In this document: piece by piece, positions 1 through 64,000 of the stretch
Position numbering within the stretch: position 1 is the first letter of the stretch
How the letters are laid out: every line of letters starts with the position of its first letter
Assembly (NCBI GenBank): GCA_963422265.1
Contig: OY729416.1
Location: 1,719,596-1,783,595, forward strand
Length of the DNA: 64,000 nt
Direction: 5' to 3'
Source of the DNA: Thermodesulfobacteriota bacterium
GTDB taxonomy: Bacteria; Desulfobacterota_D; UBA1144; Nemesobacterales; UBA2774
Position numbers and translations under genes: made by a program
The notes under the pieces: model-generated
The model's database searches: none
Seen by the model: the letters and a program-made list of their open reading frames with translations, nothing else
What the model was told of the DNA's origin: nothing

Positions 1-111
1 ATTGGGAATCCAGAAGGAGAAAAGGGGAACGAGAGTCCCTTCCTCACATAATCCCCCATAACGCCTTTATCGCAGACAAAAAGACCAAAAGCAGATAAAC
101 TTTCAACTAAC

Positions 112-1281
112 ATGAAGGAAGCGCGCTCTTTTCAAAATCTGCTTAAAGACAAGATTTACACTGTTTCAGAAATCACAGCCAGGATAAAGGAGACCCTAGA
201 AAATAAAATTGGATTCGAGCAAGTGTGGGTCGCGGGAGAGATCTCAAATTTCAGGGGCAATTACTCAAGTGGACACTGGTATTTCTCGTTAAAGGACTCA
301 GGGGCTCAGATATCAGCGGTATGCTTCAAATGGGCTAATCAGTACATAAAGTTCACGCCCGAAAACGGTATGGAAGCTATATGCTACGGTCGGCTGAGCG
401 TTTATGAAAAGCAGGGATCATATCAATTAAACGTCAGGCACATAGAGCCTAAAGGAGTAGGTGCTCAGGCGATTGCTCTTGAGCAGTTAAAAGAGAAACT
501 CCAAGCAGAGGGATTATTTGACAAGGCGAGAAAGAGACCTCTTCCCTATCTTCCGCGTAAGATCGGCGTCGTAACCTCCCCTACGGGCGCGGCTATCAGA
601 GACATTCTAAAGGTATTAGATAGGCGATTTCCAAACTTGCGGATATTGATCTCACCCACGAGGGTTCAGGGCGGCGAAGCAGCGAAAGACATCGTAACCG
701 CCATTAACAGGCTATATAAAATACAAGGGGTTGATTTAATCATTCTGGCGAGGGGCGGGGGTTCTAAAGAGGACCTTTGGTGCTTTAACGACGAGGCTCT
801 TGCGCGGGAAATAGTAAAATCCCCTGTCCCTATAATCTCTGCAGTAGGGCATGAGATTGATGTTACAATAGCGGACATTGTAGCCGATGCGCGCGCCGCA
901 ACTCCTTCTATGGCGGCGGAGATAGCCGTTAAGGAAAAGGACGAGCTAATGCGAGAACTGACAGAGCTAAGAGCCAAGATGGCAGGCGCTCTTAAAAATC
1001 GGATTGAACTTCTCGCCAGGGAAATAGATCAAATCCAATCCGAGTTAGTCTCCCACGTTAAGGCAAGGATTGAAGCTGCCAACGCCGAATTGGGCAGGCT
1101 CTCGGGAAAGCTTGACGCCCTGAGCCCGCTCAAGGTGCTTGACAGGGGTTACAGCATCACCTACAAACTCCCCTCAATGAAAGTAGTTAGAGAATCCAGC
1201 CAGCTAGAAAAAGGGGATGAAGTCCTTATCAGCTTTAGCAAAGGCAGAGCGATTTGCTTGGTTAAAGAGACGGAGAATTAG
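112..1281 (+). CDS. xseA: Exodeoxyribonuclease VII large subunit
   Basis: OB-fold start (VWVAGEISNF, SGHWYFSLKD), GVVTSPTGAAIRDI, RGGGS.EDLW, SAVGHEID, LSPLKVLDRGYS. Confidence 0.97.
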   Translation: MKEARSFQNLLKDKIYTVSEITARIKETLENKIGFEQVWVAGEISNFRGNYSSGHWYFSLKDSGAQISAVCFKWANQYIKFTPENGMEAICYGRLSVYEKQGSYQLNVRHIEPKGVGAQAIALEQLKEKLQAEGLFDKARKRPLPYLPRKIGVVTSPTGAAIRDILKVLDRRFPNLRILISPTRVQGGEAAKDIVTAINRLYKIQGVDLIILARGGGSKEDLWCFNDEALAREIVKSPVPIISAVGHEIDVTIADIVADARAATPSMAAEIAVKEKDELMRELTELRAKMAGALKNRIELLAREIDQIQSELVSHVKARIEAANAELGRLSGKLDALSPLKVLDRGYSITYKLPSMKVVRESSQLEKGDEVLISFSKGRAICLVKETEN

Positions 1282-2348
1282 GAGACGAGGCTATTAAGCT
1301 CTTGCGCAACGTAGAACTCAATACCCGCGCCCCTGAAAACCTTTTGAACTTGCTCTGACGGGGGGTGATCCGTGAATACGTATTTCGCCCTGCCTCCGAC
1401 GTCCTTTTTGAGTTTTTTCTTAGGCGACTGCCCATTTAAGCCCAACTGCACTCTTTCATAGATTCTTTCTATTCCTTCCCTAGTTTCAAATATGATAGAC
1501 GGTTTAACTTCTAGTATATCTCTATAGAAATCCTTTCTTGACTCAGTCGTGCACGCCATACTACCCTTGTATAGAGTGAGGTAATTGATTAGAGTCGAAA
1601 ACGGACTTATGGAAGGCATGTATGAAAAAGCCTGATCTTCGGTAGTTATGGATAGAGGCGCTTGACAGATGCTGTCTAGTGCTTTAATTACATCGCCTTG
1701 CGACGCCCTTTTGATCCCGTTACGCATCGGAAAGACGAGGGCAGTCAAAGAGGCGTTCAGATTTTTCGGTATCTCCATCAACTCGTCCAGGATTTTCCTT
1801 TTTCTCATCATCCCATATTTCAGCACAGTCTGAAAATTCGTTATCCTCTCGTTTTTTACCCTCTCATTGTGAAAAAAGATTACCTTCTCTACCATAGGCA
1901 GATTATCTAGCGAGCGGATGAATAGACCTGATGCATCCCACCCCCTGTTCTCATGGGGACGGGCAAGAGCGGGCAGGGATTCTCGCCCAACAAATACGAA
2001 CTTAGCCTCTAAACGATTTGCCATCTCTACAATTTCCTCAACCATGTCTCTATCTCTGAACGGTAGGGGGCTACCGCCACCGCATAGTGGGACGATGATT
2101 CCACCTAGATGATAAACAGCTATCTCCGTTGAAATAGCCTCGAGCCTATTTGCCGATGCTATGATTACCGTATCACCTCTTGCCAGACCGAGATCCATAA
2201 GATACGCGGCTATATTTTTGACCTGTCCATCAAAGTCTAGCCAAGTGATTTGTTTCCAACTCCAGCCATCTCTACGTTGAAACAGCAGCTTTGCGCCGTG
2301 CTCTTTCACGCGGTTCTCAATCAACCCTGGTATAGTATTTGCAGGCAT
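1278..2348 (-). CDS. AMP-binding/long-chain acyl-CoA synthetase-like protein, short and apparently degenerate
   Basis: N-terminus typical of FadD-like proteins (W..ITW..F...V..IAA.L..LGL..GD.V); only 356 aa; no YTSGTTG P-loop visible. Confidence 0.7.
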   Translation of the reverse strand: MPANTIPGLIENRVKEHGAKLLFQRRDGWSWKQITWLDFDGQVKNIAAYLMDLGLARGDTVIIASANRLEAISTEIAVYHLGGIIVPLCGGGSPLPFRDRDMVEEIVEMANRLEAKFVFVGRESLPALARPHENRGWDASGLFIRSLDNLPMVEKVIFFHNERVKNERITNFQTVLKYGMMRKRKILDELMEIPKNLNASLTALVFPMRNGIKRASQGDVIKALDSICQAPLSITTEDQAFSYMPSISPFSTLINYLTLYKGSMACTTESRKDFYRDILEVKPSIIFETREGIERIYERVQLGLNGQSPKKKLKKDVGGRAKYVFTDHPPSEQVQKVFRGAGIEFYVAQELNSLVS

Positions 2349-2419
2349 GTAGAATCCTCGGTGTTTTAGTTCAAACGCCTTATCATGCTTAGAGATAACA
2401 ACTCGCAGCGTCTTGAACG

Positions 2420-3410
2420 TGCGCTGCCCTGAACGTATTGAAGGGTTGAACAGTGGCTTTACCCATCTTCATCTAAGCGGGGAAGGATAGCTACTACAAA
2501 AGGGGTTGGCAACTACAGTTCAGGACAGCGCTAGGGTCCCTCCCCTACAGGTAAACAAGAAAATCCACCCTATCCCTCCTTTACAAAAGGAGGGGAATAT
2601 CTCCTTCTCCCCCTTTAGAAAAGGGGGATACAGGGGGATTTGATAGGGCATCGGGGAACGAACCCCTTCCTTATTCCCCATCTCCCTACTTAAATACACA
2701 CAGGGAGATGCTTCCGCAGGAATGACGGACAGTGGTATGAATTCTCACCCCTCCCATCATTATTGTAGGGGTAACCCTTGTGGTTGCCCTTTTCTTTGCC
2801 TTTATAAAAGGAGGGGAATATCTTCTCTAACTCCTGAACCTGTAGAAGGGCAAAGCACAACTGAGAAACCTAGTCTTTTCCCCCTCTCCCCCTGGAAGAG
2901 GGACACAGGGTGAGGGTGTTTTCATCATTCCTGCCCCCGAGCGGGAATACAGTAAGAGGGGTGGGGAACGAAAACATTCCTCATATACTCCCCCTTTAGA
3001 AAAGGGGGATATAGGGGGATTTGATAGGGCATCGGGGAATGAACCCCTTCCTTATCCCCCATCTCCCTACTTAAATACACACAGGGAGATGCTTCCACAG
3101 GAATGACGGACAGGGGTATGAATTCTCACCCCTCCCTTCCTTTCGTAGGGGTAACCCTTGTGGTTGCCCTTTTCTTTGCCTTTACCTCAGGGCGACTACA
3201 AGAGTCGCCCCTACAAACAAAAAGAAAATCCACCCTATCCCTCCTTTACCAAAGGAGGGGAATATCTCCTTCTCCCCCTTTAGAAAAGGGGGATATAGGG
3301 GGATTTGATAGGAGTCGGAGAACGAAGATTCTTCCTTTCCTTGTGTCTCCCTTCCCTACTAGATTCCTGCTTCCGCAGGAATGACGAGGAGGGGGTATTC
3401 CCGTGTGGGT
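2420..3410 (-). repeat. Composite palindromic repeat cluster (reverse orientation)
   Basis: Reverse-complement copies of the CCCCCTTTTCTAAAGGGGG, CCCTCCTTTTGTAAAGGAGGG, GTAGGGGTAACCCTTGTGGTTGCCC and GGAATGAC modules; internal near-duplicate block ~2610-2790 vs ~2990-3170. Confidence 0.9.
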
Positions 3411-3480
3411 TAGGAGGACGGCGTCTGATAACGTAAATTGTAGTTAAGACAATTTATTAAGGTTATAATTCCCTACTAGG

Positions 3481-4773
3481 ATGTCGGTTGAAATAATTAA
3501 AGGAGGCTCTAGGCGACTCAGGGGTGAGGTGACACCTCCGGGGGACAAGTCTATATCGCACAGGTCTATTATCTTGAGCTCTCTTGCGCTGGGAAAATCA
3601 AGGGTAAGTGGATTTCTGAACTCTGACGATGCGACTTCTACCGCCAATGCGATGAGGGCGCTTGGAATCCGAGTAGAGACTAAAGGAGGGGGCGAAATCC
3701 AGATAGAGGGCAAGGGGCTTTACGGGTTGAGAGCGTCCAAGGGGGTTATAGATGCTGGCAACTCCGGAACTACTGCCAGATTGTTGATAGGATTACTAAG
3801 CGCTCAGCCCTTTGACTCTCGTATCACGGGGGATAAATATCTAAGGGCAAGACCTATGAGAAGGGTGGTAAATCCCCTGAGGCTTATGGGGGCTAGGATT
3901 GATGGAGTGGAAGATGGAGGCAGGCTTCCCCTTGCCATACGCGGGAGTAGGCTAACGGGAATATCATATCAATCGCCCGTAGCCAGCGCTCAAGTGAAAT
4001 CGGGGCTTCTTTTAGCCGGGCTTTACGCTGATGGGAGGACTGAGGTGATAGAGCCTAATCCAACTAGAGACCACACAGAGAGAATGCTCTCTTATTTCGG
4101 GGTTAAACTTGTCGTGAATGACAACGTCATTGCTATAGAGAAGCCCGATGAATTTATGGGGACGAATATCTCGGTTCCGGGTGATATTTCTTCTGCGGCT
4201 TTTTTTATAGTCGCTGCATTGATAAACCCAAACTCAGAGATACTAATCAAAAACGTGGGCATAAACCCCCTTAGAACAGGGGTTTTGGAGATTCTAACGA
4301 AAATGGGTGGTAACATAGAGATTTTAGATAAACGGGAAGTAAGTGGGGAGCCAGTGGCGGACGTGCTTGTTAGGTCAAGCGATTTGCGCTCAACGGAAAT
4401 AGGGGGCGACCTGATTCCCAAGGCGATTGATGAGCTTCCCGTGATATCAGTAGCGGCGTGTTTTGCAGAGGGGCGGACTATAATTAAAGACGCCGGCGAG
4501 CTAAGGGTTAAGGAGACTGATAGGATCAGGGCTATGACCTCTGAGCTTAATAAGCTAGGCGCGCACGTAGAGGAATTGAAGGATGGGATGTCAATTGAGG
4601 GAAATGAATCGCTGAGGGGGGCAAGGTGCTCGAGCTGGGGCGATCACAGAATAGCTATGGCTATAGCGGTAGCCGGGACGAGAGCCCGAGGGGAGACTGA
4701 AATTGAGAACGCCGTCGCCGTCGCTATATCCTATCCAGGCTTTTTCGCGACGCTAAGCGGGTTGAGCGCGTGA
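3481..4773 (+). CDS. aroA: 3-phosphoshikimate 1-carboxyvinyltransferase
   Basis: PGDKSISHR, GNSGTT.R, SAQVKS, RDHTERML, ELRVKETDRI, GDHRIAM. Confidence 0.98.
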   Translation: MSVEIIKGGSRRLRGEVTPPGDKSISHRSIILSSLALGKSRVSGFLNSDDATSTANAMRALGIRVETKGGGEIQIEGKGLYGLRASKGVIDAGNSGTTARLLIGLLSAQPFDSRITGDKYLRARPMRRVVNPLRLMGARIDGVEDGGRLPLAIRGSRLTGISYQSPVASAQVKSGLLLAGLYADGRTEVIEPNPTRDHTERMLSYFGVKLVVNDNVIAIEKPDEFMGTNISVPGDISSAAFFIVAALINPNSEILIKNVGINPLRTGVLEILTKMGGNIEILDKREVSGEPVADVLVRSSDLRSTEIGGDLIPKAIDELPVISVAACFAEGRTIIKDAGELRVKETDRIRAMTSELNKLGAHVEELKDGMSIEGNESLRGARCSSWGDHRIAMAIAVAGTRARGETEIENAVAVAISYPGFFATLSGLSA

Positions 4774-4783
4774 GGCGTTTCTA

Positions 4784-5155
4784 CTAAGGCGTGGAGAAAG
4801 GGGAGAAACTCGCGGTCTTCTCCCGATTTCCCTCTTTATTAACCCCCGGGTCCGCCGACTCTTTCTGAGACTGGGTCGTTTGTTTGAGCTCAGCTTCCAA
4901 TTGCCGTATTCTGTTTTTTAGTGTGGATCTGTTGGAAACCGTTTGGAACACGCCCATAAGTAAAGCCAATAGCCCTCCGATAACAAACGAGCAGACAATA
5001 ATAACTATGTTCGTAGTTAAGTAGGGGCCTATAGAATAAGCCCTAAGGTCAAATCTAAGTTCAAACTTATGGGTGAATACTTCAAGATTCTGAGTGTAAA
5101 GTATGGCGAAAGAGGTTACCAGTAAAATTACTAATAGCGCTTTTACGAATCTCAT
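4784..5155 (-). CDS. LapA-family membrane protein
   Basis: TM-QN-loop-TM-coiled-coil layout; position downstream of rpsA/sppA. Confidence 0.7.
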   Translation of the reverse strand: MRFVKALLVILLVTSFAILYTQNLEVFTHKFELRFDLRAYSIGPYLTTNIVIIVCSFVIGGLLALLMGVFQTVSNRSTLKNRIRQLEAELKQTTQSQKESADPGVNKEGNREKTASFSPFSTP

Positions 5156-5261
5156 CGCTTATCCCCCTTCAGGCGGTTTTTAATCTTTGTCAAGAGTCTA
5201 GTAAATACCCTCTCCCCCTTATATATCCTATTAAACGCAAGCGCCCAAAGCGTTTTCACTC

Positions 5262-6131
5262 TCAGTTAATTATATCAGCTAGATAGAAGAGTCCAAAGCT
5301 GGCTTGTTTCGGAATGTCCGATAATGCTCCTAAGCCTACTTTAGATAATAGAAAATCTAGAAACTCGCGCTTTCTTTTCGGATAATAAACGGTTTCTGGC
5401 TCTCCCTGTATTCCGGCCAGATTTCCCGCCGCGCTTATAGCGTCGTTTATAGTCCCTAGCTCGTCTATTAGCTTAAGCGCCTTTGCCTGCTCACCGGTAA
5501 ACACCCTTCCATCCGCGATTTGGCTTATTTGCTTTGGGTTGAGTTTTCTCTCCACCGCCACCGTGTTTTTGAACTGCTCGTAAACGTTGTTTATAAGCTC
5601 TTGAATGTATTGCCTATCTGGATCGCTCATCTTCCTAAATGGCGTGCCAGCGTCTTTGTATTTTCCGCTTTTAATGATTTCCACGTCAACCTTAGCCCAT
5701 TCCAGAAGCTTTCCGTAGTTGGCGAACTGGGCTATGACTCCGATGCTACCCGTGATAGCCCCGGGATTCGCATATATGCTTTCGGCGGCACAGGCTATGT
5801 AGTAGCCACCGGAGGCTCCTATCCCTCCAATACTCGCAACGACGGGCATCTGTGCTCTAAGGCGTTTGATTTCGCCGTATATTTCTTGAGATGGGCCAAC
5901 GGCTCCTCCTGGAGAGTCGATTCTCACGACCAGGGCTTTGATGTGGGAAGCCTTTTTGATTTTCTTGAGGCTATCAAGATAGATTTGCGAATCCAGTATT
6001 ACGTCTTGAACCTTGAGCACCGCGACCGTCCCGTCGCCCTTAAGCCCTTTCTTGCCCGACGTGAAGAGGATCACGCCTACCGCTATAACGCAAATGAGAC
6101 CTGCGATCATAGCTATCAGTAACAATCGCAT
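5262..6131 (-). CDS. sppA: Signal peptide peptidase SppA (36K type, S49)
   Basis: RIDSPGG, ASGGYYIA, TGSIGV, KSGKYKD, ADGRVFTGEQA. Confidence 0.95.
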   Translation of the reverse strand: MRLLLIAMIAGLICVIAVGVILFTSGKKGLKGDGTVAVLKVQDVILDSQIYLDSLKKIKKASHIKALVVRIDSPGGAVGPSQEIYGEIKRLRAQMPVVASIGGIGASGGYYIACAAESIYANPGAITGSIGVIAQFANYGKLLEWAKVDVEIIKSGKYKDAGTPFRKMSDPDRQYIQELINNVYEQFKNTVAVERKLNPKQISQIADGRVFTGEQAKALKLIDELGTINDAISAAGNLAGIQGEPETVYYPKRKREFLDFLLSKVGLGALSDIPKQASFGLFYLADIIN

Positions 6132-6137
6132 AACTAA

Positions 6138-7826
6138 CTATTCCGCCTTGTCATTGGTTATTGATTTTAGCCTTTCTCCAAGCACATCACCGAGTTTTAG
6201 GGTATGCTCGTCCGTAGAAGAGACGAATTTAGATATTCTTTCTCTTTCAAGCTGCTCGTCATATTTGCTCTTGCTCAGGTTGACTTGACGCTTTCTTTTA
6301 TCAAAGCCTATGAACTGCGCAGTTATCTCGTCGCCGACGTTAAAGTTTTTAGCTACATCTATCCTCTGTCCTTCCCGAGACAACTCGCTTTGGTGTATGT
6401 AGCCTTCTACTTTATTTTCGAGCTCAACTACTAAACCTCTATCTTTAACGTCCTTGATCTTTCCGGTAACTACGGTTCTTCCGGGCTTATATCTATCCTG
6501 AGCGTCTTTCCATGGATCCTTTGTGAGTTGTTTGACCCCAAGCCCCACTCTCTCTTTTTCCACTTCTATGTTTAATACGACCACTTCAATCTCATCACCT
6601 ATTTTGAATAGCCCTTCGGGGTTGACCCTCTCTCCCCACGAGACATTATCGGGTCTCAACAAGCCTACGACGTCTTCGGCGACCTCGACAAATACTCCTA
6701 TATCCGTTACGTTCCTGATCTTGCCCTTTACCCTTGAACCGGGCGGATTGTCTTCTTTGAAAACCTGCCATGGGCTAGGCATGATCCTTCTTAGGCTTAG
6801 AGACATTTTTCTGCTTTCATAGTCAACGGTTAGCACTATAGCGTCCAGAACGTTTCCGATTTCAACGGCGTCCTTAGGATGACGGAGCTTTTTTGTCCAG
6901 GCGATTTCAGAGATATGAATTAATCCTTCTATGCCGGGTTCAAGCTCGACGAAGACCCCGAAATTCATTATTGACACCGCTTTTGCCTTGACCCTGGTTC
7001 CCGTCTTGTATTTTTCCTTGGCTGATTTCCATGGGTCGGGAAGCATTTTTTTAAGACTGAGCGTGATCTTTTCCTCACCTTCTATCTTAAGAACGCTTAC
7101 GTTTATTTCATCGTCTATGGATATGACTTGGCTTGGATGTTTGATCCTCCCCCAGCAAAGCTCACTTATGGGAACGAAGCCCTCAATGCCCCCTATATCG
7201 ACAAAAACGCCTTGATTGATAATGTTCACTACCTTTCCTGATATTACCTTTTCCTCTTCAATAGTGGAAAGGGTTTCCTTTTTTAGCTTATTGCGCTCCT
7301 CCTCAAGATAGACCCTGCGTGAAAGGACAATATCATCACCCACGAGCTTTATTATCCTCGCCTCCAGGATTTGCCCAACAAATCTGTCCAGATTCTTTTG
7401 CGGTCTCACGTCCAATTGTGATCCGGGAACAAAGGCTTTGATCTCTGTTTCGTTGCCAACGTCGGCGATAAGTCCACCTTTTACCTGCCTGATTACCTTA
7501 GCCTTTATCAGTTCGCCTTTCTCAAAGGCATTGCGAATTACTTCGTTTTCCCTGATCAACCGCGCCTTAGTCTTAGAGAGCCTAGGGGGTCCATCGCTTA
7601 CCCACCTGTCCAATACTACCTCAACCTCCTCTCCTACTTTTACGTCTAGCCCTCCGCTTGTATCGTAGAACTCGCTCTTGGGTACTACCCCTTCTGATTT
7701 TGATCCAAAGTCTATAAATACGTCGTCCCGATCAATCCCGACGACAACACCCTTAAATACATTTTCTCTGTCCGGAGGCTTCATGCTCTCATCTACTAAC
7801 TCCGCAAAATCTCTCTCTTCTTCCAT
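6138..7826 (-). CDS. rpsA: 30S ribosomal protein S1
   Basis: Six S1 repeats; directly downstream of cmk. Confidence 0.95.
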   Translation of the reverse strand: MEEERDFAELVDESMKPPDRENVFKGVVVGIDRDDVFIDFGSKSEGVVPKSEFYDTSGGLDVKVGEEVEVVLDRWVSDGPPRLSKTKARLIRENEVIRNAFEKGELIKAKVIRQVKGGLIADVGNETEIKAFVPGSQLDVRPQKNLDRFVGQILEARIIKLVGDDIVLSRRVYLEEERNKLKKETLSTIEEEKVISGKVVNIINQGVFVDIGGIEGFVPISELCWGRIKHPSQVISIDDEINVSVLKIEGEEKITLSLKKMLPDPWKSAKEKYKTGTRVKAKAVSIMNFGVFVELEPGIEGLIHISEIAWTKKLRHPKDAVEIGNVLDAIVLTVDYESRKMSLSLRRIMPSPWQVFKEDNPPGSRVKGKIRNVTDIGVFVEVAEDVVGLLRPDNVSWGERVNPEGLFKIGDEIEVVVLNIEVEKERVGLGVKQLTKDPWKDAQDRYKPGRTVVTGKIKDVKDRGLVVELENKVEGYIHQSELSREGQRIDVAKNFNVGDEITAQFIGFDKRKRQVNLSKSKYDEQLERERISKFVSSTDEHTLKLGDVLGERLKSITNDKAE

Positions 7827-7952
7827 GTCTAAGCCTTTTTGCTAATATGGTTTTTAACGTATGCCCGACGCCACGTCCTTTGCTCCTGACGTATCAATCT
7901 GAAGTCTGAAGCATTCATTGTCCGAAACGCAATAAGATTACCCTCCTTGAGG

Positions 7953-8621
7953 TTAAGCCCTCGTCCGAACTTCCCTGATGATCTTATCCACGACCGCGTC
8001 AGCGTTAAAATTAGTAGTATCTATTATTACTGCATTACTAGCAGGATGCAAGGGAGACACCGAGCGTTCCACGTCTTGCTTATCTCTGAGTCGGATCTCC
8101 TCTCTTATATCGTCCACTTTTACCGCTGCTGATTCCAACTCTCTCCACCTTCTTGACGCGCGCTCGTCAAGAGTGGCGTCTAAATAAAACTTAAAATCCG
8201 CGTCTGGAAATACGTAAGTTCCCATGTCTCTCCCCTCAATCACTACGTCGCCGTTCTTTGCAATTTCTCTCTGTATAGAGACGAGTTTATTCCTTACTAC
8301 CTTCTTAGTGGCTACGTCTGAGGACAGACGGGTTATTTCTCGCGTTCTGATCTGATCGGTTACGTCTTCGTCGTCTAGTCTAATAACCATACTGTTCGCG
8401 CCCTTGTTCTCAAAACTGATATTGACGTTAATCATAAGGGATTTAAGACTATCCTCATCGTTAATATCGACCGAATTTCTTTTTGCCTGTAGAGCCACCA
8501 CCCTATACATGGCTCCCGTGTCCAGATATGTAAATCCCAGCCTTCTCGCTACGGATTTAGCCGCCGTGCTTTTTCCGACCCCTGAAGGTCCATCTATCGT
8601 AATGATTAAACCTCTTTTCAT
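7953..8621 (-). CDS. cmk: Cytidylate kinase
   Basis: ITIDGPSGVGKST, YLDTGAMYR, EGRDMGTYVFPDA. Confidence 0.98.
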   Translation of the reverse strand: MKRGLIITIDGPSGVGKSTAAKSVARRLGFTYLDTGAMYRVVALQAKRNSVDINDEDSLKSLMINVNISFENKGANSMVIRLDDEDVTDQIRTREITRLSSDVATKKVVRNKLVSIQREIAKNGDVVIEGRDMGTYVFPDADFKFYLDATLDERASRRWRELESAAVKVDDIREEIRLRDKQDVERSVSPLHPASNAVIIDTTNFNADAVVDKIIREVRTRA

Positions 8622-8698
8622 TTATGGTGCGTATCTCACGAAAGTCGTAGTAAGTAAAATACCTAAGAGCCAAGGCGGATGACAATAGATATAAGGAA

Positions 8699-9690
8699 CT
8701 GGATTCCTACTCGGAGGCGGGAATGATGAAAACACCCTCACCCTGTACCCCTCTCCCAGAGGAGGGAGAGGGGGAAAAGACTAGGTTTCTCAGTTGTGCT
8801 TTGTCGTTAGGCAAGCTCAGGAGTTAGAAAGGATATTCCCCTCCTTTTGTAAAGGCAAAGAAAAGGGTAACCACAAGGGTTACCCCTACAAGTTAAGGAA
8901 TCCAAAGGGGGTGGGGGTAGGTAAGCAAGGAAGGAATTCGTGTTCCTCGACGCCTATCAAATCCCCCTGTATCCCCCTTTTCTAAAGGGGGAGAAGGAGA
9001 TATTCCCCTCCTTTCGTAAAGGAGGGTTAGGGTGGATTTGCTTTGTGTTTGTAGGGGCGCGCCGCCTAGCGATGTCCTGATCGTGCTGAAGGATGGTTGT
9101 TCCAAGTCGTGAAGGTGATGGGTAACCACAAGGGTTACCTCTACGAAAGGAAGGGTGGGGTGAGAATTCATACCGCTCTGTCCGTCATTCCTGCGGAAAC
9201 ATCTCTCTGTGTATATTGCTAAGTAGGGAGATGGGGGATAAGGAATGTTTTCGTTCCCCGATGCCTATCAAATCCCCCTGTATCCCCCTTTTCTAAAGGG
9301 GGAGAAGGAGAAATTCCCCTCCTTTTGTAAAGGAGGGATAGGGTGGATTTTCTTTGTGTCTGTAGGGGCGCGCCGCCTAGCGATGTCCTGAGTGGTCAGT
9401 GTGTCATCCTGAGTTTACCGAAGGTAGCATAGCCGAACTGCCTGCCGAAGGACGATGTGCTGAGCTTGTTGAAGGGTGGTCGCCCTAAGGTAAAGATAAG
9501 GGTAATCATGCATATCCCCAACTTGATTGAGGAACTGTATTCCCGCTCGGGGGCGGGAATGATGAAAACTCCCTCACCCTGTGTCCCTATCCCAGGGGGA
9601 GAGGGGGCAAACGAGATTTCTCGGTTGCGCTTTGCTCTTCTTCGGTAGGCTCAGGATATCCTTGCTCCCCTTTCTGGATTACGGAGAATA
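8699..9690 (+). repeat. Composite palindromic repeat cluster
   Basis: Same modules; long stretches are reverse complements of 2640-2950 and 22860-23240. Confidence 0.9.
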
Positions 9691-9716
9691 CGCACGGCTT
9701 TCTACACTAGTAAAAT

Positions 9717-9756
9717 AAAAAAAGGGGATAGGATGATGACTAACAACCTATCCCCC
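9717..9756 (-). terminator. Intrinsic terminator of the 9806-10849 gene
   Basis: Minus strand GGGGATAGG...CCTATCCCC stem followed by a T7 run, ~50 nt after the stop. Confidence 0.75.
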
Positions 9757-9805
9757 TACTAATTGTTACTATTCGTAACTGCTCTTATTACTTGTTAGCT
9801 ACTAC

Positions 9806-10849
9806 TTACTTCTCAAACCTTCTCCACAGCCTACCGACTAAGATAAAAGCCGGGATTAGAAGGTATGCGACTGGGAAGGAAGAGCTAGAGCTCCCAGATG
9901 ACGCTAAGGCGCATCCATCAGATCCTTTAGGTCCGCGCTCCCCTTGCGGTCCATCAGATCCTGCAGGTCCTGTTTCTCCTTGTTCCCCTCTCATCACAAG
10001 GTCTTTTACAACTTTTTTAATATTTTCTTCTTTCTTATCTTCTTCTGCTTCTTCCTTCGCTTCCTCAGTTAAGAAGCCGCCGACTACTAATTCGCCTACC
10101 ATTACTCTCTTCTTGCTGTCTTCACCTTCAATACAAGCCTTACCTTCAACGCAACTAGCACTATCAGCATTGTCTATATCCAGCAACTTCCCATCTTTCA
10201 CAATCTTACCACCGCCTTTTTCAGTAACAGTTAGTAGTTGGATTGACTTGTCCCCACCTGTCTGCGATGTCTCAGCAGCCTCAGCTTCTTTTAGTTTTAC
10301 CCACAGTAATAACTTCTCTAAGCTGCCTAGATGACCAAACATACCTTTGGGAAGAGGTAGTTTTACTGGGCTAGCCTTTGCACCAAGCTCAAGCACCGTC
10401 ACGCTACCTGCACCCTGAAATAAATCTTCGCCGCCTTCAAGTTGAAATTCTCCTTTTTTAGAGAAGACAACTAGCTTAAAAGAATCCGCGTACTTTTTTA
10501 CAAACTCTTGGTCGCAGATGTAATCGATTCCTTTACTTTCATTTCCTCCTTCAATAATATCTTCTTTGACGTAATCAACAGGGTCTTCAGGTTTTCCCGT
10601 CAAAGGGTCTGCCTTGATTGTAGCCTTTTTATCTTCCCCCATAATAAATGTGGGACCCATAAATCTGAGGACGGGTTTGTCACTCTCATTCCAATTCGCC
10701 TCGATATACTTACCGTCTGAACCACAAATTGCTGCCTCGGCTGTAGGCGTAAGAACGAACAAGCTACACAACAAAAAGCCAATAACCCCTATCCCCAACG
10801 TAATGCGGGGAAGTGAACTGCAAAAACTGATGATGCTACTAATAACCAT
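9806..10849 (-). CDS. Secreted/surface protein with short collagen-like G-X-Y repeat and C-terminal GC-TM-basic tail
   Basis: Signal peptide ending AEA; GEQGETGPAGSDGPQGERGPKGSDG; GCALASSGSSSSS then hydrophobic helix then RLWRR; GGAGG RBS upstream. Confidence 0.8.
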   Translation of the reverse strand: MVISSIISFCSSLPRITLGIGVIGFLLCSLFVLTPTAEAAICGSDGKYIEANWNESDKPVLRFMGPTFIMGEDKKATIKADPLTGKPEDPVDYVKEDIIEGGNESKGIDYICDQEFVKKYADSFKLVVFSKKGEFQLEGGEDLFQGAGSVTVLELGAKASPVKLPLPKGMFGHLGSLEKLLLWVKLKEAEAAETSQTGGDKSIQLLTVTEKGGGKIVKDGKLLDIDNADSASCVEGKACIEGEDSKKRVMVGELVVGGFLTEEAKEEAEEDKKEENIKKVVKDLVMRGEQGETGPAGSDGPQGERGPKGSDGCALASSGSSSSSFPVAYLLIPAFILVGRLWRRFEK

Positions 10850-10999
10850 TTTACTACCTCCTCTAAGAATGAATTATGTTTTTTTACCTCTTATTACCTT
10901 CGCTACTAACCCTGAAACCACCCGTTTACTAATGCTTGCTAAATACGCTTATCAAGGATTAACGAGGGAATAAGGAGGCATCTTAGGGAGCTATTAAGG

Positions 11000-11290
11000 T
11001 GTTGCGGGGGGATTTATGTAAGGAAGGGACTCTCGTTCCCTGATGCCTATCAAATCCCCCTGTATCCCCCTTTTCTAAAGGGGGAGAAGAAGATATTTCC
11101 CTCCTTTTGTAAAGGAGGGATAGGGTGGATTTTCTTTTTGTTTGTAGGAGGGGGACCCTAGCGCTGTCCTGAGTGGTCAGTGCGACATTCTGAGTTTACT
11201 GAAGGGGGCATAACCGCATTGCGCGCCGGGGGGTTAGGGAACGAGAATATTGCCTTATCCTCCCCCATCCCATCTGGATTCCTGCTTTCG
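11000..11290 (+). repeat. Composite palindromic repeat cluster
   Basis: Hairpin modules; 11180-11415 is nearly identical to 15432-15659. Confidence 0.85.
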
Positions 11291-11415
11291 CTTTATCCTT
11301 CTAAACCCGTTATATCAGCATTTCTGTAGCTATTTATAAAGCAACTTGCTTGTTTGTTTATATTAGTTCGTGTAAAAATTAACTATATAGCAAGTATATT
11401 AAGGAGATAACAATT

Positions 11416-12069
11416 ATCTATAAGCAAGCATCCATCTGTCTTATAGGAATTCTTTTACTCACAGTTAGCCTATCAACCTCCTCTAGGGCGCAAGGGGCGC
11501 CGCAAGGACTTGCGGCGACACCTGGAAACAAAAAGGTGGAGTTGGAATGGGAGTATCCTGATGACGACAACATCGTTAGTTACGAGTTAAAGTGGTGGAC
11601 TGATCCCGATTCTACTAAGTATAGCCATTACCAAGTCTGGGAGGGCATTCCGGAAAGTAATAAGAACACGACCACGTACACGGTGAGGGATCTGTGGGAC
11701 GACGGCGTGTGGTATGGATTCCGCATCCGTGCGGTGTATGGCGGCGATGTTAAGGGACATCCGTCCGAGATCGTCCGCGCGACGCCAACTTCGACGCCGG
11801 TTTTGCCACCAGATAAGACTAAGGAGCAGGATTCACCTCACCCCCCCCCCCCCCCCACAATGAACGATAGCGGAAGCAGCGGGGGCTGCGCTCTTATTGG
11901 TGTAGGTGTAGAAGGAGAGGGTGAAGAAGGCGCTGGATTTTTAGCTATTTTATTTTTATTAGCGCTAATCCCCTCAGTTCGTATTTATAGGTCGAGGGTA
12001 GGCGGCTCACAAGCAGCCCCTGTTGTAGGGGTAATTACCTGTATCCCTCTCCCAGGGGGGAGCATGTAA
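11416..12069 (+). CDS. Single-FN3-domain surface protein, copy 1 (start codon ATG>ATC; possibly silent)
   Basis: Paralog of 15660 and 16799; AAGGAG RBS followed by ATC TAT AAG where the paralogs have ATG TAT AAG; frame open to 12069; FN3 pattern (L.W..P, YTV..L, YGFRI.A). Confidence 0.75.
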   Translation: MYKQASICLIGILLLTVSLSTSSRAQGAPQGLAATPGNKKVELEWEYPDDDNIVSYELKWWTDPDSTKYSHYQVWEGIPESNKNTTTYTVRDLWDDGVWYGFRIRAVYGGDVKGHPSEIVRATPTSTPVLPPDKTKEQDSPHPPPPPTMNDSGSSGGCALIGVGVEGEGEEGAGFLAILFLLALIPSVRIYRSRVGGSQAAPVVGVITCIPLPGGSM

Positions 12070-12370
12070 GGAAGGGGTTACGTTCCCTGCTGTCTATCAA
12101 ATCCCCCTATATCCCCCTTTTCTAAAGGGGGGAATATGTGAGGAAGGGGTTACGTTCCCTGCTGTCTATCAAATCCCCCTATATCCCCCTTTTCTAAAGG
12201 GGGAGTGTATGAGGAATGTTTTCGTTCCTCGATGTCTATCGAATCCCCCTGTATCCCCCTTTTCTAAAGGGGGAGTATATGAGGAATGTTTTCGCTCCTC
12301 GACCCTCTTACTGTATGCCCGCTCGGGGACAGGAGTGACGGTGGGAGGGTATTACGGGGAGGAGTGAACA
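12025..12370 (+). repeat. Three ~70-bp hairpin units plus flanking modules
   Basis: Three copies of CTATC(A/G)AATCCCCCT.TATCCCCCTTTTCTAAAGGGGG. Confidence 0.9.
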
Positions 12371-12448
12371 ACGGTGGGTGTATATCTACCTGACGTATTC
12401 TCTAACGTAGCCTTGCACCCATGCTAAAATCGTCTATCCTTTTAGGCT

Positions 12449-13414
12449 ATGTATGACGCGCGGACGACGAGGGAAACTAAAAAGGAACCTAGAAGGAAAC
12501 CTGATTGGATTAAGGCTCAAATTCCATCGGGTCCTAACTACAAGCGTCTAAAAAATCTGACGAGAGCTCTCGGTCTCCACACGGTTTGTGAAGAGGCTAA
12601 GTGTCCCAATATAGGCGAGTGTTGGGGGGCGGGCACGCTGACGTTTATGATACTAGGTGATACCTGCACTAGAAGCTGCGGATTTTGTCACATTAAAACG
12701 GGTAGGGGGGGCGAGATTGACTGGGATGAGCCGTTAAGGGTTGCCCAAGCCGTTAGCAAGCTGGCTGAGTGTAACGCTAGCGTGAGCCACGTTGTAATAA
12801 CGTCCGTGAATAGAGATGATAGGAACTACGAGAGCGCGTGCGTTTTTGCTGAAACGATAAGAAAGGTAAGGGAATATAACCGCGATGTGAGGATTGAGGT
12901 TTTGATCCCCGATTTCAAGGGGGATGCAAAAGCCCTTAAGCAAATTGTGAACGCAGCCCCCGACGTTTTGAACCACAACGTGGAAACGGTGCCGAGATTA
13001 TACCGTCTTCCGCAGGAGGCGACTTCGGGTAAAATCCGCTCTGTGCGCCCGCAGGCGAGGTATGAATGGTCGCTGTCGGTTCTTGAGTGTAGCAAGAAGC
13101 TAGGCGGTAGTAATATGCTCACAAAATCAGGAATTATGGTTGGACTCGGAGAGGAGATAGAAGAGGTGATGGAAACACTTAAAGACATGCGCGACGCGGG
13201 CTGCGACATTGTAACGATAGGGCAGTATCTTCAGCCAACAAAGGATCACATTCCCGTTTCAAAATACTATCACCCTATGGAGTTTGATTCGCTCAGGACT
13301 TATGCGGAGGGCATTCTTGGGTTGCCTCACGTAGAGGCTGGACCACTCGTTCGAAGCTCTTACCATGCCCATAGGCAGGTAGTTAAGCTGGGGCAGGGCG
13401 CAGTGGCGTCTTGA
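12449..13414 (+). CDS. lipA: Lipoyl synthase
   Basis: CEEAKCPNIGEC and CTRSCGFC motifs, NHNVETV, RSSY. Confidence 0.98.
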   Translation: MYDARTTRETKKEPRRKPDWIKAQIPSGPNYKRLKNLTRALGLHTVCEEAKCPNIGECWGAGTLTFMILGDTCTRSCGFCHIKTGRGGEIDWDEPLRVAQAVSKLAECNASVSHVVITSVNRDDRNYESACVFAETIRKVREYNRDVRIEVLIPDFKGDAKALKQIVNAAPDVLNHNVETVPRLYRLPQEATSGKIRSVRPQARYEWSLSVLECSKKLGGSNMLTKSGIMVGLGEEIEEVMETLKDMRDAGCDIVTIGQYLQPTKDHIPVSKYYHPMEFDSLRTYAEGILGLPHVEAGPLVRSSYHAHRQVVKLGQGAVAS

Positions 13415-13474
13415 TTTTGGGCTTGGGCATGACTGTAGTTATTTAAGCGCTTTAGATGATCCCTGGCTTTCCGC

Positions 13475-13503
13475 TTGACAACCCCTTTAGCCTCACACAT
13501 ACT
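13475..13503 (+). promoter_or_regulatory. Putative sigma70 promoter for nuoN
   Basis: TTGACA-17 nt-CATACT. Confidence 0.55.
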
Positions 13504-13559
13504 AGGCTGCGCAAAAGGGTGACTACAAGGGTTGCCCATAAGACCTGAGGCGTCATCCT

Positions 13560-15020
13560 ATGGATCTAAGCCAGCTTTTAAGAAGCACTCTTCTCATAGC
13601 CCCTGAGATAACCGTTATTTTTACAGGCGTTTTGTTGATAGCGATTTGTCCGATAGCAAAGGGATTGCTAAATAAAAGCCTTTTCTGGCTCGCATTAGTT
13701 GGATTATCAGTTGGATTTTGCCTTAACATTAGCAGGTTTGGTGGCGTAGAAGTCGCCTTTGGTGGGGCGCTTTCTCTTGATCAGTTCGCCGCCTTTTTTA
13801 ACTCTATCTTCCTATTTGCCGCAGCGCTTACCATAGTTTTTTCAAGGGATTATCTGTCTAATGCTGGGCGCCCAAACGAGTTTTACGCTTTAATATTGTT
13901 TTCCACTTCGGGGATGATGATATTAGCCTCTGCCAAAGAGTTCATGTCTCTGTTCATGGGTTTTGAGATCATGTCTATCTCAGTTTATATATTATCGGCT
14001 TTTAACAGAAGATCGGTGAGATCCACCGAGTCTGGCGTCAAGTATCTTATACTAGGTGGATTTTCATCCGCCATTCTTCTTTACGGAATAGCTCTTCTCT
14101 ATGGGGCTTCTGGCTCCGTGTATTTAGACCATATATTCAAAGGCTTTGACTTGAGCAATCCTCTATACCTTGCCGGTGGGGCGCTTGTGCTCATTGGTTT
14201 GATCTTTAAGATCGGGGCGTTTCCCCTTCACCAATGGGTGCCAGACGTCTATGAAGGAGCGCCTATGACCGTAGCTGGTTTTATGTCCGTCGGGGTAAAA
14301 GCCGCAGCCTTCGCAGTCTTGCTCAGGGTTGTCTTCGAAGGTTTAGGTCAGATGCAGGCTGACATTACGCCGGTTCTTTGGATAATCGCCGTATTTACAA
14401 TGACGGTTGGGAACTTAGCGGCGATTGCCCAAAGCAGCGTGAAGCGTATGCTTGCCTACTCGAGCATAGCTCACGCGGGTTACGCTCTTGTGGGGGTCGT
14501 GGCGGCAGCGAACGGCGGGAACGCTCTCGCCGTTGGGGGTGTTCTATACTATTTATTTGCTTATGCCTTTATGAACTTAGGAGCTTTTGGCATATTGAGC
14601 TATCTTTCAAAAGACGGCAAGGAGAGCGAGAGCTTTGAAGATATAGCTGGTATTTGGAGGCGAAGGCCTTACGTAGCCCTTGCTCTAGGCGTGTTTATAT
14701 TTTCGCTTGCGGGGATTCCTCCCACAATTGGATTTTTCGCCAAATATAGGGTTTTTCTTTCCGCCGTCCAGTCGGATTTCTACTGGCTAGCGGTAATTGG
14801 TGCGCTGAACAGCGTCGTGTCGGTTTATTACTATTTGAAGGTTCTAGTCTATGCCTATATGAAGGAAGACAAAGCTGCTTTTCCCTCCTTCAGGCTGGGT
14901 TCATCAGCCGCTTTGACGATTCTTGTTTTTGGCTCTCTTTTTCTTGGGGTGTTTTCATTTGCTTCCTGGGATATGGCGATAAGGGCTGCGGGGAGCATCC
15001 TTGTAGCCATCGGCGGGTAA
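13560..15020 (+). CDS. nuoN: NADH-quinone oxidoreductase subunit N
   Basis: Multi-TM; E...KY.ILG, FKIGAFPLHQWVPDVYEGAP, KRMLAYSSIAHAGY, SLAGIPPT.GF..K. Confidence 0.95.
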   Translation: MDLSQLLRSTLLIAPEITVIFTGVLLIAICPIAKGLLNKSLFWLALVGLSVGFCLNISRFGGVEVAFGGALSLDQFAAFFNSIFLFAAALTIVFSRDYLSNAGRPNEFYALILFSTSGMMILASAKEFMSLFMGFEIMSISVYILSAFNRRSVRSTESGVKYLILGGFSSAILLYGIALLYGASGSVYLDHIFKGFDLSNPLYLAGGALVLIGLIFKIGAFPLHQWVPDVYEGAPMTVAGFMSVGVKAAAFAVLLRVVFEGLGQMQADITPVLWIIAVFTMTVGNLAAIAQSSVKRMLAYSSIAHAGYALVGVVAAANGGNALAVGGVLYYLFAYAFMNLGAFGILSYLSKDGKESESFEDIAGIWRRRPYVALALGVFIFSLAGIPPTIGFFAKYRVFLSAVQSDFYWLAVIGALNSVVSVYYYLKVLVYAYMKEDKAAFPSFRLGSSAALTILVFGSLFLGVFSFASWDMAIRAAGSILVAIGG

Positions 15021-15047
15021 ATAATAAATTTGTAAGGTGGGGAGAAA

Positions 15048-15398
15048 ATGACTGAATTGGATGACTCGCAATTAAGCGAAAAAGCTGAAGAGGTCTTTAA
15101 TAATGTTGTTGCGCCCGCGTTTCGTAATTTGTTAAACGATTATAACGGAGGGGGTTACGGCGTTAAGCTTGTTCCCGATAGCCCCTTGATAACTGGAATT
15201 GATAAATACGCCTCTATAATGATAAGGCATCCGAACGGTGTTGAAATGGTGATCTGCGTTTACTGGATTGCGGGAAGCGACAAGCTTGCGGCGGAGAATA
15301 TGCGCATGGTTACGCTTCGCAAGACCTTTGATCTGTTCACCGTTACGAAGGATGAGCTTGAGGGGCAGGTTAAGTTTTTAGGTGGTATGCGGCGCTAG
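15048..15398 (+). CDS. Hypothetical protein
   Basis: 116-aa ORF with GGAG RBS, co-oriented after nuoN. Confidence 0.7.
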   Translation: MTELDDSQLSEKAEEVFNNVVAPAFRNLLNDYNGGGYGVKLVPDSPLITGIDKYASIMIRHPNGVEMVICVYWIAGSDKLAAENMRMVTLRKTFDLFTVTKDELEGQVKFLGGMRR

Positions 15399-15659
15399 GG
15401 AGGATTTCTTATTTGTGTGTGGGCGATTTGAGCGACATTCTGAGTTTACTGAAGGGCGCATAACCGAATTGCGCGCCGGGGGTTAGGGAACGAGAATATT
15501 GCCTTATCCTCCCCTATCCCCTCTGGATTCTTGCTTTCGCTTTATCCTTCTAAACCCGTTATATCAGCATTGCTGTAGCTATTTATAAGGTAACTTGCTT
15601 GTTTATATTATTCGTGTAAAAATTGATTATATAGCAAGTATATTAAGGAGATAACAATT

Positions 15660-16268
15660 ATGTATAAGCAAGCATCCGTCTGTCTTATAGGGATTCTTTT
15701 ACTCACAGTTAGCTTATCGACCTCCTCTAGGGCGCAGGCGCCGCAAGGACTTGAGGCGCATGCTGGAAACAAAAAGGTGAAGTTGGAATGGGATTATCCT
15801 AATGACGACAACATCGTTAGTTACGCGTTCAGGTTTTGGAGTTATGACGAGGAAACTGGCAGGAACCATGACCAAGTCTATAAGGGCATTCCGGAAAGTG
15901 ATAAGAACACAACCAAGTACACGGTGAGTGGGCTGTACAACGACCTAGAGTATGGATTCCGCATCTGTGCGGAGTATGAGGACGTGGTGTGTGATAAAGA
16001 TGATCCGGGAGTTGTTGAGTCCAATCCCGCCACCGTGACGCCAACTTCGACGTCGGTTTTGCCACCGGATAAGGCTGAGGAGCAAGATTCACCCCTCCCA
16101 ATGAACGATAGCGGAAGCAGCGGGGGCTGCGCTCTTATTGGTGTAGGTGTAGAAGGAGAGGGTGAAGAAGGCGCTGGATTTTTAGCTATTTTATTTTTAT
16201 TAGCGCTAATCCCCTCAGTTCGTATTTATAGGTCGAGGGTAGGCGGCTCAAGCAGCCCCTTGTTGTAG
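15660..16268 (+). CDS. Single-FN3-domain surface protein, copy 2, with C-terminal GGC-TM-basic tail
   Basis: AAGGAG RBS, signal peptide, FN3 pattern, SGSSGGCALIG...FLAILFLLALIPSVRIYRSR. Confidence 0.88.
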   Translation: MYKQASVCLIGILLLTVSLSTSSRAQAPQGLEAHAGNKKVKLEWDYPNDDNIVSYAFRFWSYDEETGRNHDQVYKGIPESDKNTTKYTVSGLYNDLEYGFRICAEYEDVVCDKDDPGVVESNPATVTPTSTSVLPPDKAEEQDSPLPMNDSGSSGGCALIGVGVEGEGEEGAGFLAILFLLALIPSVRIYRSRVGGSSSPLL

Positions 16269-16700
16269 GGGTAATTACCTGTGTCCCTCTCCCAGGGGGA
16301 GAGGGGGAATATAGGGAATGTTTTCATTCCCCGCTGTCTATCAAATCCCCCTGTGTCCCCCTTTATCTAAAGGGGGAGAATATAGGGAATGTTTTTGTTC
16401 CTAGACCCTCTTACTGTATTTCCGCTCGGGGGCAGGAATAATGGAAACACCCTCACCCTGTATCCCTCTCCCAGAGGGAGAGGGGGAAAAGACAAAATTT
16501 CTCGGTTGCGCTTTGTCGTTAGGCAAGCTCAGGAGTTAGAAAGGATATTCCCCTCCTTTTGTAAAGGAGGGATAGGGTGGATTTTCTTTGTGTCTGTAGG
16601 GGGGGGGGGAGGGGAGACCCTAGCAATGTCCTGATCGTGCTGAAGGATGGTTGTTCCAAGTCGTGAAGGTGATGGGCAACCACAAGGGTTACCCCTAATA
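16265..16700 (+). repeat. Composite palindromic repeat cluster between FN3 copies 2 and 3
   Basis: Same modules as 8699-9140. Confidence 0.85.
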
Positions 16701-16798
16701 TCAGCATTTCTGTAGCTATTTATAAAGTAACTTGCTTGTTTATATTATTTCGTTTAAAAATTAACTATATAGCAAGTATATTAAGGAGATAATAATTT

Positions 16799-17557
16799 AT
16801 GTATAAGCAAGCATCCGTCTGTCTTATAGGGATTCTTTTACTCACAGTTAGCTTATCGAACTCCTCTAGGGCGCAGGCGCCGCAAGGACTTGAGGCGAAA
16901 CCTGGAAACGAAAAGGTGAAGTTGGAATGGGATTATCCTAATGACGACAACATCGTTAGTTACGCGTTCAGGTTTTGGAGTTATGACGAGGAAACTGGCA
17001 GGAACCATGACCAAGTCTATAAGGGCATTCCGGAAAGTGATAAGAACACAACCACGTACACGGTGAGTAGGCTGTACAACGACCTAGAGTATGGATTCCG
17101 CATCTGTGCGGTGTATGAGAACGTGGTGTGTGATAAAGATGCTCCGGGATTTGTTGAGTCCGGTCCCGCCTACGCGACACCAACTTCGACGTCGGTTTTG
17201 CCACCGGATAAGGCTGAGGAGCAAGATTCACCACCAGATAGGGCTAATGAGCAGGATTCACCACCGGATAGGGCTAACGAGCAGGATTCACCACCGGATA
17301 GGGCTAACGAGCAGGATTCACCACCGGATAGGGCTAACGAGCAGGATTCACCACCGGATAGGGCTAACGAGCAGGATTCACCCCTCCCAATGAACGATAG
17401 CGGAAGCAGCGGGGGCTGCGCTCTTATTGGTGTAGGTGTAGGCGGAGAGGGTGAAGAAGGCGCTGGATTTTTAGCTATTTTATTTTTATTAGCGCTAATC
17501 CCCTCAGTTCGTATTTATAGGTCGAGGTTAGGCGGCTCAAGCAGCCCCTTGTTGTAG
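16799..17557 (+). CDS. Single-FN3-domain surface protein, copy 3, with tandem-repeat stalk
   Basis: Near-identical to copy 2 plus five extra 30-bp units encoding PPDRANEQDS. Confidence 0.88.
   Translation: MYKQASVCLIGILLLTVSLSNSSRAQAPQGLEAKPGNEKVKLEWDYPNDDNIVSYAFRFWSYDEETGRNHDQVYKGIPESDKNTTTYTVSRLYNDLEYGFRICAVYENVVCDKDAPGFVESGPAYATPTSTSVLPPDKAEEQDSPPDRANEQDSPPDRANEQDSPPDRANEQDSPPDRANEQDSPPDRANEQDSPLPMNDSGSSGGCALIGVGVGGEGEEGAGFLAILFLLALIPSVRIYRSRLGGSSSPLL
17221..17380 (+). repeat. Intragenic 30-bp tandem repeat (5 units)
   Basis: GCAGGATTCACCACCGGATAGGGCTAACGA repeated. Confidence 0.95.
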
Positions 17558-17589
17558 GGGTAATTACCTGTATCCCTCTCCCAGGGGGG

Positions 17590-18790
17590 AGAATATGAGG
17601 AATGTTTTCGTTCCCTGATGCCCTATCAAATCCCCCTATATCCCCCTTTTCTAAAGGGGGAGTATGTGATGAATGTTTTCGTTCCCCGCTGTCTATCAAA
17701 TCCCCCTGTATCTCCCTTTTCTAAAGGGGGGAGAATATGAGGAACGTTTTTCGTTCCCCGCTGTCTATCAAATCCCCCTATATCCCCCTTTTCTAAAGGG
17801 GGAGTGTATGAGGAATGTTTTCGTTCCCCGCTGTCTATCAAATCCCCCTATATCCCCCTTTTCTAAAGGGGGAGTGTATGAGGAATGTTTTCGTTCCCCG
17901 CTGTCTATCAAATCCCCCTATATCCCCCTTTTCTAAAGGGGGAGTGTATGAGGAATGTTTTCGTTCTCCGCTGTCTATCAAATCCCCCTGTATCCCCCTT
18001 TTCTAAAGGGGGAGTGTATGAGGAATGTTTTCGTTCCCCGCTGTCTATCAAATCCCCCTGTATCCCCCTTTTCTAAAGGGGGAGTGTATGAGGAATGTTT
18101 TCGTTCCCCGCTGTCTATCAAATCCCCCTATATCCCCCTTTTCTAAAGGGGGAGTATATAAGGAAGGGGTTCATTCCCCGCTGTCTATCAAATCCCCCTA
18201 TATCCCCCTTTTCTAAAGGGGGAGTGTATGAGGAATGCTTTCGTTCTCCGCTGTCTATCAAATCCCCCTATATCCCCCTTTTCTAAAGGGGGAGTATGTG
18301 ATGAATGTTTTCGTTCCCCGCTGTCTATCAAATCCCCCTGTATCTCCCTTTTCTAAAGGGGGGAGAATATGAGGAACGTTTTTCGTTCCCCGCTGTCTAT
18401 CAAATCCCCCTATATCCCCCTTTTCTAAAGGGGGAGTGTATGAGGAATGTTTTCGTTCCCCGCTGTCTATCAAATCCCCCTGTATCCCCCTTTTCTAAAG
18501 GGGGAGAATATGAGGAAGGGGTTGCGTTCCCCGATGTCTATCAAATCCCCCTGTATCCCCCTTTTCTAAAAGGGGAGTATGTAAGGAAGGGGCTCATTCC
18601 CCGCTGCCCCGTCAAATCCCCCTGTATCCCCCTTTTCTAAAGGGGGAGAATATGAGGAAGGGGTTGCGTTCCCCGATGTTCTATCAAATCCCCCTGTATC
18701 CCCCTTTTCTAAAGGGGGAGTGTATGAGGAAGGGGTTCGTTCCCCGCCCCTCTTACTGTATTCCCGCTCGGGGGCAGGAATGGTAGGGTG
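17590..18790 (+). repeat. Tandem array of 16 units of 70-72 bp
   Basis: AAATCCCCC core at 17628, 17698, 17770, 17840 ... 18614, 18686. Confidence 0.95.
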
Positions 18791-18933
18791 GCGCATCCAT
18801 CTGGAAAGGTGACTGTTTCCTTTTATGATAATGGTTGATAGCGTATAGTATGATAAAATAGCCCTTATCTAATATAGGTTAGGGTCATTTGTCATGACCT
18901 AGTGGGGTGAGCTGGCTTGTTTGGTTACTAACT

Positions 18934-19728
18934 ATGGGAAAGGTTATATGCGTCGCAAATCAGAAGGGGGGGGTTGGAAAGACAACCACGGTGATAAATC
19001 TTGCCGCTTCGTTAGCCGTAGCCGAGAAGAAAACGATGTTTATAGACTTTGATCCTCAGGCTAATGCAACTAGCGGGGTCGGTCTGGATAAATCTAATCT
19101 AAGTCGTCAGACTATATATAATGCAATAATCGGTGCAGTAAGCCTAAGGAACATCGTATTAGAAGTAGAACCTGAGCTGCTTAAAGGCTATCTGTCCATA
19201 GCCCCCGCGAGCCCAGACCTTACAGGGGCGGAAATAGAGCTAATGCACTTTGACGATAGAGAGTGGAAGTTAAGGCAGGTGGTGGAAACGATTTCGGATG
19301 AATACGATTATATCTTTATTGATTGTCCTCCATCGCTTAGCCTGCTGACGGTAAACGCCCTGGTGGCGGCGGATTCGGTTTTGGTTCCGGTGCAATGCGA
19401 GTATTATGCGATGGAAGGGCTTGGACAATTAACGCAGACTCTCTCTCTTGTTAGGCAGAGGCTTAACTCTTCCCTAAGCGTGGAAGGCTATCTGCTAACT
19501 ATGTTTGATTCCAGAAATAAAATCTGCCACACGGTGGTGAGCGAGCTGAGGAATTATTTCGGGAGTGAAGTATTTGACGTTATAATTAATAGAAACGTCC
19601 GGCTTGCTGAGTCTCCAAGCCATGGCAAGCCCGCGTTGCTTTACGACGTTAAATCAGTCGGGGCGCAAAACTATATTGCGCTGGCGCGTGAGATTGTGGC
19701 GAGAAACGCGGGTGGGGTGGTGAATTGA
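18934..19728 (+). CDS. parA: Chromosome partitioning ATPase ParA/Soj
   Basis: NQKGGVGKTTT, D.DPQANAT, DCPPSL, PVQCEYYA, RNVRLAESPSHG. Confidence 0.96.
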   Translation: MGKVICVANQKGGVGKTTTVINLAASLAVAEKKTMFIDFDPQANATSGVGLDKSNLSRQTIYNAIIGAVSLRNIVLEVEPELLKGYLSIAPASPDLTGAEIELMHFDDREWKLRQVVETISDEYDYIFIDCPPSLSLLTVNALVAADSVLVPVQCEYYAMEGLGQLTQTLSLVRQRLNSSLSVEGYLLTMFDSRNKICHTVVSELRNYFGSEVFDVIINRNVRLAESPSHGKPALLYDVKSVGAQNYIALAREIVARNAGGVVN

Positions 19729-20624
19729 AAAAAGCTACTTTGGGTAGAGGGCTTGATGCTTTAATCCCTAAGGAAAACCCGTTCTTGAAGGGGAGCAAGA
19801 ATAAAACGGATGGATACGTCTATGCTAAAATTACCGATATAAGACCCAATCCGAATCAACCTAGAAGAGATTTTGCGGATGAATCGCTTGTAGAGCTTGC
19901 TTTGTCTATCAAGGAGAAAGGGGTTCTACAGCCCTTGGTCGTAAAGCCTGTGGTCGAACCTGATGAAGAAAGAGCTATGGGTGGAGGCGGCGCAAGATAT
20001 GAGATTATAGCGGGCGAGAGAAGATGGAGGGCGGCGCAAAGGGCAGGGGTTGCGAAAGTTCCTATCGTAGTAAAGGAGATTCTCGATGGAGAGGTGCTGG
20101 AGCTTGCTTTGATTGAGAATCTTCAACGTGAAGACCTAAACCCGATGGAAGAGGCTATGGCTTATCAACAGTTGATAGAAGGTTTTGGATTGACCCATGA
20201 TGAAGCCTCTAGACGAATAGGGAAACATAGATCGACGATAACCAATCAGCTAAGACTTCTAAAACTTCCGGACGAGGCAAGGCGCGCATTGATCAACGAA
20301 GAAATAACGGCTGGTCACGCAAGGGCCATGTTGAGCCTTGACTCTCACGAAAAGATTAACGAGGCGCTAGAGATTATACGTAAGCGCGGTCTCTCGGTTA
20401 GGGAGACAGAAAGCCTTGTCAGGAAAATGTCCAGAATCAAAAGAGGCCAAACCAACGACCCTCAAGAGGATAGGCTCATTAAGCGTATTGTAGATGATCT
20501 TAAGAAATCGCTTAGCACACAGGTAAAGATTCTAAATAAAAACGGCAAGGGCAGGATAGAGATAGAGTTTTATTCAGAAGACGAGCTTGAGAGACTTTGC
20601 GGGGTTTTATTGGGCAATTTATAA
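19725..20624 (+). CDS. parB: Chromosome partitioning protein ParB/Spo0J
   Basis: LGRGLDALI, PNPNQPR, IAGERRWRA, ENLQREDLNP. Confidence 0.96.
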   Translation: MKKATLGRGLDALIPKENPFLKGSKNKTDGYVYAKITDIRPNPNQPRRDFADESLVELALSIKEKGVLQPLVVKPVVEPDEERAMGGGGARYEIIAGERRWRAAQRAGVAKVPIVVKEILDGEVLELALIENLQREDLNPMEEAMAYQQLIEGFGLTHDEASRRIGKHRSTITNQLRLLKLPDEARRALINEEITAGHARAMLSLDSHEKINEALEIIRKRGLSVRETESLVRKMSRIKRGQTNDPQEDRLIKRIVDDLKKSLSTQVKILNKNGKGRIEIEFYSEDELERLCGVLLGNL

Positions 20625-20684
20625 AGAGTGTCTCAGTAAAATGCGCTCCTTAGAAAACACCCGATAGAAAACACTCAGCGAAAA

Positions 20685-20936
20685 GTGAAAGACTACAAGG
20701 TTAAGATAGAGATAAAGCTAAAGCCAGTTGTTCTTGATCCACAGGGTAGGGCCGTGCTTACAGCTCTAAGGAACCTCGGCTACGATGAGCTTCAGGACGC
20801 CAGAATCGGCAAGCTAATAGAGCTTAAGGTAAGGGATGATGACCCCAAGAACGTCCGGCTCCGCGTCAACGATATGTGCTCGAAACTGCTTGCTAATCCC
20901 GTAATAGAAGATTTCACGGTAAGGGTAGAAGAGTAG
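20685..20936 (+). CDS. purS: FGAM synthase subunit PurS
   Basis: [16 protein letters not shown]. Confidence 0.95.
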
Positions 20937-20937
20937 A

Positions 20938-21645
20938 ATGCTTAAGTTTGGGATAGTATCGTTTCCGGGGTCCAACTGCGATCACGATTGCTACCACGTT
21001 ATAAAACGCGTATTGGGACAGAGCGCGGAGCTAGTATGGCACGGGCTGACCGACTTAGCCCCTTATGATTGCATAGTGATACCGGGAGGGTTTTCTTACG
21101 GTGATTATCTGAGAACGGGCTCAATCGCAAGCCTATCGCCTGTAATGAAATCCGTCCTGAGCTACGCCTCTCGGGGTGGTCCAGTCATAGGCATATGCAA
21201 CGGGTTTCAGATACTGGTGGAATCGGGGCTTTTGACTGGGTCGCTTATGAAAAACGCCTCTCTCAAATTCGTATGTAAACAGGTTAACGTTAGAGTGGAA
21301 AACAATCAAACGCCGTTCACCAACCTTATGAAGGTCGGAGACGTTTTAAGAATCCCTATAGCTCACGCCGAAGGAAATTATTATTGCGGCGTCCAAGACT
21401 TAAAATCTCTTGATGAAAACTCGCAGGTAGTTTTCAGATATTGCGATGATAGAGGTGAGACTACGCCGGAGGCTAATCCTAATGGGTCGATGGAAAACAT
21501 AGCTGGAATATGCGATGAAAATGGTAACGTTCTCGGTATGATGCCCCATCCTGAAAGGAGCTCCGAAGAGCTTTTAGGTGGACGGGATGGAAGATTCATA
21601 TTTGAGTCAGTAATATCGTGGCTCGAGGGAAAAAGCGCGTCGTGA
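20938..21645 (+). CDS. purQ: FGAM synthase glutaminase subunit PurQ
   Basis: [34 protein letters not shown]. Confidence 0.97.
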
Positions 21646-21771
21646 GAGTTCTAATCCTGTTTTTGGTACGTTTTGTGTATTTTTCTATAAGGATATAGTA
21701 ACACGTAACAGCTTTGGAGCGTTATAATAATTTAGAAAGAAGGGTTATGTATAAGCATAAGGGAGGAAGCA

Positions 21772-22264
21772 ATGCCTACAGTCGGAGTTCATGACGTAGC
21801 GAGGTATATTCTAGAATGGTTCGATTCTAAGGGTGAGCAAATTAGTACATGGAAACTTCAAAAGTTGGTGTACTATTGCCAAGCATGGTCTCTAGTGTGG
21901 GATGATAATATTTTATTTCCAGAAGAGATACAAGCCTGGACGGATGGTCCCGTTTGTCCCGCCCTTTATGCAATGCATAGGACTAAAGTACATGCTTACT
22001 CCAGATGATATATCTGGTGATCCCACAAAATTCACAATGGATCAGAAAGAGACGATAGATGCAATCCTCAATGATTATGGAAAGAGAGATGGACGCTATT
22101 TAAGCGATCTCACTCACATGGAAAGACCGTGGCGAGAAGCTCGTAAAGGGTTAGAACCTTTAGAACGGGGCAGTTCTATCATTGATCCTAATACTATGGT
22201 TGATTACTATGGTGGTTTAATTGAAGCGGAAGAACCAGCAGAACCAGAAAAGACGCAAACATAG
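21772..22264 (+). pseudogene. Panacea (SocA/DUF4065) antitoxin, frameshifted near 21978
   Basis: KLQKLVYY.QAW...AW.DGPV in one frame; L...TH.E.PW in the next frame. Confidence 0.82.
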
Positions 22265-22690
22265 TAGCGATGATTCCCTAAAAAAGCGTTCTAAATCTTC
22301 GTCTAATTCATCTTCTCAGAATATAAACAAAGAGAGATTTTCGTGGTCCTCTAAAAAAGTTGATTTAGATGGAATATGGGGTTGGAATGTTGGAATAGTG
22401 TAGAGATAGAGGTGTTATTGAAGAATATCATTCCAAAACTCCAAAATTATGAGACCATGACGTGGGGCAAAATTATAGGAAAAGAAAGTCATTTTATTAA
22501 ACCGAGTAAGTGCTCTAAAGAAGCTCAAAAACGCTTGAGTGATACTACGTTAGAGAACACTGAACAGCTATTTTCACTACGCATAGGTTCTGAAGCACGT
22601 ATATTTGGAATAAAAGAATCGGGAATGCTTTACTTACTTTGGTGGGATCCTAAGCATCAAGTTTATCCTGTTGAGAAAGGGAATGCATGA
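22221..22690 (+). pseudogene. Putative partner toxin, frameshifted by an 8-nt duplication
   Basis: GTTGGAAT duplicated at ~22381-22396; removing one copy fuses the two ORFs (IWGWNSVEIE); C-terminal FSLRI...RIFG...LLWWDP.H suggests a RelE-like fold. Confidence 0.7.
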
Positions 22691-22789
22691 GACTTTTCGC
22701 CTCTTTTTCTTCCTTTCTTTCACCGCTTTAGAATACGTTTCCCTTATTAAGTCTAATAGGTTTGAAATAAAATCAAATACCCTTGCTTC

Positions 22790-23320
22790 TTTGTAGGGGT
22801 AACCTTTGTGGTTAGCCAATCCTTGCGCGCCTTAGGGCAACCATCCTTCAACAGGTTCAGGACAGTGCTAGGGTCGCCGCCCCCTACAGACAAACAAGAA
22901 AATCCACCCTAACCCTCCTTTACAAAAGGAGGGGAATATCCTTTCTAACTCCTGAGCTTGCCTAATGATAAAGCGCAACCGAGAAATCTTGTCTTTTCCC
23001 CCTTTCCCTCTGGGAGAGGGACACAGGGTGAGGGAGTTTCCATCATTCCCGCCCCCGAGCAGGAATCCGGAAAGAGGGTCTAGGAACGAAAACATTCCTC
23101 ATATTCTCCCCCTTTAGATAAAGGGGGCTATAGGGGGATTTGATAGGCGTCGGGGAACGAGAGTCCCTTCCTTATCCCCCATCTCCCTACTTAAGTAATA
23201 TACACAGGGAGATGCTTCCGCAGGAATGACGGACAGGGGAATATCTCTTTCTCCCCCTTTAGATAAAGGGGGCTATAGGGGAATTTGATAGGGCAGCGGG
23301 GAACGAACCCCTTCCTTGTT
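22790..23320 (-). repeat. Composite palindromic repeat cluster (reverse orientation)
   Basis: Reverse complement of modules seen at 8699-9300 and 16300-16640. Confidence 0.88.
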
Positions 23321-23520
23321 GTGGCTTATTTTGGCATAACTGCTTTTCCATAATTTTACACGCCGTAAAATTCTTGGTTACTTGGTTATATGATAAGGCT
23401 GAAAAATCAGTTTTCTCGCCTTTGTGGTGCGATTTTTGGTGATTGTGTGTAGATAAATAGATAAATGAGCCATCTTAAGACCCATCTTTTCAATAAAATG
23501 TAGAATTTACAGAAAGTTGC

Positions 23521-23549
23521 TTGACAGACTTCATACGGTTTTATATAGT
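23521..23549 (+). promoter_or_regulatory. sigma70 promoter of the dcw operon
   Basis: TTGACA-17 nt-TATAGT upstream of mraZ. Confidence 0.8.
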
Positions 23550-23675
23550 GGTATAAAGTAGCGTAGAATGGTAGAAGGTAGAATAGTAGAGCATAGAATG
23601 GCTGGCGTAGAATAGTAGAGCATAGAATAAGGCATAGAATAAGGCATAGAATAAATTGTGAAGTGGGAAGTGGAC
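23548..23675 (+). promoter_or_regulatory. Probable MraZ operator repeats
   Basis: GTGG/GTAG/ATGG boxes at 10-bp spacing (23548, 23558, 23568, 23578, 23598), continuing as TAGAAT repeats. Confidence 0.6.
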
Positions 23676-23925
23676 GGAAGGCACATAGACTGACTGGCGT
23701 TTAGGGGAGGACTTCAAGTGCCCCCCGCTGTTACTATCTGTTTTTGAGGTGGAGTTTTAATACCCTGTTCATCGTTCGTCATTACTGCGTTCGTCATTAC
23801 TGCGGGGGGGGCGGGAACGGCAAAAGCACCCTTACCCCTGCTCTCTCCCTGGTTCGACAAGCTCACCAACCGAGGGAGAGGGTGAAAAGACGAGGTAGAA
23901 GTAACAGAAACTAAAGGGACGCTCC

Positions 23926-24372
23926 TTGTTTAGAGGTAGATACGATCATACGATGACGGATAAGGGGAGGCTGAGTATTCCCGCGAGGTTTAGGGACGTG
24001 TGTAGGGGAAAATACGGTGAGGACGCGTTCATCGTAACTAATTTCGACAGATGCCTGATCGCATATCCCCTAAAAGAGTGGCACGAGATGGAGAAAAAGG
24101 TATTGGAGCTTCCTCAATTCAAACAAGAGGTCATATCGTTTTCGCGATACTTGATAGGCAACGCCGTAGATTGTCCGCTGGATGGGCAGGGCAGGATATT
24201 AATTCCCCAGCCGCTGAGAAGCCACGCACGCATCAGTCGCAGCGTAACAATGATAGGAATGCTCAATAAAATAGAGATTTGGTCTAAGGAGATTTGGGAC
24301 GAAGAGCAGTCGGAGAAGGATTACACAGAGTTTATGAATAGTAGAGAGCTGCTCACCGAACTGGGCTTATAA
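23926..24372 (+). CDS. mraZ: Transcriptional regulator MraZ
   Basis: DKGRLSIPARFR, LDGQGRILIP, IEIW. Confidence 0.96.
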   Translation: MFRGRYDHTMTDKGRLSIPARFRDVCRGKYGEDAFIVTNFDRCLIAYPLKEWHEMEKKVLELPQFKQEVISFSRYLIGNAVDCPLDGQGRILIPQPLRSHARISRSVTMIGMLNKIEIWSKEIWDEEQSEKDYTEFMNSRELLTELGL

Positions 24373-24387
24373 AAGGTAGCGAAGGTC

Positions 24388-25347
24388 ATGGGCAACGCTG
24401 TTTTAGACGTGAGAGCACCGACGCATAAATCGGTTATGCGTAAGGAAACGATTGATTATTTGATAACCCGTCCAGATGGTTCTTACGTTGACGCTACCTT
24501 GGGGCTTGGTGGGCATTCCAGATCAATATTGGAATTTACTAACGATAGTTGCCGGGTTATCGGGCTTGACGTTGACGAGCGAGCCATTGAAATCTCGATG
24601 GAAGGGCTCTCTGGGTTCGGTGGCAGATTTATCGCGCGCAACGACAATTTTTCAAATATAGACGGGGTTCTTACGGATTTGGGGATAAGGAAGGTCGATG
24701 GAATAGTTGCGGATTTGGGTGTCTCTTCTTTTCAGATAGAGTCAAGCGGCAAGGGGTTTAGTTTTAATAGAAACGAACCTCTTGATATGAGAATGGATTC
24801 GAGGATCAAGTTCACTGCCGCTGACCTTGTGAATGAAATGAGCAAGGATGCGATTTCTGATATTTTAAAGTCTTATGGAGAGGAAAAATGGGCGAGCAGG
24901 ATAGCCAAGAGAATCGTGGCGCGTAGAAAGGACAACGTTATCAGAACGTCGGGCGAGCTCGCCAAATTGGTTTCTAGCTCAATTCCCATAAAGTTCCAAC
25001 CCGCAAGAATTCATCCAGCGACCAAAACTTTTCAAGCCTTTAGGATCGCCGTTAATAACGAGCTTAGGAGCCTTGAGGAATTTATCGGAAAATCCATCTC
25101 TCTTCTTAGCTCGGGTGGGCGTTTGGTAATAATTTCTTTTCACTCTCTTGAGGATAGGCTGGTGAAAAGCCAATTCAGGCTATTAGCGTCTTCCTGCGTG
25201 TGCCCTCCCGCTATGCCAGAGTGTGGGTGCGCTAAGCGGAGCGTCCTGAGGACGCTGACCCGTTCGCCTATAACCCCCACTCCTCAGGAGTTGTCCGATA
25301 ATCCACGGGCGAGGAGCGCAAAAATGAGGGTAGGGGAAAAAATATGA
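24388..25347 (+). CDS. rsmH: 16S rRNA m4C1402 methyltransferase
   Basis: DATLGLGGH, DLGVSS, PLDMRMD, FHSLEDR, NPRARSAK. Confidence 0.97.
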   Translation: MGNAVLDVRAPTHKSVMRKETIDYLITRPDGSYVDATLGLGGHSRSILEFTNDSCRVIGLDVDERAIEISMEGLSGFGGRFIARNDNFSNIDGVLTDLGIRKVDGIVADLGVSSFQIESSGKGFSFNRNEPLDMRMDSRIKFTAADLVNEMSKDAISDILKSYGEEKWASRIAKRIVARRKDNVIRTSGELAKLVSSSIPIKFQPARIHPATKTFQAFRIAVNNELRSLEEFIGKSISLLSSGGRLVIISFHSLEDRLVKSQFRLLASSCVCPPAMPECGCAKRSVLRTLTRSPITPTPQELSDNPRARSAKMRVGEKI

Positions 25348-25691
25348 TCATGTCGCGCGCTAACGCTATAAGAACCAAGGATAGGGGTAAGTCACAGGCG
25401 CTAGGGTTATTGACGCCATTTATAGCCCTTATCCTTTTTGTTTCAGCGCTTTTGCTTTGTTACATCGGAATAAAAGCCGAGTCTATAAGGCTCGGTTATG
25501 AAATATCGCGAAATAATAAGAGGGTTGTAGAAATGCAGAAGGAAAATCAGATTCTTGAATCCGAGCTTATTAAACTAACCTCGCTGTCCGCCCTTGAGGC
25601 TTTGGGTATAAGGATGGGCTTTAAGTTTCCGACTCAGGGAGACGTTATATACTTAGAGCAAAGGACAGTTACGCGTATTGTAGGAAGATGA
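25344..25691 (+). CDS. ftsL: Cell division protein FtsL
   Basis: TM plus leucine-zipper segment between rsmH and ftsI. Confidence 0.8.
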   Translation: MIMSRANAIRTKDRGKSQALGLLTPFIALILFVSALLLCYIGIKAESIRLGYEISRNNKRVVEMQKENQILESELIKLTSLSALEALGIRMGFKFPTQGDVIYLEQRTVTRIVGR

Positions 25692-27613
25692 AAAGAAAAA
25701 GAAGCTCAAACAGGGTGCTTACGGGTGAGAATGCTACTCCACCAAAATGGAGGTCGCTATTTATTGCAAGTTTCGTCCTACTGTTTTTCGCCGTTATTTC
25801 TTATAGAGCGCTTGACCTACAGGCGTTTAACAGGGATAGGGCGTTTGACGTTGGGAAGAGACAACACAACGGTGCTGTGACGCTTCCTGCACAAAGGGGT
25901 AGGATACTTGATAGGGACAAAAAGGAGCTTGCAGTGAGCGTTGACGTTAAATCCATTTACGCTCACCCGTCCGATGTGAGAGAGCCTGAGAAGGTCGCCC
26001 AGATACTTTCAAAGAAGTTGAACGTATCACCCAAAAGGGTTCTTAACAGGGTTTCATCTAATAAGTCTTTCGTGTGGCTAAAGCGGCTCGCTGATCCTAA
26101 GGTTATCGCCTCGCTCCAGAGCCTAAACCTAGAGGGGATAGGCTACCTGCAAGAGTCCAAGAGGGTATATCCGAATGGTCACCTTCTGGGGCAGGTGATA
26201 GGTTTTACCAATATAGATTCAAGGGGAATAGAGGGCATAGAGCATCTCTATGATAATTTTTTGACGGGCACTCCTCAGAAAATTACGCTTGTGAGAGACG
26301 CCAAGGGACGTGGCATAATGAGCGTTTCTGATAAAGCGTGGGAATTTGACAGGCGAAAGACCTCAGGAGCTGATGTCGTCCTTACCATTGATTCGCGCAT
26401 ACAACACATTGTAGAGAGGGAGTTGGAAAAGGGCGTTGAAGAAATGGCCGCCGAGAAGGGCATGGCGCTCTTGCTTAATCCCGAGACGGGAGAGGTCCTC
26501 GCTATGGCGTCTTACCCATTCTTAGACCCCAACGATTTTATCGGACATCCTAAGGAGACCATGAGGAGCCTTCCAATATGGTATGCCTATGAGCCAGGAT
26601 CGACAATAAAGGTGTTTCTCGCTGCCGCCGCCCTTGAAGAAGGAAAGGTGAATTTAAATTCCGTTTTTGATTGCGAGAATGGAAGGAGAGTTATAGGCTC
26701 GGAGGTTATAAAAGATACGTCGTTGCATAATAATCTTACAGTTGCTGAAATCATAGAAGTCTCAAGCAATGTATGTGCTTCAAAGATCGGCGAGTTATTG
26801 GGCAAGGAGAAATACTACTATTATCTTGACAAGTTTGGTTTTGGAGAAAAGACGGGCATTGATCTGCCCGGGGAATCTAAGGGTATATTCACAAGCATGA
26901 ACAAATGGGGCGATATAGAGCTCGCTACCATATCATTCGGGCAGGGGATATCGGTTACCACCATTCAAATGGCTTCAGCTCTCTCCGCAATCGCTAACGG
27001 CGGGGATCTTATGAAGCCTTATATAGTCAAGCGTATCGCTAGCGCTGATGGAGAAGTTTTGCAGGAGAACAAGCCTCGGATGATTAGCCGCATTATGTCT
27101 TATGATACGGCGCGCGAGGTGACTGATATAATGAAGCGGGTAGTTGAGAATGGCACTGGGCAAAAGGCTGCTATCCCGGGCATTGCGGTTGCGGGAAAAA
27201 CAGGAACGGCTCAAATACCTGACCTGAGCAATGGGGGCTATCACTCCGGCAGTTATATTGCTTCTTTTATTGGTTTTGCCCCAGCGGACGCCCCACGCAT
27301 GGCTCTTATAGTCGTTGTGAAGTCGCCCAAGAAAAAACTGCACGGGGGTGCAGTAGCAGCTCCTATTTTCCGAAGTATTGCTGAGAAGTCGTTGTTTGTT
27401 CTCGGCGTCACTCCAAGCCAAGAGACACTCAGCGTAAAAGCGATGCCCGACCTAAGAGGCATGGATGCGCGAGAGATACTAAAGTGGTCTGAAAAAGAAG
27501 GCGTGAGGGTCAAGGTGAAGGGCAACGGTTACGTAAAAAACCAGATGCCCCTACCGGGAGAACCAATCAAACGAGGGATGATATGCTCTGTAGAGATGGA
27601 TCGCAAAACATGA
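25688..27613 (+). CDS. ftsI: PBP3/FtsI with C-terminal PASTA domain
   Basis: RG.I.DR, EPGSTIK (SxxK), SSN, KTGTAQ, MPDLRG. Confidence 0.96.
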   Translation: MKRKRSSNRVLTGENATPPKWRSLFIASFVLLFFAVISYRALDLQAFNRDRAFDVGKRQHNGAVTLPAQRGRILDRDKKELAVSVDVKSIYAHPSDVREPEKVAQILSKKLNVSPKRVLNRVSSNKSFVWLKRLADPKVIASLQSLNLEGIGYLQESKRVYPNGHLLGQVIGFTNIDSRGIEGIEHLYDNFLTGTPQKITLVRDAKGRGIMSVSDKAWEFDRRKTSGADVVLTIDSRIQHIVERELEKGVEEMAAEKGMALLLNPETGEVLAMASYPFLDPNDFIGHPKETMRSLPIWYAYEPGSTIKVFLAAAALEEGKVNLNSVFDCENGRRVIGSEVIKDTSLHNNLTVAEIIEVSSNVCASKIGELLGKEKYYYYLDKFGFGEKTGIDLPGESKGIFTSMNKWGDIELATISFGQGISVTTIQMASALSAIANGGDLMKPYIVKRIASADGEVLQENKPRMISRIMSYDTAREVTDIMKRVVENGTGQKAAIPGIAVAGKTGTAQIPDLSNGGYHSGSYIASFIGFAPADAPRMALIVVVKSPKKKLHGGAVAAPIFRSIAEKSLFVLGVTPSQETLSVKAMPDLRGMDAREILKWSEKEGVRVKVKGNGYVKNQMPLPGEPIKRGMICSVEMDRKT

Positions 27614-29100
27614 TATTGAAAGACGTTATTAAATCCCTAGACGTAAAGAGCTTTGTGGGTGATGACAAATCGGATATTCTGGGCGTATCCTTTAATTCTA
27701 GCAAGGTTCGCAAAGGGTTTCTCTTCGTAGCCTTAAGTGGGGAAAAAACCGATGGGCATAAATACATAGCGGACGCCCTACGCAGGGGAGCAAAGGCCGT
27801 TCTCGTTGAGAAAAAGCCTCAGGACGCCCTAAGTGGCGTTTCCGTAATAGAGGTCCAAGATTCAAGGTCGTCCCTTGCCCGCGTTGCGGCGAATTTTTTT
27901 TCGCATCCTACCAAAGACTTAGTACTCGTGGGGATCACGGGGACGAATGGAAAGACGACCATTACTTACCTTCTCGAATCAATCTGGGAAAAGGAAAACA
28001 GGCGTCCTGGCGTCATCGGTACCGTTAATTACAGATACCGAGGTAGGGTTGTCCCATCTGGCATGACCACGCCGGAGTCTTTGGATCTTATGGAGATGAT
28101 TAGAGAAATGAAGGATTCAGGGGTTAAAAGCATAGCAATGGAGGTGTCCTCACATGCGTTGGAGAAAAAGAGGGCGCTTGAGTGCCATTTTGACGCTGCG
28201 GTATTTACGAATCTAACGCGCGATCACCTAGACTACCATAAAACGATGGATAGTTATCTTGACGCAAAGAAAAAGCTATTCACCGAGCTCCTTGCTAGCA
28301 GTGAAAAGGAGCTTAAGTATTCAATCGTCAACGTAGATGATCCTTACGGCACAAGAATTATAACAGAAGCACCCAAAGAGATTATAACGTATTCGGTTAA
28401 CAACAAAGACGCTCCTATACACGCTAGGCGGAGCGAAGTTACGCGAAGTGGCATCTGGGCGGTGGTGCAGACGCCATCGGGCGAGCTTGAAATCAGCTCA
28501 AAGCTCTTTGGAGAGCATAATCTCTCGAATATACTGGCGTCGGTAGCCGTCGCGGTTTCCCTAGGCTCCTCGCCTCGCTCCATAGAAGAGGCTTTATATA
28601 GGCTAGATTCAATCCCTGGCAGGCTCGAATCCATAGAAAACCCCCTCGGTATTTGTGTGCTGGTTGATTATGCTCATACGCCGGATGCTTTGAAGAACGC
28701 CTTGCTGGCAGCCAGAGCCCTTACGGAGGGAAATCTAATACTCGTGTTTGGGTGCGGTGGTAATAGGGATAGGGCGAAAAGGGCGCAAATGGGAACGATA
28801 GGACAGATTCACTCGGACATATTAATCGTCACCTCAGACAATCCACGAACGGAATCCTCCGAGCTTATTATCGACGATATAGAGGCTGGCATTGCGGATG
28901 CTAAGAAAGTCGATGGTTCATACTACAGAATAACGGATAGAAGAGAGGCTATTACACATGCTATTCAGATTGTCTCCGCAGGTGATACGGTGCTTATTGC
29001 GGGTAAAGGACACGAAGACTATCAGATAGTAGGCAAGGTTAAACATCATTTTGACGATAGAGAAGTAGCAAGGGAGACAATAAGGAATATGATGAGTTGA
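27610..29100 (+). CDS. murE: UDP-MurNAc-tripeptide synthetase
   Basis: GTNGKTT, TTP, EVSSH, DYAHTPD, DNPR (meso-DAP type), GKGHE. Confidence 0.97.
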   Translation: MILKDVIKSLDVKSFVGDDKSDILGVSFNSSKVRKGFLFVALSGEKTDGHKYIADALRRGAKAVLVEKKPQDALSGVSVIEVQDSRSSLARVAANFFSHPTKDLVLVGITGTNGKTTITYLLESIWEKENRRPGVIGTVNYRYRGRVVPSGMTTPESLDLMEMIREMKDSGVKSIAMEVSSHALEKKRALECHFDAAVFTNLTRDHLDYHKTMDSYLDAKKKLFTELLASSEKELKYSIVNVDDPYGTRIITEAPKEIITYSVNNKDAPIHARRSEVTRSGIWAVVQTPSGELEISSKLFGEHNLSNILASVAVAVSLGSSPRSIEEALYRLDSIPGRLESIENPLGICVLVDYAHTPDALKNALLAARALTEGNLILVFGCGGNRDRAKRAQMGTIGQIHSDILIVTSDNPRTESSELIIDDIEAGIADAKKVDGSYYRITDRREAITHAIQIVSAGDTVLIAGKGHEDYQIVGKVKHHFDDREVARETIRNMMS

Positions 29101-29390
29101 GGGATGTGGGGGCGGGTGTATAAGGAAGGGATATTTGTCCCTCGACCCCATTTCTAGATTCCCAATCAAGTTGGGAATGACGGGGAGTGTTGGGGTGCCC
29201 TAAGAGGTGAGTGTGATGGGTGGGATGATGAAGCCATGATTAAAAGAACAAATCCCCCTTTATCTAAAGGGGGAGAAGTAGATATTTCCCTCCTTTTGTA
29301 AAGGAGGTTAGGGTGGATTTTCTTTTTGTTTGTAGGGTTATCCCTGCGAAAGATGGAAGGGATGAAGATGAAGAAGGGATGAAATGGTAG
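29100..29390 (+). repeat. Repeat cluster between murE and murF
   Basis: CCCCTTTATCTAAAGGGG and CCTCCTTTTGTAAAGGAGG hairpins. Confidence 0.8.
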
Positions 29391-29419
29391 GACAGCCAAA
29401 AGAAAGGCGCAAAGCTATT

Positions 29420-30847
29420 ATGGACGTTGATTTTATTCTCAAATCTACGGGTGGGAGGCTTTTGGGCTTACCGAAGGCAAACTCACCAGCCAGCTCAAGA
29501 CAACGACTTGGGAACGCCGAGTTCACGGGAGTATCCACCGATTCAAGAACAATTAAGAGGGGCGAGGCATTCGTTGCGCTTAGAGGGGATAACTTTGACG
29601 GTCATAAATTCGTTGATAAGGTGTTTGAAAGGGGAGCGTCAGCAGCGGTCATAGAAGACGCATCACACGTTCGGAGTCGGGACAAGGCGTTAATACAGGT
29701 TGATTCCACCCTCAAGGCGCTGGGAGACATGGCTTTAGCGTGGAGAAGGAGATTCTCTAACCTAAGGCTTGCGGCTATTACGGGGTCAAATGGCAAGACT
29801 ACAACGAAGGAAATGGCATGGAGTATGGTTTCGCTAAAACACGATAGTCTCAGAAACAGAGATAATTTGAACAACTTAATAGGTCTTCCTTTAACCCTTT
29901 TTAGATTGAACGAGGGCTACGAATCAGCGGTTGTAGAGCTTGGAATGAGTGACTTTGGAGAGATTAGTAGGTTGTCTCAGATTGCGCGTCCGGACATTGG
30001 GACGATTACTAACATAGGTAGGGCGCACCTTGAAAAACTTGGAGGGATAGAGGGAGTGGCGAAGGCGAAGGGAGAGCTGATAGAAGGGTTTGACGAGAGC
30101 TGCACCCTTGTTGTTAACGCCGATGATCTGAGGGTTATGAACATCGCCAATAGTGCTCGGTGCCAGAAGATTTTCTTTGGCATTGAATCCAAAGCGGCGT
30201 CTCGTGGCTTAGAGCGCGGGGAGAGGTGGATTACAGCAAAAAACATACAGCCTGAAGGTTTATCTGGCGTCAATTTTGTTATGAGCTTCAAGGGACAAGA
30301 GGTTCCTTTGCGTTTAAGAGCTATTGGCGTTCATAACGTAATGAATGCCCTTTGCGCCGCAGGGCTCGCTCTTGCCCTGGGATGTGGAGCGGATGATGTT
30401 AGCGCTGGTATTGAGAGGTTTTCTCCTAAGCTTATGAGGCTCGAGGTAATGACCTCTCCTCAGGGTTTTAAGTTGATAAACGACTCCTACAATGCTAATC
30501 CAGACTCAATGCGGTGTGCGATAGACGAGCTTTTAAGGTTAAAGGGTGATGGTAGAACTATTGCCGTTTTGGGAGATATGCTGGAGCTAGGCGTGACGAG
30601 CGAGAGTGAGCATAGGGCGATTGGCGAATACATGTCGTCTTCTGGGGTAGATTTGTTAATTGCTTACGGTGAGTTCGCGGACGCGGTTATAGGAGGGTTG
30701 AACAACGGTGCTAATGGCTTTCGCGCCCAGACTCGTGAAGAGGCGCGTGAGATGCTAATAAGCCAAGCCGTTCCGGACGACCTCGTTTTGGTTAAGGGCT
30801 CGCGCGGCATGAGGATGGAAGAGGTGATTAAAGGATTATTTAATTAG
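29420..30847 (+). CDS. murF: UDP-MurNAc-pentapeptide synthetase
   Basis: TDSR, TGSNGKTTTK, NN.IGLP, DSYNANP, KGSRG. Confidence 0.96.
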   Translation: MDVDFILKSTGGRLLGLPKANSPASSRQRLGNAEFTGVSTDSRTIKRGEAFVALRGDNFDGHKFVDKVFERGASAAVIEDASHVRSRDKALIQVDSTLKALGDMALAWRRRFSNLRLAAITGSNGKTTTKEMAWSMVSLKHDSLRNRDNLNNLIGLPLTLFRLNEGYESAVVELGMSDFGEISRLSQIARPDIGTITNIGRAHLEKLGGIEGVAKAKGELIEGFDESCTLVVNADDLRVMNIANSARCQKIFFGIESKAASRGLERGERWITAKNIQPEGLSGVNFVMSFKGQEVPLRLRAIGVHNVMNALCAAGLALALGCGADDVSAGIERFSPKLMRLEVMTSPQGFKLINDSYNANPDSMRCAIDELLRLKGDGRTIAVLGDMLELGVTSESEHRAIGEYMSSSGVDLLIAYGEFADAVIGGLNNGANGFRAQTREEAREMLISQAVPDDLVLVKGSRGMRMEEVIKGLFN

Positions 30848-30862
30848 GGAGCCCGGCTGAGC

Positions 30863-31972
30863 ATGTTATATCTTCTCTATTCATTTGGAGGAGAGTTTGT
30901 TCTCTTAAACGTTTTTAAGTACATAACGTTCCGCTCGTTTGGAGCGGGAGTTACAGCTTTTTTGATCAGTCTTATATTTGGCTCGTGGCTTATTAGGTTT
31001 CTCACCGACAGGCAACTAGGCGAGAACGTCAGAGAAGACGGCCCCACAGACCACCAGTCCAAAGCTGGAACGCCCACTATGGGCGGGGCATTTATAGTTA
31101 TCGCCGCAGCCATATCATCGCTCCTGTGGGTGAATCTGTCAAGTTCCGTCTTTTGGATTGTCTTTTTGCTTACCATTAGCTATGGGGCTATAGGTTTTGC
31201 GGATGATTGGCTTAAATTCTCTAAGGGCAAGGGCATGAGGGCGAGGACTAAGTTCTCGCTTCAGCTATTATTCGGGGCGTTCTTCATCCTGCTTTTGCTT
31301 GCCGACATAGGCAAGTTTCAGATGGCATTGGGTGCTGCTCAGACTGTGGACTACTCCTTTACTTCTATTATATTTCCGTTCTTTAAGAGGGCGGTCGTTG
31401 ATCTCGGATGGTTTTACTTGCCCTTTGCCCTAATAGTGCTTGCCGGGACGTCTAACAGCGTCAATTTGACCGATGGTCTCGATGGACTTGCAATAGGGTC
31501 TATATGCGTGGCGACTGCTACATACATAATATTCGCTTATTTGTCGGGGCACGTTGTGTTCTCAAGCTATCTTCAGATACCGCATATTGCCGAAAGTGGG
31601 GAGCTTGCGGTTTTTCTCGCTTCCATTGGTGGAGCGTGCCTTGGTTTTCTCTGGTACAACTCGCATCCGGCTCAGGTTTTTATGGGTGACGTAGGCTCGC
31701 TCGCCCTCGGAGCCGCAATTGGCGCGGTAGCGTTAGTGATAAAGCAGGAGATACTACTTATAATAGTGGGTGGGCTATTTGTGGCGGAGGTTATGTCCGT
31801 AGTAATTCAGGTCGCCTCGTTTAAGCTGACTGGCAAGAGGGTGTTTAGGATGGCGCCGCTCCACCATCACTTTGAGCTTAGCGGTTGGTCCGAACCCAAA
31901 ATCGTTATTAGGTTCTGGATCATATCTTTGACGTTTGCCCTTTTGGCTTTATCTACTCTTAAGCTGAGGTGA
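30863..31972 (+). CDS. mraY: Phospho-MurNAc-pentapeptide transferase
   Basis: K.GTPTMGG, NLTDGLDGL, FMGD.GS, APLHHHFE. Confidence 0.98.
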   Translation: MLYLLYSFGGEFVLLNVFKYITFRSFGAGVTAFLISLIFGSWLIRFLTDRQLGENVREDGPTDHQSKAGTPTMGGAFIVIAAAISSLLWVNLSSSVFWIVFLLTISYGAIGFADDWLKFSKGKGMRARTKFSLQLLFGAFFILLLLADIGKFQMALGAAQTVDYSFTSIIFPFFKRAVVDLGWFYLPFALIVLAGTSNSVNLTDGLDGLAIGSICVATATYIIFAYLSGHVVFSSYLQIPHIAESGELAVFLASIGGACLGFLWYNSHPAQVFMGDVGSLALGAAIGAVALVIKQEILLIIVGGLFVAEVMSVVIQVASFKLTGKRVFRMAPLHHHFELSGWSEPKIVIRFWIISLTFALLALSTLKLR

Positions 31973-31979
31973 GATTTTA

Positions 31980-32880
31980 CGCGTAGGGGCGAGAGTAATG
32001 TTTGAGGAATGACGGATATAGTAGAGGATGTGTGGGAATCGCCATTCCTGCAAAAGCAGGAATCCAGAGGGTATGCAATGTCTGAACTGTGATTTTTAGG
32101 ATTAAATGACGGGCTATGATTAAAAGGATAAAGGACAAGTCCTCCTTATCCCCCCTTCTACAGGCTCAGGGTGGCGCTTTTTTTCTAAAGGGGGAGAAGG
32201 AGAAATTCCCCTCCTTTTGTAAAGGAGGGAAAGGGTGGATTTACTTGTTTGTTTTTAGGGGCGACTCTTGTAGTCGCCCAAAGGCGTGAAGGCAAGAGTA
32301 AACACAAGGGTTACCTCTACGAAATGATGGAGAGGGTGGGAATGACGAGGGTATGTGGGAGTATAAGGGATGATTGATCTTCCCCGACGCCTATCAAATC
32401 CCCCTGTATCCCCCTTTTCTAAAGGGGGAGAAGGAGAAATTCCCCTCCTTTTGTAAAGGAGGGATAGGGTGGATTTACTTGTTTGTAGGGGCGACTCTTG
32501 TAGTCGCCCGAAGGCGTGAAGGCAAGAGTAAACACAAGGGTTACCTCTACGAAATGATGGAGAGGGTGGGAATGACGAGGGTATGTGGGAGTATAAGGGA
32601 TGATTGATCTTCCCTGATGTTCTATCAAATCCCCCTATATCCCCCTTTTCTAAAGGGGGAATGTATGAGTAAGGGTTCACGTTTACCATACTCCCTGGCT
32701 GGTGGGTCTGCCGGACCATTTCTGGATTCCCGATAGAATTGGGAATAACTGGGGGTGTGGTGTAGAGGTGACCCTAGCGACGTTCTGCGGTGCGCCGAGC
32801 CTGCCGAGTGGAACTTGTTGAAGGATGGTCGCCCGAATAATGAGGCCCGAATAATGAGGAAGGAATAATGAGGAAGGAAA
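31980..32880 (+). repeat. Repeat cluster between mraY and murD with ~234-bp tandem duplication
   Basis: Unit starting ~32187 repeats at ~32421; 14-bp microrepeats just before the murD start. Confidence 0.9.
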
Positions 32881-32881
32881 T

Positions 32882-34243
32882 ATGAATCTAAAGGGAAAGA
32901 AGACACTAGTCGTGGGGCTTGGAATAACCGGGATGGCGACGATTGACTTTCTGCTTAGCAAGGGTGCTTACGTGAGGGCAAGCGACTCTTCCTCAAGCGA
33001 TGAAATGGCTGAGCTGTTGAGGGGTAAGGGGGTTGAGATTGAGCTGGGCGGGCATACGGAGGGATTTTTTCTCTGGGCTGATGTCATAATCCTGAGTCCC
33101 GGCGTCCCATTTAGCCTCGCGGTGGTCAAAGAAGCGCTGAGAAACGGCAAGGAGGTGATAAGCGAGGTAGAGTTAGCCTCAAGGTTCATTACGCGTCGAG
33201 CCAAGATGGTTCGTAAATCATCATCATCATCCCCTGTCCACCTTATCGCCGTTACGGGGTCGAATGGAAAGACTACTACTTCCACTCTTATCGCTCAGAT
33301 ACTGGAAAGGAGCGGCTGGAAGGTGTTTCTGGGCGGGAATATAGGTTCGCCCATGATCAGCATAGTGGATGACTACGAGCGCTACGATGCGCTAGTGATA
33401 GAGCTAAGCAGCTTTCAGCTTCAGGGCGTAAAGACCTTTTGTCCCGACGTTGCGGTAATCTTAAACGTCTCGCCTAACCACTTGGATCATCATAAGGACT
33501 TTGATGAGTACGTTCAATCTAAAATGAACATTTGCGCTAATCAGAACGAAGCCGACTGGTTGGTTTACAACGGAGAGGATAAGATCGTAAAAGGCTGTTT
33601 GCAGGGGGTCAAGTCGCGCAAGATTCCTTTTGGGGTCTCGGATGGGGAAGACGGGGCTTGCCCGGACGGAACCGCCGTTAGATTCTGGGGTGAATTCTAC
33701 GAGCTTAAAGATATGAGGCTCTTGGGAAGCCACAATATGGAGAACTCAATGGCGGCCATAGCCGTAGCCGCAGTTTTAGGATGCGATCCTGACGTCGTGC
33801 GGGATACGATTGTAGGATTCGAGCCACTTCCCCACAGGAGCGAATACGTAAGGGATTACAATGGCGCTAAATTCTATAACGACTCTAAGTCAACAAGCCC
33901 CGGTGCTACGCTTAGGGCGCTAGAGAGCTTCGATAGCCAAATAGTACTTATAGCTGGTGGAAAGGACAAGGGTGTCAGCTTTGGTTCTCTGAAGTATATT
34001 GTCAAAGAAAGAGTAAAGCTCCTGATCCTAATTGGAGAGTCTAGGCTTAGGATGCGAGAAGAGATGGGTGAGGCCGCCGAGACCGTATTAGCTGACACGT
34101 TAGAGGAAGCCATTGATAAATCCCTTAAGAGGGTGATTATGGGTGATACGGTTTTATTCTCGCCCGCGTGCTCAAGCTTCGATATGTTCAACTCTTACGA
34201 GGAAAGAGGGAATAGGTATAAGGAAATTGTTGCGAATCTTTAA
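32882..34243 (+). CDS. murD: UDP-MurNAc-L-Ala-D-Glu ligase
   Basis: SPGVP, TGSNGKTT, ELSSFQL, NDSKST, SPACSSFDMF. Confidence 0.97.
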   Translation: MNLKGKKTLVVGLGITGMATIDFLLSKGAYVRASDSSSSDEMAELLRGKGVEIELGGHTEGFFLWADVIILSPGVPFSLAVVKEALRNGKEVISEVELASRFITRRAKMVRKSSSSSPVHLIAVTGSNGKTTTSTLIAQILERSGWKVFLGGNIGSPMISIVDDYERYDALVIELSSFQLQGVKTFCPDVAVILNVSPNHLDHHKDFDEYVQSKMNICANQNEADWLVYNGEDKIVKGCLQGVKSRKIPFGVSDGEDGACPDGTAVRFWGEFYELKDMRLLGSHNMENSMAAIAVAAVLGCDPDVVRDTIVGFEPLPHRSEYVRDYNGAKFYNDSKSTSPGATLRALESFDSQIVLIAGGKDKGVSFGSLKYIVKERVKLLILIGESRLRMREEMGEAAETVLADTLEEAIDKSLKRVIMGDTVLFSPACSSFDMFNSYEERGNRYKEIVANL

Positions 34244-35339
34244 CTCTGGTGAAGAGAACAAATTAGATATAATCATTTTGCTGTCTGTTCTGTTTCTAGC
34301 GGCGACGGGAGTGCTGATGGTTTACAGCGCAAGCTCGGTCTATTCCCTCGAGCATCACAGCACGACTAACTACTATCTGATACGTCACTCCATATACCTT
34401 GCAATAGGGCTCGCCTTTATGCTGTTTCTGATGCGAGTGGACTATAGTGCATTAGGGAGGCTGGTCTATCCCGCTTATCTGTTGGGCTTGCTGATGCTTA
34501 TAATCGTTCTCGTGCCAGGGATAGGAAAAGAAGTCAACGGAGCGAGAAGATGGATAGACCTTGGTTTCATAACCTTTCAGCCCTCGGAGATGGCAAAGTA
34601 TGTTTTAATCCTTTACCTTGCTCACTCGCTCACTAAGAAAAAGGATAAGATCAATAATTTCGTTATGGGCTTCGCCTCTCATGTTTTAATTGCGGGCGTT
34701 TACATCGGTTTGATCCTGCTACAGCCTGACTTTGGCTCTGCAGCCGTGCTAACCGTCATTGTTTTCGCAGTGCTTTTCGTTGGACGGGTAAGGCTCAGAC
34801 ACCTTATTCTCATAGTAGTAGCATCAGTTGCCCTTATGTGCGTAGCGGTAGTTACCCAGTCATATAGGATGGAACGCATAAGCGCGTTCTTGGATCCTTG
34901 GCAGGATTCACTCGGCTCTGGCTATCAAGTTGTGCAATCCTTTGTAGCTTTTGGGTCTGGTGGAATTTACGGAGTAGGCTTGGGTGAAAGTGCTCAGAAA
35001 TTGTTCTTTTTACCCCATGCTCACACTGATTTTATATTTTCTATTATAGGTGAAGAGCTTGGCTTTATAGGCGTCGCAGTCATTATAACCGTATTTGCAG
35101 TTATGTTTATACAAAGCCTACGCGTATCGCTAAGGGCGCCTGATCTCTTTGGGTGTTATCTCGCGTTTGGATGCGCCCTGCTCATAACGCTTCAGGCGGC
35201 TGTGAACATGTCGGTTACCGTAGGCATCGTACCCCCAACGGGGATTACGCTTCCTTTTGTCAGCTATGGCGGAACGTCTCTAGTAGCTAGTTTATCCGCA
35301 GTGGGAATGATACTGAGCGTCTCAAAGAGACAGAGATAA
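34230..35339 (+). CDS. ftsW: Peptidoglycan polymerase FtsW
   Basis: GARRWI, FQPSE.AK, QPDFGS, HTDFIF, LPFVSYGG; TTG start overlapping the murD end is inferred. Confidence 0.95.
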   Translation: MRIFNSGEENKLDIIILLSVLFLAATGVLMVYSASSVYSLEHHSTTNYYLIRHSIYLAIGLAFMLFLMRVDYSALGRLVYPAYLLGLLMLIIVLVPGIGKEVNGARRWIDLGFITFQPSEMAKYVLILYLAHSLTKKKDKINNFVMGFASHVLIAGVYIGLILLQPDFGSAAVLTVIVFAVLFVGRVRLRHLILIVVASVALMCVAVVTQSYRMERISAFLDPWQDSLGSGYQVVQSFVAFGSGGIYGVGLGESAQKLFFLPHAHTDFIFSIIGEELGFIGVAVIITVFAVMFIQSLRVSLRAPDLFGCYLAFGCALLITLQAAVNMSVTVGIVPPTGITLPFVSYGGTSLVASLSAVGMILSVSKRQR

Positions 35340-35750
35340 TAGGGTGGATTTACTTGTTTGTTTGTAGGGGCGACTCTTGTGGTCGCCCGAAGGCGTGAAG
35401 GCAAGAGTAAACACAAGGGTTACCTCTACGAAATGATGGAGAGGGTGGGAATGACGAGGGTATGTGGGAGTATAAGGGATGATTGATCTTCCCCGACGCC
35501 TATCAAATCCCCCTGTATCCCCCTTTTCTAAAGGGGGAATGTGTGAGGAAGGGTTCACGTTTACCATACTCTCTGGCTGGTGGGTCTGCCGGACCATTTC
35601 TGGATTCCCGATAGAATTGGGAATAACTGGGGGTGTGGTGTAGGGGCGACTCTTGTAGTCGCCCAAAGGCGTGAAGGTAATGGGTAACCACAAGGGTTAC
35701 CCCTATGAAAAAAGGGAGTGGAAATGAAGGGGGGGGGGAAACAACTAGGG
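35340..35750 (+). repeat. Repeat cluster between ftsW and murG
   Basis: Near-identical to 32466-32765. Confidence 0.9.
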
Positions 35751-35760
35751 TCAGAATGAA

Positions 35761-36891
35761 ATGAGGATTATTATAACGGGTGGAGGAACAGGGGGGCACG
35801 TATTTCCGGCGATTTCAATTGCCGAAGAGATAAAGAGAAGGAATAAGAGTAACAAGATATTATTCGTTGGTTCCAGAAGGGGGATAGAGAAGAATCTGGT
35901 GCCGAAGAATGGCTATGAGATCAAATACATAAACTCAATGGGGATCAGTAGGGTCGGGATAGCGAGGGGGGCATTAGGCGCCTTCGCCGCCTTTAGGGGT
36001 CTGCTCGAATCAGCTTTCTTAATAAGAAGTTTTAAGCCAGATGTGGTTCTCGGCGTTGGGGGATACGCATCGGGTCCCTCGGTGCTTGCAGCGGCTCTTC
36101 TGGGGGTTGCCACCGCTATATGCGAGCAAAATACCGTGCCCGGCGCTACTAATCGGATTTTGAGTAAATTCGTGAATAGAATTTTCGCCTCTTTTGAGGA
36201 AAGCATCCGATATTTTCCTCCCAAGAAGGTAGTGATTACTGGTAATCCAATAAGGGGTGAGTTGTTGCTAAGCACGGGGGATTCTTCCTCTACCCTATTG
36301 ACTACCTCACCGAGTCCCATTGGTAAGCGGTCTGGGTTGGGATCAAAGGGTTTTTCTATCCTAGTTTTGGGTGGTAGTCAGGGGGCACGCAGGCTTAATC
36401 TTGCGGTTCCCAAAGCCATAGGCGAACTTGGCGGGGGGGATATTTCTGTCCTTCATCAAACGGGTAAGGATGGCGGTGCCGTCGCTCTTGACTATAAAAA
36501 ATATAACGTAAAGGCACGGACGCTCGCTTTCATAGATGATATGGCTAACGCTTACGCCAAGTCGGATTTAGTAATAGGCAGGGCGGGGGCAGGCACGATA
36601 GCTGAGATTACCGCTCTGGGCAAGCCGTCAATTCTCGTCCCATTCCCTCACGCCGCGGGTGATCATCAGACCGAAAACGCAAGGGTTCTCCGTGAGGCAG
36701 GGGCTTCGGTAACGTTGACGGATGAGGTCGCCACGCCGGAGAATCTGGCTAAGACGCTAAGGGAGTTGTTAGATAAAGATAAACTTGCGGAAATGGCGAG
36801 AGCGGCAAGTACCCTCGGCGTGCCAGAAGCCGCTAAACGTATCGTTGACGGTATTTATGAGCTTATGGATAAATCTGCAGGCGCGAGATAA
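35761..36891 (+). CDS. murG: Lipid II GlcNAc transferase
   Basis: GGGTGGH, GGY, EQN, GNP.R, GGSQGA, RAGA. Confidence 0.97.
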   Translation: MRIIITGGGTGGHVFPAISIAEEIKRRNKSNKILFVGSRRGIEKNLVPKNGYEIKYINSMGISRVGIARGALGAFAAFRGLLESAFLIRSFKPDVVLGVGGYASGPSVLAAALLGVATAICEQNTVPGATNRILSKFVNRIFASFEESIRYFPPKKVVITGNPIRGELLLSTGDSSSTLLTTSPSPIGKRSGLGSKGFSILVLGGSQGARRLNLAVPKAIGELGGGDISVLHQTGKDGGAVALDYKKYNVKARTLAFIDDMANAYAKSDLVIGRAGAGTIAEITALGKPSILVPFPHAAGDHQTENARVLREAGASVTLTDEVATPENLAKTLRELLDKDKLAEMARAASTLGVPEAAKRIVDGIYELMDKSAGAR

Positions 36892-36899
36892 AGAGGCGA

Positions 36900-37070
36900 A
36901 GAATGACTGGGGGTGGAGTAGAGGCAACACTCGTGGTCGCCCTGAGTTGCGGAGGTGATAGGTAACAACCTTTTGACAGGATAAGGTAACTACAAGGGTT
37001 ACCCCTACAGAAGGATGGAAGGGGTGGGAATGACGTTTGGGGTATTACGGGGATGGGTGAATGACGGCTT
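36900..37070 (+). repeat. REP-like inverted pair between murG and murC
   Basis: GTAGAGGCAACACTCGTGGTCGCC ... GGTAACTACAAGGGTTACCCCTAC. Confidence 0.75.
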
Positions 37071-37106
37071 TAGACAGGAAGAAACATAGACTATAATATA
37101 GAGCGA

Positions 37107-38501
37107 ATGTACGGAAAAATTAAGAATATTCACTTTGTGGGAATTGGCGGAATCGGCATGAGCGGTATTGCTGAGGTGCTTCTTAACATGGGTTATTCAG
37201 TGACGGGCTCGGATATCGGGCGATCGGCCACGGTTAACAGGCTTGAGGCTCTGGGTGCAAAGATAAATATCGGTCACAAGGTAGAGAATGTCAATGGAGC
37301 GGATGTGGTTGTTACCTCTTCAGCGATTAAGGCTGATAATTCTGAGGTTGAGCAAGCTAATAACCTGGGCGTTCCCGTTATTCCAAGGGCTGAGATGCTG
37401 GCGGAGTTAATGAGGATCAGGTATGGCGTAGCCGTTGCGGGAAGCCATGGCAAAACAACGGTGACGTCTATGATAGGGATTGTACTTTCACACGGGGGGC
37501 TGGACCCTACGATAGTAGTCGGTGGCAGGGTGCGGACTATGGGAACCAACGCGCGTTTGGGCAAGGGTGATTTCATGGTAGTCGAGGCTGACGAGAGCGA
37601 TGGTTCGTTTCTGCTTCTCTCTCCTGTTATATCTGTGCTTACAAACGTAGATCAAGAGCATATGGATCACTACGAAAGTATGAGCCGACTGGAGGATGCG
37701 TTTTACCGCTTCGTGGGAAAGATACCTTTTTACGGGCTCGCGGTTCTGTGTGCTGATTGTCCACGCGTAAAGGATATGGCGAGCAGGTTTAGTAAAAGGG
37801 GCTTAACTTATGGTTTTGACCAAGACGCCGATCTGTGCGCTCGCGACGTCGTAGCATCAGGTTTTCAGATAGCCTCTGAGCAGTTTTATAAGGGCGCCGA
37901 GTTCAACGTTGTCTATAAAGGCTCTTTGCTTGGCAGGTTGTTTCTTAGGGTGCCAGGTAGGCATAATGCCCAAAACGCGCTTGCGGCGGTCGCCGTGGGC
38001 ATGGAGCTTGGGATGAGCTTTGAATCCGTAAAACAGGGACTGATGGAGTTTAGAGGAATAGACAGAAGGCTGCAGGTAAAAGGAGCCCTAAGAAACGTGC
38101 TCGTTATGGATGATTATGCCCATCACCCGCAGGAAATAAGGGTTACTATCAATACCCTGAAGGAGTCTCAAGCGGGCAGGATCGTAGCGATATTCCAACC
38201 ACACCGCTATAGCAGGACAAAACTTCTATTTGATGAATTCAAAGAAGTGCTTATCAATACAGACGTCCTTTTCTTGATGGATATATACCCAGCGGGAGAA
38301 GAACCCGTAAGCGGCGTGTCGTCTGAAAAGCTGTGCGGTGCTATTAGAAGGGCAGGTCATAAAAACGTCTTTTACTTAGATGACGAGGGGAAAGGGACAG
38401 ACGCGGTAATTGAAGCTCTGGAGCCTGGCGACGTGGTGATTACACTCGGAGCGGGCAATGTATGGGCGTTTGGGGAAAGAATAGTAAAGGAGCTTGAGTG
38501 A
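37107..38501 (+). CDS. murC: UDP-MurNAc-L-Ala ligase
   Basis: GIGGIGMSGIA, GSHGKTT, EADESD, DDYAHHP, FQPHRYSR. Confidence 0.98.
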   Translation: MYGKIKNIHFVGIGGIGMSGIAEVLLNMGYSVTGSDIGRSATVNRLEALGAKINIGHKVENVNGADVVVTSSAIKADNSEVEQANNLGVPVIPRAEMLAELMRIRYGVAVAGSHGKTTVTSMIGIVLSHGGLDPTIVVGGRVRTMGTNARLGKGDFMVVEADESDGSFLLLSPVISVLTNVDQEHMDHYESMSRLEDAFYRFVGKIPFYGLAVLCADCPRVKDMASRFSKRGLTYGFDQDADLCARDVVASGFQIASEQFYKGAEFNVVYKGSLLGRLFLRVPGRHNAQNALAAVAVGMELGMSFESVKQGLMEFRGIDRRLQVKGALRNVLVMDDYAHHPQEIRVTINTLKESQAGRIVAIFQPHRYSRTKLLFDEFKEVLINTDVLFLMDIYPAGEEPVSGVSSEKLCGAIRRAGHKNVFYLDDEGKGTDAVIEALEPGDVVITLGAGNVWAFGERIVKELE

Positions 38502-39412
38502 AGAATCTGGTTGAGCGAATAGAAAAAGTTGGGTGCGAGGTAGAGCACCGCTATCCTATGAGTAAATACACATGGCTTCGCGTTGGGGGCGAAGCCTCGC
38601 TGTTGGCACGTCCGGGTAGTTGCGGTGAGCTAAAGCAAACGCTCGGGCTACTATGTGAATATGGCGTTCCCTGGGTTGTGCTAGGCGAGGGGTCTAACAC
38701 CATCGTTTATGACAAGGGGTTTACGGGGGTCGTGGTTTCTACCAAGAGGCTTAAAGGAATTGAGATAAGGCGGGGCGGCAAGGTGCTTGCCGAATGTGGG
38801 GTGATACTTGGAACCGTGCTGAACAAAACGATTAGAGCTGGACTTGTTGGGTTTGAATTTGCAGCGGGCATACCGGGAACCGTGGGCGGCGGGATTTTTA
38901 TGAACGCGGGCGCCAATGGAGGAGAGATTAAAGACGTGGTTGATATGGTGTGGATATGGAGCTCTGGTAAGGAGGTCGCTCTCTCTAGGGAAGACATAAG
39001 GTTTGAGTATCGCAAAAGCAATTTACCTAGTGGGAGCGTCGTAACCAAAGCCCTGTTTAGGTTGGTGAAGGGCGACGTTGCCCAAAGCGCGAGAATCGTT
39101 AAGAGCTATATGGACAGAAGGAATCGGACGCAGCCTATTAGAACGTCTAACACGGGGTCTATATTTAAGAACCCCCTCGACGTAGCTGCCGGAAGGCTCA
39201 TAGAAGAGCTTGGACTCAAGGGCTTCGCCCTGGGGGGAGCGAAATTTTCTGAGGTTCACGCGAATTTTATAGTCAATTACGACCACGCCTCCGCGCAGGA
39301 CGTGCTAAGGCTTATAGATAAGGCAAAGAACGAGGCTTTGTTAAAGAGAGGAATCAGGCTTGAGACCGAAGTCGTAGTTATTGGGGATGGGGAGGTGATG
39401 TCTGAACTGTGA
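38498..39412 (+). CDS. murB: UDP-N-acetylenolpyruvoylglucosamine reductase
   Basis: G.GSN, GIPGTVGG...MNAGA, GSIFKNP, HANFIVN, LETEV. Confidence 0.97.
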   Translation: MKNLVERIEKVGCEVEHRYPMSKYTWLRVGGEASLLARPGSCGELKQTLGLLCEYGVPWVVLGEGSNTIVYDKGFTGVVVSTKRLKGIEIRRGGKVLAECGVILGTVLNKTIRAGLVGFEFAAGIPGTVGGGIFMNAGANGGEIKDVVDMVWIWSSGKEVALSREDIRFEYRKSNLPSGSVVTKALFRLVKGDVAQSARIVKSYMDRRNRTQPIRTSNTGSIFKNPLDVAAGRLIEELGLKGFALGGAKFSEVHANFIVNYDHASAQDVLRLIDKAKNEALLKRGIRLETEVVVIGDGEVMSEL

Positions 39413-39710
39413 TTTTTGGGATTAAATGATGAGCTATGATTAAAAGGATAAAGGACAAATCCCTGTATCCCTCCTTCGACAGGCTCAGGGCGGCGCTTTT
39501 TTTCTAAAGGGGGAGTATATGAGGAGGGGGTTCGTTCCCCGACGCCTATCAAATCCCCCTATATCCCCCTTTTCTAAAGGGGGAGAAGAAGAAATTCCCC
39601 TCCTTTTGTAAAGGAGGGAAAGGGTGGATTTTCTTGTTTGTCTGTAGGGGCGACCCTTGTGGTCGCCCAAAGGTGCAAGGATAGGGTAACCACAAGGGTT
39701 ACCCCTACAA
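39398..39710 (+). repeat. Repeat cluster between murB and ftsQ
   Basis: Begins with the ATGTCTGAACTGTGATTTT module; ends in a REP-like pair 5 nt before the ftsQ ATG. Confidence 0.9.
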
Positions 39711-39714
39711 AATT

Positions 39715-40452
39715 ATGAACAATAAGAGGCGTAGTTACGCCAGAAACCTGATAAATTACGCTCTAACCCTTCTTATATTACCTGCGGCGGTGGGATACAT
39801 CCTCTTTCATCTCGGGGTTTTTACGGTTCGTGAAGTATTAGTAGAGGGAAACTTTCATCTCGGAGAAAGAGAAATTCTAAAGAGATCGGGACTCAGAGTT
39901 GAGGAAAGTGACATCTTATTTTTCAAAAGCAGCGTAGAGAAATCCATATTACAAAACCCCTTTATAAAAAGCGTTGTGATAGAAAAGGATATTCCCAGCA
40001 GGGTGGTTCGTATAAAGATAGAAGAAGAGAAGCCTTACTGCGTAGCTTTAGATGATGAGGGAGAGCTTCATTACCTAAACCATAGGGGCAAGCGGATCGG
40101 GCATGGGAGGTTGAAATTGGGTCTTGATTTTCCCGTCCTAACAGGGAATGGTATAAAAGACCCAAAGATGCTAAGCGACGCCTTGCGAATATTGGATTTA
40201 TCCTCAAAAAGCAATATCCTGACTTGGAATGAAATATCCCAAGTTGAGGTGGACGCGTTATATGGCCTTAGAGTGTGGATGACGGGTAAGAGGCATATAG
40301 ATTTTGGGCTTATAGAACTTAACGGGGGCGATATCGTTAAGAAGTGGCGGAGGATAGAAAAGATAATAGATCACGCCAGGGACCTGGGCATTAGGGAGTC
40401 TTACATGGACGTGAGTTCTGACAAGATAGGCGTGGTTCGGTTTGAGTCTTGA
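39715..40452 (+). CDS. ftsQ: Cell division protein FtsQ/DivIB
   Basis: TM plus POTRA (F.V..V.VEGN ... P.IKSV.I....P....I.I.E); position before ftsA. Confidence 0.88.
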   Translation: MNNKRRSYARNLINYALTLLILPAAVGYILFHLGVFTVREVLVEGNFHLGEREILKRSGLRVEESDILFFKSSVEKSILQNPFIKSVVIEKDIPSRVVRIKIEEEKPYCVALDDEGELHYLNHRGKRIGHGRLKLGLDFPVLTGNGIKDPKMLSDALRILDLSSKSNILTWNEISQVEVDALYGLRVWMTGKRHIDFGLIELNGGDIVKKWRRIEKIIDHARDLGIRESYMDVSSDKIGVVRFES

Positions 40453-40513
40453 TGTTCCAAAACATCGTGTGGGAGCATCCCGCCTTATGCGGGTTTGGAG
40501 TTAGGAGCGAAAG

Positions 40514-41746
40514 ATGGGTAAAGAGAAAAATTGTATCGTCGGACTAGATATAGGCACGACGAAGATATGCGCGATAGTAGGTGAGGTGAGCTCTAAGACC
40601 CAGGGGTTTAATATAGTCGGGGTCGGCACTCACCCATCATATGGCTTAAAGCGAGGCGTAGTCGTTAATATTGACAATACAATTCAATCTATCAACAGCG
40701 CTGTGGGCAAAGCCGAGCACATGGCGGGGTGTGAGATCAGGACGGTATTCGTCGGCATAGCTGGTGGGCATATTAAGGGCATCACCAGTAACGGCATGGT
40801 AACCATAAGGGAAGGGGAGGTTTCCGATCGTGATATAGAAAGGGTAATAGAGTCCGCGAGCGCCGTAGCTATCCCAGCAGACAGGGAGATTCTTCACGTT
40901 ATACCTCAGGAATATATAGTGGATGGTCAGGTTGGCATAATGGAGCCGGTAGGGATGTGCGGAGTAAAGCTCGAAACCAAAGCGCATATAGTTACAGGTC
41001 AGGTTACGGCGGCTCAGAATCTGGTTAAATGCGTTCATGGAGCGGGTATGGACGTTGCGGACGTCATTTTGGAACAGTTGGCGTCAAGCGAATCGGTGTT
41101 GATGGAAGACGAGAAGAATCTTGGCGTCGCACTCATAGATTGTGGGGGAGGAACGACGGACATAGCTATATTCATAGGTGGAGGCATAAGATACACCGAG
41201 AGCGTGACCCTCGGCGGAGACAACATTGACAGTGATTTGGCGTTCGGGTTTTCGATTCCTCCAACCCAGGCTAGAAAGATCAAGGAAAGGTATGGAAGCG
41301 CTTTGTCCAGCATCGTGTCTCCTGACGAGATTATAGATATTCCCAGCGTGGGAGGAAGAAAGCCCCGTAAGGTATCCAGAAGGGACATTGCCCTGGTGAT
41401 TGAGCCTAGAATGGAGGAAATATTTACTCTTGTCAAAAGCAAGATGAGGGAGTCTGGTTTCGAGGAAGTTCTTCCAGCGGGTGCAGTTATTACGGGTGGC
41501 ACAGTAATTATGGATGGGACGGTGGAGCTGGTGGAGCGCGTTCTGGAAATGCCTGTAAGGATGGGTATTCCCACAGAAGTAGGCGGGCTTGGCGACGTCA
41601 TAGCCAACCCTGTTTTCTCAACGGGGGTAGGGTTAGCTATTCACGGGGTGGGATACGAGGGCGATAAGAAATTGAGAATCAGGGAGGAAAAAACATTTAA
41701 GAAAATACTCGACAGCATGAAAAATTGGTTTAAGGAGTTTTTGTAG
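40514..41746 (+). CDS. ftsA: Cell division protein FtsA
   Basis: GLDIGTTKI, D.GGGTTD, ITGG. Confidence 0.98.
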   Translation: MGKEKNCIVGLDIGTTKICAIVGEVSSKTQGFNIVGVGTHPSYGLKRGVVVNIDNTIQSINSAVGKAEHMAGCEIRTVFVGIAGGHIKGITSNGMVTIREGEVSDRDIERVIESASAVAIPADREILHVIPQEYIVDGQVGIMEPVGMCGVKLETKAHIVTGQVTAAQNLVKCVHGAGMDVADVILEQLASSESVLMEDEKNLGVALIDCGGGTTDIAIFIGGGIRYTESVTLGGDNIDSDLAFGFSIPPTQARKIKERYGSALSSIVSPDEIIDIPSVGGRKPRKVSRRDIALVIEPRMEEIFTLVKSKMRESGFEEVLPAGAVITGGTVIMDGTVELVERVLEMPVRMGIPTEVGGLGDVIANPVFSTGVGLAIHGVGYEGDKKLRIREEKTFKKILDSMKNWFKEFL

Positions 41747-41789
41747 GCTAAAATCCAAATGAATGGTTCGGTGTGGAAGGAGTTCAGCT

Positions 41790-42863
41790 ATGGCTATATT
41801 TGAAGTTGAGGAGGAGAGTTTAGAGCACGGGGCGAGAATAAAGGTCGTGGGAGCTGGCGGAGCTGGCGGCAACGCGGTGAACGCCATGATAGAAAAGGGG
41901 CTAGAAGGGGTTGACTTCATTACACTTAATACGGACTCGCAAGACCTTGAAAAATCGCTGTCGCCTACTAAGCTCCAGATAGGAACCAGGACGACCAAGG
42001 GGTTAGGGTCTGGAGGCAACCCAACTTTGGGACGGGAAGCCGCCCTTGAGAATCAGGCTGATATTCACCGGATGATTGAAGGGGCGGATATGGTCTTTAT
42101 AACGGCAGGGATGGGTGGGGGCACCGGGACAGGATCGTCTCCGATCGTAGCCCAGGCTTGTAAGGAGGTTGGAGCGCTTACTGTAGGAGTCGTAACCAAG
42201 CCCTTTGGCTTTGAGGGACCCAAACGCAAGGATAACGCTCTCGATGGTGTTACGAGACTTGAGAACGAAGTAGATACGCTAATTGTAATTCCAAATGACA
42301 GGTTAACCCAGTCTAATAGCGTGAGCATACTGGACGCCTTTAAGAGCGCTGACGAGGTTCTTCACAAAGCCGTAAGCGGCATTGCCGACATTATTACGGG
42401 CACCGGCTACATCAACGTTGATTTTGCCGATGTTAGGAGCATTATGGGGGAAAATGGCGGTAAAGCGTTAATGGGTATTGGATACGCGGAGGGCACCAAC
42501 AGGTCTATAGAAGCTGCTGAGAAGGCTATAACCAGCCCGTTGTTAGAAGATATATCTATAGACGGCGCTACTGGCATTCTATTGAACGTAACCGCTTCGC
42601 CTGATTTTAGCATAGAAGAACTTACTCAAGCCTGCACTTACATAAAAGACCGCGCTCATCACGATGTGAACTTGATCTTTGGGCTTGTGTTTGATCATAG
42701 TTTCAAAGAGGCGGTGCAGCTAACCGTAATCGCCACAGGCATTCACAAGGCGAGAGCAGAGGGAATAAAGGGCGTGGTCAGAGGATTGCCTGCAGACTTT
42801 GCCCAGGACGAGCTTGAAATCCCAACTTTTATAAGAAGGAAAGTAAGTAAGCGAGAGGAGTAG
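41790..42863 (+). CDS. ftsZ: Cell division protein FtsZ
   Basis: [25 protein letters not shown]-terminal [16 protein letters not shown] before 41790. Confidence 0.98.
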
Positions 42864-42864
42864 A

Positions 42865-43360
42865 GTAGGGGATCACGTTTCCCTGACTCCCTGGTTGGTG
42901 GGTCTGCCGAACCCATTTCTGGCTTCCCGATAGAATTGGGAATAACTGGGGGTGTGGTGTAGGGGCGACCCTTGTAGTCGCCCTAAGGTGTGGAGGTGAG
43001 TGTAACCACAAGGGTTACTCCTACGAAAAGATGGAGAGGGTGATGTGGGAGTATAAGGATGATTGATCTTCCCTGATGTTCTATCAAATCCCCCTATATC
43101 CCCCTTTACTAAAGGGGGAATGTGTGAGGAAGGGATCACGTTTCCCTGACTCCCTGGTTGGTGGGTCTGCCGAACCCATTTCTGGATTCCCAGTTCCCCG
43201 CTCAAAGGACTACGGGGACAGGTGGCGGCGGGAATGATGGAAGCTCCCTCACCGCATGTCCCCAGCTTGATTGGGGAAGAGTTACCTCTAAAAAAGATGG
43301 GAGAGGGGGAAAGGACGTCTGAATTTGTGATTTGTAGGGTTGAATGATGGGCTGTGATTT
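42865..43360 (+). repeat. Composite repeat cluster after ftsZ
   Basis: REP-like pair, hairpin modules, nested inserts. Confidence 0.88.
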
Positions 43361-43413
43361 GGGTAGTATTATAGTATTTAAAGGAACATATAATACGAAG
43401 AAAGGAGGATATT

Positions 43414-43884
43414 ATGTATGATGAGAAGTATAGTAGTAAGGGATTTTACCCCGCCCCGAAATTTAGCCTATTAAGCGCGTTAGTGCTTGTATTAGTTAGT
43501 TTTATGATTGTTGGTGGTTGTGGGGGGAGTAGTTCAGGTAGCAGCGAGGATAATAATACCACTACCTGTGGGGACATAGACTTGGCGGACTTACACGGGG
43601 AAAATGGTAGGTCTTGGAAATGTGACAACAATGAATTTCTATTTCGATCTCTCTACTTTTATAAGTCTGAGGGTGAAGGCTGGAAAACTTTTAAGGGATT
43701 CACGCAAGACGAAACCACCTTGAGTGGAGAAGTTACACTAGAGAATTGTAATCTCTATGTTTTTGTGTGGGATGAAGGGGAAGATGACTGGGAAGCGGAG
43801 ATACTACCTCTTAATGCTAAAAAAATGGTTCTGATAGATAAGGTTAAGAAGACAAGAGCGATTTGCTCATATGGTGGGCAATGA
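43414..43884 (+). CDS. Lipoprotein family paralog 1 (no stalk)
   Basis: AAGGAGG RBS; signal peptide ending MIVGG-C; shared Cys-patterned C-terminal domain. Confidence 0.85.
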   Translation: MYDEKYSSKGFYPAPKFSLLSALVLVLVSFMIVGGCGGSSSGSSEDNNTTTCGDIDLADLHGENGRSWKCDNNEFLFRSLYFYKSEGEGWKTFKGFTQDETTLSGEVTLENCNLYVFVWDEGEDDWEAEILPLNAKKMVLIDKVKKTRAICSYGGQ

Positions 43885-44082
43885 TTGGGAGGAGAAAGAA
43901 CAAATCCCCCTATATCCCCCTTTTCTAAAGGGGGAATGTGTGAGGAAGGGATCACGTTTCCCTACTCCCTGGTTGGTGAGCCTGCCGAGGGTAACTTGTT
44001 GAAGGGTGGTCGCCCTAAGGTGTAGAGGTGAGTGTAACCACAAGTGTAACCACGCATGTCCCCAATCAGGATTGGAGATTAG

Positions 44083-44110
44083 TTGACGAAGACATCGCTC
44101 TTATTATAAT
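44083..44110 (+). promoter_or_regulatory. Putative sigma70 promoter
   Basis: TTGACG-16 nt-TATAAT upstream of the 44173 ORF. Confidence 0.55.
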
Positions 44111-44172
44111 AACTTACGGGTATGTAGGCAGGCGTAAAGCGATGTGATAGATACGTTATAGCTTAGACAGAT

Positions 44173-44607
44173 ATGAATAGCGGGAGGCGTTACATGGATA
44201 AATATAGAGTAGGAATATCCAGCACAGCGATATCAATAGGGGTAACCATATTATTGGCACTTTCTCAGTTTTGTCCACTTAACGCGTATGCGGAATCAGT
44301 AATAGAGAATAAGAAGGATATAGAGTATATCAAGGAAAATGTTAGAAAGATTGAGGACAGTATTGGGACAATACAAAGAGACATATCTGACATTAAAGCA
44401 GGACAAGCGAGCAGACAAACGACGTTGCATATAGGCATTGCGATAGCAGCTATGTTTGCCGCTCTGCTTGGATGGGTAATAAAGCAGCTTTTTGATATAT
44501 CTAAAACAGTCAGCATGCTTCTTGGAAGCAAGAAATCTACAGCAACCGACAGGGCAATGTATAATGAGCAACTACCTAAAGGGTTTGTGAGTCCTAAAAG
44601 AAACTAA
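44173..44607 (+). CDS. Small coiled-coil membrane protein
   Basis: Signal-like N-terminus (AYA), heptad coiled coil, TM helix. Confidence 0.7.
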   Translation: MNSGRRYMDKYRVGISSTAISIGVTILLALSQFCPLNAYAESVIENKKDIEYIKENVRKIEDSIGTIQRDISDIKAGQASRQTTLHIGIAIAAMFAALLGWVIKQLFDISKTVSMLLGSKKSTATDRAMYNEQLPKGFVSPKRN

Positions 44608-44669
44608 CAACGGCGGCATACCGCAACGCAAAAGAAGGAGATATAAGTATTAAGCCATGTTCTCCTCGA

Positions 44670-45260
44670 GGGGGGAATAACTGAGGGTTGATCTTCCCTG
44701 ATGTTCTATCAAATCCCCCTATATCCCCCTTTTCTAAAGGGGGAATGTATGAGGAAGGGTTCACGTTTCCCTGACTCCCTGTTTGGTGGGACTGCCGAGG
44801 AGAACTTGTTGAAGGGGGGGCACAAGGAAAGGAAGAATTTTCGTTCCCCAATACCCTATCAAATCCCCCTTGTATCCCCCTTTTCTAAAGGGGGAGAAGA
44901 AGAAATTCCCCTCCTTTTGTAAAGGAGGGAAAGGGTGGATTTTCTTTTTGTTTGTAGGGGTGGTGCTAGCGATGTCCTGAGCGTGCCGAAGTGTGGTCTT
45001 CTCGCCCGAAGGCGTGAAGGTGATAGGTAAACACAAGGGTTACACCTACGAAATGATGGTGTAGGTGATGTGGGAGTATAAGGGATGATTGATCTTCCCT
45101 GATGTTCTATCAAATCCCCCTATATCCCCCTTTTCTAAAGGGGGATTATGTGAGGAAGAAGTCACCCTTCCCCAATACCCTCTCTGGATTCCCAGTTCCC
45201 CGCTCAAAAGCATGTTCCTGCATATATTAAGCAGGAAACTACGGGGGCAGGAATGACGGA
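44670..45260 (+). repeat. Composite repeat cluster
   Basis: Three CCCCCTTTTCTAAAGGGGG hairpins plus nested elements. Confidence 0.88.
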
Positions 45261-45319
45261 TGGATCATAGTTCAGGGTTGCATTTGATTCTTCGTTACGC
45301 TACATTTACAATCCTTGTT

Positions 45320-47314
45320 ATGAGAAAACATCGTCCTTTTTCTTACTTATCTCAATTAGTCCACAGACTCCGTTCACTAACTACCTTAGCTATTGTTTTT
45401 ATAGTTTTGTTTTTCTTCCCTTTCTTCTGCGTGCCTGTGGTGCCAGTAGCGCAATCGGAGGAAGGGCAACCCCCACGCGTTCGATGGGTGGAGATTGGTT
45501 CTGATTCTATAAAGGAGTTGCCCAAGAAGGGGCGGGACGCTAACGACAATCCTAAGGTGGATGATAGTCTGGAAGAGGTGATAGAATCACTTTCGGATAG
45601 GGTCGTCAGTGAGTCGGAGGCTAAGGGAGAGGGAAGCGCCAGAGAATCAGAAGCGGAAGGTGTTCTAAATCCTGTGGATTTATCCACTTCCTTTGTTAAG
45701 GTGGACAGTTCGTCAAGGATTCAGGTGTATGTTTATTGCAATGAAATTAGCGAGGGCAACCTAAAGAAGTTATCTGAACTGGGTTTTGAGAAAGAAATTA
45801 TTGACGAAGAGTATAGGATTATTCAAGGGTGGATTCCTTATGACAAGATAGAGCAAGTGGCTAAGCTAGACTTCGTGAAAGAGATAACCCCTCCAAGTTA
45901 TGGGACTACGAACGCAGGCAGTGTTACTACCAATGGGGACGAGTTCTTAGGGGCGAAGGATGTGAGGAGGGATCTTAGGGTTGACGGGAAGGGGGTTAAG
46001 ATAGGGGTCATCTCTGACGGCGTTCGGACTTTAAGAGACTCTAAGCGGAGCGGTGATTTACCTAATGAAGTTGAAATAGGTTATGTTGAGAATTGCCGGA
46101 ATGCACAAACAAGTTGTAACGAAGGCACAGCGATGCTTGAAATAGTGCACGACATAGCACCTGGGGCTCAGCTTGGTTTTTACTATGGTTTTACCACAGT
46201 GGCCTTTAAGGAGGGGGTGGATTACTTTCGTAAGAATCGCTACGACATAATAGTTGATGACATATTGTTCTTCCTCGAGCCTTATTTTGAGGATGGACCC
46301 GTGGCGAGAAAGGCAAAGCAGGCGGTGGACGAGGGGATCATATTCGTTTCTGCGGCGGGTAATATGGCGAAGAGGCACTATCAAGCTCCTTATAATCATG
46401 CCAATGGATACCATGATTTCGACTCAGGGGCGAGCGGTACAGATGTGCATTTAAGCATAGATTTTAAAAGTGGTACTAGATGCAAATTGTATGTTCAGGC
46501 TATAGATTCTGCTGGTAAAATTTCTTCCGAAAAATTAGAGATAACGAGAGAAGAGAATTTTATACACATTCACGGTGAAGGCAAGAATTTAAAGGAGATT
46601 GAGATTCTTGTTAGTAAAGGCTGTGAACTTGAGGGGAAGTATGCCACTCCGGGAGACTCAATAGTCGGACATGCGGCGGTGCCGGGGGTGATAGCCGTGG
46701 GCGCCGTGGATGAGAATAGAAAGGTGAGAGATTACAGTTCAAGGGGACCCTCGTCCATCATTAATGGGCAGGGGGGGGTTGAAAGGCGTCCTAAGCCTGA
46801 CGTGATGGCTCTTGATGGGGTTGAAACTAGCGCGAAGGGTTTCGAATCTTTTAAGGGTACGTCGGCTGCCGCGCCTCACGTAGCGGGCATAGTGGCTCTT
46901 ATGATACAGGGTTATAACAGGCGTGCGAAGGAAGCGGGGATAGAAGAGGTGGATAAGTTAGAGCGGGCAAAGCAGATAACCGACATCCTAAAGTGCACGG
47001 CGGGTTCAGGTAATTGTAAGGGACATAACAATACGTATGGTTACGGCATAGTGAATGCGCAGCGCGGGTCGGTTCAGCAAGCTATCTCTGCGGGGGAAAG
47101 TGCTAAGGCAGCACCGCCGCCAGTGACGGATGGTGGTAGCGGTGGTGGTGGGTGCTCACTTTGGGGCGAGGCTAAAAACGCGCAAAGCGGTATTATAGAT
47201 ATTCTAATGACGTTTGCGCCGCTCTTTATTCTAATACTGATTTGTTTTATACGTAGGGGTGGTGCTAGGCGATGTCCTGAGCGTGCCGAAGGGTGGTCTC
47301 GCCCTAAGGCGTGA
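45320..47314 (+). CDS. Secreted S8/S53-like serine protease with C-terminal GC-TM-basic tail
   Basis: GV.IGVISDG, EGTAMLEIVHDIAPG, SAAGN, GTSAAAPH; GGSGGGGCSL...TM...RR. Confidence 0.88.
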   Translation: MRKHRPFSYLSQLVHRLRSLTTLAIVFIVLFFFPFFCVPVVPVAQSEEGQPPRVRWVEIGSDSIKELPKKGRDANDNPKVDDSLEEVIESLSDRVVSESEAKGEGSARESEAEGVLNPVDLSTSFVKVDSSSRIQVYVYCNEISEGNLKKLSELGFEKEIIDEEYRIIQGWIPYDKIEQVAKLDFVKEITPPSYGTTNAGSVTTNGDEFLGAKDVRRDLRVDGKGVKIGVISDGVRTLRDSKRSGDLPNEVEIGYVENCRNAQTSCNEGTAMLEIVHDIAPGAQLGFYYGFTTVAFKEGVDYFRKNRYDIIVDDILFFLEPYFEDGPVARKAKQAVDEGIIFVSAAGNMAKRHYQAPYNHANGYHDFDSGASGTDVHLSIDFKSGTRCKLYVQAIDSAGKISSEKLEITREENFIHIHGEGKNLKEIEILVSKGCELEGKYATPGDSIVGHAAVPGVIAVGAVDENRKVRDYSSRGPSSIINGQGGVERRPKPDVMALDGVETSAKGFESFKGTSAAAPHVAGIVALMIQGYNRRAKEAGIEEVDKLERAKQITDILKCTAGSGNCKGHNNTYGYGIVNAQRGSVQQAISAGESAKAAPPPVTDGGSGGGGCSLWGEAKNAQSGIIDILMTFAPLFILILICFIRRGGARRCPERAEGWSRPKA

Positions 47315-47750
47315 AGGCGAGGGTAACCACAAGGGGATTACCCCTACGAAATGATGGTGTGGGTGATGTGGGAGTATAAGGGATGATTGATCTTCCCTGA
47401 TGTTCTATCAAATCCCCCTGTATCCCCCTTTTCTAAAGGGGGAGAAGAAGAAATTTCCCTCCTTTTGTAAAGGAGGGTTAGGGTGGATTTTCTTTTTGTT
47501 TGTAGGGGCGACCCTTGTAGTCGCCCTAAGGCGTGAAGGCGAGGGTAACCACAAGGGGATTACCCCTACGAAATGATGGTGTGGGTGATGTGGGAGTATA
47601 AGGGAGGATTGATCTTCCCTGATGTTCTATCAAATCCCCCTGTATCCCCCTTTTCTAAAGGGGGAGAAGAAGAAATTTCCCTCCTTTTGTAAAGGAGGGT
47701 TAGGGTGGATTTTCTTTTTGTTTGTAGGGGCGACCCTTGTGGTCGCCCTA
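47250..47750 (+). repeat. Repeat cluster with ~223-bp tandem duplication
   Basis: GCCCTAAGGCGTGAAGGCGAGGGTAACC at 47301 and 47524. Confidence 0.9.
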
Positions 47751-47833
47751 AGAGTTGACAAAACCAAAGAAAATTGGTAATTTGGAAGAGAGTAATATAT
47801 CCAAGTCGTTAAAAGTTGCACGTGAGGGTTAGC

Positions 47834-48067
47834 ATGGAAGTCCAAGTAGCTACCAAATCTTATATAGAACGTTTGGATAAAGATATTGCGGCTGTCCGCG
47901 CGGACGTTAAAGAGCTTGCTAAGGGGCAGATTGAAATAAGGGAGGGTTTAGCAGAAATAAAGGGTATGCTGAGTTTTGCTAAACCAGTAATGATGGCAAT
48001 AATTATTTTGATTGCATCTGTATTTGTTAGGTATGTAATAAAGGATATTGTTTCGTTCTTTAGCTAG
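47834..48067 (+). CDS. Small coiled-coil plus C-terminal TM protein (DUF1640/XhlA-like architecture)
   Basis: VATK...DI..VR.DV..L heptads, then hydrophobic helix; GAGG RBS; TTGACA-17-TAATTT at 47755. Confidence 0.7.
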   Translation: MEVQVATKSYIERLDKDIAAVRADVKELAKGQIEIREGLAEIKGMLSFAKPVMMAIIILIASVFVRYVIKDIVSFFS

Positions 48068-48325
48068 GGAGAAGATTGGGTTCCCGCTCGGGACCCTGTC
48101 CTGAGCCTGTCGAAACAGGGAGAGTGTAACCACAAGGGTTACACCTACAAAATGGGTGTCAAGGTTAACCACGCATGTCCCCAGCTTGATTGGGGAAGAG
48201 TTACTTCTACAAAAAGATGGGAGAGGGAGGTCTGAACTAGGATTTTTAGGATTGAATGAGAGGCTATGATTTGGGCAGTATTAGAGTATTTAAAGGAACA
48301 TATAATACGAAGAAAGGAGGGTATT

Positions 48326-49138
48326 ATGTATGATGAGAAGTATAGTAGTAAGAGACTTTACCCCACCCCAAAATTTAGCCTGTTAAGCGCGTTAGTGCTG
48401 GTATTAGTTAGTTTTATGATTGTTGGTGGTGGTTGTGGAGGTGGTGGGGGTAGTTCAGGTAGCAGCGAGGATAATAATACTCCCAAGTCCACTCAGGTGA
48501 TGGAACCCAATGATTATAATGCCGATGAGATTGCTGGACTAAAAACGGAGGTGGCAGAATTGGAGGCAGAGGTGGCAGAATGGAAGGTAAAGGCAGAGGC
48601 AGAAAAGCCATGTCCTACGTGTCCTACCAAAACGTGCCCTACTAAAACTTGCCCTACTACAACTTACCCTACCAGAATTTGCCCTACATGCCCCATTTGC
48701 CCTAGTTATACTAGGCCGCCCGCGTGCCTTAGTGGTACTGAGCTAGATAATAAGACTCCCGATGAACTTCCCTCGTATCCTCCTCACGATTACGGTACCT
48801 GTGAGAATAGGAGCATAGCCGAGGCGGAATTACACGGGAATTTTTTTAGGTCTTGGTCATGCAACAACAATGAATTTCTAGATCTCCGATTTTATAATCC
48901 TGATGAGTGGCGTAAAGATAAAGGCTTTAAAACTTTTTCGGGATACACGCAAGGCTTCTCTGCTCACTGCACCTTGAATGGAGACCATACATATACACCA
49001 AAGAATTGTAATCTCTCTGTTGATGTGTGGAAGGAAGGGGTAGATAACTGGGAAGCGGAGGTACTATCTCTTAATGCTCACAACATGGTTCTGATAGATA
49101 AGGATACGAATACAATAGAGCATTGCTATCAGAATTAG
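48326..49138 (+). CDS. Lipoprotein family paralog 2 (coiled coil plus Cys-Pro-Thr repeat stalk)
   Basis: Same RBS and signal peptide as 43414; CPTCPTKTCPTKTCPT repeats; shared C-terminal domain. Confidence 0.85.
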   Translation: MYDEKYSSKRLYPTPKFSLLSALVLVLVSFMIVGGGCGGGGGSSGSSEDNNTPKSTQVMEPNDYNADEIAGLKTEVAELEAEVAEWKVKAEAEKPCPTCPTKTCPTKTCPTTTYPTRICPTCPICPSYTRPPACLSGTELDNKTPDELPSYPPHDYGTCENRSIAEAELHGNFFRSWSCNNNEFLDLRFYNPDEWRKDKGFKTFSGYTQGFSAHCTLNGDHTYTPKNCNLSVDVWKEGVDNWEAEVLSLNAHNMVLIDKDTNTIEHCYQN

Positions 49139-49493
49139 ATGAGGGGCTATGATTGGAAGGATAAGGAACAAATCCCCCTGTATCCCCCTTTTCTAAAGGG
49201 GGAGAAGATGAGGAAGAACCCTCACCCTGCGTCCCTCTCCCAGAGGGGGAAAGGATGTCTGATTTGTAGGATTGAGTGAGGGGTTATGATGGAAAGGATA
49301 AGGAACAAATCCCCCTGTGTCCTCCTTTTCTAAAGGGGGAGAAGATAAGGGAGTTCCTCACCCCGACCCTCTCCCAGGGGGAGAAGGGGAAAGGGCGTCT
49401 GAATTTGTGATTTGTAGGATTGAGTGAGGGGCTGTGATTTGGGTAGTATTAGAGTATTTAAAGGAACATATAATACGAAGAAAGGAGGATATT

Positions 49494-50114
49494 ATGTATG
49501 ATGAGAAGTATAGTAGTAAGGGATTTTACCCCACCCCGAAATTTAGCCTATTAAGCGCGTTAGTGCTGGTATTAGTTAGTTTTATGATTGTTGGTGGTTG
49601 TGGAGGTGGGGGGAGTAGTTCAGATGGCATCGAGGATAATAATACTCCCAAGCCTACTACGGCGGATGATACTAAGCTAGAGAAAAGTCCCACTCCGGCG
49701 GCGGATGAGACTAATCTAGATGATAAGATTTCCGATGAACTTCCTCCCTCGGATCCTACTCGCTCTTACGGCACCTGTGATGAAAGGAGCATAAACTTGG
49801 CGCACTTACGCGGGAAAGGGAAAGGTTATAAGCCTTGGAAATGTGACAACAGTGAATTTCTATCTCTCAGATTTTATGATTCTGCTGAGTGGGGTGAACG
49901 CAATAGAACTTTTATCGCACTCGAGCAAGATCAAACCAAATTGTATGGATACTTTACACTAAAGAATTGTAATCTCTCTGTTGATTTTTGGGATGAAGGG
50001 GTAGATGACTGGGAAGCGGAGATACTATCTCTTGATGCTCAAAAAATGGTTCTGATGTATAAGGGTACGGATAAAATAGAGCATTGCTCATCAGGATTGA
50101 ATGATGGGCAATGA
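49494..50114 (+). CDS. Lipoprotein family paralog 3 (Pro/Thr/acidic stalk)
   Basis: Same RBS and signal peptide; shared C-terminal domain. Confidence 0.85.
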   Translation: MYDEKYSSKGFYPTPKFSLLSALVLVLVSFMIVGGCGGGGSSSDGIEDNNTPKPTTADDTKLEKSPTPAADETNLDDKISDELPPSDPTRSYGTCDERSINLAHLRGKGKGYKPWKCDNSEFLSLRFYDSAEWGERNRTFIALEQDQTKLYGYFTLKNCNLSVDFWDEGVDDWEAEILSLDAQKMVLMYKGTDKIEHCSSGLNDGQ

Positions 50115-50690
50115 TTGGGAGGAGAAAGAACAAATCCCCCTGTATCTCCCTTTTCTAAAGGGGGAGAAGATGAGGAAGTACTCTCACCCTGCGTCCTTCT
50201 CCCTCTGGGAGAGGGGGATACAGGGCGTCTGAATTTGTGATTTGTAGGATTGAATGGTGGGCTGTGATTTGGAGGAGAAAGATCAAATCCCCCTAAATCC
50301 CCCTTTTCTAAAGGGGGAATGTGTGAGGAAGGGTTCACGTTTGCCTACTCCCTGGTTGGTGAGCCTGCCGGACCATTTCTGGATTCCCGATAGAATTGGG
50401 AATAACTGGGGTGTGGTGTAGGGGCGACCCTTGTAGTCGTCCAAAGGCGTGAGGGCAATGGGTAACTACAAGGATTTACCCCTACGAAAAGATGGTGTGG
50501 GTAGGAATCCAGAGGGTGTGAGAGATAAGGGATGATTGATCTTCCCTGATGTTCTATCAAATCCCCCTAAATCCCCCTTTTCTAAAGGGGGAATGTGTGC
50601 GGAAGGGTTCACATTCCTCGTTCCCCTCAAAATGGGTGTCAAGGTTAACCACGCATGTCCCCAGCTTGATTGGGGAAGGGTTACCTCTAC
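50095..50690 (+). repeat. Composite repeat cluster
   Basis: Same modules; similar blocks at 48070-48270 and 49140-49440. Confidence 0.88.
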
Positions 50691-50726
50691 GGCTACGGCG
50701 GATAGGCGCACGATGCCGCACATAAA

Positions 50727-51884
50727 TTATAATGACACTTTGGGGTGGATTATTTTAATTAAATCTACGGCTTTATCTATTTCTTCGGTGGTGTTTTCAA
50801 CGGAAAAGCTAAACCTCACGCTTGAGTAAGCCTCTTCTTTGGAGAGACCCATGGCGCAAAGCACGTAGGACGGGGCTGTTTCAAAATTAGTGCAGGCTGA
50901 GCTTTGAGAGCATCTAACACCTGCCTGATCTAGCTCTGCAACTAGCTTTTTTCCATCTACTCCGCTAAATGATAAGTTAGTCGTGTTGCATACCCTGCGT
51001 TTGACGTCTCCGTTTACCTTGGCGCCGGGGATGGAGTCTAGCACCATCGCCTCGAATCTATCGCGAAGGCTCTTCATCAGGGAAATGAATTCGGCTAGTC
51101 GGTTGTTCCTTATCTCAGCGGCTTTTCCCATACCAGCTACGCCGGGAACGTTTTCGGTGCCCGGGCGAAACCCTTCTTCCTGAAACCCGCCGAACATAAT
51201 CGGCGTTAGCAAGAACCTCTCCTTAGAGTAAATAGCGCCTACGCCCTGGGGCGAGTGAAACTTGTGCCCTGTTAGGGATAAAAAATCAATAGGAGCGTCT
51301 TGGACATTCATATCTATCTTGCCGACTGCCTGAGCCGCGTCCGTATGCAGGACGACACCCCTTGAGCGACATATACACCCTATCTCGTCTATAGGCTGGA
51401 CTATGCCGGTCTCGTTATTTACCCAACCGACGGAAACAAGGTCTGTATTCTCGTTTATCTCTTTTTCAAGACTCTCAATATCCAAACGACCCTTTGAATC
51501 GACGCCAATCGTCTTAACTTGCACCCCGTTTAGGCTTAGGTAGCTACACATTTTTTGTATTGAGGAATGCTCAACGGTCGTAGTGATGATCTTGACGTCC
51601 TTAGCACCTGACGTCCGTAAACGCCCGCCGCATGCGGAGTAAAAAGCCATGTTGTTGGATTCGGTTCCTGAGCTAGTAAAGGTTATTTTGTCAGGTGGGA
51701 CGCCCAAGAGGCTCGCTAGGCGTCTCCTTGCATTTTCAAGGGTCAGGCGACCGCGCGCTCCCGCTCTGTGCGCGCTTGAAGGATTGCCAAACTCCTCTCT
51801 CATCGTCCTTAGCGCCTCTTCTTTCACCTCTGGCAGCGCTGTGGTCGTTGCGTTGTTGTCAAAGTATATTTCTTTGTCATTCAT
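50727..51884 (-). CDS. Cysteine desulfurase (IscS/NifS type)
   Basis: YFDNNATT, GNPSS.H, HTDAAQ, GHKFH (PLP lysine), R.GTEN, SSAC. Confidence 0.93.
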   Translation of the reverse strand: MNDKEIYFDNNATTTALPEVKEEALRTMREEFGNPSSAHRAGARGRLTLENARRRLASLLGVPPDKITFTSSGTESNNMAFYSACGGRLRTSGAKDVKIITTTVEHSSIQKMCSYLSLNGVQVKTIGVDSKGRLDIESLEKEINENTDLVSVGWVNNETGIVQPIDEIGCICRSRGVVLHTDAAQAVGKIDMNVQDAPIDFLSLTGHKFHSPQGVGAIYSKERFLLTPIMFGGFQEEGFRPGTENVPGVAGMGKAAEIRNNRLAEFISLMKSLRDRFEAMVLDSIPGAKVNGDVKRRVCNTTNLSFSGVDGKKLVAELDQAGVRCSQSSACTNFETAPSYVLCAMGLSKEEAYSSVRFSFSVENTTEEIDKAVDLIKIIHPKVSL

Positions 51885-51899
51885 AGGATAAGTCTCTAA

Positions 51900-52350
51900 A
51901 GGTAACCAATGTGGCTACCCTCTTTCAACAAGTTCCCTTCGGCAGGCTCACCAACCAGGGAGTAGGGAAACGTGAACCCTTCCTCACACAATCCCCCTTT
52001 AGAAAAGGGGGATACAGGGGGATTTGATAGAACATAAGGGAAGATCAATCATCCCTTATCTCCCCATACCCTCTGGATTCCTACCCTCTCCATCTTTTCG
52101 TAGAGGTAACCCTTGTGGTTACCCATTGCCCTCACGCCTTTGGGCGACTACAAGGGTCGCCCCTACAAACAAAAAGAAAACCCACCCTAACCCTCCTTTA
52201 CAAAAGGAGGGAAATATCCTTTACTATCCTCTGAGCTTGCCGAAGCATAGTCGCCCATCCGTGTAATAAACTCCCCGTCATTCCCACCCTTGCCTGTTCC
52301 CGTGATCTCCTGCTTAATACGTGCAGGGAAGTGCTCTCGCAGGAAGAATG
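51900..52350 (-). repeat. Composite repeat cluster (reverse orientation)
   Basis: Reverse complement of the 50340-50620 type block. Confidence 0.88.
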
Positions 52351-52360
52351 GGAGAGAACC

Positions 52361-53116
52361 CTACTTACGCTTGCCGAATATCCAGGCGATGCGACCTATT
52401 ATTTTTAATTCGTGTTCAATTATGTCGCGTCCCAATATCTTATCCTCAGTCATAGGGCTGTCTGATTTAATTAAAATCCCGTCGGGGTGGTCTTCTAGCC
52501 TCTTGACGCTGAAGCCCTCGTAGGTTCTATAAATCAGATACAGCTCGTTATCCACAAAGTCAACATCGTTAAAATCGACGCCTACGTAGTCGCCGTCGTC
52601 CAGAGTCGGATACATAGAATGCCCCCTTAGCTGAAAAGCATCTCGATACCCGCCTACTAGCTCCGCTGGGAACGTCTTGATCTCAAGTGGCTTATAGGAT
52701 GGCATTTGCTCTTGGATGAAGAATGCGTTACCCAAACCTGCGTGGTCGTGCACTTTAACTTCGACTCCTTTCGCCTCTTCACCGCCCCTGTCTGCCAGTA
52801 TCTTTCTGGCGCGCCCCAATTTGCTCTTGGAGATTCTACCGCTATCTATCTCTTCCTGTCGTCCTTTGCCTTCCTGTTGTTCCTCCCTTAGGAATATCTC
52901 GCCTTCGCCGTAACGCAGCCACCTGGGATTTACAGCGAACTCACTCTCAATCTTTTCCAGCGTCTTATTATAAGGCTGGGTTATACCAGTCTCCCAATTG
53001 TAAATAGTGGTCAAAGAGCTACTGCCTACCCCCTCTGAAAACTGCTCCTGCGTAAGGTTAAGTTCTTCCCTTAATTGCTTCAACCTTATATGTAAATGTT
53101 CATACTTGATAGCCAT
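52361..53116 (-). CDS. CI-like phage repressor (XRE HTH plus S24 peptidase)
   Basis: RLKQLREELNLTQEQF...WETG...VNPRWL..GEG; GHSMYPTL.DGD (Ser), VKRL (Lys), AG cleavage-site motif in HAGLG. Confidence 0.9.
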   Translation of the reverse strand: MAIKYEHLHIRLKQLREELNLTQEQFSEGVGSSSLTTIYNWETGITQPYNKTLEKIESEFAVNPRWLRYGEGEIFLREEQQEGKGRQEEIDSGRISKSKLGRARKILADRGGEEAKGVEVKVHDHAGLGNAFFIQEQMPSYKPLEIKTFPAELVGGYRDAFQLRGHSMYPTLDDGDYVGVDFNDVDFVDNELYLIYRTYEGFSVKRLEDHPDGILIKSDSPMTEDKILGRDIIEHELKIIGRIAWIFGKRK

Positions 53117-53131
53117 TATCCTGTAAAAATA

Positions 53132-53182
53132 TTCAATCTTGGCTACAAACTCCTTGACAACCTTCAATCTTGAGGATATGAT
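53132..53182 (+). promoter_or_regulatory. Divergent phage-type promoter with two operator-like boxes
   Basis: TTGACA(53154)-17 nt-TATGAT(53177); TTCAATCTTG at 53132 and 53163, the second in the spacer and forming TCAA-N2-TTGA. Confidence 0.75.
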
Positions 53183-53269
53183 TGCTTATGTGGGAATAGC
53201 TGCGACGTCCGATACCCATACTAGTAATGAAGATATTAGATTTATTGGCAATTTGCAAGGGATACGGCG

Positions 53270-54150
53270 TCCGTCATTCCTGCGGAAGTAGGAATTTAGG
53301 GGTAAGGGAATGTCTGAACTGTGATTTTTAGGATTAAACGATGAACTTATGATTGAAAGGATAAAGAACAAATCATCCTTAGTCTAAAAGGGGAAAAGTA
53401 GGGGTAACCCTTTAAGGTGCAAGGGAGATGGGTAACCACAAGGATTACCCCTACGAAAAGTAAGGGATTTGTCGGTTGCGTTTTGCCCTTCGGCAGGTTC
53501 AGGGGTTAGGCAAAGGATATTCCCCTCCTTTTGTAAAGGAGGGTTAGGGTGGATTTTTTTTTGTTTGTAGGGGGTAGTGCTAGCGATGTCCTGAACTTGT
53601 TGATGTGGGGAGATAAGGGATGGTTGATCTTCCCTGATATTCTATCAAATCCCCCTGTATCCCCCTTTGTCTAAAGGGGGAGAAGGAGAAATTTCCCTCC
53701 TTTTGTAAAGGAGAGTTAGGGTGGATTTTTTTTTGTTTGTAGGGGCGGTGCTAGCGATGTCCTGAACTTGTTGAAGGGGGGGGGATAAGGGAGAGTTGAT
53801 CTTCCCTGATATTCTATCAAATCCCCCTGTATCCCCCTTTGTCTAAAGGGGGAGAAGGAGAAATTTCCCTCCTTTCATAAAGGAGGGTTAGGGTGGATTT
53901 TTTTTGTTTGTAGGGGTAGTGCTAGCGATGTCCTGAACTTGTTGAAGGGGGGGGATAAGGGAGGGGTTGATCTTCCCTGATGTTCTATCAAATCCCCCTG
54001 TATCCCCCCCTTTACTAAAGGGGGAATGTGTGCGGAAGGGATCACGTTTCCCTACTCCCTGGTTGGTGAGCCTGCCGAGGAGAACTTGTTGAAGGGTGGT
54101 CGCCCAAAGGTATGAAGGCAATGGGTAACCACAAGGATTATCCCTACGAA
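53270..54150 (+). repeat. Repeat cluster between repressor and replication gene
   Basis: About three ~175-180 bp units plus flanking modules. Confidence 0.9.
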
Positions 54151-54170
54151 ATAATAAAAGGAGAAAAAAC

Positions 54171-55343
54171 ATGAGATATCAAAAGATAGAATCGCACATC
54201 TGGTTTGACGAGAAGTTTACGGGCTTGAGCCATTCAGCGCAGCTCCTGTTTCTTTACGTATTAACCTCGCCTCACGGTAACCTGGCAGGCATATACGTCC
54301 TCAAAAAGGGCTATGCGTGCGACGATATGAAGACCTTGCCCGAAGACTTTGAGAAGGACTTGGAAGAATTATCGTCAAAGGAGCTGATTCGCTATGACAA
54401 AGCGACGCAAGTGATATGGATAAAGAATTTTCTCAAGCACAATCCCCTTGAGAATAGGAATCAAAAAATATCAGCGATACGCCGCATAAGTTCTTTGCCA
54501 AAGAGCAATCTGTTAGAGGAATTTCTACACTGCAATAAAGAATATTTTGAGGGTTTCTCTGATCCCATCTTAAATACTGAGGAGGAGTCTTGCGATTGTC
54601 AATCTAAAGGGAAGCATGGAGATAGTGATGTGGACGGTGTTTCTACGGGTTCATCAAACCCTTTACCAAACCCTTCCAAAAGGGTTACTAAGGGGTTTGC
54701 CAAACCAGGAACAGGAACAAGAACAGGAACAGACACAGACACAGACAATCAACTCACCCTTAACAAGACCCGTAGCCTAGAAACTACCAGGGGAGCTTTG
54801 TCCAAAACCGCGAAAAATGGGGTAAGTGGAGAAAGAAAAGATTTTTCTCGTAATGGAAAACATGTCTCTGCGGGTATTAAGCAGGAGATTGACTCAGAGT
54901 CCGTTGCCAGCACCTCTTCTAAGTGGGGAAAGGAAGTCTTCCAATCGTTTAGAAACGCTATTTACCGTAGAAGACTCTTTGAGCTTTACGATAACCTCAA
55001 AGAGATTAAGTCTATAAAAGACCTTGTAGAAGAAGGTGCGTATAGGGCTTTGAAGGACGTAGCGGTAAACAGGACGACGGAACTAGAACGACGGGGATTA
55101 AGTTTTGGGCCAGTGACTCTAACGGTGATGTCTAAAAGAATCAAAAGAGAGTTCGCATACGACAACGTGCCGAGTGATGAGGAGAAGGCAAGGAACTTTT
55201 ACGTTCGTGAGCTGTGCGATTTGACGGCGGAGAGTGTTTTTCAGTGGCCCCGCACCGCGCCACTTACAGGCAGAATTCGCATCTCTGCCACCGATGCCCA
55301 ACCTGGAGATGTGTATCGTCCACCCCCCGCTTTAAGGGGGTAA
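54171..55343 (+). CDS. Phage-type replication initiator (replisome-organiser-like)
   Basis: IW.DEKF..LS....LLFLY.LT.PH.N..G.Y winged-helix N-terminus; I..F.KHN; GTGTRTGTDTDTD linker; AAGGAG RBS. Confidence 0.75.
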   Translation: MRYQKIESHIWFDEKFTGLSHSAQLLFLYVLTSPHGNLAGIYVLKKGYACDDMKTLPEDFEKDLEELSSKELIRYDKATQVIWIKNFLKHNPLENRNQKISAIRRISSLPKSNLLEEFLHCNKEYFEGFSDPILNTEEESCDCQSKGKHGDSDVDGVSTGSSNPLPNPSKRVTKGFAKPGTGTRTGTDTDTDNQLTLNKTRSLETTRGALSKTAKNGVSGERKDFSRNGKHVSAGIKQEIDSESVASTSSKWGKEVFQSFRNAIYRRRLFELYDNLKEIKSIKDLVEEGAYRALKDVAVNRTTELERRGLSFGPVTLTVMSKRIKREFAYDNVPSDEEKARNFYVRELCDLTAESVFQWPRTAPLTGRIRISATDAQPGDVYRPPPALRG

Positions 55344-55581
55344 GGAAGGGGTGAGCGTTCCCCGCTTCCCATTCTGGATTCTTGCTTGCGCAGGAATGAC
55401 GAGAGGGACCCTCTCCCTGGTTCGGCGGCTCGGCGCACCTGTTGAAGGATGGTCGCCCTGAGGTGCAAGGGAGATGGGTAAGATGGGTAATCACAAGATT
55501 TATCCCTACGAAAAGATAGAAAAGGAGGGAATGACGAGGAGTAGGAGACCATAAGGTCGCCACGAAAAAGGAGGAGATAAA

Positions 55582-56157
55582 ATGACAATAAACGCACAGC
55601 AAAGACAAAGAATATATCGCTGTATAGAAGAAGCACTGCCTTTCTATCATCGTTGGAAACGTGCTCGGCGTATAGCATCTACAAGGGCGACAAAACAAGC
55701 GGCTTCCCACTATTCGTCATCAGGGCGAGCTATGCGCCTTGGGCAGTTACCCGCCGCCTCTTTGGCAGACGAACGAGCAGAGCCGCCTGCTCGTAACGTG
55801 TATCTGCAAGTGCTCGAGCCAGTGATTGAGGGATACCTATATGGCAGATGGGGAGTGGAACAGGACGTAATAGATCTATGGCTGGATGGATTGGATGATT
55901 TGCGGATTCTAAAGTTTTGCAAGACGTTGGACCCTAATCTAACGCTAAAAGACGTCCGCGTATGGATTTACGGAGACGGCGAGCAATACGGTTTGTTAAA
56001 CACCATGTGCGAGGCGTTTATGGCGGATGCGGATTTTTGCCCGTTTTGTATGGACCAGAAAGGACGCGGAGATAGATCCGTTAAGCCCAAGCTCTACGGC
56101 ACGACGTGCCCGCACGCCGAGTTGTGGGAGCATCAGAGGTTACAGGAGAGTGCATGA
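55582..56157 (+). CDS. Phage-associated hypothetical protein, possibly Zn-binding
   Basis: AGGAGG RBS; CPFC...CPH; stop overlaps the terminase start (ATGA). Confidence 0.75.
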   Translation: MTINAQQRQRIYRCIEEALPFYHRWKRARRIASTRATKQAASHYSSSGRAMRLGQLPAASLADERAEPPARNVYLQVLEPVIEGYLYGRWGVEQDVIDLWLDGLDDLRILKFCKTLDPNLTLKDVRVWIYGDGEQYGLLNTMCEAFMADADFCPFCMDQKGRGDRSVKPKLYGTTCPHAELWEHQRLQESA

Positions 56158-56954
56158 ACGGGAATCTGAAAACTGTCTCGCCCGTCCGCCCATCCCTTTC
56201 GCCGTTTACCCTTACCGAGTGCTTTATGGAAGCTGTTTGGAAGGACGAGCAGGGCGAGCGGATAACTTGTGCCCCTCATCAGCTTGAGTGGCATAGATTT
56301 ATAAGGGAGCAGAGGGAGAATGGGCGTAAACGTATAGGGATACTTGCTCCATTTAAGCACGGTAAGACGCCCCATATACTGGGCATAACTTTGGCTGGGC
56401 TCTCCGCCAATCCCGAAAAGCGGATCAAAATCGTATGTAATGATGACAACAACGCCATGAAGCGCGTCACCGTGTTAAAGCGATACATTGAGCAGGACGA
56501 AGACTACGGGGCGTTGTTTGCAGATAGGATAAAACCTGATAAATCAGCTAGATGGAACGCCCATGCCATAACTGTAAAGAGAAAGTCTCAGAGCGTAGAA
56601 GGTTCCATAGAGTCGGCGGGCGTCCTCTCAACGGGGATTGGCGGGACTTATGACCAGATGATCTTTGACGACCCATGCGATCTGAACAACTCTACTTTGA
56701 GCGCAGTTAAAAGGGATCACCTAAAAGAACTTGCGAGAAACGTGTGGCTGTCTCGATTGGACAGAGACGGGGAGGTCCTTTACATCGCCACCGCATGGCA
56801 CGCCGAGGATCTGACGCACGAGCTAATTGACAACCCTGAATGGACGTGGCTCATCCAAAGAATTGCCAATGATTTTAGCTCAATTGAGCAGGTGGAGATA
56901 AGAGGCGATATTCGCATAGGGAAGGGAAATATCAATGACCATAATACAGGATAA
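56154..56954 (+). CDS. Terminase large subunit, ATPase domain only
   Basis: PHQ (Q motif), APFKHGKT (Walker A), MIFDDP (Walker B), IATAWH coupling motif. Confidence 0.85.
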   Translation: MNGNLKTVSPVRPSLSPFTLTECFMEAVWKDEQGERITCAPHQLEWHRFIREQRENGRKRIGILAPFKHGKTPHILGITLAGLSANPEKRIKIVCNDDNNAMKRVTVLKRYIEQDEDYGALFADRIKPDKSARWNAHAITVKRKSQSVEGSIESAGVLSTGIGGTYDQMIFDDPCDLNNSTLSAVKRDHLKELARNVWLSRLDRDGEVLYIATAWHAEDLTHELIDNPEWTWLIQRIANDFSSIEQVEIRGDIRIGKGNINDHNTG

Positions 56955-57732
56955 ATTCAGGCAGCTTGAGGTTAAACGCATTCCCTTGTGGGATAGATGG
57001 GGAGAGCGGGAATTGCGCTCTCGCAGAAACGAAATAGGTTCCAAAGCCTTTAACAGAGGCTATCGACACGAGGCTATAGAGCGGGACGAGCTGACGTTTT
57101 CTCACTTCACTAGAATAAAGAAATATGGTGTGGGTCCCGAGATCATCAGCCCTAGCTGGGAACGTTACGCGGGTGTTGACGTATCCTCGTCCTCTCGTCC
57201 GGGAAGCGTAATTTTTACGGGGGCGGTGAGTCCAGGGGGAAAGCGATACCCAAAGGAAATCAGGATTGGCGCATGGACGGCTCCCGAATTCGTTAGGCAA
57301 ATACTCGATTGCTACAATCGCTATCGTCACCAGGTGATATTGGTAGAGAATAACGGCGTGCAGACCATGCTAGTTGATTGGCTCAATGAGAAGGGGGCTC
57401 ATCTGCCAATAGAAGGATACGTTACGGGGGTGCAAAAGATGGATCCCGAGATCGGTCTGCCCTCGCTGGACATAGAGTTTGAGAATGAAAGCTGGGTGCT
57501 CCCGATGGACGTTGTAAAGGGACACGAGGGTAATTGCGGACGGTATTCGCTAGCCGGTGGGGCAATGTGTTCATGGTGTAGGTTTATCAAGGAGTTCGAG
57601 GCGCATCCACAGTATCCGACTACTGACGTCGTCATGGCGACTTGGCTATTCCGCGAGGCGGTCAGGAAATATAGGGGTGCGGGGTTTATCATGGAACAGA
57701 GCCCGATAGAAGAAGGAGTGTTCGAATTTTAG
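56935..57732 (+). CDS. Terminase large subunit, nuclease (RNase H-like) domain
   Basis: PLW.RW...L...IG...F...Y, AGVD.S, ILVENNG.Q, TDVVMA. Confidence 0.8.
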   Translation: MTIIQDKFRQLEVKRIPLWDRWGERELRSRRNEIGSKAFNRGYRHEAIERDELTFSHFTRIKKYGVGPEIISPSWERYAGVDVSSSSRPGSVIFTGAVSPGGKRYPKEIRIGAWTAPEFVRQILDCYNRYRHQVILVENNGVQTMLVDWLNEKGAHLPIEGYVTGVQKMDPEIGLPSLDIEFENESWVLPMDVVKGHEGNCGRYSLAGGAMCSWCRFIKEFEAHPQYPTTDVVMATWLFREAVRKYRGAGFIMEQSPIEEGVFEF

Positions 57733-59840
57733 GGAAGGGATCACGTTTCCCAATGCCTATCAAATCCCCCTATATCCCCCTTTGTCTAAAGGGGGAGAAG
57801 AAGAAATTCCCCTCCTTTTGTAAAGGAGGGAAAGGGTGGATTTTGTTTTTGTTAGTAGGGGTGGTGCTAGCGATATCCTGAACTTGTTGGAGGGGGGAGA
57901 TAAGGGATGATTGATCTTCCCCGATGTTCTATCAAATCCCCCTTTGTCTAAAGGGGGAGTGTATGAGGAATGTTTTCGTTCCTAGATGTTCTATCAAATC
58001 CCCCTGTGTCCCTCTTCGTCTAAAGGGGGAGTATGTAAGGAAGGGGTTCGTTCCCTGATGCCCCGTCAAATCCCCCTGTATCCCCCTTTGTCTAAAGGGG
58101 GAGTATGTAAGGAATGTTTTCGTTCCTAGATGTTCTATCAAATCCCCCTGTATCCCCCTTTGTCTAAAGGGGGAGTATGTAAGGAAGGGATTATGTTCCC
58201 CGATGCCCCGTCAAATCCCCCTGTATCCCCCTTTGTCTAAAGGGGGAGTATGTAAGGAAGGGATTACGTTCCCCGATGTTCTATCAAATCCCCCTAAATC
58301 CCCCTTTTCTAAAGGGGGAGAAGAAGAAATTCCCCTCCTTTTGTAAAGGAGGGAAAGGGTGGATTTTCTTTTTGTTAGTAGGGGTGGTGCTAGTGATGTC
58401 CTGAACTTGTTGGAGGGGGGGATAAGGGAGGGTTGATCTTCCCTGATATTCTATCAAATCCCCCTGTATCCCCCTTTGTCTAAAGGGGGAGTATGTAAGG
58501 AAGGGGTTCGTTCCCCGATGCCCCGTCAAATCCCCCTATATCCCCCTTTTCTAAAGGGGGAGCATATGAGGAATGTTTTCGTTCCTAGATGTTCTATCAA
58601 ATCCCCCTGTCTCCCCCTTTTCTAAAGGGGGAGTATGTAAGGAAGGGGTTCGTTCCCTGATGCCCCGTCAAATCCCCCTATATCCCCCTTTTCTAAAGGG
58701 GGAGTGTATGAGGAATGTTTTCGTTCCTAGATGTTCTATCAAATCCCCCTGTATCCCCCTTTTCTAAAGGGGGAGAAGAAGAAATTCCCTTCCTTTTGTA
58801 AAGGAGGGAAAGGGTGGATTTTGTTTTTGTTAGTAGGGGTGGTGCTAGTGATGTCCTGAACTTGTTGATGTGGGGAGATAAGGGATGATTGATCTTCCCT
58901 GATATTCTATCAAATCCCCCTGTATCCCCCTTTTCTAAAGGGGGAGAAGAAGAAATTCCCTTCCTTTTGTAAAGGAGGGAAAGGGTGGATTTTGTTTTTG
59001 TTAGTAGGGGTGGTGCTAGTGATGTCCTGAACTTGTTGATGTGGGGAGATAAGGGATGATTGATCTTCCCTGATATTCTATCAAATCCCCCTGTATCCCC
59101 CTTTTCTAAAGGGGGAGCATATGAGGAATGTTTTCGTTCCTAGATGTTCTATCAAATCCCCCTGTATCCCCCTTTGTCTAAAGGGGGAGTATGTAAGGAA
59201 GGGGTTCGTTCCCTGATGCCCCGTCAAATCCCCCTATATCCCCCTTTTCTAAAGGGGGAGTGTATGAGGAATGTTTTCGTTCCTAGATGTTCTATCAAAT
59301 CCCCCTATATCCCCCTTTTCTAAAGGGGGAGTATGTAAGGAAGGGGTTCGTTCCCTGATGCCCCGTCAAATCCCCCTATATCCCCCTTTTCTAAAGGGGG
59401 AGCATATGAGGAATGCGTTCGTTCCTAGATGTTCTATCAAATCCCCCTGTATCCCCCTTTTCTAAAGGGGGAGAAGAAGAAATTCCCCTCCTTTTGTAAA
59501 GGAGGGATAGGGTGGATTTTGTTTTTGTTAGTAGGGGTGGTGCTAGCGATGTCCTGAACTTGTTGGAGGGGGGAGATAAGGGATGATTGATCTTCCCCGA
59601 TGTTCTAACAAATCCCCCTGTATTCCCCTTTGTCTAAAGGGGGAGCATATGAGGAATGTTTTCGTTCCTAGATGTTCTATCAAATCCCCCTGTATCCCCC
59701 TTTGTCTAAAGGGGGAGTATGTAAGGAAGGGATTATGTTCCTTGTTCCCCTGGTTGGTGGGACTGCCGAGGAGAACTTGTTGAAGGGTGGTCGCCCAAAG
59801 GCGCGGAGGCAATGGGTAACCACAAGGGTTACCCCTACGA
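57733..59840 (+). repeat. 2.1-kb higher-order repeat array between terminase and tRNA
   Basis: Roughly 20 CCCCCTTT(T/G)TCTAAAGGGGG hairpins; two ~71-bp unit types, mostly alternating, interspersed with ~170-bp units. Confidence 0.93.
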
Positions 59841-59849
59841 AACGCGTAG

Positions 59850-59925
59850 TGGTGGAGCCGAAGGGATTCGAACCCTCGACCTCATGAATGCCATTCATGC
59901 GCTCTCCCAACTGAGCTACGGCCCC
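59850..59925 (-). tRNA. tRNA-Ala (GGC)
   Basis: Minus strand GGGGCCGTAGCTCAGTTGGGAGAGCGCATGAATGGCATTCATGAGGTCGAGGGTTCGAATCCCTTCGGCTCCACCA; 76 nt, encoded CCA. Confidence 0.97.
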
Positions 59926-60117
59926 TCATAAAGTCCAACTATTTTTGAAAACGAATTCCACTATAGGTTAAGACCGATTTAGTTCAAAGTCAAATGGTAT
60001 TAGTGTATATTCCCCTTCTTAAATGCTCTGGATTGTGATTAACGATGATTGAATTATGGGCTATGATCGTTACTGGGATGGGTGCTATTTCTATTTTGTT
60101 TTTTAATTATGCTCTAT

Positions 60118-60159
60118 CATGTAATCTCATAGATCATACATGTAATCTCATAGATCATA
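60118..60159 (+). repeat. 21-bp tandem duplication upstream of hom
   Basis: CATGTAATCTCATAGATCATA twice. Confidence 0.9.
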
Positions 60160-60187
60160 GCTTAGGACTTTACAAGGAGACGGCGGA

Positions 60188-61586
60188 GTGAAATCGAATG
60201 CGAACCTAATCAAAATTGGGTTGATAGGAGCTGGCACCGTAGGATGCGGCGTGATAAAGCTCCTTAGCCGAAATAAGGGCATTATTGAAAAGAGGACCGG
60301 AGTCCGACTCGATCTAAAGAGAATTGCCGATAATGACCTTGAGAGAAAAAGACCTGTAAGGCTTCCTAAAGACAGGATTACTACCGATGCGTTTGAGGTT
60401 ATTCGTGATGAATCAATAGACATAGTGGTAGAGCTTGTAGGGGGGACGACCGTAGCAAGGGATTTCGTCATGGCAGCCATAGATAACGGTAAGCACGTCG
60501 TAACGGCGAATAAAGCCCTTATCGCCCACCATGGCAGAGAAATATTCCAGAGCGCCTTGCAAAAAGGAGTTAGCGTTGGCTTTGAAGCCAGCGTAGGGGG
60601 TGGAATTCCGATAATACGCGCGATGAGGGATGGATACGTCGGAAATAAAGTGCTGTCTATCCATGGAATAATGAATGGCACTTCTAACTACGTATTATCC
60701 AGAATGACTGAGCGGATGGCTTCCGCAAACGCACAAAGCAGGGCACGGGCATCGTCTCGGATTACGCGAGGAGGAGAAAAGTCGGAATTTGAAGAGGTCT
60801 TAAAAGAGGCGCAGCGCAAGGGATACGCCGAAGCCGATCCTTCGTTTGATATCGACGGCGTTGACTCGGCTCATAAACTCTCGATAATGATAATGCTTTC
60901 GTTTGGCGTCTTTCTAGCGTTTGAAGATATTCACGTAGAGGGAATACGTGGGATTACGCCGCTGGACGTTGCGTTTGCCGATGAGCTTGGCTATAGGATA
61001 AAGCTCTTGGCGACCGCAAAGGCTAAGGATAGCGTTCACCCCACGGACAAAGAGGCTTTTGGATAACGTTCCCGAGAGTATAGAAGCCGGCGTATATCCA
61101 ACGTTAATAAAAAAGGGAACGTCGCTCGCCGATGTTTCAGGAGCCTTCAATGCGATTTACCTAGTTGGGGACGCAATTGGTCCGACAATGCTCTATGGTC
61201 TGGGGGCGGGTATGATGCCGACGGCAAGCGCCGTCGTTAGCGATATATCGCGTATCTCCTCTCTATACGATCCAGCTCCAAGGCTACACGTGGACTTCAC
61301 GTCATCTCCGCTAATTAAAATGAGCGAAACGTCTAACAAATACTACTTAAAATTCAATGCTCACGACCGCCCAGGCGTGTTGGGAAAAATCACAGGCAGG
61401 CTGGGTAGGCATGGGATCAGCATCGAGTCGGTGATACAAAAGGGGAGGCATCCCGAAGGTGGTGAGTCCCAATTGTCATTATGACTCACGAGGCTCAAGA
61501 AAAGAAGCTATTATCTGCTCTCGAGCAGATAGATAAATTCCCGGATGTAAGCGCAAATCAACGTTTATAAGAATCGGGAGATTTAA
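60188..61586 (+). CDS. hom: Homoserine dehydrogenase with ACT domain (apparent frameshifts, likely read errors)
   Basis: GAGTVG, TANKA, FEASVGGGIP, NGTSNY, GYAEADP; continues in the next frame with GAG..PTASAV and DRPGVL. Confidence 0.9.
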
Positions 61587-61591
61587 GGAAC

Positions 61592-63037
61592 TTGAAAAAG
61601 AAGATTTTGGTCGTAGATGATGAAGAGAGCATAAGATGGGTGGTTGGCAAGTGTCTTGAAAAAGCGGGTTATTGGTTGGATACGCGGAGAACGGCTCTCA
61701 AGCTATAGAAAGCGCTACTTCGGGCGACTTTTGTTCAGTAATTCTTGATATAACAATGCCTGACGTAAACGGGCTTGAGGTTATGTCGGAGCTGAAAGCC
61801 CGCGATATAGAGATCCCGATTATTATCATTACGGCGCAGAACACGGTTAAAAACGCCATAGATGCTATGAAGCTGGGCGCATACGATTATGTAGCCAAGC
61901 CTTTTGATCTCAATGAGGTAACTATAACGGTGCAAAGGGCTATTGAGAGTTACGAGAATGCAAAGCGGCTAGACCTTTTAAGATGCTCACACAATAGCGC
62001 TGGGGAGCTGAAGCCACCAACCACTCCGATAGTCTGCATTTTATAGTGGGAAGAACTCAACCCATGCTCAATATCTATAAAATGATAGGGCGGGTGGCGG
62101 AAAGAGATATAACGGTGTTGATAACGGGAGAGAGCGGCACGGGGAAGGAACTTGTCGCAAGGGCTATACACTCAAACAGCAAGCGGAAAGATAGAAAAAT
62201 CGTAGCGGTTAATATCGCCGCCATTCTAAGGAGCTTCTTGAAAGTGAGTTGTTTGGCTACGAGAAGGGCGCTTTTACGGGTGCTGGCGGGTTAAGAAGGG
62301 GAAGATTTGAGGAAGCGCATAATGGCACGCTTCATCTGGATGAAATAGGCGATATGCCCGCTGACCTTCAAACTAAAATCCTAAGAATTTTAGAGGAAAG
62401 GCAGTTTTACCGTCTCGGTAGTGAGAAACCTACTTCAGTTGACGTCCGTATAATTGCATCAACTAACAAGAATCTCGAACAAGAGGTGAAGAACGGAAAC
62501 TTTAGGGAAGACCTTTACTACAGACTCAACGCCATAACAATAGAAATTCCCCTTTAAGGGAAAGGCTCGAGGACGTTATTCCACTCGCCCTACATTTTTG
62601 GATAAATACTCCAAAGAGTTGGGTATCAGGAAAAGGCTTATGTCTGAGGATGCCCAACGAGCCCTCCTTAGCTACGACTGGTATGGCAACGTCCGGGAGC
62701 TGGAAAACATGATTAAACGCTTGCTCGTTCTGACGTCCGATAGCGTGATTACGAAAGAGACCTTATTAGATATTGCTCCACCCCTTGAGGGAGGAATAAG
62801 AGGCTCATGTGATTCCTTAGATAAGCTCATAACGAATGAGATTAAACTTTTGTTAGATGGATCGGGAGAGGGTAGCTCAGTGAAAGTTTATGAAGAAATG
62901 ATGAGAAAGGTAGAAAAACCCCTTATTAAGTCGGTGCTCGCCGTTACCAAAGGAAATAAGAAAAAGGCGGCTTCTCTTCTGGCATAAACAGAAACACGCT
63001 TTCCAAGAAGATAGAAGAGTTGGGATTAAGAGAATAG
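61592..63037 (+). CDS. NtrC-family sigma54 response regulator (apparent frameshifts, likely read errors)
   Basis: Pieces in successive frames: KILVVDDE, LDITMP, GESGTGKE, GAFTGA, FREDLYYRLN, W.GNVREL, GINRNTL (Fis HTH). Confidence 0.88.
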
Positions 63038-63039
63038 GG

Positions 63040-64000
63040 AAGGGATGTCTGAACTGTGATTTTATGAGCTATGATTAAAAGAATAAAGGACAAATCCCCC
63101 TTGATTCCCCTTTGTCTAAAGGGGGAGAAGAAGAAATTCCCCTCCTTTTGTAAAGGAGGGAAAGGGTGGATTTTCTTGTTTGTAGGGGTGTGTGCTAGGC
63201 GATGTCCTGAACTTGTTGAAGAGGGGGGGATAAGGGATGGTTGATCTTCCCTGATGTTCTATCAAATCCCCCTGTATCCCCCTTTGTCTAAAGGGGGAAT
63301 GTGTGCGGAAGGGTTTACATTCCTCGTTCCCCTGGTTGGTGGGACTGCCGAGGGGAACTTGTTGAAGGGTGGTCGCCCAAAGGTGTGGTGAGATGTGGGT
63401 AACCACAAGGGTTACCCCTACGAAATGATGGTGTGGGTGATGTGGGAGTATAAGGGATGATTGATCTTCCTGATATTCTATCAAATCCCCCTATATCCCC
63501 TTTTCTAAAGGGGGAGTATGTAAGGAAGGGGTTACGTTCCTCGTTCCCCTGGTTGGTGGGACTGCCGAGGGGAACTTGTTGAAGGATGGTCGCCCTAAGG
63601 TGTGGTAATGTGGGTAACCACAAGGGTTACCCCTACGAAATGATGGAGAGGGTGGGAATGACGAGGGTATGTGGGAGTATAAGGATGATTGATCTTCCCT
63701 GATGTTCTATCAAATCCCCCTTTTCTAAAGGGGGAATGTGTGAGGAAGGGTTCACATTCCTCGTTCCCCTGGTTGGTGGGACTGCCGAGGAGAACTTGTT
63801 GAAGGGTGGTTGCCCTAAGGCTTGAATGTGAGGGTAACCACAAGGGTTACCCTACGAAATGATGGAGAGGGTGGAATGACGAGGGGATGTGGGAGATAAG
63901 GGATGATTGATCTTCCCTGATGTTTTATCAAATCCCCCTGTATCCCCTTTTCTAAAGGGGGAATGTGTGAGGAAGGGTTCATGTTCCTTGTTCCCCTGGT
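63040..64000 (+). repeat. Composite repeat cluster running off the window end
   Basis: Several ~230-bp composite units. Confidence 0.9.

Follow-up and report, generated by a model that had tools for sequence, protein, structure and literature searches.

The locus described here raises the question of which process has made three neighbouring genes, encoding one type of small surface protein in an uncultured bacterium with a small genome, so uneven in their divergence. The window, that is, the whole stretch of DNA analysed, comprises 64,000 nucleotides of contig OY729416.1 (Thermodesulfobacteriota, GCA_963422265.1). Open reading frames are present at all three places, and the products share a common layout of Sec-type signal peptide, single FN3 domain, stalk rich in Pro, Asp and Glu, and C-terminal membrane tag bearing a Cys. 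A first-pass annotation had proposed a family under diversifying selection; DNA alignment bears out its description of 5' leaders, signal peptides and anchors that are nearly identical, with divergent blocks in the middle and at the end of the domain. The two elements to which it had attributed variation in stalk length, a 30-bp repeat and a poly-C tract, are also real. The features are as follows.

11182-11415, + strand: upstream block of copy 1, with conserved leader and ribosome-binding site AAGGAG at 11401-11406
11416-12069, + strand: copy 1; signal peptide 11416-11493, FN3 about 11494-11790, stalk with C16, Cys tag 11860-12009
11841-11856, + strand: C16 tract, in frame, source of the poly-Pro stretch in the stalk of copy 1
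12054-12302, + strand: hairpin-bearing repeat units of 70-72 bp, the first inside the 3' tail of copy 1
15432-15659, + strand: upstream block of copy 2, conserved
15660-16268, + strand: copy 2 (202 aa); signal peptide 15660-15737, FN3 15738-16049, one-unit stalk, Cys tag 16101-16250 (Cys157 at 16128-16130)
15972-16040, + strand: hot segment, codons 105-127; end of strand F, FG loop and strand G
16599-16609, + strand: G11 tract, 190 bp upstream of copy 3
16691-16798, + strand: upstream block of copy 3, conserved
16799-17557, + strand: copy 3 (252 aa); resembles copy 2 except for its long stalk; Cys tag 17390-17539
17201-17382, + strand: 30-bp tandem repeat (family D8), 6.1 units with 95% matches, encoding PPDRANEQDS stalk units
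17585-18747, + strand: 70-bp repeat array of 16.5 units, beginning just 3' of copy 3

The upstream block of copy 1 is covered by repeat families D10-D12 and D15 and differs from that of copy 2 by 15 mismatches in 229 aligned nucleotides plus 12 gap positions. Weak sigma-70-like hexamers (9 of 12 matches only) lie at 15582-15611 in the copy 2 block; the total count of promoter-like matches is no higher than in shuffled sequences.

Copy 2 matches the Pfam fn3 model (E=7e-6, 26.6 bits, cut-off 25), copy 3 falls slightly under the cut-off at 24.8 bits, and the same search gave no match for copy 1. The FN3 fold is confirmed at the level of prediction by an AlphaFold model (pLDDT 88.1) and its Foldseek matches, nearly all of which, among those listed, are FN3-type domains. 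In a tree, the FN3 domains of the three copies group in a single clade, set off by a long stem and adjoining the repeats of two giant proteins that carry a related tag; family branches are long (stems 0.62 and 0.52 vs a median end branch of 0.15).

Searches of the genome with blastn and tblastn found these three loci and no further paralogs. Among 40 related genomes there are no close relatives, and four have remote FN3 matches only. A set of 5.8 billion proteins yielded only four at E<=0.001 and none among its shorter proteins, and a representative library gave 2344 matches; among the 150 of these that were listed, giant proteins with many FN3 domains come first, at 27-42% identity. As judged by these searches, the family is lineage-specific and consists of three genes, one of them lacking an ATG, so that the word "repertoire", used in the first-pass annotation, was generous.

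Outside the stalk, copies 2 and 3 differ by 15 nonsynonymous codons, as previously counted, and by two synonymous ones instead of one: ACG/ACA at codon 127 is joined by a CCC/CCA change in codon 145, which borders the stalk. Seven of the nonsynonymous changes fall near the end of the FN3 domain (residues 105, 108, 115, 118, 122, 125 and 126), and the clustering noticed earlier exceeds chance, with 10 of 21 base changes lying in the 69 of 609 nucleotides that make up codons 105-127 (P=4e-5). In this segment both copies share R103C and a seven-residue insertion with a second Cys. The 21 base changes are confined to 17 codons (P=0.003), four of which are hit twice, and transversions (13) outnumber transitions (8).

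For the FN3 domain, dN/dS exceeds 1 in all three pairs (3.9, 1.84 and 1.68), none being significant alone (one-sided p of 0.12, 0.06 and 0.11, respectively), while the signal peptide gives 0.15-0.22, with purifying selection detectable at 0.15 (p=0.035). When the FN3 comparisons of copies 2 and 3 and of copies 1 and 2, which are independent of each other, are pooled, 9 of 79 changes are silent (p=0.027), the alignment of copy 1 being uncertain within the most diverged blocks; per-change transition weights of 1, 2.4 and 4 give p = 0.015, 0.0014 and 0.0003. The flanking genes lipA and nuoN served as a control. Their listed strain differences are 11 silent vs 9 replacing, with 21 transitions (six non-coding sites included) vs 5 transversions, and copies 2 and 3 depart from this pattern both in silent to replacing changes (2:15, Fisher p=0.014) and in transitions to transversions (8:13, p=0.006). 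Multi-nucleotide mutation events can imitate an excess of dN over dS, and counting double-hit codons as single events leaves 2 silent of 17 for copies 2 and 3, which is not significant (about 0.2). The pooled test and the contrast with flanking housekeeping genes thus lend moderate support to positive selection on the FN3 coding sequence; the direction of the earlier claim stands, and its strength is reduced.

We consider it somewhat more probable than all other readings together that this is a three-gene, tag-anchored surface-protein family evolving as a mosaic, in which exposed parts of the FN3 domain are replaced under selection and the ends are homogenised. It is strongly indicated that replacements in the solvent-facing strand A, C-C' loop and FG hairpin accumulate at a rate at least equal to the silent one. 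They could be driven by positive selection exerted by whatever recognises the exposed domain, for example a host or phage.

The most serious competitor, to which we give roughly half that weight, is relaxed constraint: recent, redundant duplicates drifting neutrally (dN/dS about 1) to loss, the apparent excess of replacements being small-number noise combined with multi-nucleotide events. The non-significant pairwise tests and the crowding of 21 changes into 17 codons would fit such drift. By hand count, the non-coding leaders of copies 2 and 3 have about eight substitutions and two indels in about 108 nucleotides, a divergence about equal to FN3 dN, so neutral drift after duplication keeps some plausibility. 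In the present assembly copy 1 has ATC at the position of the ATG of copies 2 and 3, which the first-pass annotation had passed over, and its tail is frameshifted and non-conserved; lacking an ATG, at least one family member may therefore be dead. Its ortholog in a second assembly (P0003) has an initial M, and its sequence departs from that of copy 1 over the stalk and the segment of strands A and B.

Against drift stand the intact frames of copies 2 and 3, whose proteins recur in the second assembly, together with the localisation of the changes, the constrained signal peptide and the pooled and flank-controlled tests described above. Core residues invariant across the family are retained in all three copies, and differences between copies 1 and 2 sit on columns that are variable among 39 other FN3 repeats of the genome (Mann-Whitney p=0.00026); for copies 2 and 3 there is only a trend (p=0.11). 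The suggestion of a constant framework with a variable surface is thereby upheld. As far as the tag's basic cluster, every coding indel between copies 1 and 2 in the DNA alignment has a length divisible by three. The indels listed for a divergent allele in one public run (X6) behave alike, being +3, -3 and -15 in coding sequence and +4, +10, -1 and -1 in non-coding sequence. The preserved core, the column variability and the indels in threes all argue, as sequence patterns, against decaying genes.

An unlikely, though not negligible, explanation is recombination mosaicism in the manner of cassette-type antigenic variation, with blocks imported from other FN3 repeats or divergent strains and no positive selection. 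Its starting point is shared with the favoured reading. The 150-nt tag shows no differences between copies 1 and 2 where about six silent changes are expected (37.3 silent sites, dS 0.165; Poisson P about 0.002), an identity that points to gene conversion, and mosaic evolution with homogenised copy ends is strongly indicated. Strain variation was looked up in the second assembly and in contigs from public runs. Over 11440-11608 one run holds two 169-nt alleles, one at depth 9.2 and the other at 5.8; the latter shows 17 differences and six gap letters. An X6 contig covering 12265-16361 shows 103 differences; about 23 of those listed lie within the 3.2 kb that is housekeeping DNA, the others falling in the copy 2 locus, where it carries indels of copy 1 type (+TTGT behind 15598, +AGG behind 15736). 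Replacement of alleles from strain to strain, involving whole segments, is thus seen at two loci, those of copies 1 and 2.

The difficulty for import as the sole cause lies with donors. More than 40 other FN3 repeats in the genome are possible sources, but 45-nt windows of the variable blocks match elsewhere in it over only 13-15 nt, the chance level, and for the segment specific to P0003 no part of the genome exceeds 55-60% identity at the protein level. Diverged imports would, moreover, carry silent differences, of which copies 2 and 3 have two, and each copy has its own leader and ribosome-binding site, which does not correspond to a layout of silent cassettes and an expression site.

Programmed hypermutation at the FG region, by a DGR or another targeted mutator, is close to refuted. 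The first-pass statement that the changes are not adenine-specific needs correcting, since adenine stands on one side or the other in 17 of 21 (P=0.004, post hoc), and the excess of replacements and of transversions might also be taken for a mutator. The first-pass rejection of a DGR holds nonetheless, because the changed adenines lie in either copy; four changes involve no adenine and many adenines of the hot segment are unchanged. The sole reverse transcriptase of the genome is an AbiP2-type defence enzyme (PADLOC E=8.5e-200), and no template repeat emerged from blastn, in which the FN3 sequences of copies 2 and 3 matched nothing in the genome beyond the three loci. In the second assembly, an independent contig of 389,999 bases encodes the exact copy 2 protein, and the counterpart of copy 3 (P0002) is identical except for one 10-residue stalk unit fewer, so that no rapid change is seen there when strains are compared, which tells against the favoured reading as well as against a mutator. 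An assembly artefact from mis-assembled or mis-polished repeats can practically be discarded: short-read contigs across copy 2 in runs X1 and X5 do blend copy 2 and copy 3 states at double depth, but the independent contig agrees, both states of codons 21, 86, 91 and 194 occur in public-run contigs, and the differences are substitutions, not homopolymer errors.

Returning to the favoured reading of a mosaic family with selected exposed parts, slippage of the 30-bp repeat is strongly indicated as the means by which stalk length changes. In copy 1, both other frames close with stops just downstream of the C16 tract ("...PPPPPQ" ends at 11863), so gain or loss of one C would make the protein stop before the anchor. 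The in-frame tract might thus switch copy 1 between an anchored and a truncated form.

In the tag, an acidic Gly-rich spacer separates G-G-C-A-L from a hydrophobic helix, and R-I-Y-R-S-R follows the helix. A related tag terminates two giant multi-FN3 proteins, four collagen-like proteins and one subtilase-like protein of the genome. None of the NCBIfam tag models matches at cut-off, the best being Synerg-CTERM (E=0.44). The genome has a secretin and a single Rce1-like (CPBP) gene. The product of this gene has its highest scores with two myxosortase models, MrtP (71.6 bits) and Mrt_core (67.1 bits), under every curated cut-off (100-250). This myxosortase-like protease is the candidate for cutting the tag and fixing the protein to the cell surface.

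Opa proteins of Neisseria are outer-membrane beta-barrels encoded by dispersed paralogs, with hypervariable surface loops and pentamer repeats in the region of the signal peptide. The present family resembles them in having a conserved framework, signal peptide and ends, a variable surface, segment exchange between loci and a slippage-prone repeat within the coding region. There is no sequence relationship, and each of the only three proteins here displays one stalk-borne FN3 domain and has its Cys tag at the C-terminus. The repeat of Opa switches a copy on or off, whereas switching here is putative, and a slip of the copy 1 homopolymer, located in the stalk, would remove the anchor and not abolish export. 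The size- and phase-variable lipoproteins of Mycoplasma (Vlp/Vsa type) are N-terminally lipidated and mostly repeat-only. Nearly identical 5' leaders and signal peptides, in-frame tandem repeats that change length and homopolymer tracts are shared with them; variation in a folded FN3 domain and a C-terminal anchor are not.

The tag is comparable to that of MYXO-CTERM proteins, the substrates in a system with myxosortase MrtX whose cargo TraA is a polymorphic surface receptor (Guo, Haft and Wall, mBio 2025, PMC11980579; see also Haft, preprint 10.1101/2023.06.07.544157). The similarities are a tripartite tag (Cys motif, membrane helix, basic cytoplasmic end), a CPBP protease nearest the myxosortase models, a secretin, and polymorphism in the prototype cargo. 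The differences are an unusual 12-residue acidic Gly-rich spacer between Cys motif and helix, extra residues beyond the basic cluster, the low protease scores, and a different phylum, in which the system is a prediction.

Proteins with FN3 domains are enriched in genomes of host-associated bacteria from sponges, where they are thought to mediate attachment (Robbins et al., ISME J 2021, PMC8163846), and the PFNA adhesion and signalling cluster of Bifidobacterium evolves rapidly, with positive selection on host-communication genes (Dyachkova et al. 2019, PMC6803598). FN3-bearing bacterial proteins and reported selection on host-communication genes link these cases to ours; the published observations concern gene content or differences between species, whereas ours come from comparing paralogs and strains within one organism and concern a minimal single-domain protein. 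The proteins may act as adhesins or receptors, and the bacterium may be host-associated; an indirect hint of the latter is that one study listed for the DNA has Hi-C genomic libraries. We regard the family as a genuine yet fairly ordinary case of variable surface proteins.

The 70-bp unit of the array 3' of copy 3 also follows copy 2 (16278-16440). In runs X1, X5 and X6 the summed contig depth over the array is 410-1350, vs 19-46 in single-copy DNA, and contigs of three runs have loose ends at 16602, in the G11 tract.

Copies 1, 2 and 3 are encoded on the same strand of the window, which is the final 64 kb of one 1,783,595-base contig. The genes lipA and nuoN and a small ORF separate copy 1 from copy 2, and parA and parB follow 3' of copy 3.

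Copies 1-3 and their repeats (window coordinates)
11416-12069, + strand: copy 1, ORF, paralog of copies 2 and 3
15660-16268, + strand: copy 2, ORF of 202 amino acids
16799-17557, + strand: copy 3, ORF of 252 amino acids
11841-11856, + strand: C16 tract, in frame in the copy 1 stalk
17201-17382: 30-bp repeat, 6.1 units, in the copy 3 stalk
12054-12302, 16278-16440 and 17585-18747 (also 11033-11115): arrays of a 70-bp hairpin unit, 16.5 units after copy 3

Each of the three genes is preceded by a conserved leader, AT-rich and 110 to 235 nt long, that contains an AAGGAG ribosome-binding site. The encoded protein begins with a signal peptide of 26 residues (MYKQASVCLIGILLLTVSLS.SSRAQ), continues with a single domain about 100 residues long and a stalk rich in Pro/Thr/Asp/Glu, and ends in a C-terminal tail. 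In the present assembly the start codon position of copy 1 reads ATC, against ATG in copies 2 and 3; copy 1 is either off, weakly translated or dead. A promoter scan of the conserved leaders returned only weak 9-of-12 matches, and their total of 15 was not clearly above that of shuffled sequences (8.6, sd 3.3). The 70-bp unit, which carries a CCCCCTTTTCTAAAGGGGG hairpin, forms an array directly after each copy, and the tails of copy 1 and of its ortholog from a second assembly, P0003, read into it. In public sequencing runs the summed contig depth of these arrays is 410-1350, compared with 19-46 in single-copy DNA, and the unit is thus present in many copies per genome.

Assignment of the domain to FN3 rests on profile, alignment and structure prediction evidence. 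The Pfam fn3 model (PF00041, cut-off 25 bits) matches copy 2 with 26.6 bits (E=7e-6) and copy 3 with 24.8 bits, just under the cut-off; copy 1 gave no fn3 match at E<=1. Aligned with 39 FN3 repeats from the same genome, all three copies retain the invariant L, W, Y and L. An AlphaFold2 model built from this 42-row alignment (pLDDT 88.1, pTM 0.79) has seven strands in the beta-sandwich arrangement of FN3, and the matches listed in a Foldseek search of the PDB are almost all of FN3 type (e.g. 6x39, E=1.5e-5, TM 0.69/0.76). Searching 1.84 billion representative proteins with phmmer yielded 2344 matches at E<=0.001; among the best 150 of these, giant multi-FN3 proteins lead, at 27-42% identity, and the only small single-domain proteins are those of the genome itself. 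Taken together, these results identify the domain as FN3.

The first-pass annotation had described a family with a constant framework and variable segments, and this observation as a whole is confirmed. Outside the stalk, copies 2 and 3 differ in 17 codons. The 15 replacing codons counted originally stand; the silent ones number two rather than one, namely 127 (ACG/ACA) and 145 (CCC/CCA). Seven replacements are indeed clustered at the end of the domain, in residues 105-126, corresponding to the end of strand F, the FG loop and strand G. Ten of the 21 base changes fall within 69 of 609 nt (P=4e-5), and all 21 are confined to 17 codons (P=0.003). This clustering is not due to chance. Copy 1 departs from the other two in two blocks, as had been noticed: one runs from strand C to the end of the C-C' loop (residues 56-75), and the other is the FG region. 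In the latter, a 7-residue insertion sets copies 2 and 3 apart, as do two cysteines, R103C and C111; position 103 is Arg in all 39 other FN3 repeats of the alignment. The near-identity of signal-peptide and anchor DNA between copies 1 and 2 was borne out as well, and so was stalk variation through the 30-bp repeat or the poly-C tract.

Nucleotide differences between copies 1 and 2, by segment
Leader: 15/229 mismatches, 12 gaps
Signal peptide: 6/78 mismatches, 0 gaps
FN3: 63/285 mismatches, 24 gaps
Tag: 0/150 mismatches, 0 gaps

Strain variation was followed in the second assembly and in contigs of three public runs (X1, X5 and X6). A 389,999-base contig of the second assembly encodes three relatives: copy 2 exactly; P0002, which is copy 3 minus one 10-residue stalk unit; and P0003, which begins with M and has five stalk units. 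P0003 differs from copy 1 by 13 residues and two indels between Gly27 and Ser55; its frame is kept, with one residue fewer after its five prolines, as in copy 1. Run X1 has two 169-nt contigs at 11440-11608, one equal to the window (depth 9.2) and one with 17 differences and 6 gap letters (depth 5.8). By its ends and counts the second contig fits the P0003 allele; on these counts, rather than on the contig letters, we infer that at most about one of its 17 differences is silent, since 13 replacements need at least 16 base changes.

A single 4121-base contig of run X6 covers 12265-16361 and carries 103 differences as well as 64 gap letters. Of the differences, about 23 are listed in 3.2 kb of housekeeping DNA, and the remainder lie in the copy 2 locus, where the allele carries copy 1-type indels (+TTGT behind 15598, +AGG behind 15736). 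This allele also has a 10-bp insertion, CAAGTATATT, at 15634 in the copy 2 leader, between promoter-like hexamers and the ribosome-binding site, and this insertion could alter expression. Contigs of X1 and X5 over copy 2 have double depth and mix the states of copies 2 and 3; we read them as bubble-popped collapses of two paralogs, not as new alleles. For copy 3, X6 has no contig at least 85% alike over 16864-17291, three contigs continue past 16697 into unlike sequence, and one joint skips from 16697 to 17608, its shorter side comprising only 24 letters; these data do not suffice to call copy 3 absent there.

We then compared replacing and silent changes among the copies by Nei-Gojobori counts.

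Pairwise FN3 dN/dS, with one-sided p for a ratio above 1
Copies 2 and 3: 3.9 (1 silent, 15 replacing), p=0.12
Copies 1 and 2: 1.84, p=0.06
Copies 1 and 3: 1.68, p=0.11

The excess is significant in none of the three pairs taken singly. The signal peptide has a dN/dS of 0.15-0.22 (p=0.035 for a ratio below 1, copies 1 and 2). When the two independent FN3 comparisons are pooled, 9 of 79 changes are silent (p=0.027); when the silent share to be expected is derived from copy 2, the pooled p is 0.015, 0.0014 and 0.0003 at a per-change transition weight of 1, 2.4 and 4, respectively. As a local control we used lipA and nuoN in X5 and X6, where the differences listed for the public-run contigs, beside which a further 161 rows exist, amount to 11 silent and 9 replacing changes and to 21 transitions (6 non-coding sites included) and 5 transversions. 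Copies 2 and 3 depart from this control both in silent to replacing changes (2 to 15; Fisher p=0.014) and in transitions to transversions (8 to 13; Fisher p=0.006). Among the strain differences listed for lipA, two (12770 and 13088) are TGT>CGT, exchanging Cys for Arg, a surprising change in a radical-SAM enzyme if these particular cysteines are important.

Several observations speak against plain decay of the copies. Variable sites were located by predicted secondary structure and by column conservation across the FN3 family, and the differences between copies 1 and 2 sit at columns that are variable among the 39 other repeats (p=0.00026); for copies 2 and 3 there is a trend only (p=0.11). 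In the DNA alignment of copies 1 and 2, the indels that lie within the coding frame, as far as the tag's basic cluster, are multiples of three. The indels listed for the divergent X6 allele are +3, -3 and -15 in coding DNA and +4, +10, -1 and -1 in non-coding DNA. Other observations count against a strong claim. Multi-nucleotide mutations are able to mimic an excess of dN over dS, and when double-hit codons are taken as single events the copy 2/copy 3 comparison (2 of 17 silent) is not significant. Between copies 2 and 3 the leader has changed by about 8 substitutions and 2 indels over about 108 nt, a rate about equal to dN. On balance, positive selection on the exposed FN3 surface appears to be the most likely cause of the pattern, with moderate support from these comparisons.

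Cassette-type antigenic variation would draw on silent donors, and no promoterless donor match beyond chance was found in the genome. Genome-wide blastn and tblastn searches for more paralogs returned the three loci only. When 45-nt windows of the variable blocks were compared with the genome outside the trio, matches were of 13-15 nt, at chance level, and the best identity of the P0003-specific peptide anywhere in the genome was 55-60%. The genome therefore lacks a silent-cassette archive, the variable blocks having no additional copy in it. Nor were close relatives found elsewhere: 40 related genomes contain none, four of them having remote FN3 matches only; a metagenome contig collection and a genome contig collection gave two and nine remote loci, all at 31-42% identity and none an ortholog; and a set of 5.8 billion proteins contained four matches near in length and none among shorter proteins.

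A diversity-generating retroelement (DGR) had been dismissed on the ground that the changes are not adenine-specific. That ground does not hold, since 17 of the 21 changes involve adenine (P=0.004, post hoc), and yet the dismissal does: the adenines occur in either copy, there is no template repeat (no fourth copy in the genome), and the sole reverse transcriptase is of AbiP2 type. This defence enzyme (L030:871-2385, - strand; genome ~1,037,728-1,039,242; PADLOC E=8.5e-200) adjoins a PDC-S34-like ORF, a 76-residue FN3 remnant and a C56 tract. An assembly artefact is rejected because the copies are reproduced independently in the second assembly and in public-run contigs.

The 150-nt tags of copies 1 and 2 are identical, although about six silent changes are predicted from the FN3 silent divergence of 0.165 and 37.3 silent sites (zero seen; Poisson P ~0.002). 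This identity indicates that the ends were homogenised between copies, most simply by gene conversion. Two giant multi-FN3 proteins of the genome (38,384-42,397 and 42,787-45,939) have G-C-S-L tails with the same succession of spacer, helix and basic end, and their final residues are SSSPLL, as in the trio. Part of the signal-peptide DNA of copies 2 and 3 is 90% identical over 31 nt to the 5' end of the 42,787-45,939 gene. In a tree of 42 FN3 domains the trio forms one clade (support 100/99) on a long stem of 0.62, beside the repeats of the tagged giants, a sister position that is weakly supported (85/76); copies 2 and 3 share an extra stem of 0.52, compared with a median end branch of 0.15. 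Based on the shared tails, the signal-peptide match and the tree, the family appears to be a shortened, rapidly evolving offshoot of the tagged multi-FN3 genes.

The tail of all three copies consists of GGCAL, a 12-residue acidic, Gly-rich spacer (IGVGVEGEGEEG), a 16-residue hydrophobic helix (AGFLAILFLLALIPSV) and RIYRSR, and thus has the Cys motif, transmembrane helix and basic C-terminal cluster of Cys-type sorting tags. A G-C-[AS]-L tail of like build is found on at least 8 further ORFs of the genome, including four collagen-like proteins and a subtilase-like protein.

Loci of related Cys-bearing tails
Window 9806-10849, - strand: collagen-like protein
Window 45257-47314, + strand: subtilase-like protein
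Genome 1714866-1719339
Genome 38384-45939

In MYXO-CTERM, a tag with the same three-part build and an invariant Cys is described as being cut by the CPBP protease MrtX, and the polymorphic surface receptor TraA as its prototype cargo (PMC11980579). The tail of the trio is alike in its three-part build with a Cys but matches no catalogued tag model. Whole proteins gave no tag model (TIGR03901, TIGR04564, NF033191 and the like) in NCBIfam at E<=1, and the tails alone, at E<=10, gave only Synerg-CTERM (E=0.44; 10.7 bits, cut-off 22.5). The sole Rce1-like/CPBP gene of the genome (L024:1477-2133, - strand; genome ~1,328,472-1,329,128) encodes 218 amino acids. Its top NCBIfam matches are myxosortase models, all under cut-off (given in brackets): MrtP 71.6 bits (250), Mrt_core 67.1 (100), MrtC 59.9 (195) and MrtS 53 (130). 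The gene adjoins no cargo gene, and a secretin is present in the genome. We regard the Rce1-like protease as a candidate sorting enzyme for the Cys tag. By analogy, the tail probably works like a Cys-type sorting tag, of an uncatalogued family.

The C16 tract encodes the poly-Pro part of the copy 1 stalk. Past it, both other frames meet stops within a few codons, and a slip of one base would therefore yield a protein without the anchor. The X1 contig listed here ends at 11835, just before the tract, and no tract length can be read from it. C/G runs of 10 or more number 25 in the genome and reach 56, and A/T runs reach at most 10, all of these being assembly-derived lengths that are not trustworthy as such.

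C/G runs
Window 11841-11856: C16
Window 16599-16609: G11, 190 bp upstream of copy 3
Window 35729-35738: G10
Genome 303901, 871285, 963506/963615, 1040423, 1637199 and 46208: runs upstream of large predicted surface-protein genes

The genomic runs listed lie 25-330 bp upstream of these genes: G11 precedes a tagged multi-FN3 gene, G12 and G21 precede the gene for an FN3 protein of 2074 residues, and C22, G37, C56 and C40 precede other large ORFs. The positions of C16, within the frame of copy 1, and of the G11 upstream of copy 3 are like those of contingency loci, and by sequence and position the poly-C/G runs fit a set of such loci.

The combination of a single FN3, an adjustable stalk, an uncatalogued Cys tag and a stalk homopolymer is itself an uncatalogued build. 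Opa and Vlp/Vsa are known variable surface-protein families, and the evolutionary pattern of the trio resembles both. One study describes FN3 proteins as enriched in sponge-associated genomes (PMC8163846), and another reports positive selection in host-communication genes of bifidobacteria (PMC6803598). Our literature search found no paper joining "Dadabacteria" with "phase variation", and the papers listed included none on FN3 proteins of sponge symbionts being under positive selection, which does not prove their absence.

One could picture the trio as a polymorphic identity or recognition tag, comparable in logic to TraA. A minimal FN3 would be held off the cell on an adjustable stalk and fixed there by an uncatalogued Cys-tag/myxosortase-like route. 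Its exposed face would be made up of strand A and the C-C' loop, joined in copies 2 and 3 by a long FG loop with a bracing disulfide, and would be under balancing or diversifying selection between co-resident strains. Through C16, one member would alternate between anchored and released states, and the tract would belong to a poly-C/G "phasome" that covers surface proteins across the genome, in a bacterium that has a small genome and is probably host-associated. That all of these parts hold jointly we consider unlikely. The family is tiny, the selection signal is moderate and any function is putative.

Little is known of surface variation in uncultured, probably host-associated bacteria with small genomes, and this locus offers a compact and tractable case, with a mappable variable face on a 100-residue FN3, a stalk of changing length and a C-terminal tag that connects the trio with sorting enzymes of a class discovered only recently. 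Should more alleles bear out the selection signal, the variable positions would mark the face interacting with a host or phage partner, and probes could then be made by expressing the three small domains; should the signal fail, the family would be merely a drifting set of duplicates.

Finally, GC skew is negative at 6-12 kb of the window (-0.23 at 6-8 kb) and strongly positive, at 0.1-0.29, from about 12 to 50 kb. Together with parA and parB at 18907-20624 and the end of the single contig at the end of the window, this pattern suggests that a replication origin may be near.

Follow-up and report, generated by a model that had tools for sequence, protein, structure and literature searches.

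The intergenic DNA analysed here raises the question of whether hairpins of only 23 to 27 nt have been placed as discrete pieces into the loops of other hairpins, and, if so, how often and by what means. To our knowledge, how REP-type repeats arise and move is largely unsolved, though such repeats are present across bacterial phyla. The window, the whole stretch of 64,000 nt that was analysed, comes from the complete, one-contig genome (99.4% complete) of a small uncultured bacterium, and the hairpin-rich part of it is core chromosome that is intergenic and adjoins the dcw/fts cell-division cluster. The intergenic spaces are mosaics of known short palindromic repeat kinds of the REP type. Hairpin nests such as those found here break short-read assemblies, and they also seed spurious gene calls.

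Host hairpins and inserted units

According to the definitions in the excerpts of Di Nocera 2013 (PMC3733652), the host hairpins are GTAG-tagged REPs and CGTC-tagged REPs. A GTAG REP is a short palindrome with a stem of 6–9 bp and a short loop, and bears an unpaired GTAG tag on one side (PMC3733652, as excerpted), and the reverse complement of the 25-mer host reads GTAG-GGGTAACC-CTTGT-GGTTACCC, which is an unpaired GTAG tag together with a short-loop palindrome. This 25-mer is dispersed in 61 genome copies at three or fewer mismatches, compared with 0 for a reversed control pattern, and many of these REPs form inverted dimers with a partner, TAGGGGCGACCCTTGTGGTCGCCC, that has the stem CGACC/GGTCG, a pairing that is also present in metagenome contigs. 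A search for the cognate RAYT (Y1) gene of the GTAG REPs gave no PF01797 match in the complete genome; in the excerpted source, such genes are said to be absent in some species (PMC3733652). CGTC-tagged REPs, of which there are about 40 in the genome, have the form CGTC-ATTCCTGC-GAAA-GCAGGAAT-CTA/CCA, and this agrees with the CGTC tag, 8–9 bp stem starting with AT, 4–5 nt loop, and CCA-like tail in the excerpted definition (PMC3733652). Including two doubtful rows, their loops fall into classes of 4 nt (n = 12), 5 nt (n = 15), and 6 nt (n = 15). The same excerpts present CGTC REPs as lacking a known transposase (PMC3733652).

Two families of smaller units lie within these hosts. Unit A is 23 nt long and consists of a GCATGT head and a CCCCAG/CTTGA/TTGGGG hairpin, and unit B is 27 nt long with a GCATGT head and a TCCTGC/ATATATTAA/GCAGGA hairpin. 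The genome holds eight copies of A at three or fewer mismatches and eight copies of B at five or fewer mismatches from the reference copy at 45210, where by our own arithmetic about 0.003 and 0.004 are expected, respectively, and there are diverged copies of both besides. On its own, the hexamer GCATGT shows no enrichment (15 found vs. 14.3 expected), and the enrichment is that of the whole units. We rejected the more general class of GCATGT followed by any hairpin, which has 21 sites compared with 3 to 21 for six control heads. Of the GCATGT-headed hairpin inserts claimed in a sequence-only reading of the window, only families A and B are thus real. Neither unit carries a terminal GTAG or CGTC tag, the head in this genome being GCATGT or GCACGT, and together they add a third, smaller head-plus-hairpin class to the GTAG and CGTC REPs. 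Their stems and loops are those of CGTC REPs: A has the same core, CCCAACTTGATTGGG, as a CGTC REP that is present across many phyla (exact 26-mer at at least 119 loci), and the B stem is the stem of the CGTC REP with a 4-nt loop. The A core was found in neither orientation in the literature full texts that were searched. The features of the window, as read from the sequence, are the following.

9362..9485, plus strand: GTAG-type REP, TAGGGGCG .. GGTCGCCC, with three tandem GTCCTGAGC..GAAGG hairpin modules in its loop
9510..9532, plus strand: copy of unit A (3 mismatches) after a GGGTAATCAT left arm, without right arm
43184..43237, minus strand: CGTC-type REP (GGATTCC .. GGGAATGA)
43196-43217: empty inner hairpin CCCCGCTCAAAGGACTACGGGG within the CGTC-type REP 43184..43237
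43254..43276, plus strand: unit A (0 mismatches), then only the right arm of a GTAG REP (AAGAGTTACCTCTAA)
44054..44077, plus strand: diverged variant of A, GCATGTCCCCAATCAGGATTGGAG, after a GTAACCAC left arm
45186..45257, minus strand: three-layer nest of an outer CGTC-type REP (GGATTCC .. GGAATGAC), a CCCCG..CGGGG hairpin, and unit B
45210..45236, plus strand: unit B, 27 nt, reference copy, inside the inner hairpin of 45186..45257
47299..47742, plus strand: tandem pair of 222-nt mosaic blocks, 99% identical, each composed of GTAG REPs together with other hairpin modules
48126..48148, minus strand: empty GTAG-tagged REP, GTAACCAC^AAGGGTTACACCTAC; reverse complement GTAG + GTGTAACC CTTGT GGTTAC
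48165..48210, minus strand: GTAG-type REP with degenerate arms, filled, TTAACCAC[23 nt]AAGAGTTACTTCTAC
48173-48195, reading on the plus strand: unit A inside the REP 48165..48210
50645..50690, minus strand: another GTAG-type REP that is filled by unit A (50653-50675)
52308..52334, minus strand: diverged unit B (5 mismatches) in the context ..CCTGCGAGA[ ]GATCACGGGAACAGG..GGGAATGA

Discrete entry into host loops and later block copying

The empty and filled pairs that the sequence-only reading had described are present in the window, namely the empty REP at 48126-48148 beside the filled one at 48165-48210 with its insert at 48173-48195, and the empty inner hairpin at 43196-43217 beside the 27-nt insert at 45210-45236 between GGATTCC (45186) and GGAATGAC (45257). 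Its further copies are also there: A recurs identically at 43254-43276 and 50653-50675 and as a variant starting at 44054, and the inverted relative of B lies on the minus strand at 52308-52334. Across the genome, the 61 empty GTAG 25-mers compare with about 6 A-filled copies that retain both arms and about 8 that retain one arm, the CGTC REPs with a 4-nt loop are empty in 12 copies and B-filled in 5, and the inner hairpin of the outer CGTC-type repeat is empty in 3 copies, all within the same outer repeat, and B-filled in 3. Other modules enter hosts as well. Among the GTAG-type hairpins, 55 are normal, with 8 nt between the arms, and about 10 hold one to three other modules; the one at 9362-9485 has 107 nt between its arms and three tandem inserts, in line with the earlier description of one module lying, sometimes several times, inside another.

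When the two flanks of a filled copy are put together, the empty sequence results, and no target is duplicated, in agreement with the earlier reading, to which no duplication was obvious. Elements derived from IS200/IS605 or mobilized by RAYTs would insert beside a fixed target of 4–5 nt without duplicating it; duplication is likewise lacking here, and various bases precede the insert on its left (CCAC, CCAT, GAAA, GAGA, TAAA, TTGA, and GGGG). MITEs have terminal inverted repeats and a target-site duplication, and these units instead consist of a single hairpin with an unpaired head and leave no duplication.

In the 4-nt CGTC loop, B lies head-first on the strand of the CGTC tag in five of five copies, and in the inner hairpin it takes the opposite strand of the outer repeat in three of three, so that its presence in two host types in opposite orientations indicates separate events. 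At genome position 139201, a B copy encloses the hairpin of A without its head. In GTAG REPs, A is always found in a single orientation, and some of these copies have derived flank bases in common: the right arm AAGAG is found in 4 of 10 filled GTAG REPs compared with about 3 of 61 empty ones, and CAT precedes the insert in three filled REPs and in no empty one. This set may therefore stem from few events. Within the window, the A copies at 43254 and 48173 have a common right flank (repeat families D12, D6, and D3), and those at 48173 and 50653 have a common left flank (D12, 97% identity). These three identical copies are thus linked by block duplication, and most window copies are not independent. 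The tandem 222-nt blocks, being 99% identical, likewise indicate that whole blocks get copied.

A single insertion that was later copied with its host into all filled copies is, given these data, highly improbable. The uniform orientation and common flank bases of A in GTAG REPs would fit it, as would the copies in duplicated blocks (B at 38147, 42549, and 46091; A at 43254, 48173, and 50653), but B occupies two host types in opposite orientation, an A hairpin lies inside B, and the hosts of A differ in other phyla. The case that was named beforehand as fatal to mobile hairpins, one event without independent sites, consequently fails, since B has two hosts and A has different hosts here and in 13 other genomes. 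The claim of mobile hairpins that target hairpins is thus partly supported: it stands for discrete loop inserts at more than one independent site and is weakened by most window copies, which are block-duplicated.

Block copying also lends itself to an account that dispenses with mobility, in which loop variants arise by replication slippage or template switching between adjacent hairpins and spread by recombination, gene conversion, and block duplication. We consider this account unlikely, although several observations agree with it besides the 222-nt blocks and the flanks common to the three A copies. In the strain of run X1, the A copy at 50653 has a different mosaic on its left (47748 is joined to 50649 with 25 other letters between them); A and B are built with the same stem and loop sequences as the CGTC REPs resident here; hybrid junctions occur, e.g., at 686235, where half of B is joined to A and a REP arm; and none of the four transposase families tested is represented in the genome. 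Against this account, the boundaries of the inserts are exact and recurrent, and the distribution of A in other genomes, described in the following section, is not that of a local product.

Unit A in other genomes and a proposed mobilizing enzyme

The exact 23-mer GCMTGYCCCCAACTTGATTGGGG is present at 10 loci in seven other genomes, where about 0.07 are expected by chance, and a 20-mer of A at 23 loci in 13 other genomes, where about 2 are expected. These 13 species-level genomes belong to at least six named phyla, and the flanks differ in each. Since the 23-mer lies in unrelated flanks across phyla, with its head, local slippage cannot be its source. The three free bases before the searched 20-mer start with GC in 24 of 33 contexts and with AC in 5 of 33, and heads in other genomes read GCCTGC, GCTTGT, or ACTTGT. 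In one such genome, G031, a 24-mer repeat occurs empty in 39 copies and filled at about 8 loci, of which some hold two to four tandem A copies, and more empty and filled pairs were found in G036 and G037. A perfect inverted repeat of at least 5 bp brackets the insert in 7 of 31 contexts compared with 12% in flank-swapped controls, and a folding-based measure places A inside a hairpin loop in 15 of 31 contexts compared with 37% in controls; outside this genome, a rule that A lies inside a hairpin loop is thus not statistically secured. Unit B was found in no other genome searched.

Such conservation might instead mark a selected functional site, i.e., a site bound by a widespread protein or an RNA structure, with the outer stems as part of a larger fold. 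Sequence identity across phyla is extreme for noncoding DNA, the core is shared with the widespread CGTC REP, and stem changes are compensated (TCCCAA/TTGGGA in this genome, CCCCGA/TCGGGG and CAG/CTG in G036). We nevertheless regard a functional site as quite improbable: the 23-nt hairpin matches no Rfam family, its copies are few and patchily distributed (1 to 13 per genome), it forms tandem arrays of two to four copies, its position and orientation relative to the genes in the window are not constant, and the same genomes have abundant empty hosts that function in its absence.

A mobilizing enzyme was sought in this genome and in the genomes that carry A. The complete genome gave no match to Y1_Tnp, and tblastn with a foreign Y1 protein hit only BamA; IS110, TnpB, and rve also gave no match, and the sole reverse transcriptase is an AbiP2-type defence enzyme. 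The nuclease gene flanked by the same hairpin that had been anticipated did not appear, as no gene here has the hairpin as its own end. Neither a Y1 gene nor a position at the ends of such a gene, which would characterize an IS200/IS605 or RAYT element, was thus found for the units in this genome. In G031, inverted repeats lie on either side of a Y1_Tnp gene of 196 aa (Pfam E-value 4e-18), and two tandem A copies split the right one. Among 21 foreign Y1 loci, A is never the end of the gene and interrupts the end repeat in this one; in the other 20, A is beside the gene in none, and at one of them a palindromic A-like hairpin lies at a distance of 500 nt. Y1 genes are present in 10 of 10 tested A-bearing genomes, in 21 of 25 relatives of one of these, and in 10 of 30 relatives of this genome, and the co-occurrence of A with Y1 genes is uninformative. 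With the physical link between A and Y1 confined to G031, the HUH-type mechanism proposed from the sequence is not borne out for this genome, and the case for it is only circumstantial.

We favour, with moderate confidence, a REP mosaic in which A and B entered host loops repeatedly in several phyla and were then copied in blocks, the movement presumably being mediated by an enzyme. The comparisons demonstrate discrete entry into loops without duplication on several occasions and in several phyla, mostly in abutment with the 3' arm, as well as passive spread of most window copies by duplication or recombination of whole mosaic blocks. Among contigs of other strains, no orthologous empty allele turned up, which counts against this reading. 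A trans-acting enzyme that processes single-stranded REP hairpins would cut and rejoin them without duplication, and a Y1 HUH (RAYT-like) transposase would be the leading candidate for the mover of A and B. As this genome lacks Y1 genes, its copies are most likely either relics or moved by an as yet unrecognized factor. A bolder reading, which we put forward tentatively and hold to be doubtful, makes the 23-nt GCNTGY hairpin a free-standing, horizontally spreading mobile parasite-of-parasites, derived from the core of a CGTC REP found in many phyla, that would insert into the single-stranded loops or ends of REP, REPIN, and transposase-end hairpins in many phyla and ride whichever enzyme processes them; if true, it would be among the smallest mobile units known. 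The empty and filled pairs, the two families in several hosts and orientations, and the cross-phylum unit form a concrete substrate set for the question of whether hairpin-processing enzymes can paste 23-nt pieces into loops, which would account for the layer-by-layer build-up of BIME- and NIME-like mosaic regions.

Comparison with known repeat systems

BIMEs and NIMEs are the repeat mosaics of E. coli and Neisseria, respectively. Insertion sequences that target REPs are about 1 kb or more in length and carry their own transposase; IS1397 is said to insert into BIME palindromic units, and Tobes and Pareja reportedly described in 2006 insertion sequences that target REP palindromes. The likeness to these is that REP hairpins are preferred insertion targets, and the difference is that those elements are full-length with their own transposase, unlike the 23- and 27-nt A and B. 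Closer in size are the SDRs of Nostoc and relatives, reportedly described by Elhai and colleagues in 2008 as dispersed, intergenic repeats of 21 to 27 nt that are said to insert precisely into other repeats and palindromes; we know of no enzyme for them and of no description outside cyanobacteria.

The host hairpins have the tag, 8-bp stem, 4- to 6-nt loop, CCA tail, and inverted dimers of the published GTAG and CGTC REPs (PMC3733652), with E. coli BIMEs and Neisseria dRS3/NIMEs as the corresponding mosaics. REPs that lie within small palindromes are also mentioned there, as are loop variants of REPs whose self-complementary inner parts reach 27 bp (PMC3733652). A and B differ from GTAG and CGTC REPs in lacking either tag, in having a GCATGT or GCNTGY head, 6-bp stems, and a length of 23 to 27 nt, in being here mainly inserts in the loops of other REPs, and in that one of them (A) is letter-identical across phyla as an insert. 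REPINs are doublets of about 100 nt, and each is linked to a RAYT gene of its own genome (Bertels and Rainey 2011, PMC3116915). They resemble our case in tag plus hairpin, in the inverted doublets of the host REPs, in the lack of target duplication, and in the Y1 gene flanked by the host repeat in G031, whereas this genome lacks a RAYT, and A and B, 23 to 27 nt long, are single units within REPs rather than doublets. According to the excerpted text, SDR5 splits the HIP1 palindrome precisely between its third and fourth bases (Elhai, PMC4390886), and by description A and B are similar to SDRs in their small size (23 and 27 nt), exact boundaries, and matching empty hosts, but their hosts are REPs and one unit (A) crosses phyla. 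The nests of A and B are thus a variant of REP/BIME mosaics and cyanobacterial SDRs.

Genomic setting and two families of short hairpin units

The genome is a single contig of 1.78 Mb with a G+C content of 44% that is 99.4% complete, and the window forms the final 64 kb of this contig. Among the genes encoded in the window are those from mraZ to ftsZ, together with parAB and a cysteine-desulfurase-like gene; no transposase genes were found in it, a single tRNA is its only Rfam match, and it is core chromosome. The 43.2–50.7 kb stretch has ftsZ on one side and the desulfurase gene on the other; it carries small lipoprotein-like genes that are paralogous to one another, together with an S8 peptidase gene, and short repeats form long mosaics in its intergenic DNA. 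Three paralogous small genes (43414–43884, 48266–49138, and 49434–50114) have a signal/lipoprotein-like start in common, as well as a repeat block upstream, and match no Pfam family, and the gene at 48266 additionally contains four overlapping copies of a ~30-nt repeat, spaced by 15 nt, at 48617–48691. Homoserine dehydrogenase is encoded in two overlapping open frames (60188–61063 and 61059–61481), each of which matches PF00742; the split is a frameshift that is either real or an assembly error. Also in the genome, overlapping 11-mers with ~60 copies, which we read as a single repeat (GTTTCAATCCCTTATAGGTAGTCAAA), point to a possible CRISPR array, and the poly-C 11-mer has 220 counts from C/G runs of at least 11 nt.

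A sequence-only reading had described GCATGT-headed hairpins inserted into other hairpins, and all the sequences it quoted are present where it placed them. The type copies of the two units are as follows:

Unit A, 48173–48195, 23 nt: GCATGT, then the hairpin CCCCAG-CTTGA-TTGGGG
Unit B, 45210–45236, 27 nt: GCATGT, then TCCTGC-ATATATTAA-GCAGGA

Genome-wide Hamming scans identified 13 matches to unit A with five or fewer mismatches, eight of which have three or fewer, and 15 matches to unit B with seven or fewer, eight of which have five or fewer; by our own arithmetic, ~0.5 such matches are expected by chance at the loose limits and less than 0.01 at the strict limits. Diverged and truncated copies were added using blastn-short. 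The hexamer GCATGT by itself is not enriched in the genome, and a class defined as GCATGT followed by any hairpin was rejected because it is not enriched either. The real entities are two unit families, A and B.

Both units are nested in REP hairpins. In 55 GTAG-type hairpins the arms are separated by the usual 8 nt, and in approximately ten others, including 9362–9485, the interval is occupied instead by one to three copies of a GTCCTGAGC..GAAGG hairpin module. Within the GTAG-REP loop, unit A is flanked by CCAC and AAG, with ~6 copies that retain both arms of the host and ~8 that are one-armed or remnants. Unit B is found at GAAA^GCAG of CGTC REPs with a 4-nt loop (five copies) and also within a CCCCG..CGGGG hairpin, of which there are three empty and three filled copies. 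The arrangement at 45186–45257 has three layers, unit B being inside the CCCCG..CGGGG hairpin and the latter inside a CGTC-type REP, and a copy of B at genome position 139201 itself contains the A hairpin without its head. The sequence-only reading had seen no obvious target duplication, and there is none in any case of nesting here. Nesting in the REP mosaic is a real and well-defined phenomenon. It does not extend to free CGTC REPs, for which nesting in hairpins was rejected: 4 of 120 are bracketed by at least 6 bp versus 3% in controls.

Host hairpins and the apparent derivation of units A and B

On the opposite strand the host hairpin of unit A reads GTAG-GGGTAACC-CTTGT-GGTTACCC. It has 61 copies with three or fewer mismatches versus none for the reversed control pattern, and it often lies beside an inverted partner whose stem is altered on both sides (CGACC/GGTCG). 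By the published definition, as given in the parts of PMC3733652 drawn on here, it is a GTAG-tagged REP. The GGATTCC..GGAATGAC hairpin reads CGTC-ATTCC(T/C)GC-loop-GC(A/G)GGAAT-CCA on the opposite strand and is a CGTC-tagged REP by the same source. A census of this type counted 12 copies whose loop is 4 nt long, 15 with 5 nt, and 15 with 6 nt, two doubtful rows included.

Most GTAG-REP copies fall within ~300 kb (genome 1.64–1.78 Mb plus 0–0.14 Mb, with the window inside), to one side of the minimum in GC skew. This minimum, near 1.60 Mb, is the likely replication origin and, given a skew maximum near 0.50 Mb, the two replichores look unequal. A strand bias of unit A relative to replication was also considered and dropped, as the counts (eight plus and three minus on one replichore, two plus and two minus on the other, duplicates included) show nothing.

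Both host families reach far outside this lineage. A 25-mer of the GTAG REP is absent from all 30 nearest genomes and has exact copies in at least 129 metagenome stretches, where it usually adjoins inverted partners with other stems. Similarly, a 26-mer of the CGTC REP with a 5-nt loop occurs exactly at at least 119 loci of species-level genomes, and among the matches listed, the record titles cover many phyla, from Patescibacteria to Pedobacter isolates.

The 15-nt core of unit A is identical to the centre of the CGTC REP with a 5-nt loop (CGTC-ATTCCCAA-CTTGA-TTGGGAAT), and the stem of unit B is that of the CGTC REP with a 4-nt loop. Judged by this common core and common stem, A and B appear to be CGTC REPs that have been shortened and given a new head.

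Spread of the units by insertion and by copying

The 23-mer pattern of unit A (GCMTGYCCCCAACTTGATTGGGG) was found exactly at 10 loci in seven other species-level genomes, with ~0.07 expected by chance, and the headless 20-mer at 23 loci in 13 genomes, with ~2 expected. The titles of the latter genomes comprise Zixiibacteriota, Eubacteriales, Schekmanbacteria, Poribacteria, three Pseudomonadota, four Bacteroidota, and two unclassified. Although the head was left out of the 20-mer search, it begins with GC.. in 24 of 33 contexts and with AC.. in five. No match to unit B was detected in other genomes and none to unit A in viral contigs. Tandem A likewise gave no match among plasmid and phage records, under an E-value limit too strict for a 23-nt match to pass. 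Rfam searches of the A loci gave only weak Acido-Lenti-1 matches near one foreign copy, off the unit. Derivation from CGTC REPs would explain the conservation of A across phyla without a separate function.

The flanks of unit A are different in each genome. In one foreign genome, a MAG labelled Eubacteriales (G031), a 24-mer repeat has 39 empty copies and ~8 loci that are filled, in some cases by two to four tandem copies of A, and two other genomes (G036 and G037) each have an empty copy of the host that A fills. The host in Schekmanbacteria and Poribacteria is again a GGATTCC..GGAATGAC repeat. Insertions that are individually clear include:

Clear loop insertions of unit A, with the unit against the 3' arm
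TGCCC-GAGA^GGGCA
CCCGCATT-GA^AATGCGGG
GACC-TAAA^GGTC
TTCCCA-GGAAAA^TGGGAA

Automatic loop measures separate poorly from flank-swapped controls (7/31 versus 12%; 15/31 versus 37%), and the loop rule outside this genome therefore rests on single cases and not on statistics.

Filled copies could all descend from one event copied by duplication, which the sequence-only reading had named as the case that would contradict it. Within the window, the three identical copies of unit A are chained through common flanks (duplicated-block families D12, D6, and D3). The B copies at 38147, 42549, and 46091 are likewise inside duplicated blocks, and a 222-nt mosaic block is a tandem duplicate with 99% identity (family D7). 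Furthermore, the A copies located in GTAG REPs all point the same way, a derived AAGAG is present in four of ten filled REPs versus ~3 of 61 empty ones, and CAT precedes the insert in three filled copies and in no empty copy. All these observations count against independence. On the other side, unit B occurs in two hosts, pointing in opposite directions with respect to the outer CGTC REP and consistently so within each host (5/5 and 3/3), and unit A also occurs in contexts other than GTAG REPs, both of which count for independence. Independent insertion and copying of one event thus both occur.

Collection relatives do not allow orthologous sites to be compared because they are ~70% identical and the host 25-mer is missing from all 30, and a search of metagenome contigs for close strains using the neighbouring S8-peptidase protein found no relative. 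Seven public sequencing runs from four studies contain parts of the stretch. In contigs of four runs, unit A is present at 48173 and 50653, and unit B at 45210, wherever covered; no empty allele was seen in these contigs, which carries small weight because they break at repeats. In one run (X1), 47748 is joined to 50649 with 25 other letters between, indicating a related strain without the 2.9 kb that carry two of the paralogous small genes.

Candidate mechanism and comparison with known repeats

Units A and B may have moved by cut-and-paste of single-stranded hairpin DNA, as proposed in the sequence-only reading with an HUH-type enzyme in mind. The exact ends, the REP-like build of head plus hairpin, and the lack of target duplication fit this mechanism, as do insertion sites that are single-stranded once the host hairpin extrudes. 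The enzyme fares less well: no match to Y1_Tnp, the RAYT-like HUH transposase family, was found in this single-contig genome (99.4% complete), and only one foreign locus links Y1 to the unit. A tblastn search with a foreign Y1 protein returned only BamA here, and IS110, TnpB, and rve also have no matches in this genome. The only reverse transcriptase it encodes is a 504-aa defence enzyme of the AbiP2 type (L218:871–2385, genome ~1,037,700–1,039,200, minus strand) that matches the AbiP2 model over its full length (E-value 8.5e-200) and adjoins a weak PIN-like/PDC-S34 gene.

Y1 genes are present in all ten A-bearing genomes tested; however, 21 of 25 relatives of one such genome also have them, and we dropped this co-occurrence as evidence after the base-rate check. 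A Y1 subfamily specific to A-bearing genomes was rejected as well, since relatives of the G031 protein with 34–42% identity also occur where A is not known. The single physical link is in G031, where a 196-aa Y1 gene (L143:873–1463) lies between inverted GGGGACGTTCCCCAAAGTGCCACCCTA repeats, the right one being split by two tandem copies of A; it is thin evidence for HUH, and in 20 further Y1 loci no unit A was found beside the gene. These end repeats (L143:749–781 and 1462–1540) have a 24-mer core with 39 further copies, many of them in close inverted pairs, and the family resembles REPINs or the TIR families (TIRtrons) of Di Nocera 2013.

Insertion of the units as discrete pieces is a conclusion we hold with fair confidence. 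It is conceivable, if on balance doubtful, that a REP-processing enzyme supplied in trans inserted them, and a Y1 enzyme is the foremost candidate. Those present in this genome are most likely relics by now, having spread along with the blocks that host them.

Small dispersed repeats (SDRs) of 21–27 nt were reportedly described by Elhai in 2008. A later Elhai paper places SDR5 exactly inside the HIP1 palindrome (PMC4390886, in part). The parts of Di Nocera 2013 (PMC3733652) drawn on here describe REPs located within small palindromes, along with REP loop variants whose inner parts, up to 27 bp, are paired, so nesting of REPs is partly in print already, and they report no dedicated transposase for CGTC-tagged REPs. 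A limited word and core-sequence search, with the Di Nocera 2013 supplements and Elhai 2008 outside its range, found none of four further points in print. New relative to these systems are a class of units with a GCNTGY head, the letter-perfect occurrence of this class as an insert across phyla, its apparent derivation from the core of CGTC REPs, and its location within the end repeat of a Y1 gene. The interest comes mainly from the cross-phylum unit A and the question of what moves it.

What the first reader, a model, noticed from the sequence alone, without database searches (positions are those of the whole stretch)
52361..59925. Stripped, possibly domesticated phage replication/packaging module beside tRNA-Ala
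Seen: intact CI repressor, a near-consensus divergent promoter with operator-like boxes, a replication initiator, one unknown gene and a two-gene terminase, each with an open frame and a plausible RBS. No integrase, cro, helicase loader, portal, capsid or tail genes are present, and the gaps are filled with the host's repeat arrays. Known: Bartonella keeps a phage-derived origin (run-off replication) and a gene transfer agent that favours packaging of host-interaction genes. Inference: the intact remainder suggests a retained, SOS-inducible replication and packaging unit (GTA-like or satellite-like) rather than random decay, and diversified surface-protein genes lie just upstream (43-50 kb).
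Basis: partly seen in the sequence, partly recalled or inferred. Interest (0 to 1): 0.82.

Follow-up and report, generated by a model that had tools for sequence, protein, structure and literature searches.

The report
Left arm of a rearranged prophage
The flagged genes are the control, replication and DNA-packaging end of an ordinary-looking but immobilised prophage whose head and tail genes lie just past the end of the window, so it is not a stripped-down module.

Summary
The genes described are real: a CI/LexA-type repressor, a strong rightward promoter, a replication initiator, one unknown gene, two terminase reading frames and tRNA-Ala, with repeat arrays in every gap.

"No portal, capsid or tail genes" is a window-edge artefact. 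The window is the last 64 kb of a one-contig genome. About 8.5 kb past the terminase, across the contig ends, lie a portal, decoration protein, major capsid protein, a 1,894-aa tape measure and tail-fibre genes, all single-copy and open.

Between the two phage arms sits an ancestral host block (tRNA-Ala, hom, ntrC-like, rnc).

The "two-gene terminase" is one large terminase (TerL) written as an ATPase frame plus a nuclease frame. The break is real. A second assembly shares it, and so do many distant relatives, so it is a family trait. This scan has found two-gene terminases before on other DNA.

No integrase, att duplication or lysis gene was found. The capsid gene matched 0 of 40 related genomes and the portal 1 of 40, so this is lineage-specific and not an old domesticated system.

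Best reading: a grounded, rearranged, gene-intact prophage. GTA-like or lateral-transduction use is possible but unsupported.

The parts
52361..53116 (-). CI/LexA-type repressor. 251 aa from the ATG at 53116; 268 aa if the TTG at 53167 is used.
   Evidence: HTH_3 plus Peptidase_S24, and phrog_4 at 5e-34. The sequence shows GHSMYP (Ser), VKRL (Lys) and an Ala-Gly upstream; naming these as the cleavage parts is from recalled LexA/CI knowledge. It is the only S24-family match in the genome. The 251-aa form is also on record, letter for letter, from a 38,637-bp contig of another assembly.
53154..53182 (+). Rightward sigma-70-like promoter, flanked by two TTCAATCTTG boxes (53132-53141 and 53163-53172).
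   Evidence: It matches 11 of 12 consensus positions. Function is inferred. About 1 kb of repeat array separates it from the replication gene.
53330..54130 (.). Repeat array filling the repressor/replication gap. No cro-like gene is present.
   Evidence: 172-nt period, 2.9 copies, at 53519-54025. The sequence was read. Depth is 10-30 times that of unique DNA.
54171..55343 (+). Replication initiator / DnaD-like replisome organiser (390 aa). A candidate internal origin lies at about 54648-54740.
   Evidence: phrog_1701 at 1e-24, phrog_3171, phrog_8064 and phrog_1408. Inverted and direct CAAACCC/GGGTTTG repeats are followed by a GT-rich low-complexity tract. The origin is inference only.
55582..56157 (+). 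Unknown gene just upstream of the terminase (191 aa; the conserved part starts at about residue 51).
   Evidence: No Pfam or PHROG match. A homologue (32% over 178 aa, E 3e-26) lies upstream of the TerL of a contiguous prophage in the family relative G021. The Atlas and word-index searches added nothing. A role as small terminase is a guess.
56154..56954 (+). TerL, ATPase half (266 aa).
   Evidence: phrog_38 positions 276-471; phrog_4758, a 243-position 'terminase large subunit' profile. The Walker-type columns are invariant. It ends at the same linker point as 10 short relatives.
56935..57732 (+). TerL, nuclease half (265 aa). It is in the +1 frame, overlaps the ATPase frame by 20 nt, and its ATG follows GGGAAGGGA.
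   Evidence: phrog_38 positions 484-638. The two frames are both open only across 56920-56954. 64 of the 150 best library representatives are stand-alone nuclease proteins of 310 aa or less.
57733..59849 (.). 2.1 kb of repeat arrays where relatives have the portal gene.
   Evidence: Arrays of 71/72-, 142- and 171-nt period. In 6 viral contigs a portal of the same family follows TerL.
59850..59925 (-). tRNA-Ala(GGC), the first gene of the ancestral host block.
   Evidence: ARAGORN. It has the same position and orientation next to hom in 7 of 7 relatives' loci examined. No partial copy lies at any phage border.
60188..62987 (+). Host genes hom and an ntrC-like sigma-54 activator. Both read as broken in this assembly.
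   Evidence: Pfam matches. Both are single-copy. Hom is an intact 466-aa protein in a second assembly. The contig of run X1 differs by 0 letters and 9 gaps, which points to indel errors in this assembly. The block hom-X-ntrC-rnc is conserved in 7 of 10 relatives' loci.
63071..64000 (.). Repeat array running to the contig end. Beyond it, outside the window, lie rnc (G000:C1:1006-1701, -) and the structural arm (C1:1791 to about 20024, perhaps to 25209).
   Evidence: Array. Outside the window: portal 2217-3644 (PF05136, 9e-27), cement protein 5905-6378, capsid 6417-7610 (PF25209, 1e-21), tape measure 11179-16863 (PF10145, 9e-23) and tail fibre 17961-20024 (PF13550).

Best explanation
The flagged block is the left (control, replication, packaging) arm of one lineage-specific, siphovirus-type temperate prophage. 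Its right arm is a small sigma-70-region-4 HTH gene, then portal, decoration protein, major capsid protein, tape measure and tail fibres. That arm lies about 8.5 kb downstream across the contig ends.

The two arms are separated by an ancestral host block: tRNA-Ala, hom, ntrC-like and rnc. Repeat arrays occupy every junction and many intergenic gaps.

The element has no integrase, no att duplication and no recognised lysis gene. It most likely can no longer excise; it is a 'grounded' prophage. Its genes are nevertheless open and well kept in two strains.

The terminase is a natural two-chain enzyme. The ATPase and nuclease halves are translated from two overlapping frames, the second from its own ATG and ribosome-binding site. 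This architecture is inherited across many relatives.

Inferred working: the repressor holds the rightward promoter off. RecA-stimulated self-cleavage would release transcription of the replication and packaging genes. Whether particles are still made is unknown.
For: Structural arm
- Portal, cement protein, capsid, tape measure and tail-fibre genes are at G000:C1:2217-20024.
- All 8 phage proteins queried (repressor, replication protein, unknown gene, both TerL halves, portal, the 377-aa protein, capsid) are single-copy in the genome.

Contig ends abut
- The genome is one contig, 99.4% complete.
- The ends share a 20-nt overlap.
- The ntrC-like gene at the contig's end and rnc at its start are neighbours in 7 of 10 relatives' loci.

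One phage origin for both arms
- The closest fused TerL (57% and 48% identity to the two halves) and the closest portal (40%) are on the same foreign contig, L006.
- A contiguous prophage in family relative G021 holds homologues of the left-arm unknown gene. It also holds homologues of three right-arm genes: the HTH gene (34%), a 182-aa tail gene (40%) and a 174-aa gene (62%). All are in the same order.
- A portal follows TerL in 6 viral contigs.

Host block is ancestral
- tRNA-Ala is next to hom in 7 of 7 loci.
- The order hom-X-ntrC-rnc holds in 7 of 10 loci.

Grounded
- The genome's only 3 tyrosine recombinases lie at 492, 624 and 1166 kb. There are 0 serine recombinases.
- No tRNA fragment lies at any phage border.

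Kept intact
- In a second assembly, 20 of 2,133 head and packaging residues differ (0.94%). In 8 host proteins, 70 of 3,127 differ (2.24%), or 31 of 2,443 (1.27%) without the subtilase.
- The tape measure stays open in both strains (1,894 and 1,946 aa) despite 141 substitutions and 94 gap columns, in a mosaic pattern.

Split TerL is real
- The contig of run X1 is identical over 54081-57782, with 0 letters and 0 gaps different.
- The second assembly has the same 266-aa and 265-aa halves, with 2 residue changes in each.

Split TerL is a family trait
- 10 short ATPase-only relatives (51-70% identical) end at the same linker point.
- 64 of the 150 best nuclease-half representatives are 310 aa or less, and 55 of these start with M.
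- On a tree, the split state needs 27 changes against 43.6 +/- 3.1 in 500 label shuffles (minimum 36). Pure split clades hold up to 12 representatives.
- Viral contig L021 is split at the same place and in the same +1 frame.

Binding of the two halves
- The complex model supports binding: score 0.79, best of 3 controls 0.42. That mark was reached by 58 of 80 solved complexes and 2 of 110 mismatched pairs. The runs agree in at least 88% of contacts, and the partner's pLDDT is at least 76.
- This pass may only reflect likeness to solved one-chain terminases.
Against: - The order left arm, host block, right arm rests on one assembly. The second assembly has all these genes with the same longest-contig length on record (389,999 bp), which I take to be one contig, but I could not see their order there.
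- Short-read contigs break at the repeats, so no read-level bridge from TerL to the portal was seen.
- This assembly carries indel errors elsewhere (hom, ntrC).
- Intact genes, a mosaic tape measure and the absence of decay would also fit an element that is still active or selected.
- 'No integrase' and 'no lysis gene' are negative results from Pfam and PHROGs. Several ORFs remain unassigned.
- Strain divergence (about 0.5-1%) is too small to measure selection, and I had no DNA of the second assembly for dN/dS.
- A +1 ribosomal frameshift that yields a fused terminase is not excluded.
Confidence: 0.62

Rival explanations
1. Host-retained particle system (GTA-like, or a permanent lateral-transduction engine). 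On SOS the repressor cleaves itself. The replication protein amplifies the locus in place. The two-chain terminase starts packaging near the unknown gene and TerL and runs rightward through the host block and beyond. The particles come from the right arm.
For: - No integrase is present.
- Every recognised particle gene is open in two strains, and head and packaging proteins are no more diverged than host proteins.
- The arms are transcribed in the same direction, with host genes between the packaging and head genes.
- The tape measure is mosaic in-frame between strains.
- recA is present, and this repressor is the only S24 protein in the genome.
Against: - It is not conserved in relatives. The capsid matched 0 of 40 and the portal 1 of 40, where it is broken. 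TerL relatives in 4 of 40 relatives are only 24-27% identical.
- It keeps a repressor and a replication gene, which known GTAs lack (recalled).
- Contig depth over the replication-to-terminase stretch equals that of the flanks (X1: 35.7 against 32.8-37.2; X6: 44.8 against 39.7-45).
- No lysis genes were found.
Confidence: 0.15
2. Two independent prophage remnants that happen to be complementary: one left of tRNA-Ala that lost its structural genes, and one right of rnc that lost its early genes.
For: - tRNA-Ala is a classic integration target, and the left arm abuts its 3' side.
- The two arms have different best matches for most genes. Only TerL and the portal share a source contig.
Against: - There is no duplicated gene between the arms, and every phage gene is single-copy.
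- Together the arms make exactly one canonical gene order in one orientation.
- A single contiguous prophage in G021 has homologues of genes from both arms.
- The closest TerL and the closest portal both come from L006.
Confidence: 0.1
3. A still viable temperate phage that uses an unrecognised recombinase and carries the host block and the repeats as cargo.
For: - The repressor-to-tail-fibre span is 31.7 kb, or 36.8 kb to the fn3 protein. This is a normal siphovirus size (coordinates).
- All core genes are open.
- Several ORFs are unassigned.
Against: - The 'cargo' consists of the host's only copies of tRNA-Ala(GGC), hom, ntrC-like and rnc, in the family-wide order.
- No att repeat is present.
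- No viral contig resembling the whole element was found in IMG/VR or in the phage records.
Confidence: 0.06
4. The block order is an assembly artefact caused by the repeat arrays; the prophage is really contiguous.
For: - Arrays lie at every junction.
- This assembly has indel errors.
- Short-read contigs end in the arrays.
Against: - The order tRNA-Ala, hom, ntrC, rnc matches the relatives' synteny across the contig ends.
- The arrays are at most about 2.1 kb long, which long reads span.
- A second assembly carries all these genes with the same longest-contig length on record.
Confidence: 0.07

Closest known systems
Lambda-like (siphovirus-type) temperate prophages and their grounded or cryptic derivatives (for example E. 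coli Rac, DLP12, e14; recalled)
   Same: - S24 self-cleaving repressor facing a rightward promoter.
- A replication initiator with a possible internal origin.
- Terminase, lambda-family portal (PF05136), decoration protein, HK97-like capsid, long tape measure and a J-like fibre, all in the canonical order and in one orientation.
- Loss of the integrase.
   Different: - An ancestral host block of about 5.9 kb sits between terminase and portal.
- Repeat arrays fill the gaps.
- No cro, helicase or lysis gene is recognised.
- Unlike typical cryptic prophages, no recognised core gene is broken.
Two-gene large terminases (PHROG 4758, a short 'terminase large subunit' family). Earlier notes of this scan also name cluster AY Arthrobacter phages; I did not check that.
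   Same: - The ATPase and nuclease domains are separate reading frames, cut at the interdomain linker.
- Both halves keep their invariant motif columns.
- The state is inherited within clades.
   Different: - Here the two frames overlap by 20 nt with nothing between them.
- Other cases hold inserts of 0.2-14 kb: L054, L058 and L060, and earlier scan notes.
- The nearest fused relative (P0001) is about as close as the split ones.
RcGTA-type gene transfer agents and Bartonella BaGTA with run-off replication
   Same: - No integrase.
- A phage head-tail gene set resident in the chromosome.
- Phage genes interleaved with host genes.
   Different: - It was not found in 40 family and order relatives.
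- It keeps a phage repressor and a replication gene.
- It has a full-size tape measure and capsid.
- No homology to GTA genes was tested or seen.
- No depth excess was seen.
Lateral transduction by late-excising prophages (S. aureus 80-alpha, Salmonella P22; recalled)
   Same: The geometry would allow replication in place and one-directional packaging from the integrated state into neighbouring host DNA.
   Different: Those phages excise and are infectious. Here excision functions are missing, and no packaging or replication signal was observed.

Membership tests
Temperate tailed prophage (lambda-like layout) | Self-cleaving CI/LexA-type repressor | tested here: met
   HTH_3 plus Peptidase_S24, and phrog_4 at 5e-34. 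The Ser (GHSMYP), Lys (VKRL) and Ala-Gly motifs were read.
Temperate tailed prophage (lambda-like layout) | Terminase, portal, major capsid, tape measure and tail genes | tested here: met
   TerL halves. Portal PF05136, capsid PF25209, tape measure PF10145 and tail PF13550 are at G000:C1:2217-20024, outside the window.
Temperate tailed prophage (lambda-like layout) | Integrase or excisionase, and att repeats at the ends | tested here: not met
   PF00589 matches only at 492, 624 and 1166 kb. PF00239 has no match. No tRNA-Ala fragment or shared unique repeat lies at the borders.
Temperate tailed prophage (lambda-like layout) | Contiguous phage DNA | tested here: not met
   The host block tRNA-Ala, hom, ntrC-like, rnc lies between TerL and the portal.
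Temperate tailed prophage (lambda-like layout) | Lysis genes | tested here: inconclusive
   No endolysin or holin family was found among the ORFs scanned with Pfam and PHROGs. Several ORFs remain unassigned.
Gene transfer agent (RcGTA-like domesticated particle system) | Vertical conservation across species of a lineage at a fixed locus | tested here: not met
   The capsid matched 0 of 40 relatives. The portal matched 1 of 40, and that copy has stops. The hom-rnc loci of 10 relatives hold no homologue of these phage genes. No same-genus genome was available.
Gene transfer agent (RcGTA-like domesticated particle system) | Absence of phage replication and lysogeny control genes | tested here: not met
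   The repressor and the replication initiator are present and open.
Gene transfer agent (RcGTA-like domesticated particle system) | Particles that package host DNA | not testable with these tools
   This needs particle-fraction sequencing.
Phage satellite (PICI / P4-like) | Lacks its own capsid and tail genes and depends on a helper phage | tested here: not met
   A full single-copy structural arm lies 8.5 kb away, and no other prophage is in the genome.
Two-ORF (split) large terminase | The ATPase frame stops and the nuclease frame starts at the interdomain linker, each with conserved catalytic columns | tested here: met
   Alignments A3 and A5. The two frames are both open only across 56920-56954. 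The ATG at 56935 follows GGGAAGGGA.
Two-ORF (split) large terminase | The split is real and heritable, not an error or fresh damage | tested here: met
   An identical contig in run X1. The same halves in a second assembly. 10 short relatives. 64 of 150 representatives are short. The split state is clustered on the tree: 27 changes against 43.6 +/- 3.1.
Two-ORF (split) large terminase | Two separate polypeptides that assemble, as opposed to a frameshifted fusion | tested here: inconclusive
   The complex model scored 0.79 against a best control of 0.42, but this may reflect likeness to solved one-chain enzymes. No protein data exist.

The most novel reading that the evidence does not exclude
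An integrase-less prophage kept by its host as a permanent SOS-triggered lateral-transduction or GTA-like device. It would replicate in place from an origin inside the replication gene. The two-chain terminase would then package one-directionally through the embedded host block and the downstream chromosome into particles made by the right arm.
Probability: 0.12. Interest if true: 0.7.

Novelty: new member of a known kind. Interest (0 to 1): 0.3.

Why it matters
- The main lesson is one of method. A "stripped" phage module at a window or contig end can be half of a prophage that continues across the ends of a circular genome.
- It adds an example of a prophage that is immobilised, rearranged around host genes and invaded by host repeats, yet fully open-reading. 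Such an element is the raw material from which domesticated particle systems could arise.
- It adds another clean case, with adjacent overlapping frames and no insert, to the growing set of large terminases encoded as two chains. This makes one question testable: does the packaging motor need its ATPase and nuclease covalently joined?

Tried and rejected
- Known phages. tblastn of the ATPase half against 50,697 phage records gave 2 weak hits (23-27% identity). The nuclease half gave none.
- Unknown gene. Pfam, PHROGs, the protein Atlas (best score 0.77, below its useful range) and the word-index search (only its own cluster) gave no function.
- More DNA of split relatives. The metagenome scan returned 3 contigs of about 1.6 kb. 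A viral-contig scan with the ATPase alignment returned none.
- Distant integrase. I first suspected that the integrase at 624 kb (62% identical to L006's) was a displaced part of this prophage. Of the neighbours scanned, those with a family match are restriction-enzyme-like, AAA ATPase and TPR genes, and none is a phage gene. I dropped the idea.
- Frame break as decay. I first read the terminase frame break as decay or an assembly error, because hom and ntrC next door are also broken. I rejected this.
- Programmed +1 frameshift. No prfB-like slippery or stop context was seen in the 35-nt overlap. It is not excluded.
- RNA evidence: no RNA holder listed.
- Raw Hi-C reads of run X12: only 4 reads were laid, so they gave no information.
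- The joints have short sides (22-42 nt) inside repeats. I treated them as repeat cross-matches, not as excision.
- dN/dS could not be computed. Only a partial list of substitutions was shown ('194 more are not shown'), and I had no DNA of the second assembly.
- Literature. Searches found no paper describing adjacent ATPase and nuclease terminase genes. (six phrase variants) matched 5 papers, of which 3 were listed. I saw only their titles and abstract starts: one on Staphylococcus phages and a paper and preprint on jumbo gut phages.
- PMC10732093 (passages read) concerns translational bypassing of 7-10-nt inserts in Streptomyces phage terminase genes, which is a different thing.
- Supplementary files of papers were not consulted.

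Full report
WHAT IS AT THE COORDINATES

The window is the last 64 kb of a single 1,783,595-bp contig. Between 52361 and 59925 I find the following.
- A repressor with HTH_3 and Peptidase_S24 domains, matching phrog_4 at 5e-34. Its sequence shows GHSMYP and VKRL with an Ala-Gly upstream. From recalled LexA/CI biochemistry, these are the serine, the lysine and the cleavage site of self-cleaving repressors.
- A rightward promoter match scoring 11 of 12 at 53154-53182. Promoter-like sites in the region as a whole are not above chance: 8 found against 8.4 +/- 2.8 in shuffles. Two TTCAATCTTG boxes flank the -35 hexamer.
- A 390-aa protein whose N-terminal part matches DnaD-like and replication-initiator PHROGs.
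- A 191-aa protein with no family match.
- Two terminase reading frames.
- tRNA-Ala(GGC) on the minus strand.

The gaps are tandem arrays with periods of 71/72, 142, 171 and 172 nt. The other ORFs of 50 aa or more that I read there are translations of those repeat units.

THE TERMINASE

The two frames are not a small and a large subunit.
- The first frame matches positions 276-471 of a large-terminase (TerL) profile, which is the ATPase. The second matches positions 484-638, which is the nuclease.
- Fused relatives of 537 and 551 aa exist at 55-57% identity. In the alignment, the window's break falls in the variable linker between the two domains.
- The two frames are both open only across 56920-56954. 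The second has an ATG at 56935, 7-8 nt after GGGAAGGGA. It overlaps the first frame's stop by 20 nt and lies in the +1 frame.

Because hom and an ntrC-like gene next door also read as broken, I first suspected decay or assembly error. Three results reject that for the terminase.
- A contig built from run X1 is identical to the window over 54081-57782, with 0 letters and 0 gaps different. The X1 contig over tRNA-Ala to ntrC has 0 letter differences but 9 gaps.
- A second assembly has the same halves of 266 and 265 aa, with 2 residue changes in each. Its Hom is an intact 466-aa protein. The three hom differences I could read all sit at short single-base runs. So hom and ntrC are most likely indel errors of this assembly, and the terminase break is not.
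- The split is a family trait.
  - The 10 nearest short relatives of the ATPase half are 214-286 aa long and 51-70% identical. All end at the same point, just after a conserved FSxIEQ stretch.
  - Of the 150 best representatives found with the nuclease half, 64 are 310 aa or less, 76 are 430 aa or more, and 10 lie between. Of the 64 short ones, 55 start with M, a few residues before the conserved PLW motif.
  - On a FastTree of 144 nuclease domains (7 rows dropped for covering too little of the domain), 60 were labelled split, 72 fused and 12 unlabelled. The split state needs 27 changes against 43.6 +/- 3.1 in 500 label shuffles (minimum 36). Pure split clades hold up to 12 representatives. 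Related sequences share labels, so this shows inheritance and is not a probability.
  - I classified 89 DNA rows: 80 viral loci, 8 earlier loci and the window. Two pairs of rows are the same viral contig. Of these, 70 are fused, 9 are split and 10 show no ATPase half nearby.
  - Of the 9 split rows, 6 (the window, L021, L043, L050, L051, L052) have adjacent or overlapping frames, all shifted by +1. One has a 191-nt gap. Two hold inserts of 1.5-2.1 kb. In L021 the first frame's TGA is followed, one base later, by the second frame's GTG.

A model of the two halves together supports binding.
- The score is 0.79, against 0.42 for the best of 3 controls.
- That mark was reached by 58 of 80 solved complexes and 2 of 110 mismatched pairs.
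- The runs agree in at least 88% of contacts, and the partner's pLDDT is at least 76.
- The end of the ATPase chain pairs with the start of the nuclease chain. One-chain terminases have solved structures, so this pass may only show likeness.

I favour two separately started chains over a +1 ribosomal frameshift, but I cannot exclude the latter.

THE 'MISSING' STRUCTURAL GENES

ORFs from the foreign contig with the closest TerL (L006) were compared with the whole genome. Its portal matched G000:C1:2403-3632 at 40% identity. That is the start of the same contig. Reading C1:1-30000 gives the following.

| Position in C1 | Strand | Gene | Evidence |
|---|---|---|---|
| 1006-1701 | - | rnc | Pfam |
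| 1791-2099 | + | 102-aa sigma-70 region-4 HTH protein | Pfam |
| 2217-3644 | + | lambda-family portal | PF05136, 9e-27 |
| 3641-4774 | + | 377-aa protein | no family |
| 5905-6378 | + | cement/decoration protein | Pfam |
| 6417-7610 | + | major capsid protein | PF25209, 1e-21 |
| 11179-16863 | + | tape measure, 1,894 aa | PF10145, 9e-23 |
| 16907-17824 | + | 305-aa protein | no family |
| 17961-20024 | + | J-like tail fibre, 687 aa | PF13550 + fn3 |
| 21889-25209 | + | 1,106-aa fn3/He_PIG protein | may or may not belong |

- All 8 phage proteins queried are single-copy.
- If the contig ends abut, the portal starts 8,484 nt after the terminase stop.
- That the ends abut is supported three ways. 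The genome is one contig and 99.4% complete. The ends share a 20-nt overlap. The ntrC-like gene at the contig's end and rnc at its start are neighbours in 7 of 10 relatives' loci.

THE HOST BLOCK

- In 7 of 10 loci from family and order relatives the order is tRNA-Ala(GGC), hom, a 363-aa gene X, ntrC-like, rnc. No homologue of these phage genes was found there.
- In this genome the same block is kept, about 5.9 kb from the tRNA to rnc. X has moved to C1:37053-38141. The two phage arms lie on either side of the block.
- hom, ntrC-like and rnc are single-copy here, so they are the host's own genes and not phage cargo.
- Every junction carries the repeat family. Of the 145 copies of its palindromic core in the genome, 121 lie within about 185 kb spanning the contig ends.
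- I infer that recombination between these arrays moved either the host block or the structural arm. At least two events are needed, and their order cannot be recovered.

ONE PHAGE OR TWO

Evidence for a single phage origin:
- The closest fused TerL and the closest portal come from the same foreign contig.
- A portal of this family follows TerL in 6 viral contigs.
- A contiguous prophage in family relative G021 holds a homologue of the left-arm unknown gene just upstream of its own TerL (32% over 178 aa, E 3e-26). About 6-17 kb further on it holds homologues of three right-arm genes: the HTH gene (34%), a 182-aa gene (40%) and a 174-aa gene (62%).

Together the two arms make one canonical gene order in one orientation, with no duplicated gene.

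STATE OF THE ELEMENT

Missing functions:
- The genome's only tyrosine recombinases are at 492, 624 and 1166 kb. It has no serine recombinase.
- The recombinase at 624 kb is 62% identical to L006's integrase. The neighbours scanned match restriction-like, AAA ATPase and TPR families, and none is a phage gene.
- No fragment of tRNA-Ala and no unique direct repeat marks any border.
- No cro-like gene follows the promoter.
- No lysis family was recognised.
- Arrays also sit inside the right arm, at C1:4780-5800 and 7980-8690.

Presence in other samples:
- The left arm, the part laid, is present in contigs of the three runs from three studies that gave usable contigs (X1, X5, X6).
- Letter differences there are of the same order as in the host flanks. 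For X6 they are 35 in 3,073 nt over replication gene to terminase, against 47 in 3,297 nt over tRNA to ntrC.

Comparison with the second assembly:

| Proteins compared | Residues differing |
|---|---|
| Head and packaging proteins | 20 of 2,133 (0.94%) |
| 8 host proteins | 70 of 3,127 (2.24%) |
| 7 host proteins, without the subtilase | 31 of 2,443 (1.27%) |

- The tape measure differs by 141 substitutions and 94 gap columns, concentrated in residues 1-100, 500-600 and 1600-1900. It is open in both strains. This looks like allele exchange, not decay.

Other observations:
- Contig depth over the replication-to-terminase stretch equals the flanks (X1: 35.7 against 32.8-37.2). This is a contig-wide mean and a coarse measure.
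- Among 40 family and order relatives the capsid protein matched none, and the portal matched one, where it is broken by stops. The ATPase half found only 24-27% identical terminases in 4 of 40 relatives. No same-genus genome was available.

READING

The block is the left arm of one lineage-specific prophage that has lost its means of excision and has been rearranged around host genes, but is otherwise intact.
- Shown: gene identities, single copy, the split terminase as a real and inherited feature, the ancestral host block, absence from the relatives searched, and strain-level conservation.
- Inferred: abutting contig ends, a single phage origin, repeat-mediated rearrangement, SOS control (recA is present; this repressor is the only S24-family match in the genome), an origin inside the replication gene, and two-chain terminase assembly.
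- A GTA-like or lateral-transduction role is geometrically possible and would explain why nothing is broken. It fails the cross-species conservation test as far as that could be applied, and it has no positive signal.

COMPARISON WITH WHAT IS KNOWN

- The layout is that of lambda-like siphoviruses. The loss of the integrase is that of grounded or cryptic prophages.
- PHROG 4758 is a 243-position 'terminase large subunit' family that the ATPase half matches. Short ATPase-only terminase genes are therefore already in sequenced phages.
- My literature searches found no paper describing adjacent ATPase and nuclease genes. PMC10732093 (passages read) treats a different phenomenon.
- Earlier notes of this scan describe two-gene terminases on at least six other genomes, and integrase-less particle gene sets in other phyla. 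They also note frameshifts elsewhere in this assembly and call the organism Dadabacteria-like. I did not test that label.

LIMITS

- There is no read-level bridge between the arms.
- I had no DNA of the second assembly.
- No same-genus genome was available.
- There are no RNA or particle data.
- The substitution list was shown only in part.
- Supplementary files of papers were not consulted.

Noticed in passing
whole genome; window 49000-64000 and G000:C1:1-30000: The palindromic repeat core (CCCCCTTT, 2-8 nt, AAAGGGGG) is very unevenly spread. Of its 145 copies, 121 lie in about 185 kb spanning the contig ends (1.65 Mb to the end, plus the first 50 kb). Only 24 lie in the other 1.6 Mb.
   Followed up: partly
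window 60188-62987: hom (3 breaks) and an ntrC-like sigma-54 activator (at least 4 pieces) read as broken. Hom is an intact 466-aa protein in a second assembly. A run's contig differs from the window only by 9 gaps. The hom differences sit at short single-base runs. These are probably consensus indel errors of this assembly.
   Followed up: yes
G000:C1:37053-38141: A 363-aa gene lies between hom and ntrC in 7 of 10 relatives' loci. Here it sits about 35 kb away, beyond the phage structural arm, next to a gene (C1:36176-36787) that in G003 lies on the tRNA side of hom. This is a sign of repeated local rearrangement.
   Followed up: no
window 52361-53116: The prophage repressor is the only Peptidase_S24 (LexA/CI/UmuD) match in the genome. 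11 of the 30 relatives searched also have none. Whether the host has any LexA-type SOS regulator is open.
   Followed up: partly
G000:C1:11179-16863: The tape-measure protein is mosaic between two strains. There are 0 differences in residues 900-1500. Residues 1600-1900 carry 95 substitutions plus in-frame indels (1,894 against 1,946 aa).
   Followed up: partly
window 45260-47314: The S8 subtilase-family protein is the most strain-variable of the 8 host proteins compared. It differs at 39 of 684 residues, and its length is 684, 700 and 719 aa in three assemblies.
   Followed up: no
G000:C1:623903-625057 (L026 9903-11057): A 384-aa tyrosine integrase is 62% identical to the integrase of foreign contig L006, which also holds the closest TerL and portal. 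It sits beside an HSDR_N-like gene and AAA ATPases, about 620 kb from the prophage.
   Followed up: partly
L006 (foreign MAG contig), 4987-12857: The closest fused TerL sits between a ribonucleotide reductase and a DnaN clamp gene. The portal lies 3.5 kb upstream, before a D12 methyltransferase. This is another case where terminase and portal are not adjacent and cellular-type genes lie between them.
   Followed up: no
L054 and L060 (viral contigs): The terminase halves are separated by inserts of 2.1 kb and 1.5 kb. In L058 they are separated by a 191-nt gap, with a different frame offset.
   Followed up: no
G028:C36:21197-22322: The only portal homologue among 40 relatives is in three pieces with stop codons. 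It is a decayed remnant.
   Followed up: no

Follow-up and report, generated by a model that had tools for sequence, protein, structure and literature searches.

The large terminase encoded at the end of a prophage remnant in the window (the whole 64-kb stretch of DNA that was analysed) is probably a genuine two-gene enzyme: the ATPase (motor) and the nuclease (cutter) would be separately translated chains that assembled non-covalently in the phage lineage, and the pair, inherited from that lineage, would now be an intact relic. A split of this kind was the first of two readings offered in a preliminary description of the locus, and it agrees with the conservation of the ATPase stop and the nuclease start in homologues of 51-70% identity and with the lack of any indel at the junction. 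The features at the junction are the following:

56154..56954, + strand, terminase ATPase (motor) gene, 266 aa from the ATG at 56154; phrog_38, 1e-22
56920..56934, + strand, SD-like purine run within the 3' end of the ATPase gene, ahead of the nuclease ATG
56935..57732, + strand, gene for the terminase nuclease (cutter) of 265 aa in the +1 frame, starting at a conserved ATG of its own; phrog_38, 1.7e-10

The junction and the two domains

The list of ORFs on the + strand gives the ATPase frame as 56106..56954 with a GTG start, and the ATG at 56154 within it yields the 266-aa chain. Since position 56106 is 0 mod 3 and position 56935 is 1 mod 3, the nuclease gene is in the +1 frame with respect to the ATPase gene, and both ORFs have 20 nt in common (56935-56954). 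The two domains are not joined in one polypeptide here, as the ATPase gene stops with a TAA at 56952-56954 and the nuclease has the separate +1 ATG at 56935; a TAG at 56917-56919 in the nuclease frame means that this frame is open just 5 codons ahead of its ATG. Immediately 5' of that ATG lies the purine-rich run GGGAAGGGAAATATCA, such that the overlap, the change of frame and the purine-rich stretch noted previously are all there. The SD-like run forms a predicted duplex of -7.5 kcal/mol with a generic anti-SD sequence, similar to that at the ATPase ATG (-7.4 kcal/mol); equally low scores occur in 9% of the scoring windows inside the two genes, so that the run taken alone is of weak value. 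No homopolymer longer than 3 is found within 56900-56960, as the preliminary description had also remarked for the junction.

On the PHROG profile phrog_38 (terminase large subunit), ATPase residues 24-234 correspond to profile positions 276-472 (E 1e-22) and nuclease residues 15-160 to positions 484-638 (E 1.7e-10); mapping in succession, the two chains are consecutive parts of one family profile. The break had been placed just before a PLW..RW motif, with extra residues on both halves, and it is in fact located directly ahead of KRIPLWDRW, the extra residues being the 14 that precede the profile match in the nuclease and a 15-residue, lineage-specific tail of the ATPase (residues 252-266) that runs into the next gene and is present in 0/11 homologues. 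A search of both chains against Pfam gave no family, a terminase model included, at E <= 0.1.

The profile built from the ATPase alignment A1 matched the PhiV-1 TerL (8dgc_E, 4.6e-6) and the T7 maturase B (4bij_A, 7.5e-6). In this alignment G70 K71 T72 are nearly invariant and D172 D173 are invariant, and we read the GKT at 70-72 and the DD at 172-173 as the putative Walker A and B motifs; the P-loop and acidic Walker B of the ASCE ATPase of T7-type TerL are present in this chain. For the nuclease, the A2 profile found no solved structures by sequence. An AF2 model of the nuclease chain (pLDDT 86.2) gave 47 Foldseek matches at E <= 0.001 with terminase nucleases on top, the best being the PhiV-1 terminase 8dgc_E (6.6e-8) and further top matches the terminase nucleases of G20c, D6E, P74-26, RB49, T4, SPP1, HCMV and P22. 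Residues D82, E138 and D231 are invariant across 44 sequences, and the chain carries the conserved acidic residues of the RNase H/RuvC-like nuclease of T7-type TerL.

We then asked whether the junction could be an error of assembly, as a check of reads across 56900-56960 had been proposed. Four runs, belonging to four studies (X1, X4, X6 and X7), supply Logan contigs that span this interval with 0 gaps, and over 56100-57750 these contigs contain no inserted or deleted letter, SNPs being the sole differences, up to 13 letters over the stretch in the four contig sets. Because the junction is bridged without an indel in the contigs of four studies, assembly error is ruled out. In a set of 20 SNPs, 3 of which come from run X7 at a depth <7, strain differences are 8 synonymous and 4 non-synonymous in the ATPase gene and 3 synonymous and 4 non-synonymous in the nuclease gene, the latter ratio being compatible with relaxed selection.

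Split and fused forms among relatives, and assembly of the chains

Eleven non-self ATPase homologues of near length (146-286 aa, 51-70% identity) were compared, and all 11 end within one column, at ...IEQIxIEN. These homologous genes terminate 15 codons before the stop in the window, hence the 20-nt overlap is not conserved. The first Met of the nuclease is invariant in the A2 alignment, and the nuclease-only homologues P0164 and P0165 (259 aa; 62% and 61% identity) and P0166 (283 aa; 51%) have the same start Met, with the first residues M[ST]II[QT]DKF common to P0164, P0165 and the nuclease of the window. The suggested search of each half for homologues with the same split therefore bore out both ends of the break, the ATPase stop in 11/11 and the nuclease start in 3/3 at 51-70% identity. 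The closest relatives, at 62-70% identity, were compared as proteins and their split was classed from the protein ends; P0012 and P0164 list one longest-contig value (1953), as do P0004 and P0165 (2457), such that the members of each pair are probably adjacent.

Among the 103 classifiable related loci, 85 have the fused, one-polypeptide form, in line with the earlier statement that TerL is normally one polypeptide, and in 18 the ATPase frame is closed at the domain boundary. The best 150 representatives for the nuclease comprised 79 fused proteins, 58 nuclease-only proteins with an M start, 8 nuclease-only proteins without it, and 5 others. The related locus L030 has its ATPase gene at 5917-6765 and its nuclease gene at 6767-7624, the latter in the +1 frame with a GTG start and a stop 4 codons before that GTG; a portal gene (phrog_113, 2.3e-61) comes next, as in a packaging module. 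In L110, four coupled genes encode, one after another, the ATPase, a 94-aa product, a 76-aa product and the nuclease; in L018 and L020, two further relatives, it is an HNH homing-endonuclease gene that occupies precisely this boundary between the domains. In the window, too, an ATPase-only gene is directly followed by a nuclease-only gene, each has a start and a stop of its own, and relatives conserve this layout. A metagenome scan yielded relatives of 50-55% (L002 and L003) as partial contigs; a scan of viral contigs gave no match with the nuclease alone and only L110 with the A2 profile, and of two scans of genome contigs the first gave no match and the second only L115, the contig of a fused relative.

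The split homologues (61-70% identity) are closer to the window than the fused relatives P0014 and P0168 (55-57%). In an ATPase tree of 19 hand-picked rows with one outgroup, the starred clade of 15 is made of 13 split rows and a nested fused pair; given the fused P0014 and P0168, the ancestor of the small clade of the window may have been fused. As far as these sequences tell, the split came down from a phage ancestor instead of arising in this genome.

A complex model of the two chains scored 0.80, the best control scoring 0.37; the mark used for this score is reached by 116/157 solved complexes and 2/215 mismatched pairs. Model runs gave at least 92% contact agreement and a partner pLDDT of at least 76, and the predicted interface is formed by residues 213-249 of chain 1 with residues 2-28 and 41-50 of chain 2, such that the segments flanking the break mediate the predicted contact. 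The score may reflect the memory that the model has of solved one-chain terminases (e.g. 8dgc), and thus likeness and not binding. When the break is placed on the model of P0014, a fused relative, it lies after strand 246-253, within the interdomain stretch of lowest confidence (blocks 251-270, pLDDT 67).

We propose that the ATPase chain is translated from 56154 to 56954 and that a second initiation, at the nuclease ATG (56935) and probably coupled to the upstream termination, would give the nuclease chain on its own. In the phage lineage the chains would join non-covalently through the segments flanking the break, to which the ATPase would contribute its last strand (IEQVEI) and the nuclease its N-terminal helix and KRIPLW segment. 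The two-gene arrangement would have come from the phage ancestor, and the portal and head genes of the prophage would have been lost to invasion by a repeat family. As these genes are gone from a remnant of 5.4 kb, the pair most likely no longer works as a packaging motor in this cell and persists as a relic that is still intact.

The prophage remnant and competing explanations

The locus, which the preliminary description had not recognised as phage debris, is a 5.4-kb prophage remnant truncated by the repeat family. Besides the terminase genes, its surroundings contain:

50727-51884, class-V aminotransferase, a host-type gene, the next gene left of the repressor
52361..53167, - strand, CI/LexA-like repressor, left end of the phage-derived island; HTH_3 8.4e-12 and Peptidase_S24 2.8e-10 (Pfam), phrog_4 5.4e-34
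54171..55343, + strand, DnaD-like helicase loader / replication initiator; phrog_1701 1.3e-24, phrog_25711 6.9e-25
55582..56157, + strand, 191-aa protein of no known family, in the position of the expected small terminase
57750..59560, no strand assigned, arrays of a genome-wide repeat family (71/72/142/171-nt units), now in place of the sequence that once followed the terminase
59850..59925, - strand, tRNA-Ala(GGC) (ARAGORN)

The 191-aa gene has a strong SD, AAAGGAGGAG (-11.8 kcal/mol), and its stop overlaps the ATPase start (ATGA). Its product had no Pfam or PHROG match and no tblastn match in the related loci; from its position, it is a putative small terminase. The repeat arrays lie within 57936-59473, a 38-nt repeat core has 16 matches in the window where 0 are expected, and the summed contig depth of run X1 rises from ~36 to ~3100 at 57753. 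No portal or capsid gene was found in the 64-kb window, and what stands next to the nuclease gene are the repeats and the tRNA-Ala instead of the portal of a packaging module; the tRNA is possibly the former attachment site of the prophage. In the whole genome the only portal-like sequence matched, a 94-aa fragment, lies ~365 kb away, where it adjoins the same repeat family together with a MuF-like head protein and a Neck1 fragment.

The two genes might alternatively no longer make a terminase. Either the host or a small satellite-like island, made up of a repressor, a replication initiator, a protein of no known family and the two terminase chains, could retain them for a different role, for example to hijack helper-phage capsids or as decoys for terminase-sensing immunity. 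The repressor, the replication initiator and intact terminase genes have indeed been kept while all structural genes are gone, and the strain SNPs of the ATPase gene lean synonymous. We consider this improbable: a search of 40 related genomes with the ATPase gave no close match (the only other match, 24%, was in a 506-aa frame), so that the pair is not a host gene under conservation. The island yielded no integrase, and the insertions of the repeat family within it at 53645 and 53817 look like decay.

A once-fused gene could also have been broken in this genome, by a recent frameshift mutation or by an error of assembly, and left as a pseudogene. Frame breaks do occur in this genome, as in the same window hom is broken into two frames at 61059-61066 and an NtrC-like regulator is in at least 4 pieces over 61672-62987; moreover, the prophage is decayed and fused relatives exist at 55-57% identity. 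Nevertheless, the four independent contig sets are free of indels, the break sits where the closer split homologues (61-70%) have their conserved stop and start, and both ORFs are otherwise uninterrupted with their invariant catalytic residues kept, which makes a pseudogene quite improbable.

The second reading of the preliminary description, a programmed +1 ribosomal frameshift, is not supported. Such an event within 56920-56954 would yield a fused full-length terminase that replaces or accompanies the separate chains. In its favour are the 20-nt frame overlap, a read-through linker about equal to the 27-residue linker of the fused P0014, and the +1 frame also seen in L030. In the 35-nt interval 56920-56954 no known +1 motif was seen, and the GGA-TAA-A at the stop would need a glycine tRNA to re-pair on GAU, the re-pairing mechanism being judged here by the prfB case. 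Neither a slippery site nor a conserved overlap was found, the 11 homologous ATPase genes stopping short of the overlap, and the downstream start is independent, with its Met and first residues conserved as an N-terminus; L110, with two whole genes between the halves, cannot fuse them by frameshifting. A frameshift is thus very improbable. An intron or intein was discarded because the halves overlap by 20 nt and nothing intervenes, and an alternative genetic code because the stop is TAA and ordinary genes of the window read normally under table 11.

Meaning and comparison with known terminases

Turning to the two-gene terminase, a bolder extension of it, which we regard as unlikely, takes the split for the original and functional condition of a whole T7-type clade (the window, L030, L110 and at least 10 metagenomic relatives), with strand/helix complementation at the break. 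P0014 and P0168 would then be secondary re-fusions of two coupled genes, the uncoupling of motor and cutter would be adaptive, and the 15-residue tail of the window, due to a lost stop, would be a first step of re-fusion. If this were true, uncoupling could set the motor:cutter ratio or alter recognition by terminase-sensing Avs immunity.

Models of terminases from work on T4, P74-26 and HK97 assume that the ATPase and the nuclease communicate through a covalent hinge. For T4, the interdomain link relays conformational signals, as stated in PMC3074133. Natural two-chain terminases would mean that some lineages can do without the covalent hinge, and such enzymes would offer ready-made material to test the coupling of cutting and packaging; in practice, two-gene phages will be mis-scored by annotation pipelines and phylogenies that count on one TerL marker. 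With the copy in the window, one further lineage is added, and there is a hint of splitting followed by re-fusion; as this copy sits in a dead prophage, however, it is a poor experimental model. Our literature search, which covered few subscription journals, found no experimental study of a two-chain terminase, and on split terminases it returned only intron, intein or unrelated cases.

The T7-type one-chain TerL (phrog_38; T7 gp19 'DNA maturase B', 4bij; PhiV-1 TerL, 8dgc chain E) has the same domain order and folds as the pair in the window; unlike it, the pair is two polypeptides and not one. Terminases interrupted by introns or inteins also have their coding sequence in pieces in the DNA; however, splicing restores one chain in them, whereas the halves in the window overlap and leave nothing to splice. 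In tblastn against deposited phages the best match of the ATPase was 26.6% (Vibrio phage XM1) and the nuclease had no match, Arthrobacter phages being absent from the matches of either half. The same architecture, a two-gene large terminase, is described for the Arthrobacter cluster AY phages, which are cultured and viable (PMC11920828). A two-gene terminase is therefore real and, by that description, not new, the arrangement being already published for cluster AY; with no detectable sequence relation to those phages, the pair in the window is an independent case in another terminase lineage.

The terminase gene pair and its junction

The two overlapping terminase genes were found in the ORF listing as follows:

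56106..56954, + strand, ORF1, terminase ATPase, counted from a GTG (266 aa from the ATG at 56154)
56935..57732, + strand, ORF2, terminase nuclease, ATG start, 265 aa

The overlap is 20 nt, with ORF2 in the +1 frame. The ATG at 56154 is the likely start of ORF1 rather than the GTG, since it forms an ATGA overlap with the stop codon of the 191-aa ORF before it, has the stronger Shine-Dalgarno (SD)-like duplex (-7.4 kcal/mol versus -1.7 at the GTG), and is the position where homologues begin in the alignment. In the nuclease frame, only five codons are open between a TAG at 56917-56919 and the ORF2 ATG. No Pfam match was obtained for either ORF at E <= 0.1. Positions 276-472 of phrog_38, the PHROG terminase large subunit profile, matched ORF1 residues 24-234 (E 1e-22) and positions 484-638 matched ORF2 residues 15-160 (E 1.7e-10); the ORFs are therefore successive halves of a single terminase profile. 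The preliminary description of the pair was right in every detail.

No homopolymer longer than 3 nt is present in 56900-56960. A search of public sequencing runs returned eight that contain the sequence, from five studies, and we aligned the Logan contigs of four runs from four studies to 56100-57800. Run X1 showed 0 differences from the window over 56100-57782 and is not counted as independent because it may be the source sample of the genome; X4 (56100-57098), X6 (56100-57778) and the low-depth X7 (56653-57040) differed by 9, 13 and 3 letters, respectively. All four runs bridged 56900-56960 with 0 gaps, the sole listed indel letter being at 57784, in the repeat past the terminase genes, and the same two-ORF structure was kept in X4 and X6, which are slightly different strains. 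The indel that might have explained the junction away is absent, and the junction is not an artefact. The 19 strain SNP positions in both genes together, small numbers that include three from X7 at depth <7 that may be errors, comprise 8 synonymous and 4 non-synonymous in ORF1 and 3 and 4 in ORF2, a pattern that suggests constraint on ORF1 and is little informative for ORF2.

Conserved termini and the question of one chain or two

Searched at near length, ORF1 recovered 12 proteins, of which 11 (51-70% identity, 146-286 aa) are not the window's own. All 11 stop within one alignment column of each other, at ...DFSxIEQIxIEN, and the ORF1 of the window is 15 residues longer (252-266). The simplest account of this tail would be the loss of an ancestral stop after ...EI(E/R)(N/G), such that the frame runs on through the old spacer into the nuclease gene. 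The equivalent ORF2 search gave five proteins including the window's own: the nuclease-only P0164 and P0165 (259 aa, 62% and 61% identity) and P0166 (283 aa, 51%), and P0167, a 358-aa fragment whose sequence includes the end of an ATPase domain and which therefore derives from a fused gene. P0164, P0165, P0166 and another homologue, P0013, have an aligned start Met in common, and the first residues M[ST]II[QT]DKF are common to the ORF2 of the window, P0164 and P0165. The longest contig is 1953 nt for both P0012 and P0164 and 2457 nt for both P0004 and P0165; from these matching lengths, each ATPase-nuclease pair probably lies on one contig. A search for longer ORF1 homologues returned only three proteins, P0014 (537 aa, 57%), P0168 (551 aa, 55%) and P0169 (33%). 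The relatives above 60% identity, four ATPase and two nuclease proteins, are thus all split; split and fused forms are mixed in the 51-57% tier. The same split, with its ATPase stop and nuclease start, is thus conserved in homologues and was inherited.

The alternative reading, a programmed +1 frameshift that yields a fused chain, is not supported. The shift would be needed between 56920 and 56954, where no known +1 motif was seen. The model for a +1 shift at a stop codon is prfB; at the stop GGA-TAA-A, by our own reading, it would require a glycine tRNA to re-pair on GAU. The overlap of the ORFs is not conserved, because the ATPase genes of the homologues end 15 codons sooner. The start of the nuclease is conserved as an N-terminus. 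At the related locus L110 four separate genes are linked by strong SD sequences and ATGA overlaps, and at another, L030, the nuclease frame is closed four codons upstream of its GTG. The purine run before the ORF2 ATG (-7.5 kcal/mol, towards the upper end for genes of the window) would be compatible with two chains and is not counted as evidence; a duplex as strong occurs in 9% of the segments scored inside the two genes. The preliminary description had offered a genuine split or a programmed frameshift: the former stands on the conserved stop and start and the intact junction, and the latter is unsupported, given that no motif was seen and that the overlap is unconserved.

The ATPase profile A1 matched the solved structures of the PhiV-1 terminase (8dgc_E, 4.6e-6) and T7 maturase B (4bij_A, 7.5e-6). 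The ORF2 model (pLDDT 86.2) also had 8dgc_E as its top structural match (6.6e-8), followed by the terminase nucleases of G20c, D6E, P74-26, RB49, T4, SPP1, HCMV and P22. Residues D82, E138 and D231 are invariant across 44 nuclease-only sequences, and the ATPase alignment shows conservation of GKT 70-72 and DD 172-173. The predicted heterodimer scored 0.80 versus 0.37 for the best control. Among solved complexes 116 of 157 attain this mark, compared with 2 of 215 among mismatched pairs; these counts are only rough because our own alignments were supplied. Contacts agreed at >=92% between runs, with partner pLDDT >=76; the confident ones join ATPase 243-248 (IEQVEI) with nuclease 11-18, within a wider interface of ATPase 213-249 with nuclease 2-28 and 41-50, and the ORF1 tail 250-266 is absent from the interface residues named. 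The model shows predicted halves that fit like the domains of a fused enzyme, which is not proof of binding, and its score may reflect model memory, as one-chain terminases of T7 type have been solved. In the fused P0014, as modelled (pLDDT 86.3), the site of the break comes after strand 246-253 and within the two interdomain blocks of lowest confidence (251-270, pLDDT 67), so the split cuts a linker and not a folded element.

Frequency and history of the split in the family

An exhaustive ORF2 search returned 1027 representatives at E <= 0.001. The best 150 of these comprised 79 fused proteins, 58 nuclease-only proteins with an M start and the domain beginning within 45 residues, 8 nuclease-only that lack the M, being partial genes or having GTG/TTG starts, and 5 with other N-termini. 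In a second classification, of 108 related loci fetched as DNA, 85 had one long frame, 18 had an ATPase frame closing <=30 residues from the domain end, and in 5 the contig ends too early for a call. A nuclease-like ORF lies near 5 of the 18 closed ATPase frames, and an ORF2-like match was absent from the fetched flank of the other 13. The genes are adjacent in L030, with the nuclease in the +1 frame; two small coupled genes separate them in L110, an HNH homing-endonuclease gene (phrog_314, 1.9e-24) does so in L018 and L020, and in L045 the nuclease-like match is upstream of the ATPase. Insertion of an HNH homing endonuclease is a plausible route to such splits.

Some of these loci have further features. 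Between the halves in L110 (5493-6004, on a 43-kb viral contig) are coupled 94-aa and 76-aa ORFs of no family, and the HNH gene is free-standing and exactly between the ATPase and nuclease ORFs in L018 (1650-2465) and L020. The usual order is reversed in L045 (82-kb viral contig; nuclease-like match 4278-4889, ATPase 6001-6703). In L013, L014 and L015 the ATPase is also broken near the P-loop, the upstream ORF ending ...GILAPWGSG and the next being in another frame. The viral contigs L034, L035 and L041 (54-82 kb) carry ATPase-only ORFs with no ORF2-like nuclease within ~6 kb downstream; it may be elsewhere or too divergent for detection. The fused P0014 is encoded on L115 (1953-7062; contig title, Dehalococcoidia MAG), not beside a portal, and its neighbours are the large subunit of a ribonucleotide reductase and a clamp-like processivity factor of DNA polymerase.

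A FastTree was built from 131 nuclease domains, 55 of them split and 76 fused. It requires at least 24 state changes, versus 42 on average with shuffled labels, and 6 are forced by the starred branches alone. Of the 150 representatives, 22 are left out of it, 9 for incomplete coverage of the domain and 13 for belonging to neither class (fused or M-started nuclease-only); the ORF2 of the window, P0164, P0165 and P0166 are added. An IQ-TREE of 19 ATPase rows picked by hand and rooted on P0169 has two state changes. The fused L005, L006 and L016 fall outside a clade of 15 rows (support 100/98), 13 of them split (the window, P0002-P0011, L030 and L110), in which the fused pair P0014/P0168 is nested as a 100/100 clade. 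Under this root, the simplest reading of these sequences is a single old split and then a single re-fusion, root and sampling being weak. Across the family, a split that is both frequent and old, with re-fusion a possibility, is of greater interest than the window's own copy.

A probable dismembered prophage, and the place of the gene pair among known terminases

The window is bacterial chromosome, with parAB, an intact dcw cluster that spans mraZ to ftsZ, and further host genes, and only ~52361-57732 is phage-derived. This island holds a CI/LexA-like repressor, a DnaD-like replication initiator, the 191-aa protein without assigned family and the two terminase genes. Repeat arrays follow directly past the nuclease stop, then tRNA-Ala and host genes. 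The 38-nt repeat core, with an inverted CCCCCTTT..AAAGGGGG motif, has 16 matches in the window versus 0 expected and belongs to a genome-wide family, perhaps MITE- or REP-like, with arrays at 57750-59560 and 63230-64000 (tandem units of 71/72/142/171/220 nt) and single copies at 16341, 23106, 23251, 63090 and, inside the island, 53645 and 53817. Summed contig depth in X1 rises from ~36 to ~3100 at the repeat edge. The sole portal-like match of the genome is a 94-aa fragment ~365 kb away. In its neighbourhood are a minor head protein that resembles MuF (phrog_220, 8.6e-91) and a fragment of Neck1, along with the same repeat and a CRISPR-like array (L114 12101-15602, G000:C1 ~1,404,100-1,407,600; ~30-nt repeat CTTCTTTGACTACCTATAAGGGATTGAAAC, units 65-67 nt). 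An ORF1 search of 40 related genomes gave no close match, the sole other being a 506-aa frame at 24%, so the pair is not a conserved host gene. In our reading, the locus is a prophage that repeat invasion has dismembered; its terminase genes are uninterrupted, yet most likely without a capsid to fill.

Two other genes of the window also appear broken. Homoserine dehydrogenase (60188-61484) is divided between two ORFs that overlap in different frames: 60188-61066 encodes NAD_binding_3 and positions 1-124 of Homoserine_dh, and 61059-61484 encodes positions 117-172 of Homoserine_dh and ACT. The break is at or near a TTTT run. An NtrC-type response regulator (61672-62987) is in at least four ORF pieces (receiver, 61672-62046; AAA+, 62046-62294 and 62249-62557; lid and Fis-type HTH, 62598-62987) and is either a pseudogene or the result of several frame errors in a row.

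A biochemical study of a natural two-chain terminase was not found in the largely open-access literature searched. Terminase genes interrupted by group I introns (PMC12880540) or carrying inteins (PMC7156551) are a different matter, since splicing restores a single chain there. Two-gene terminases are an annotation fact in the report on Arthrobacter cluster AY phages (PMC11920828), and the design is viable because those phages are cultured; their genes have no detectable similarity to those of the window. The sequence comparisons support a genuine split, of an already known kind, in what appears to be a dead prophage: in fold and profile the pair belongs to the T7-type large terminases, but it is not one polypeptide.
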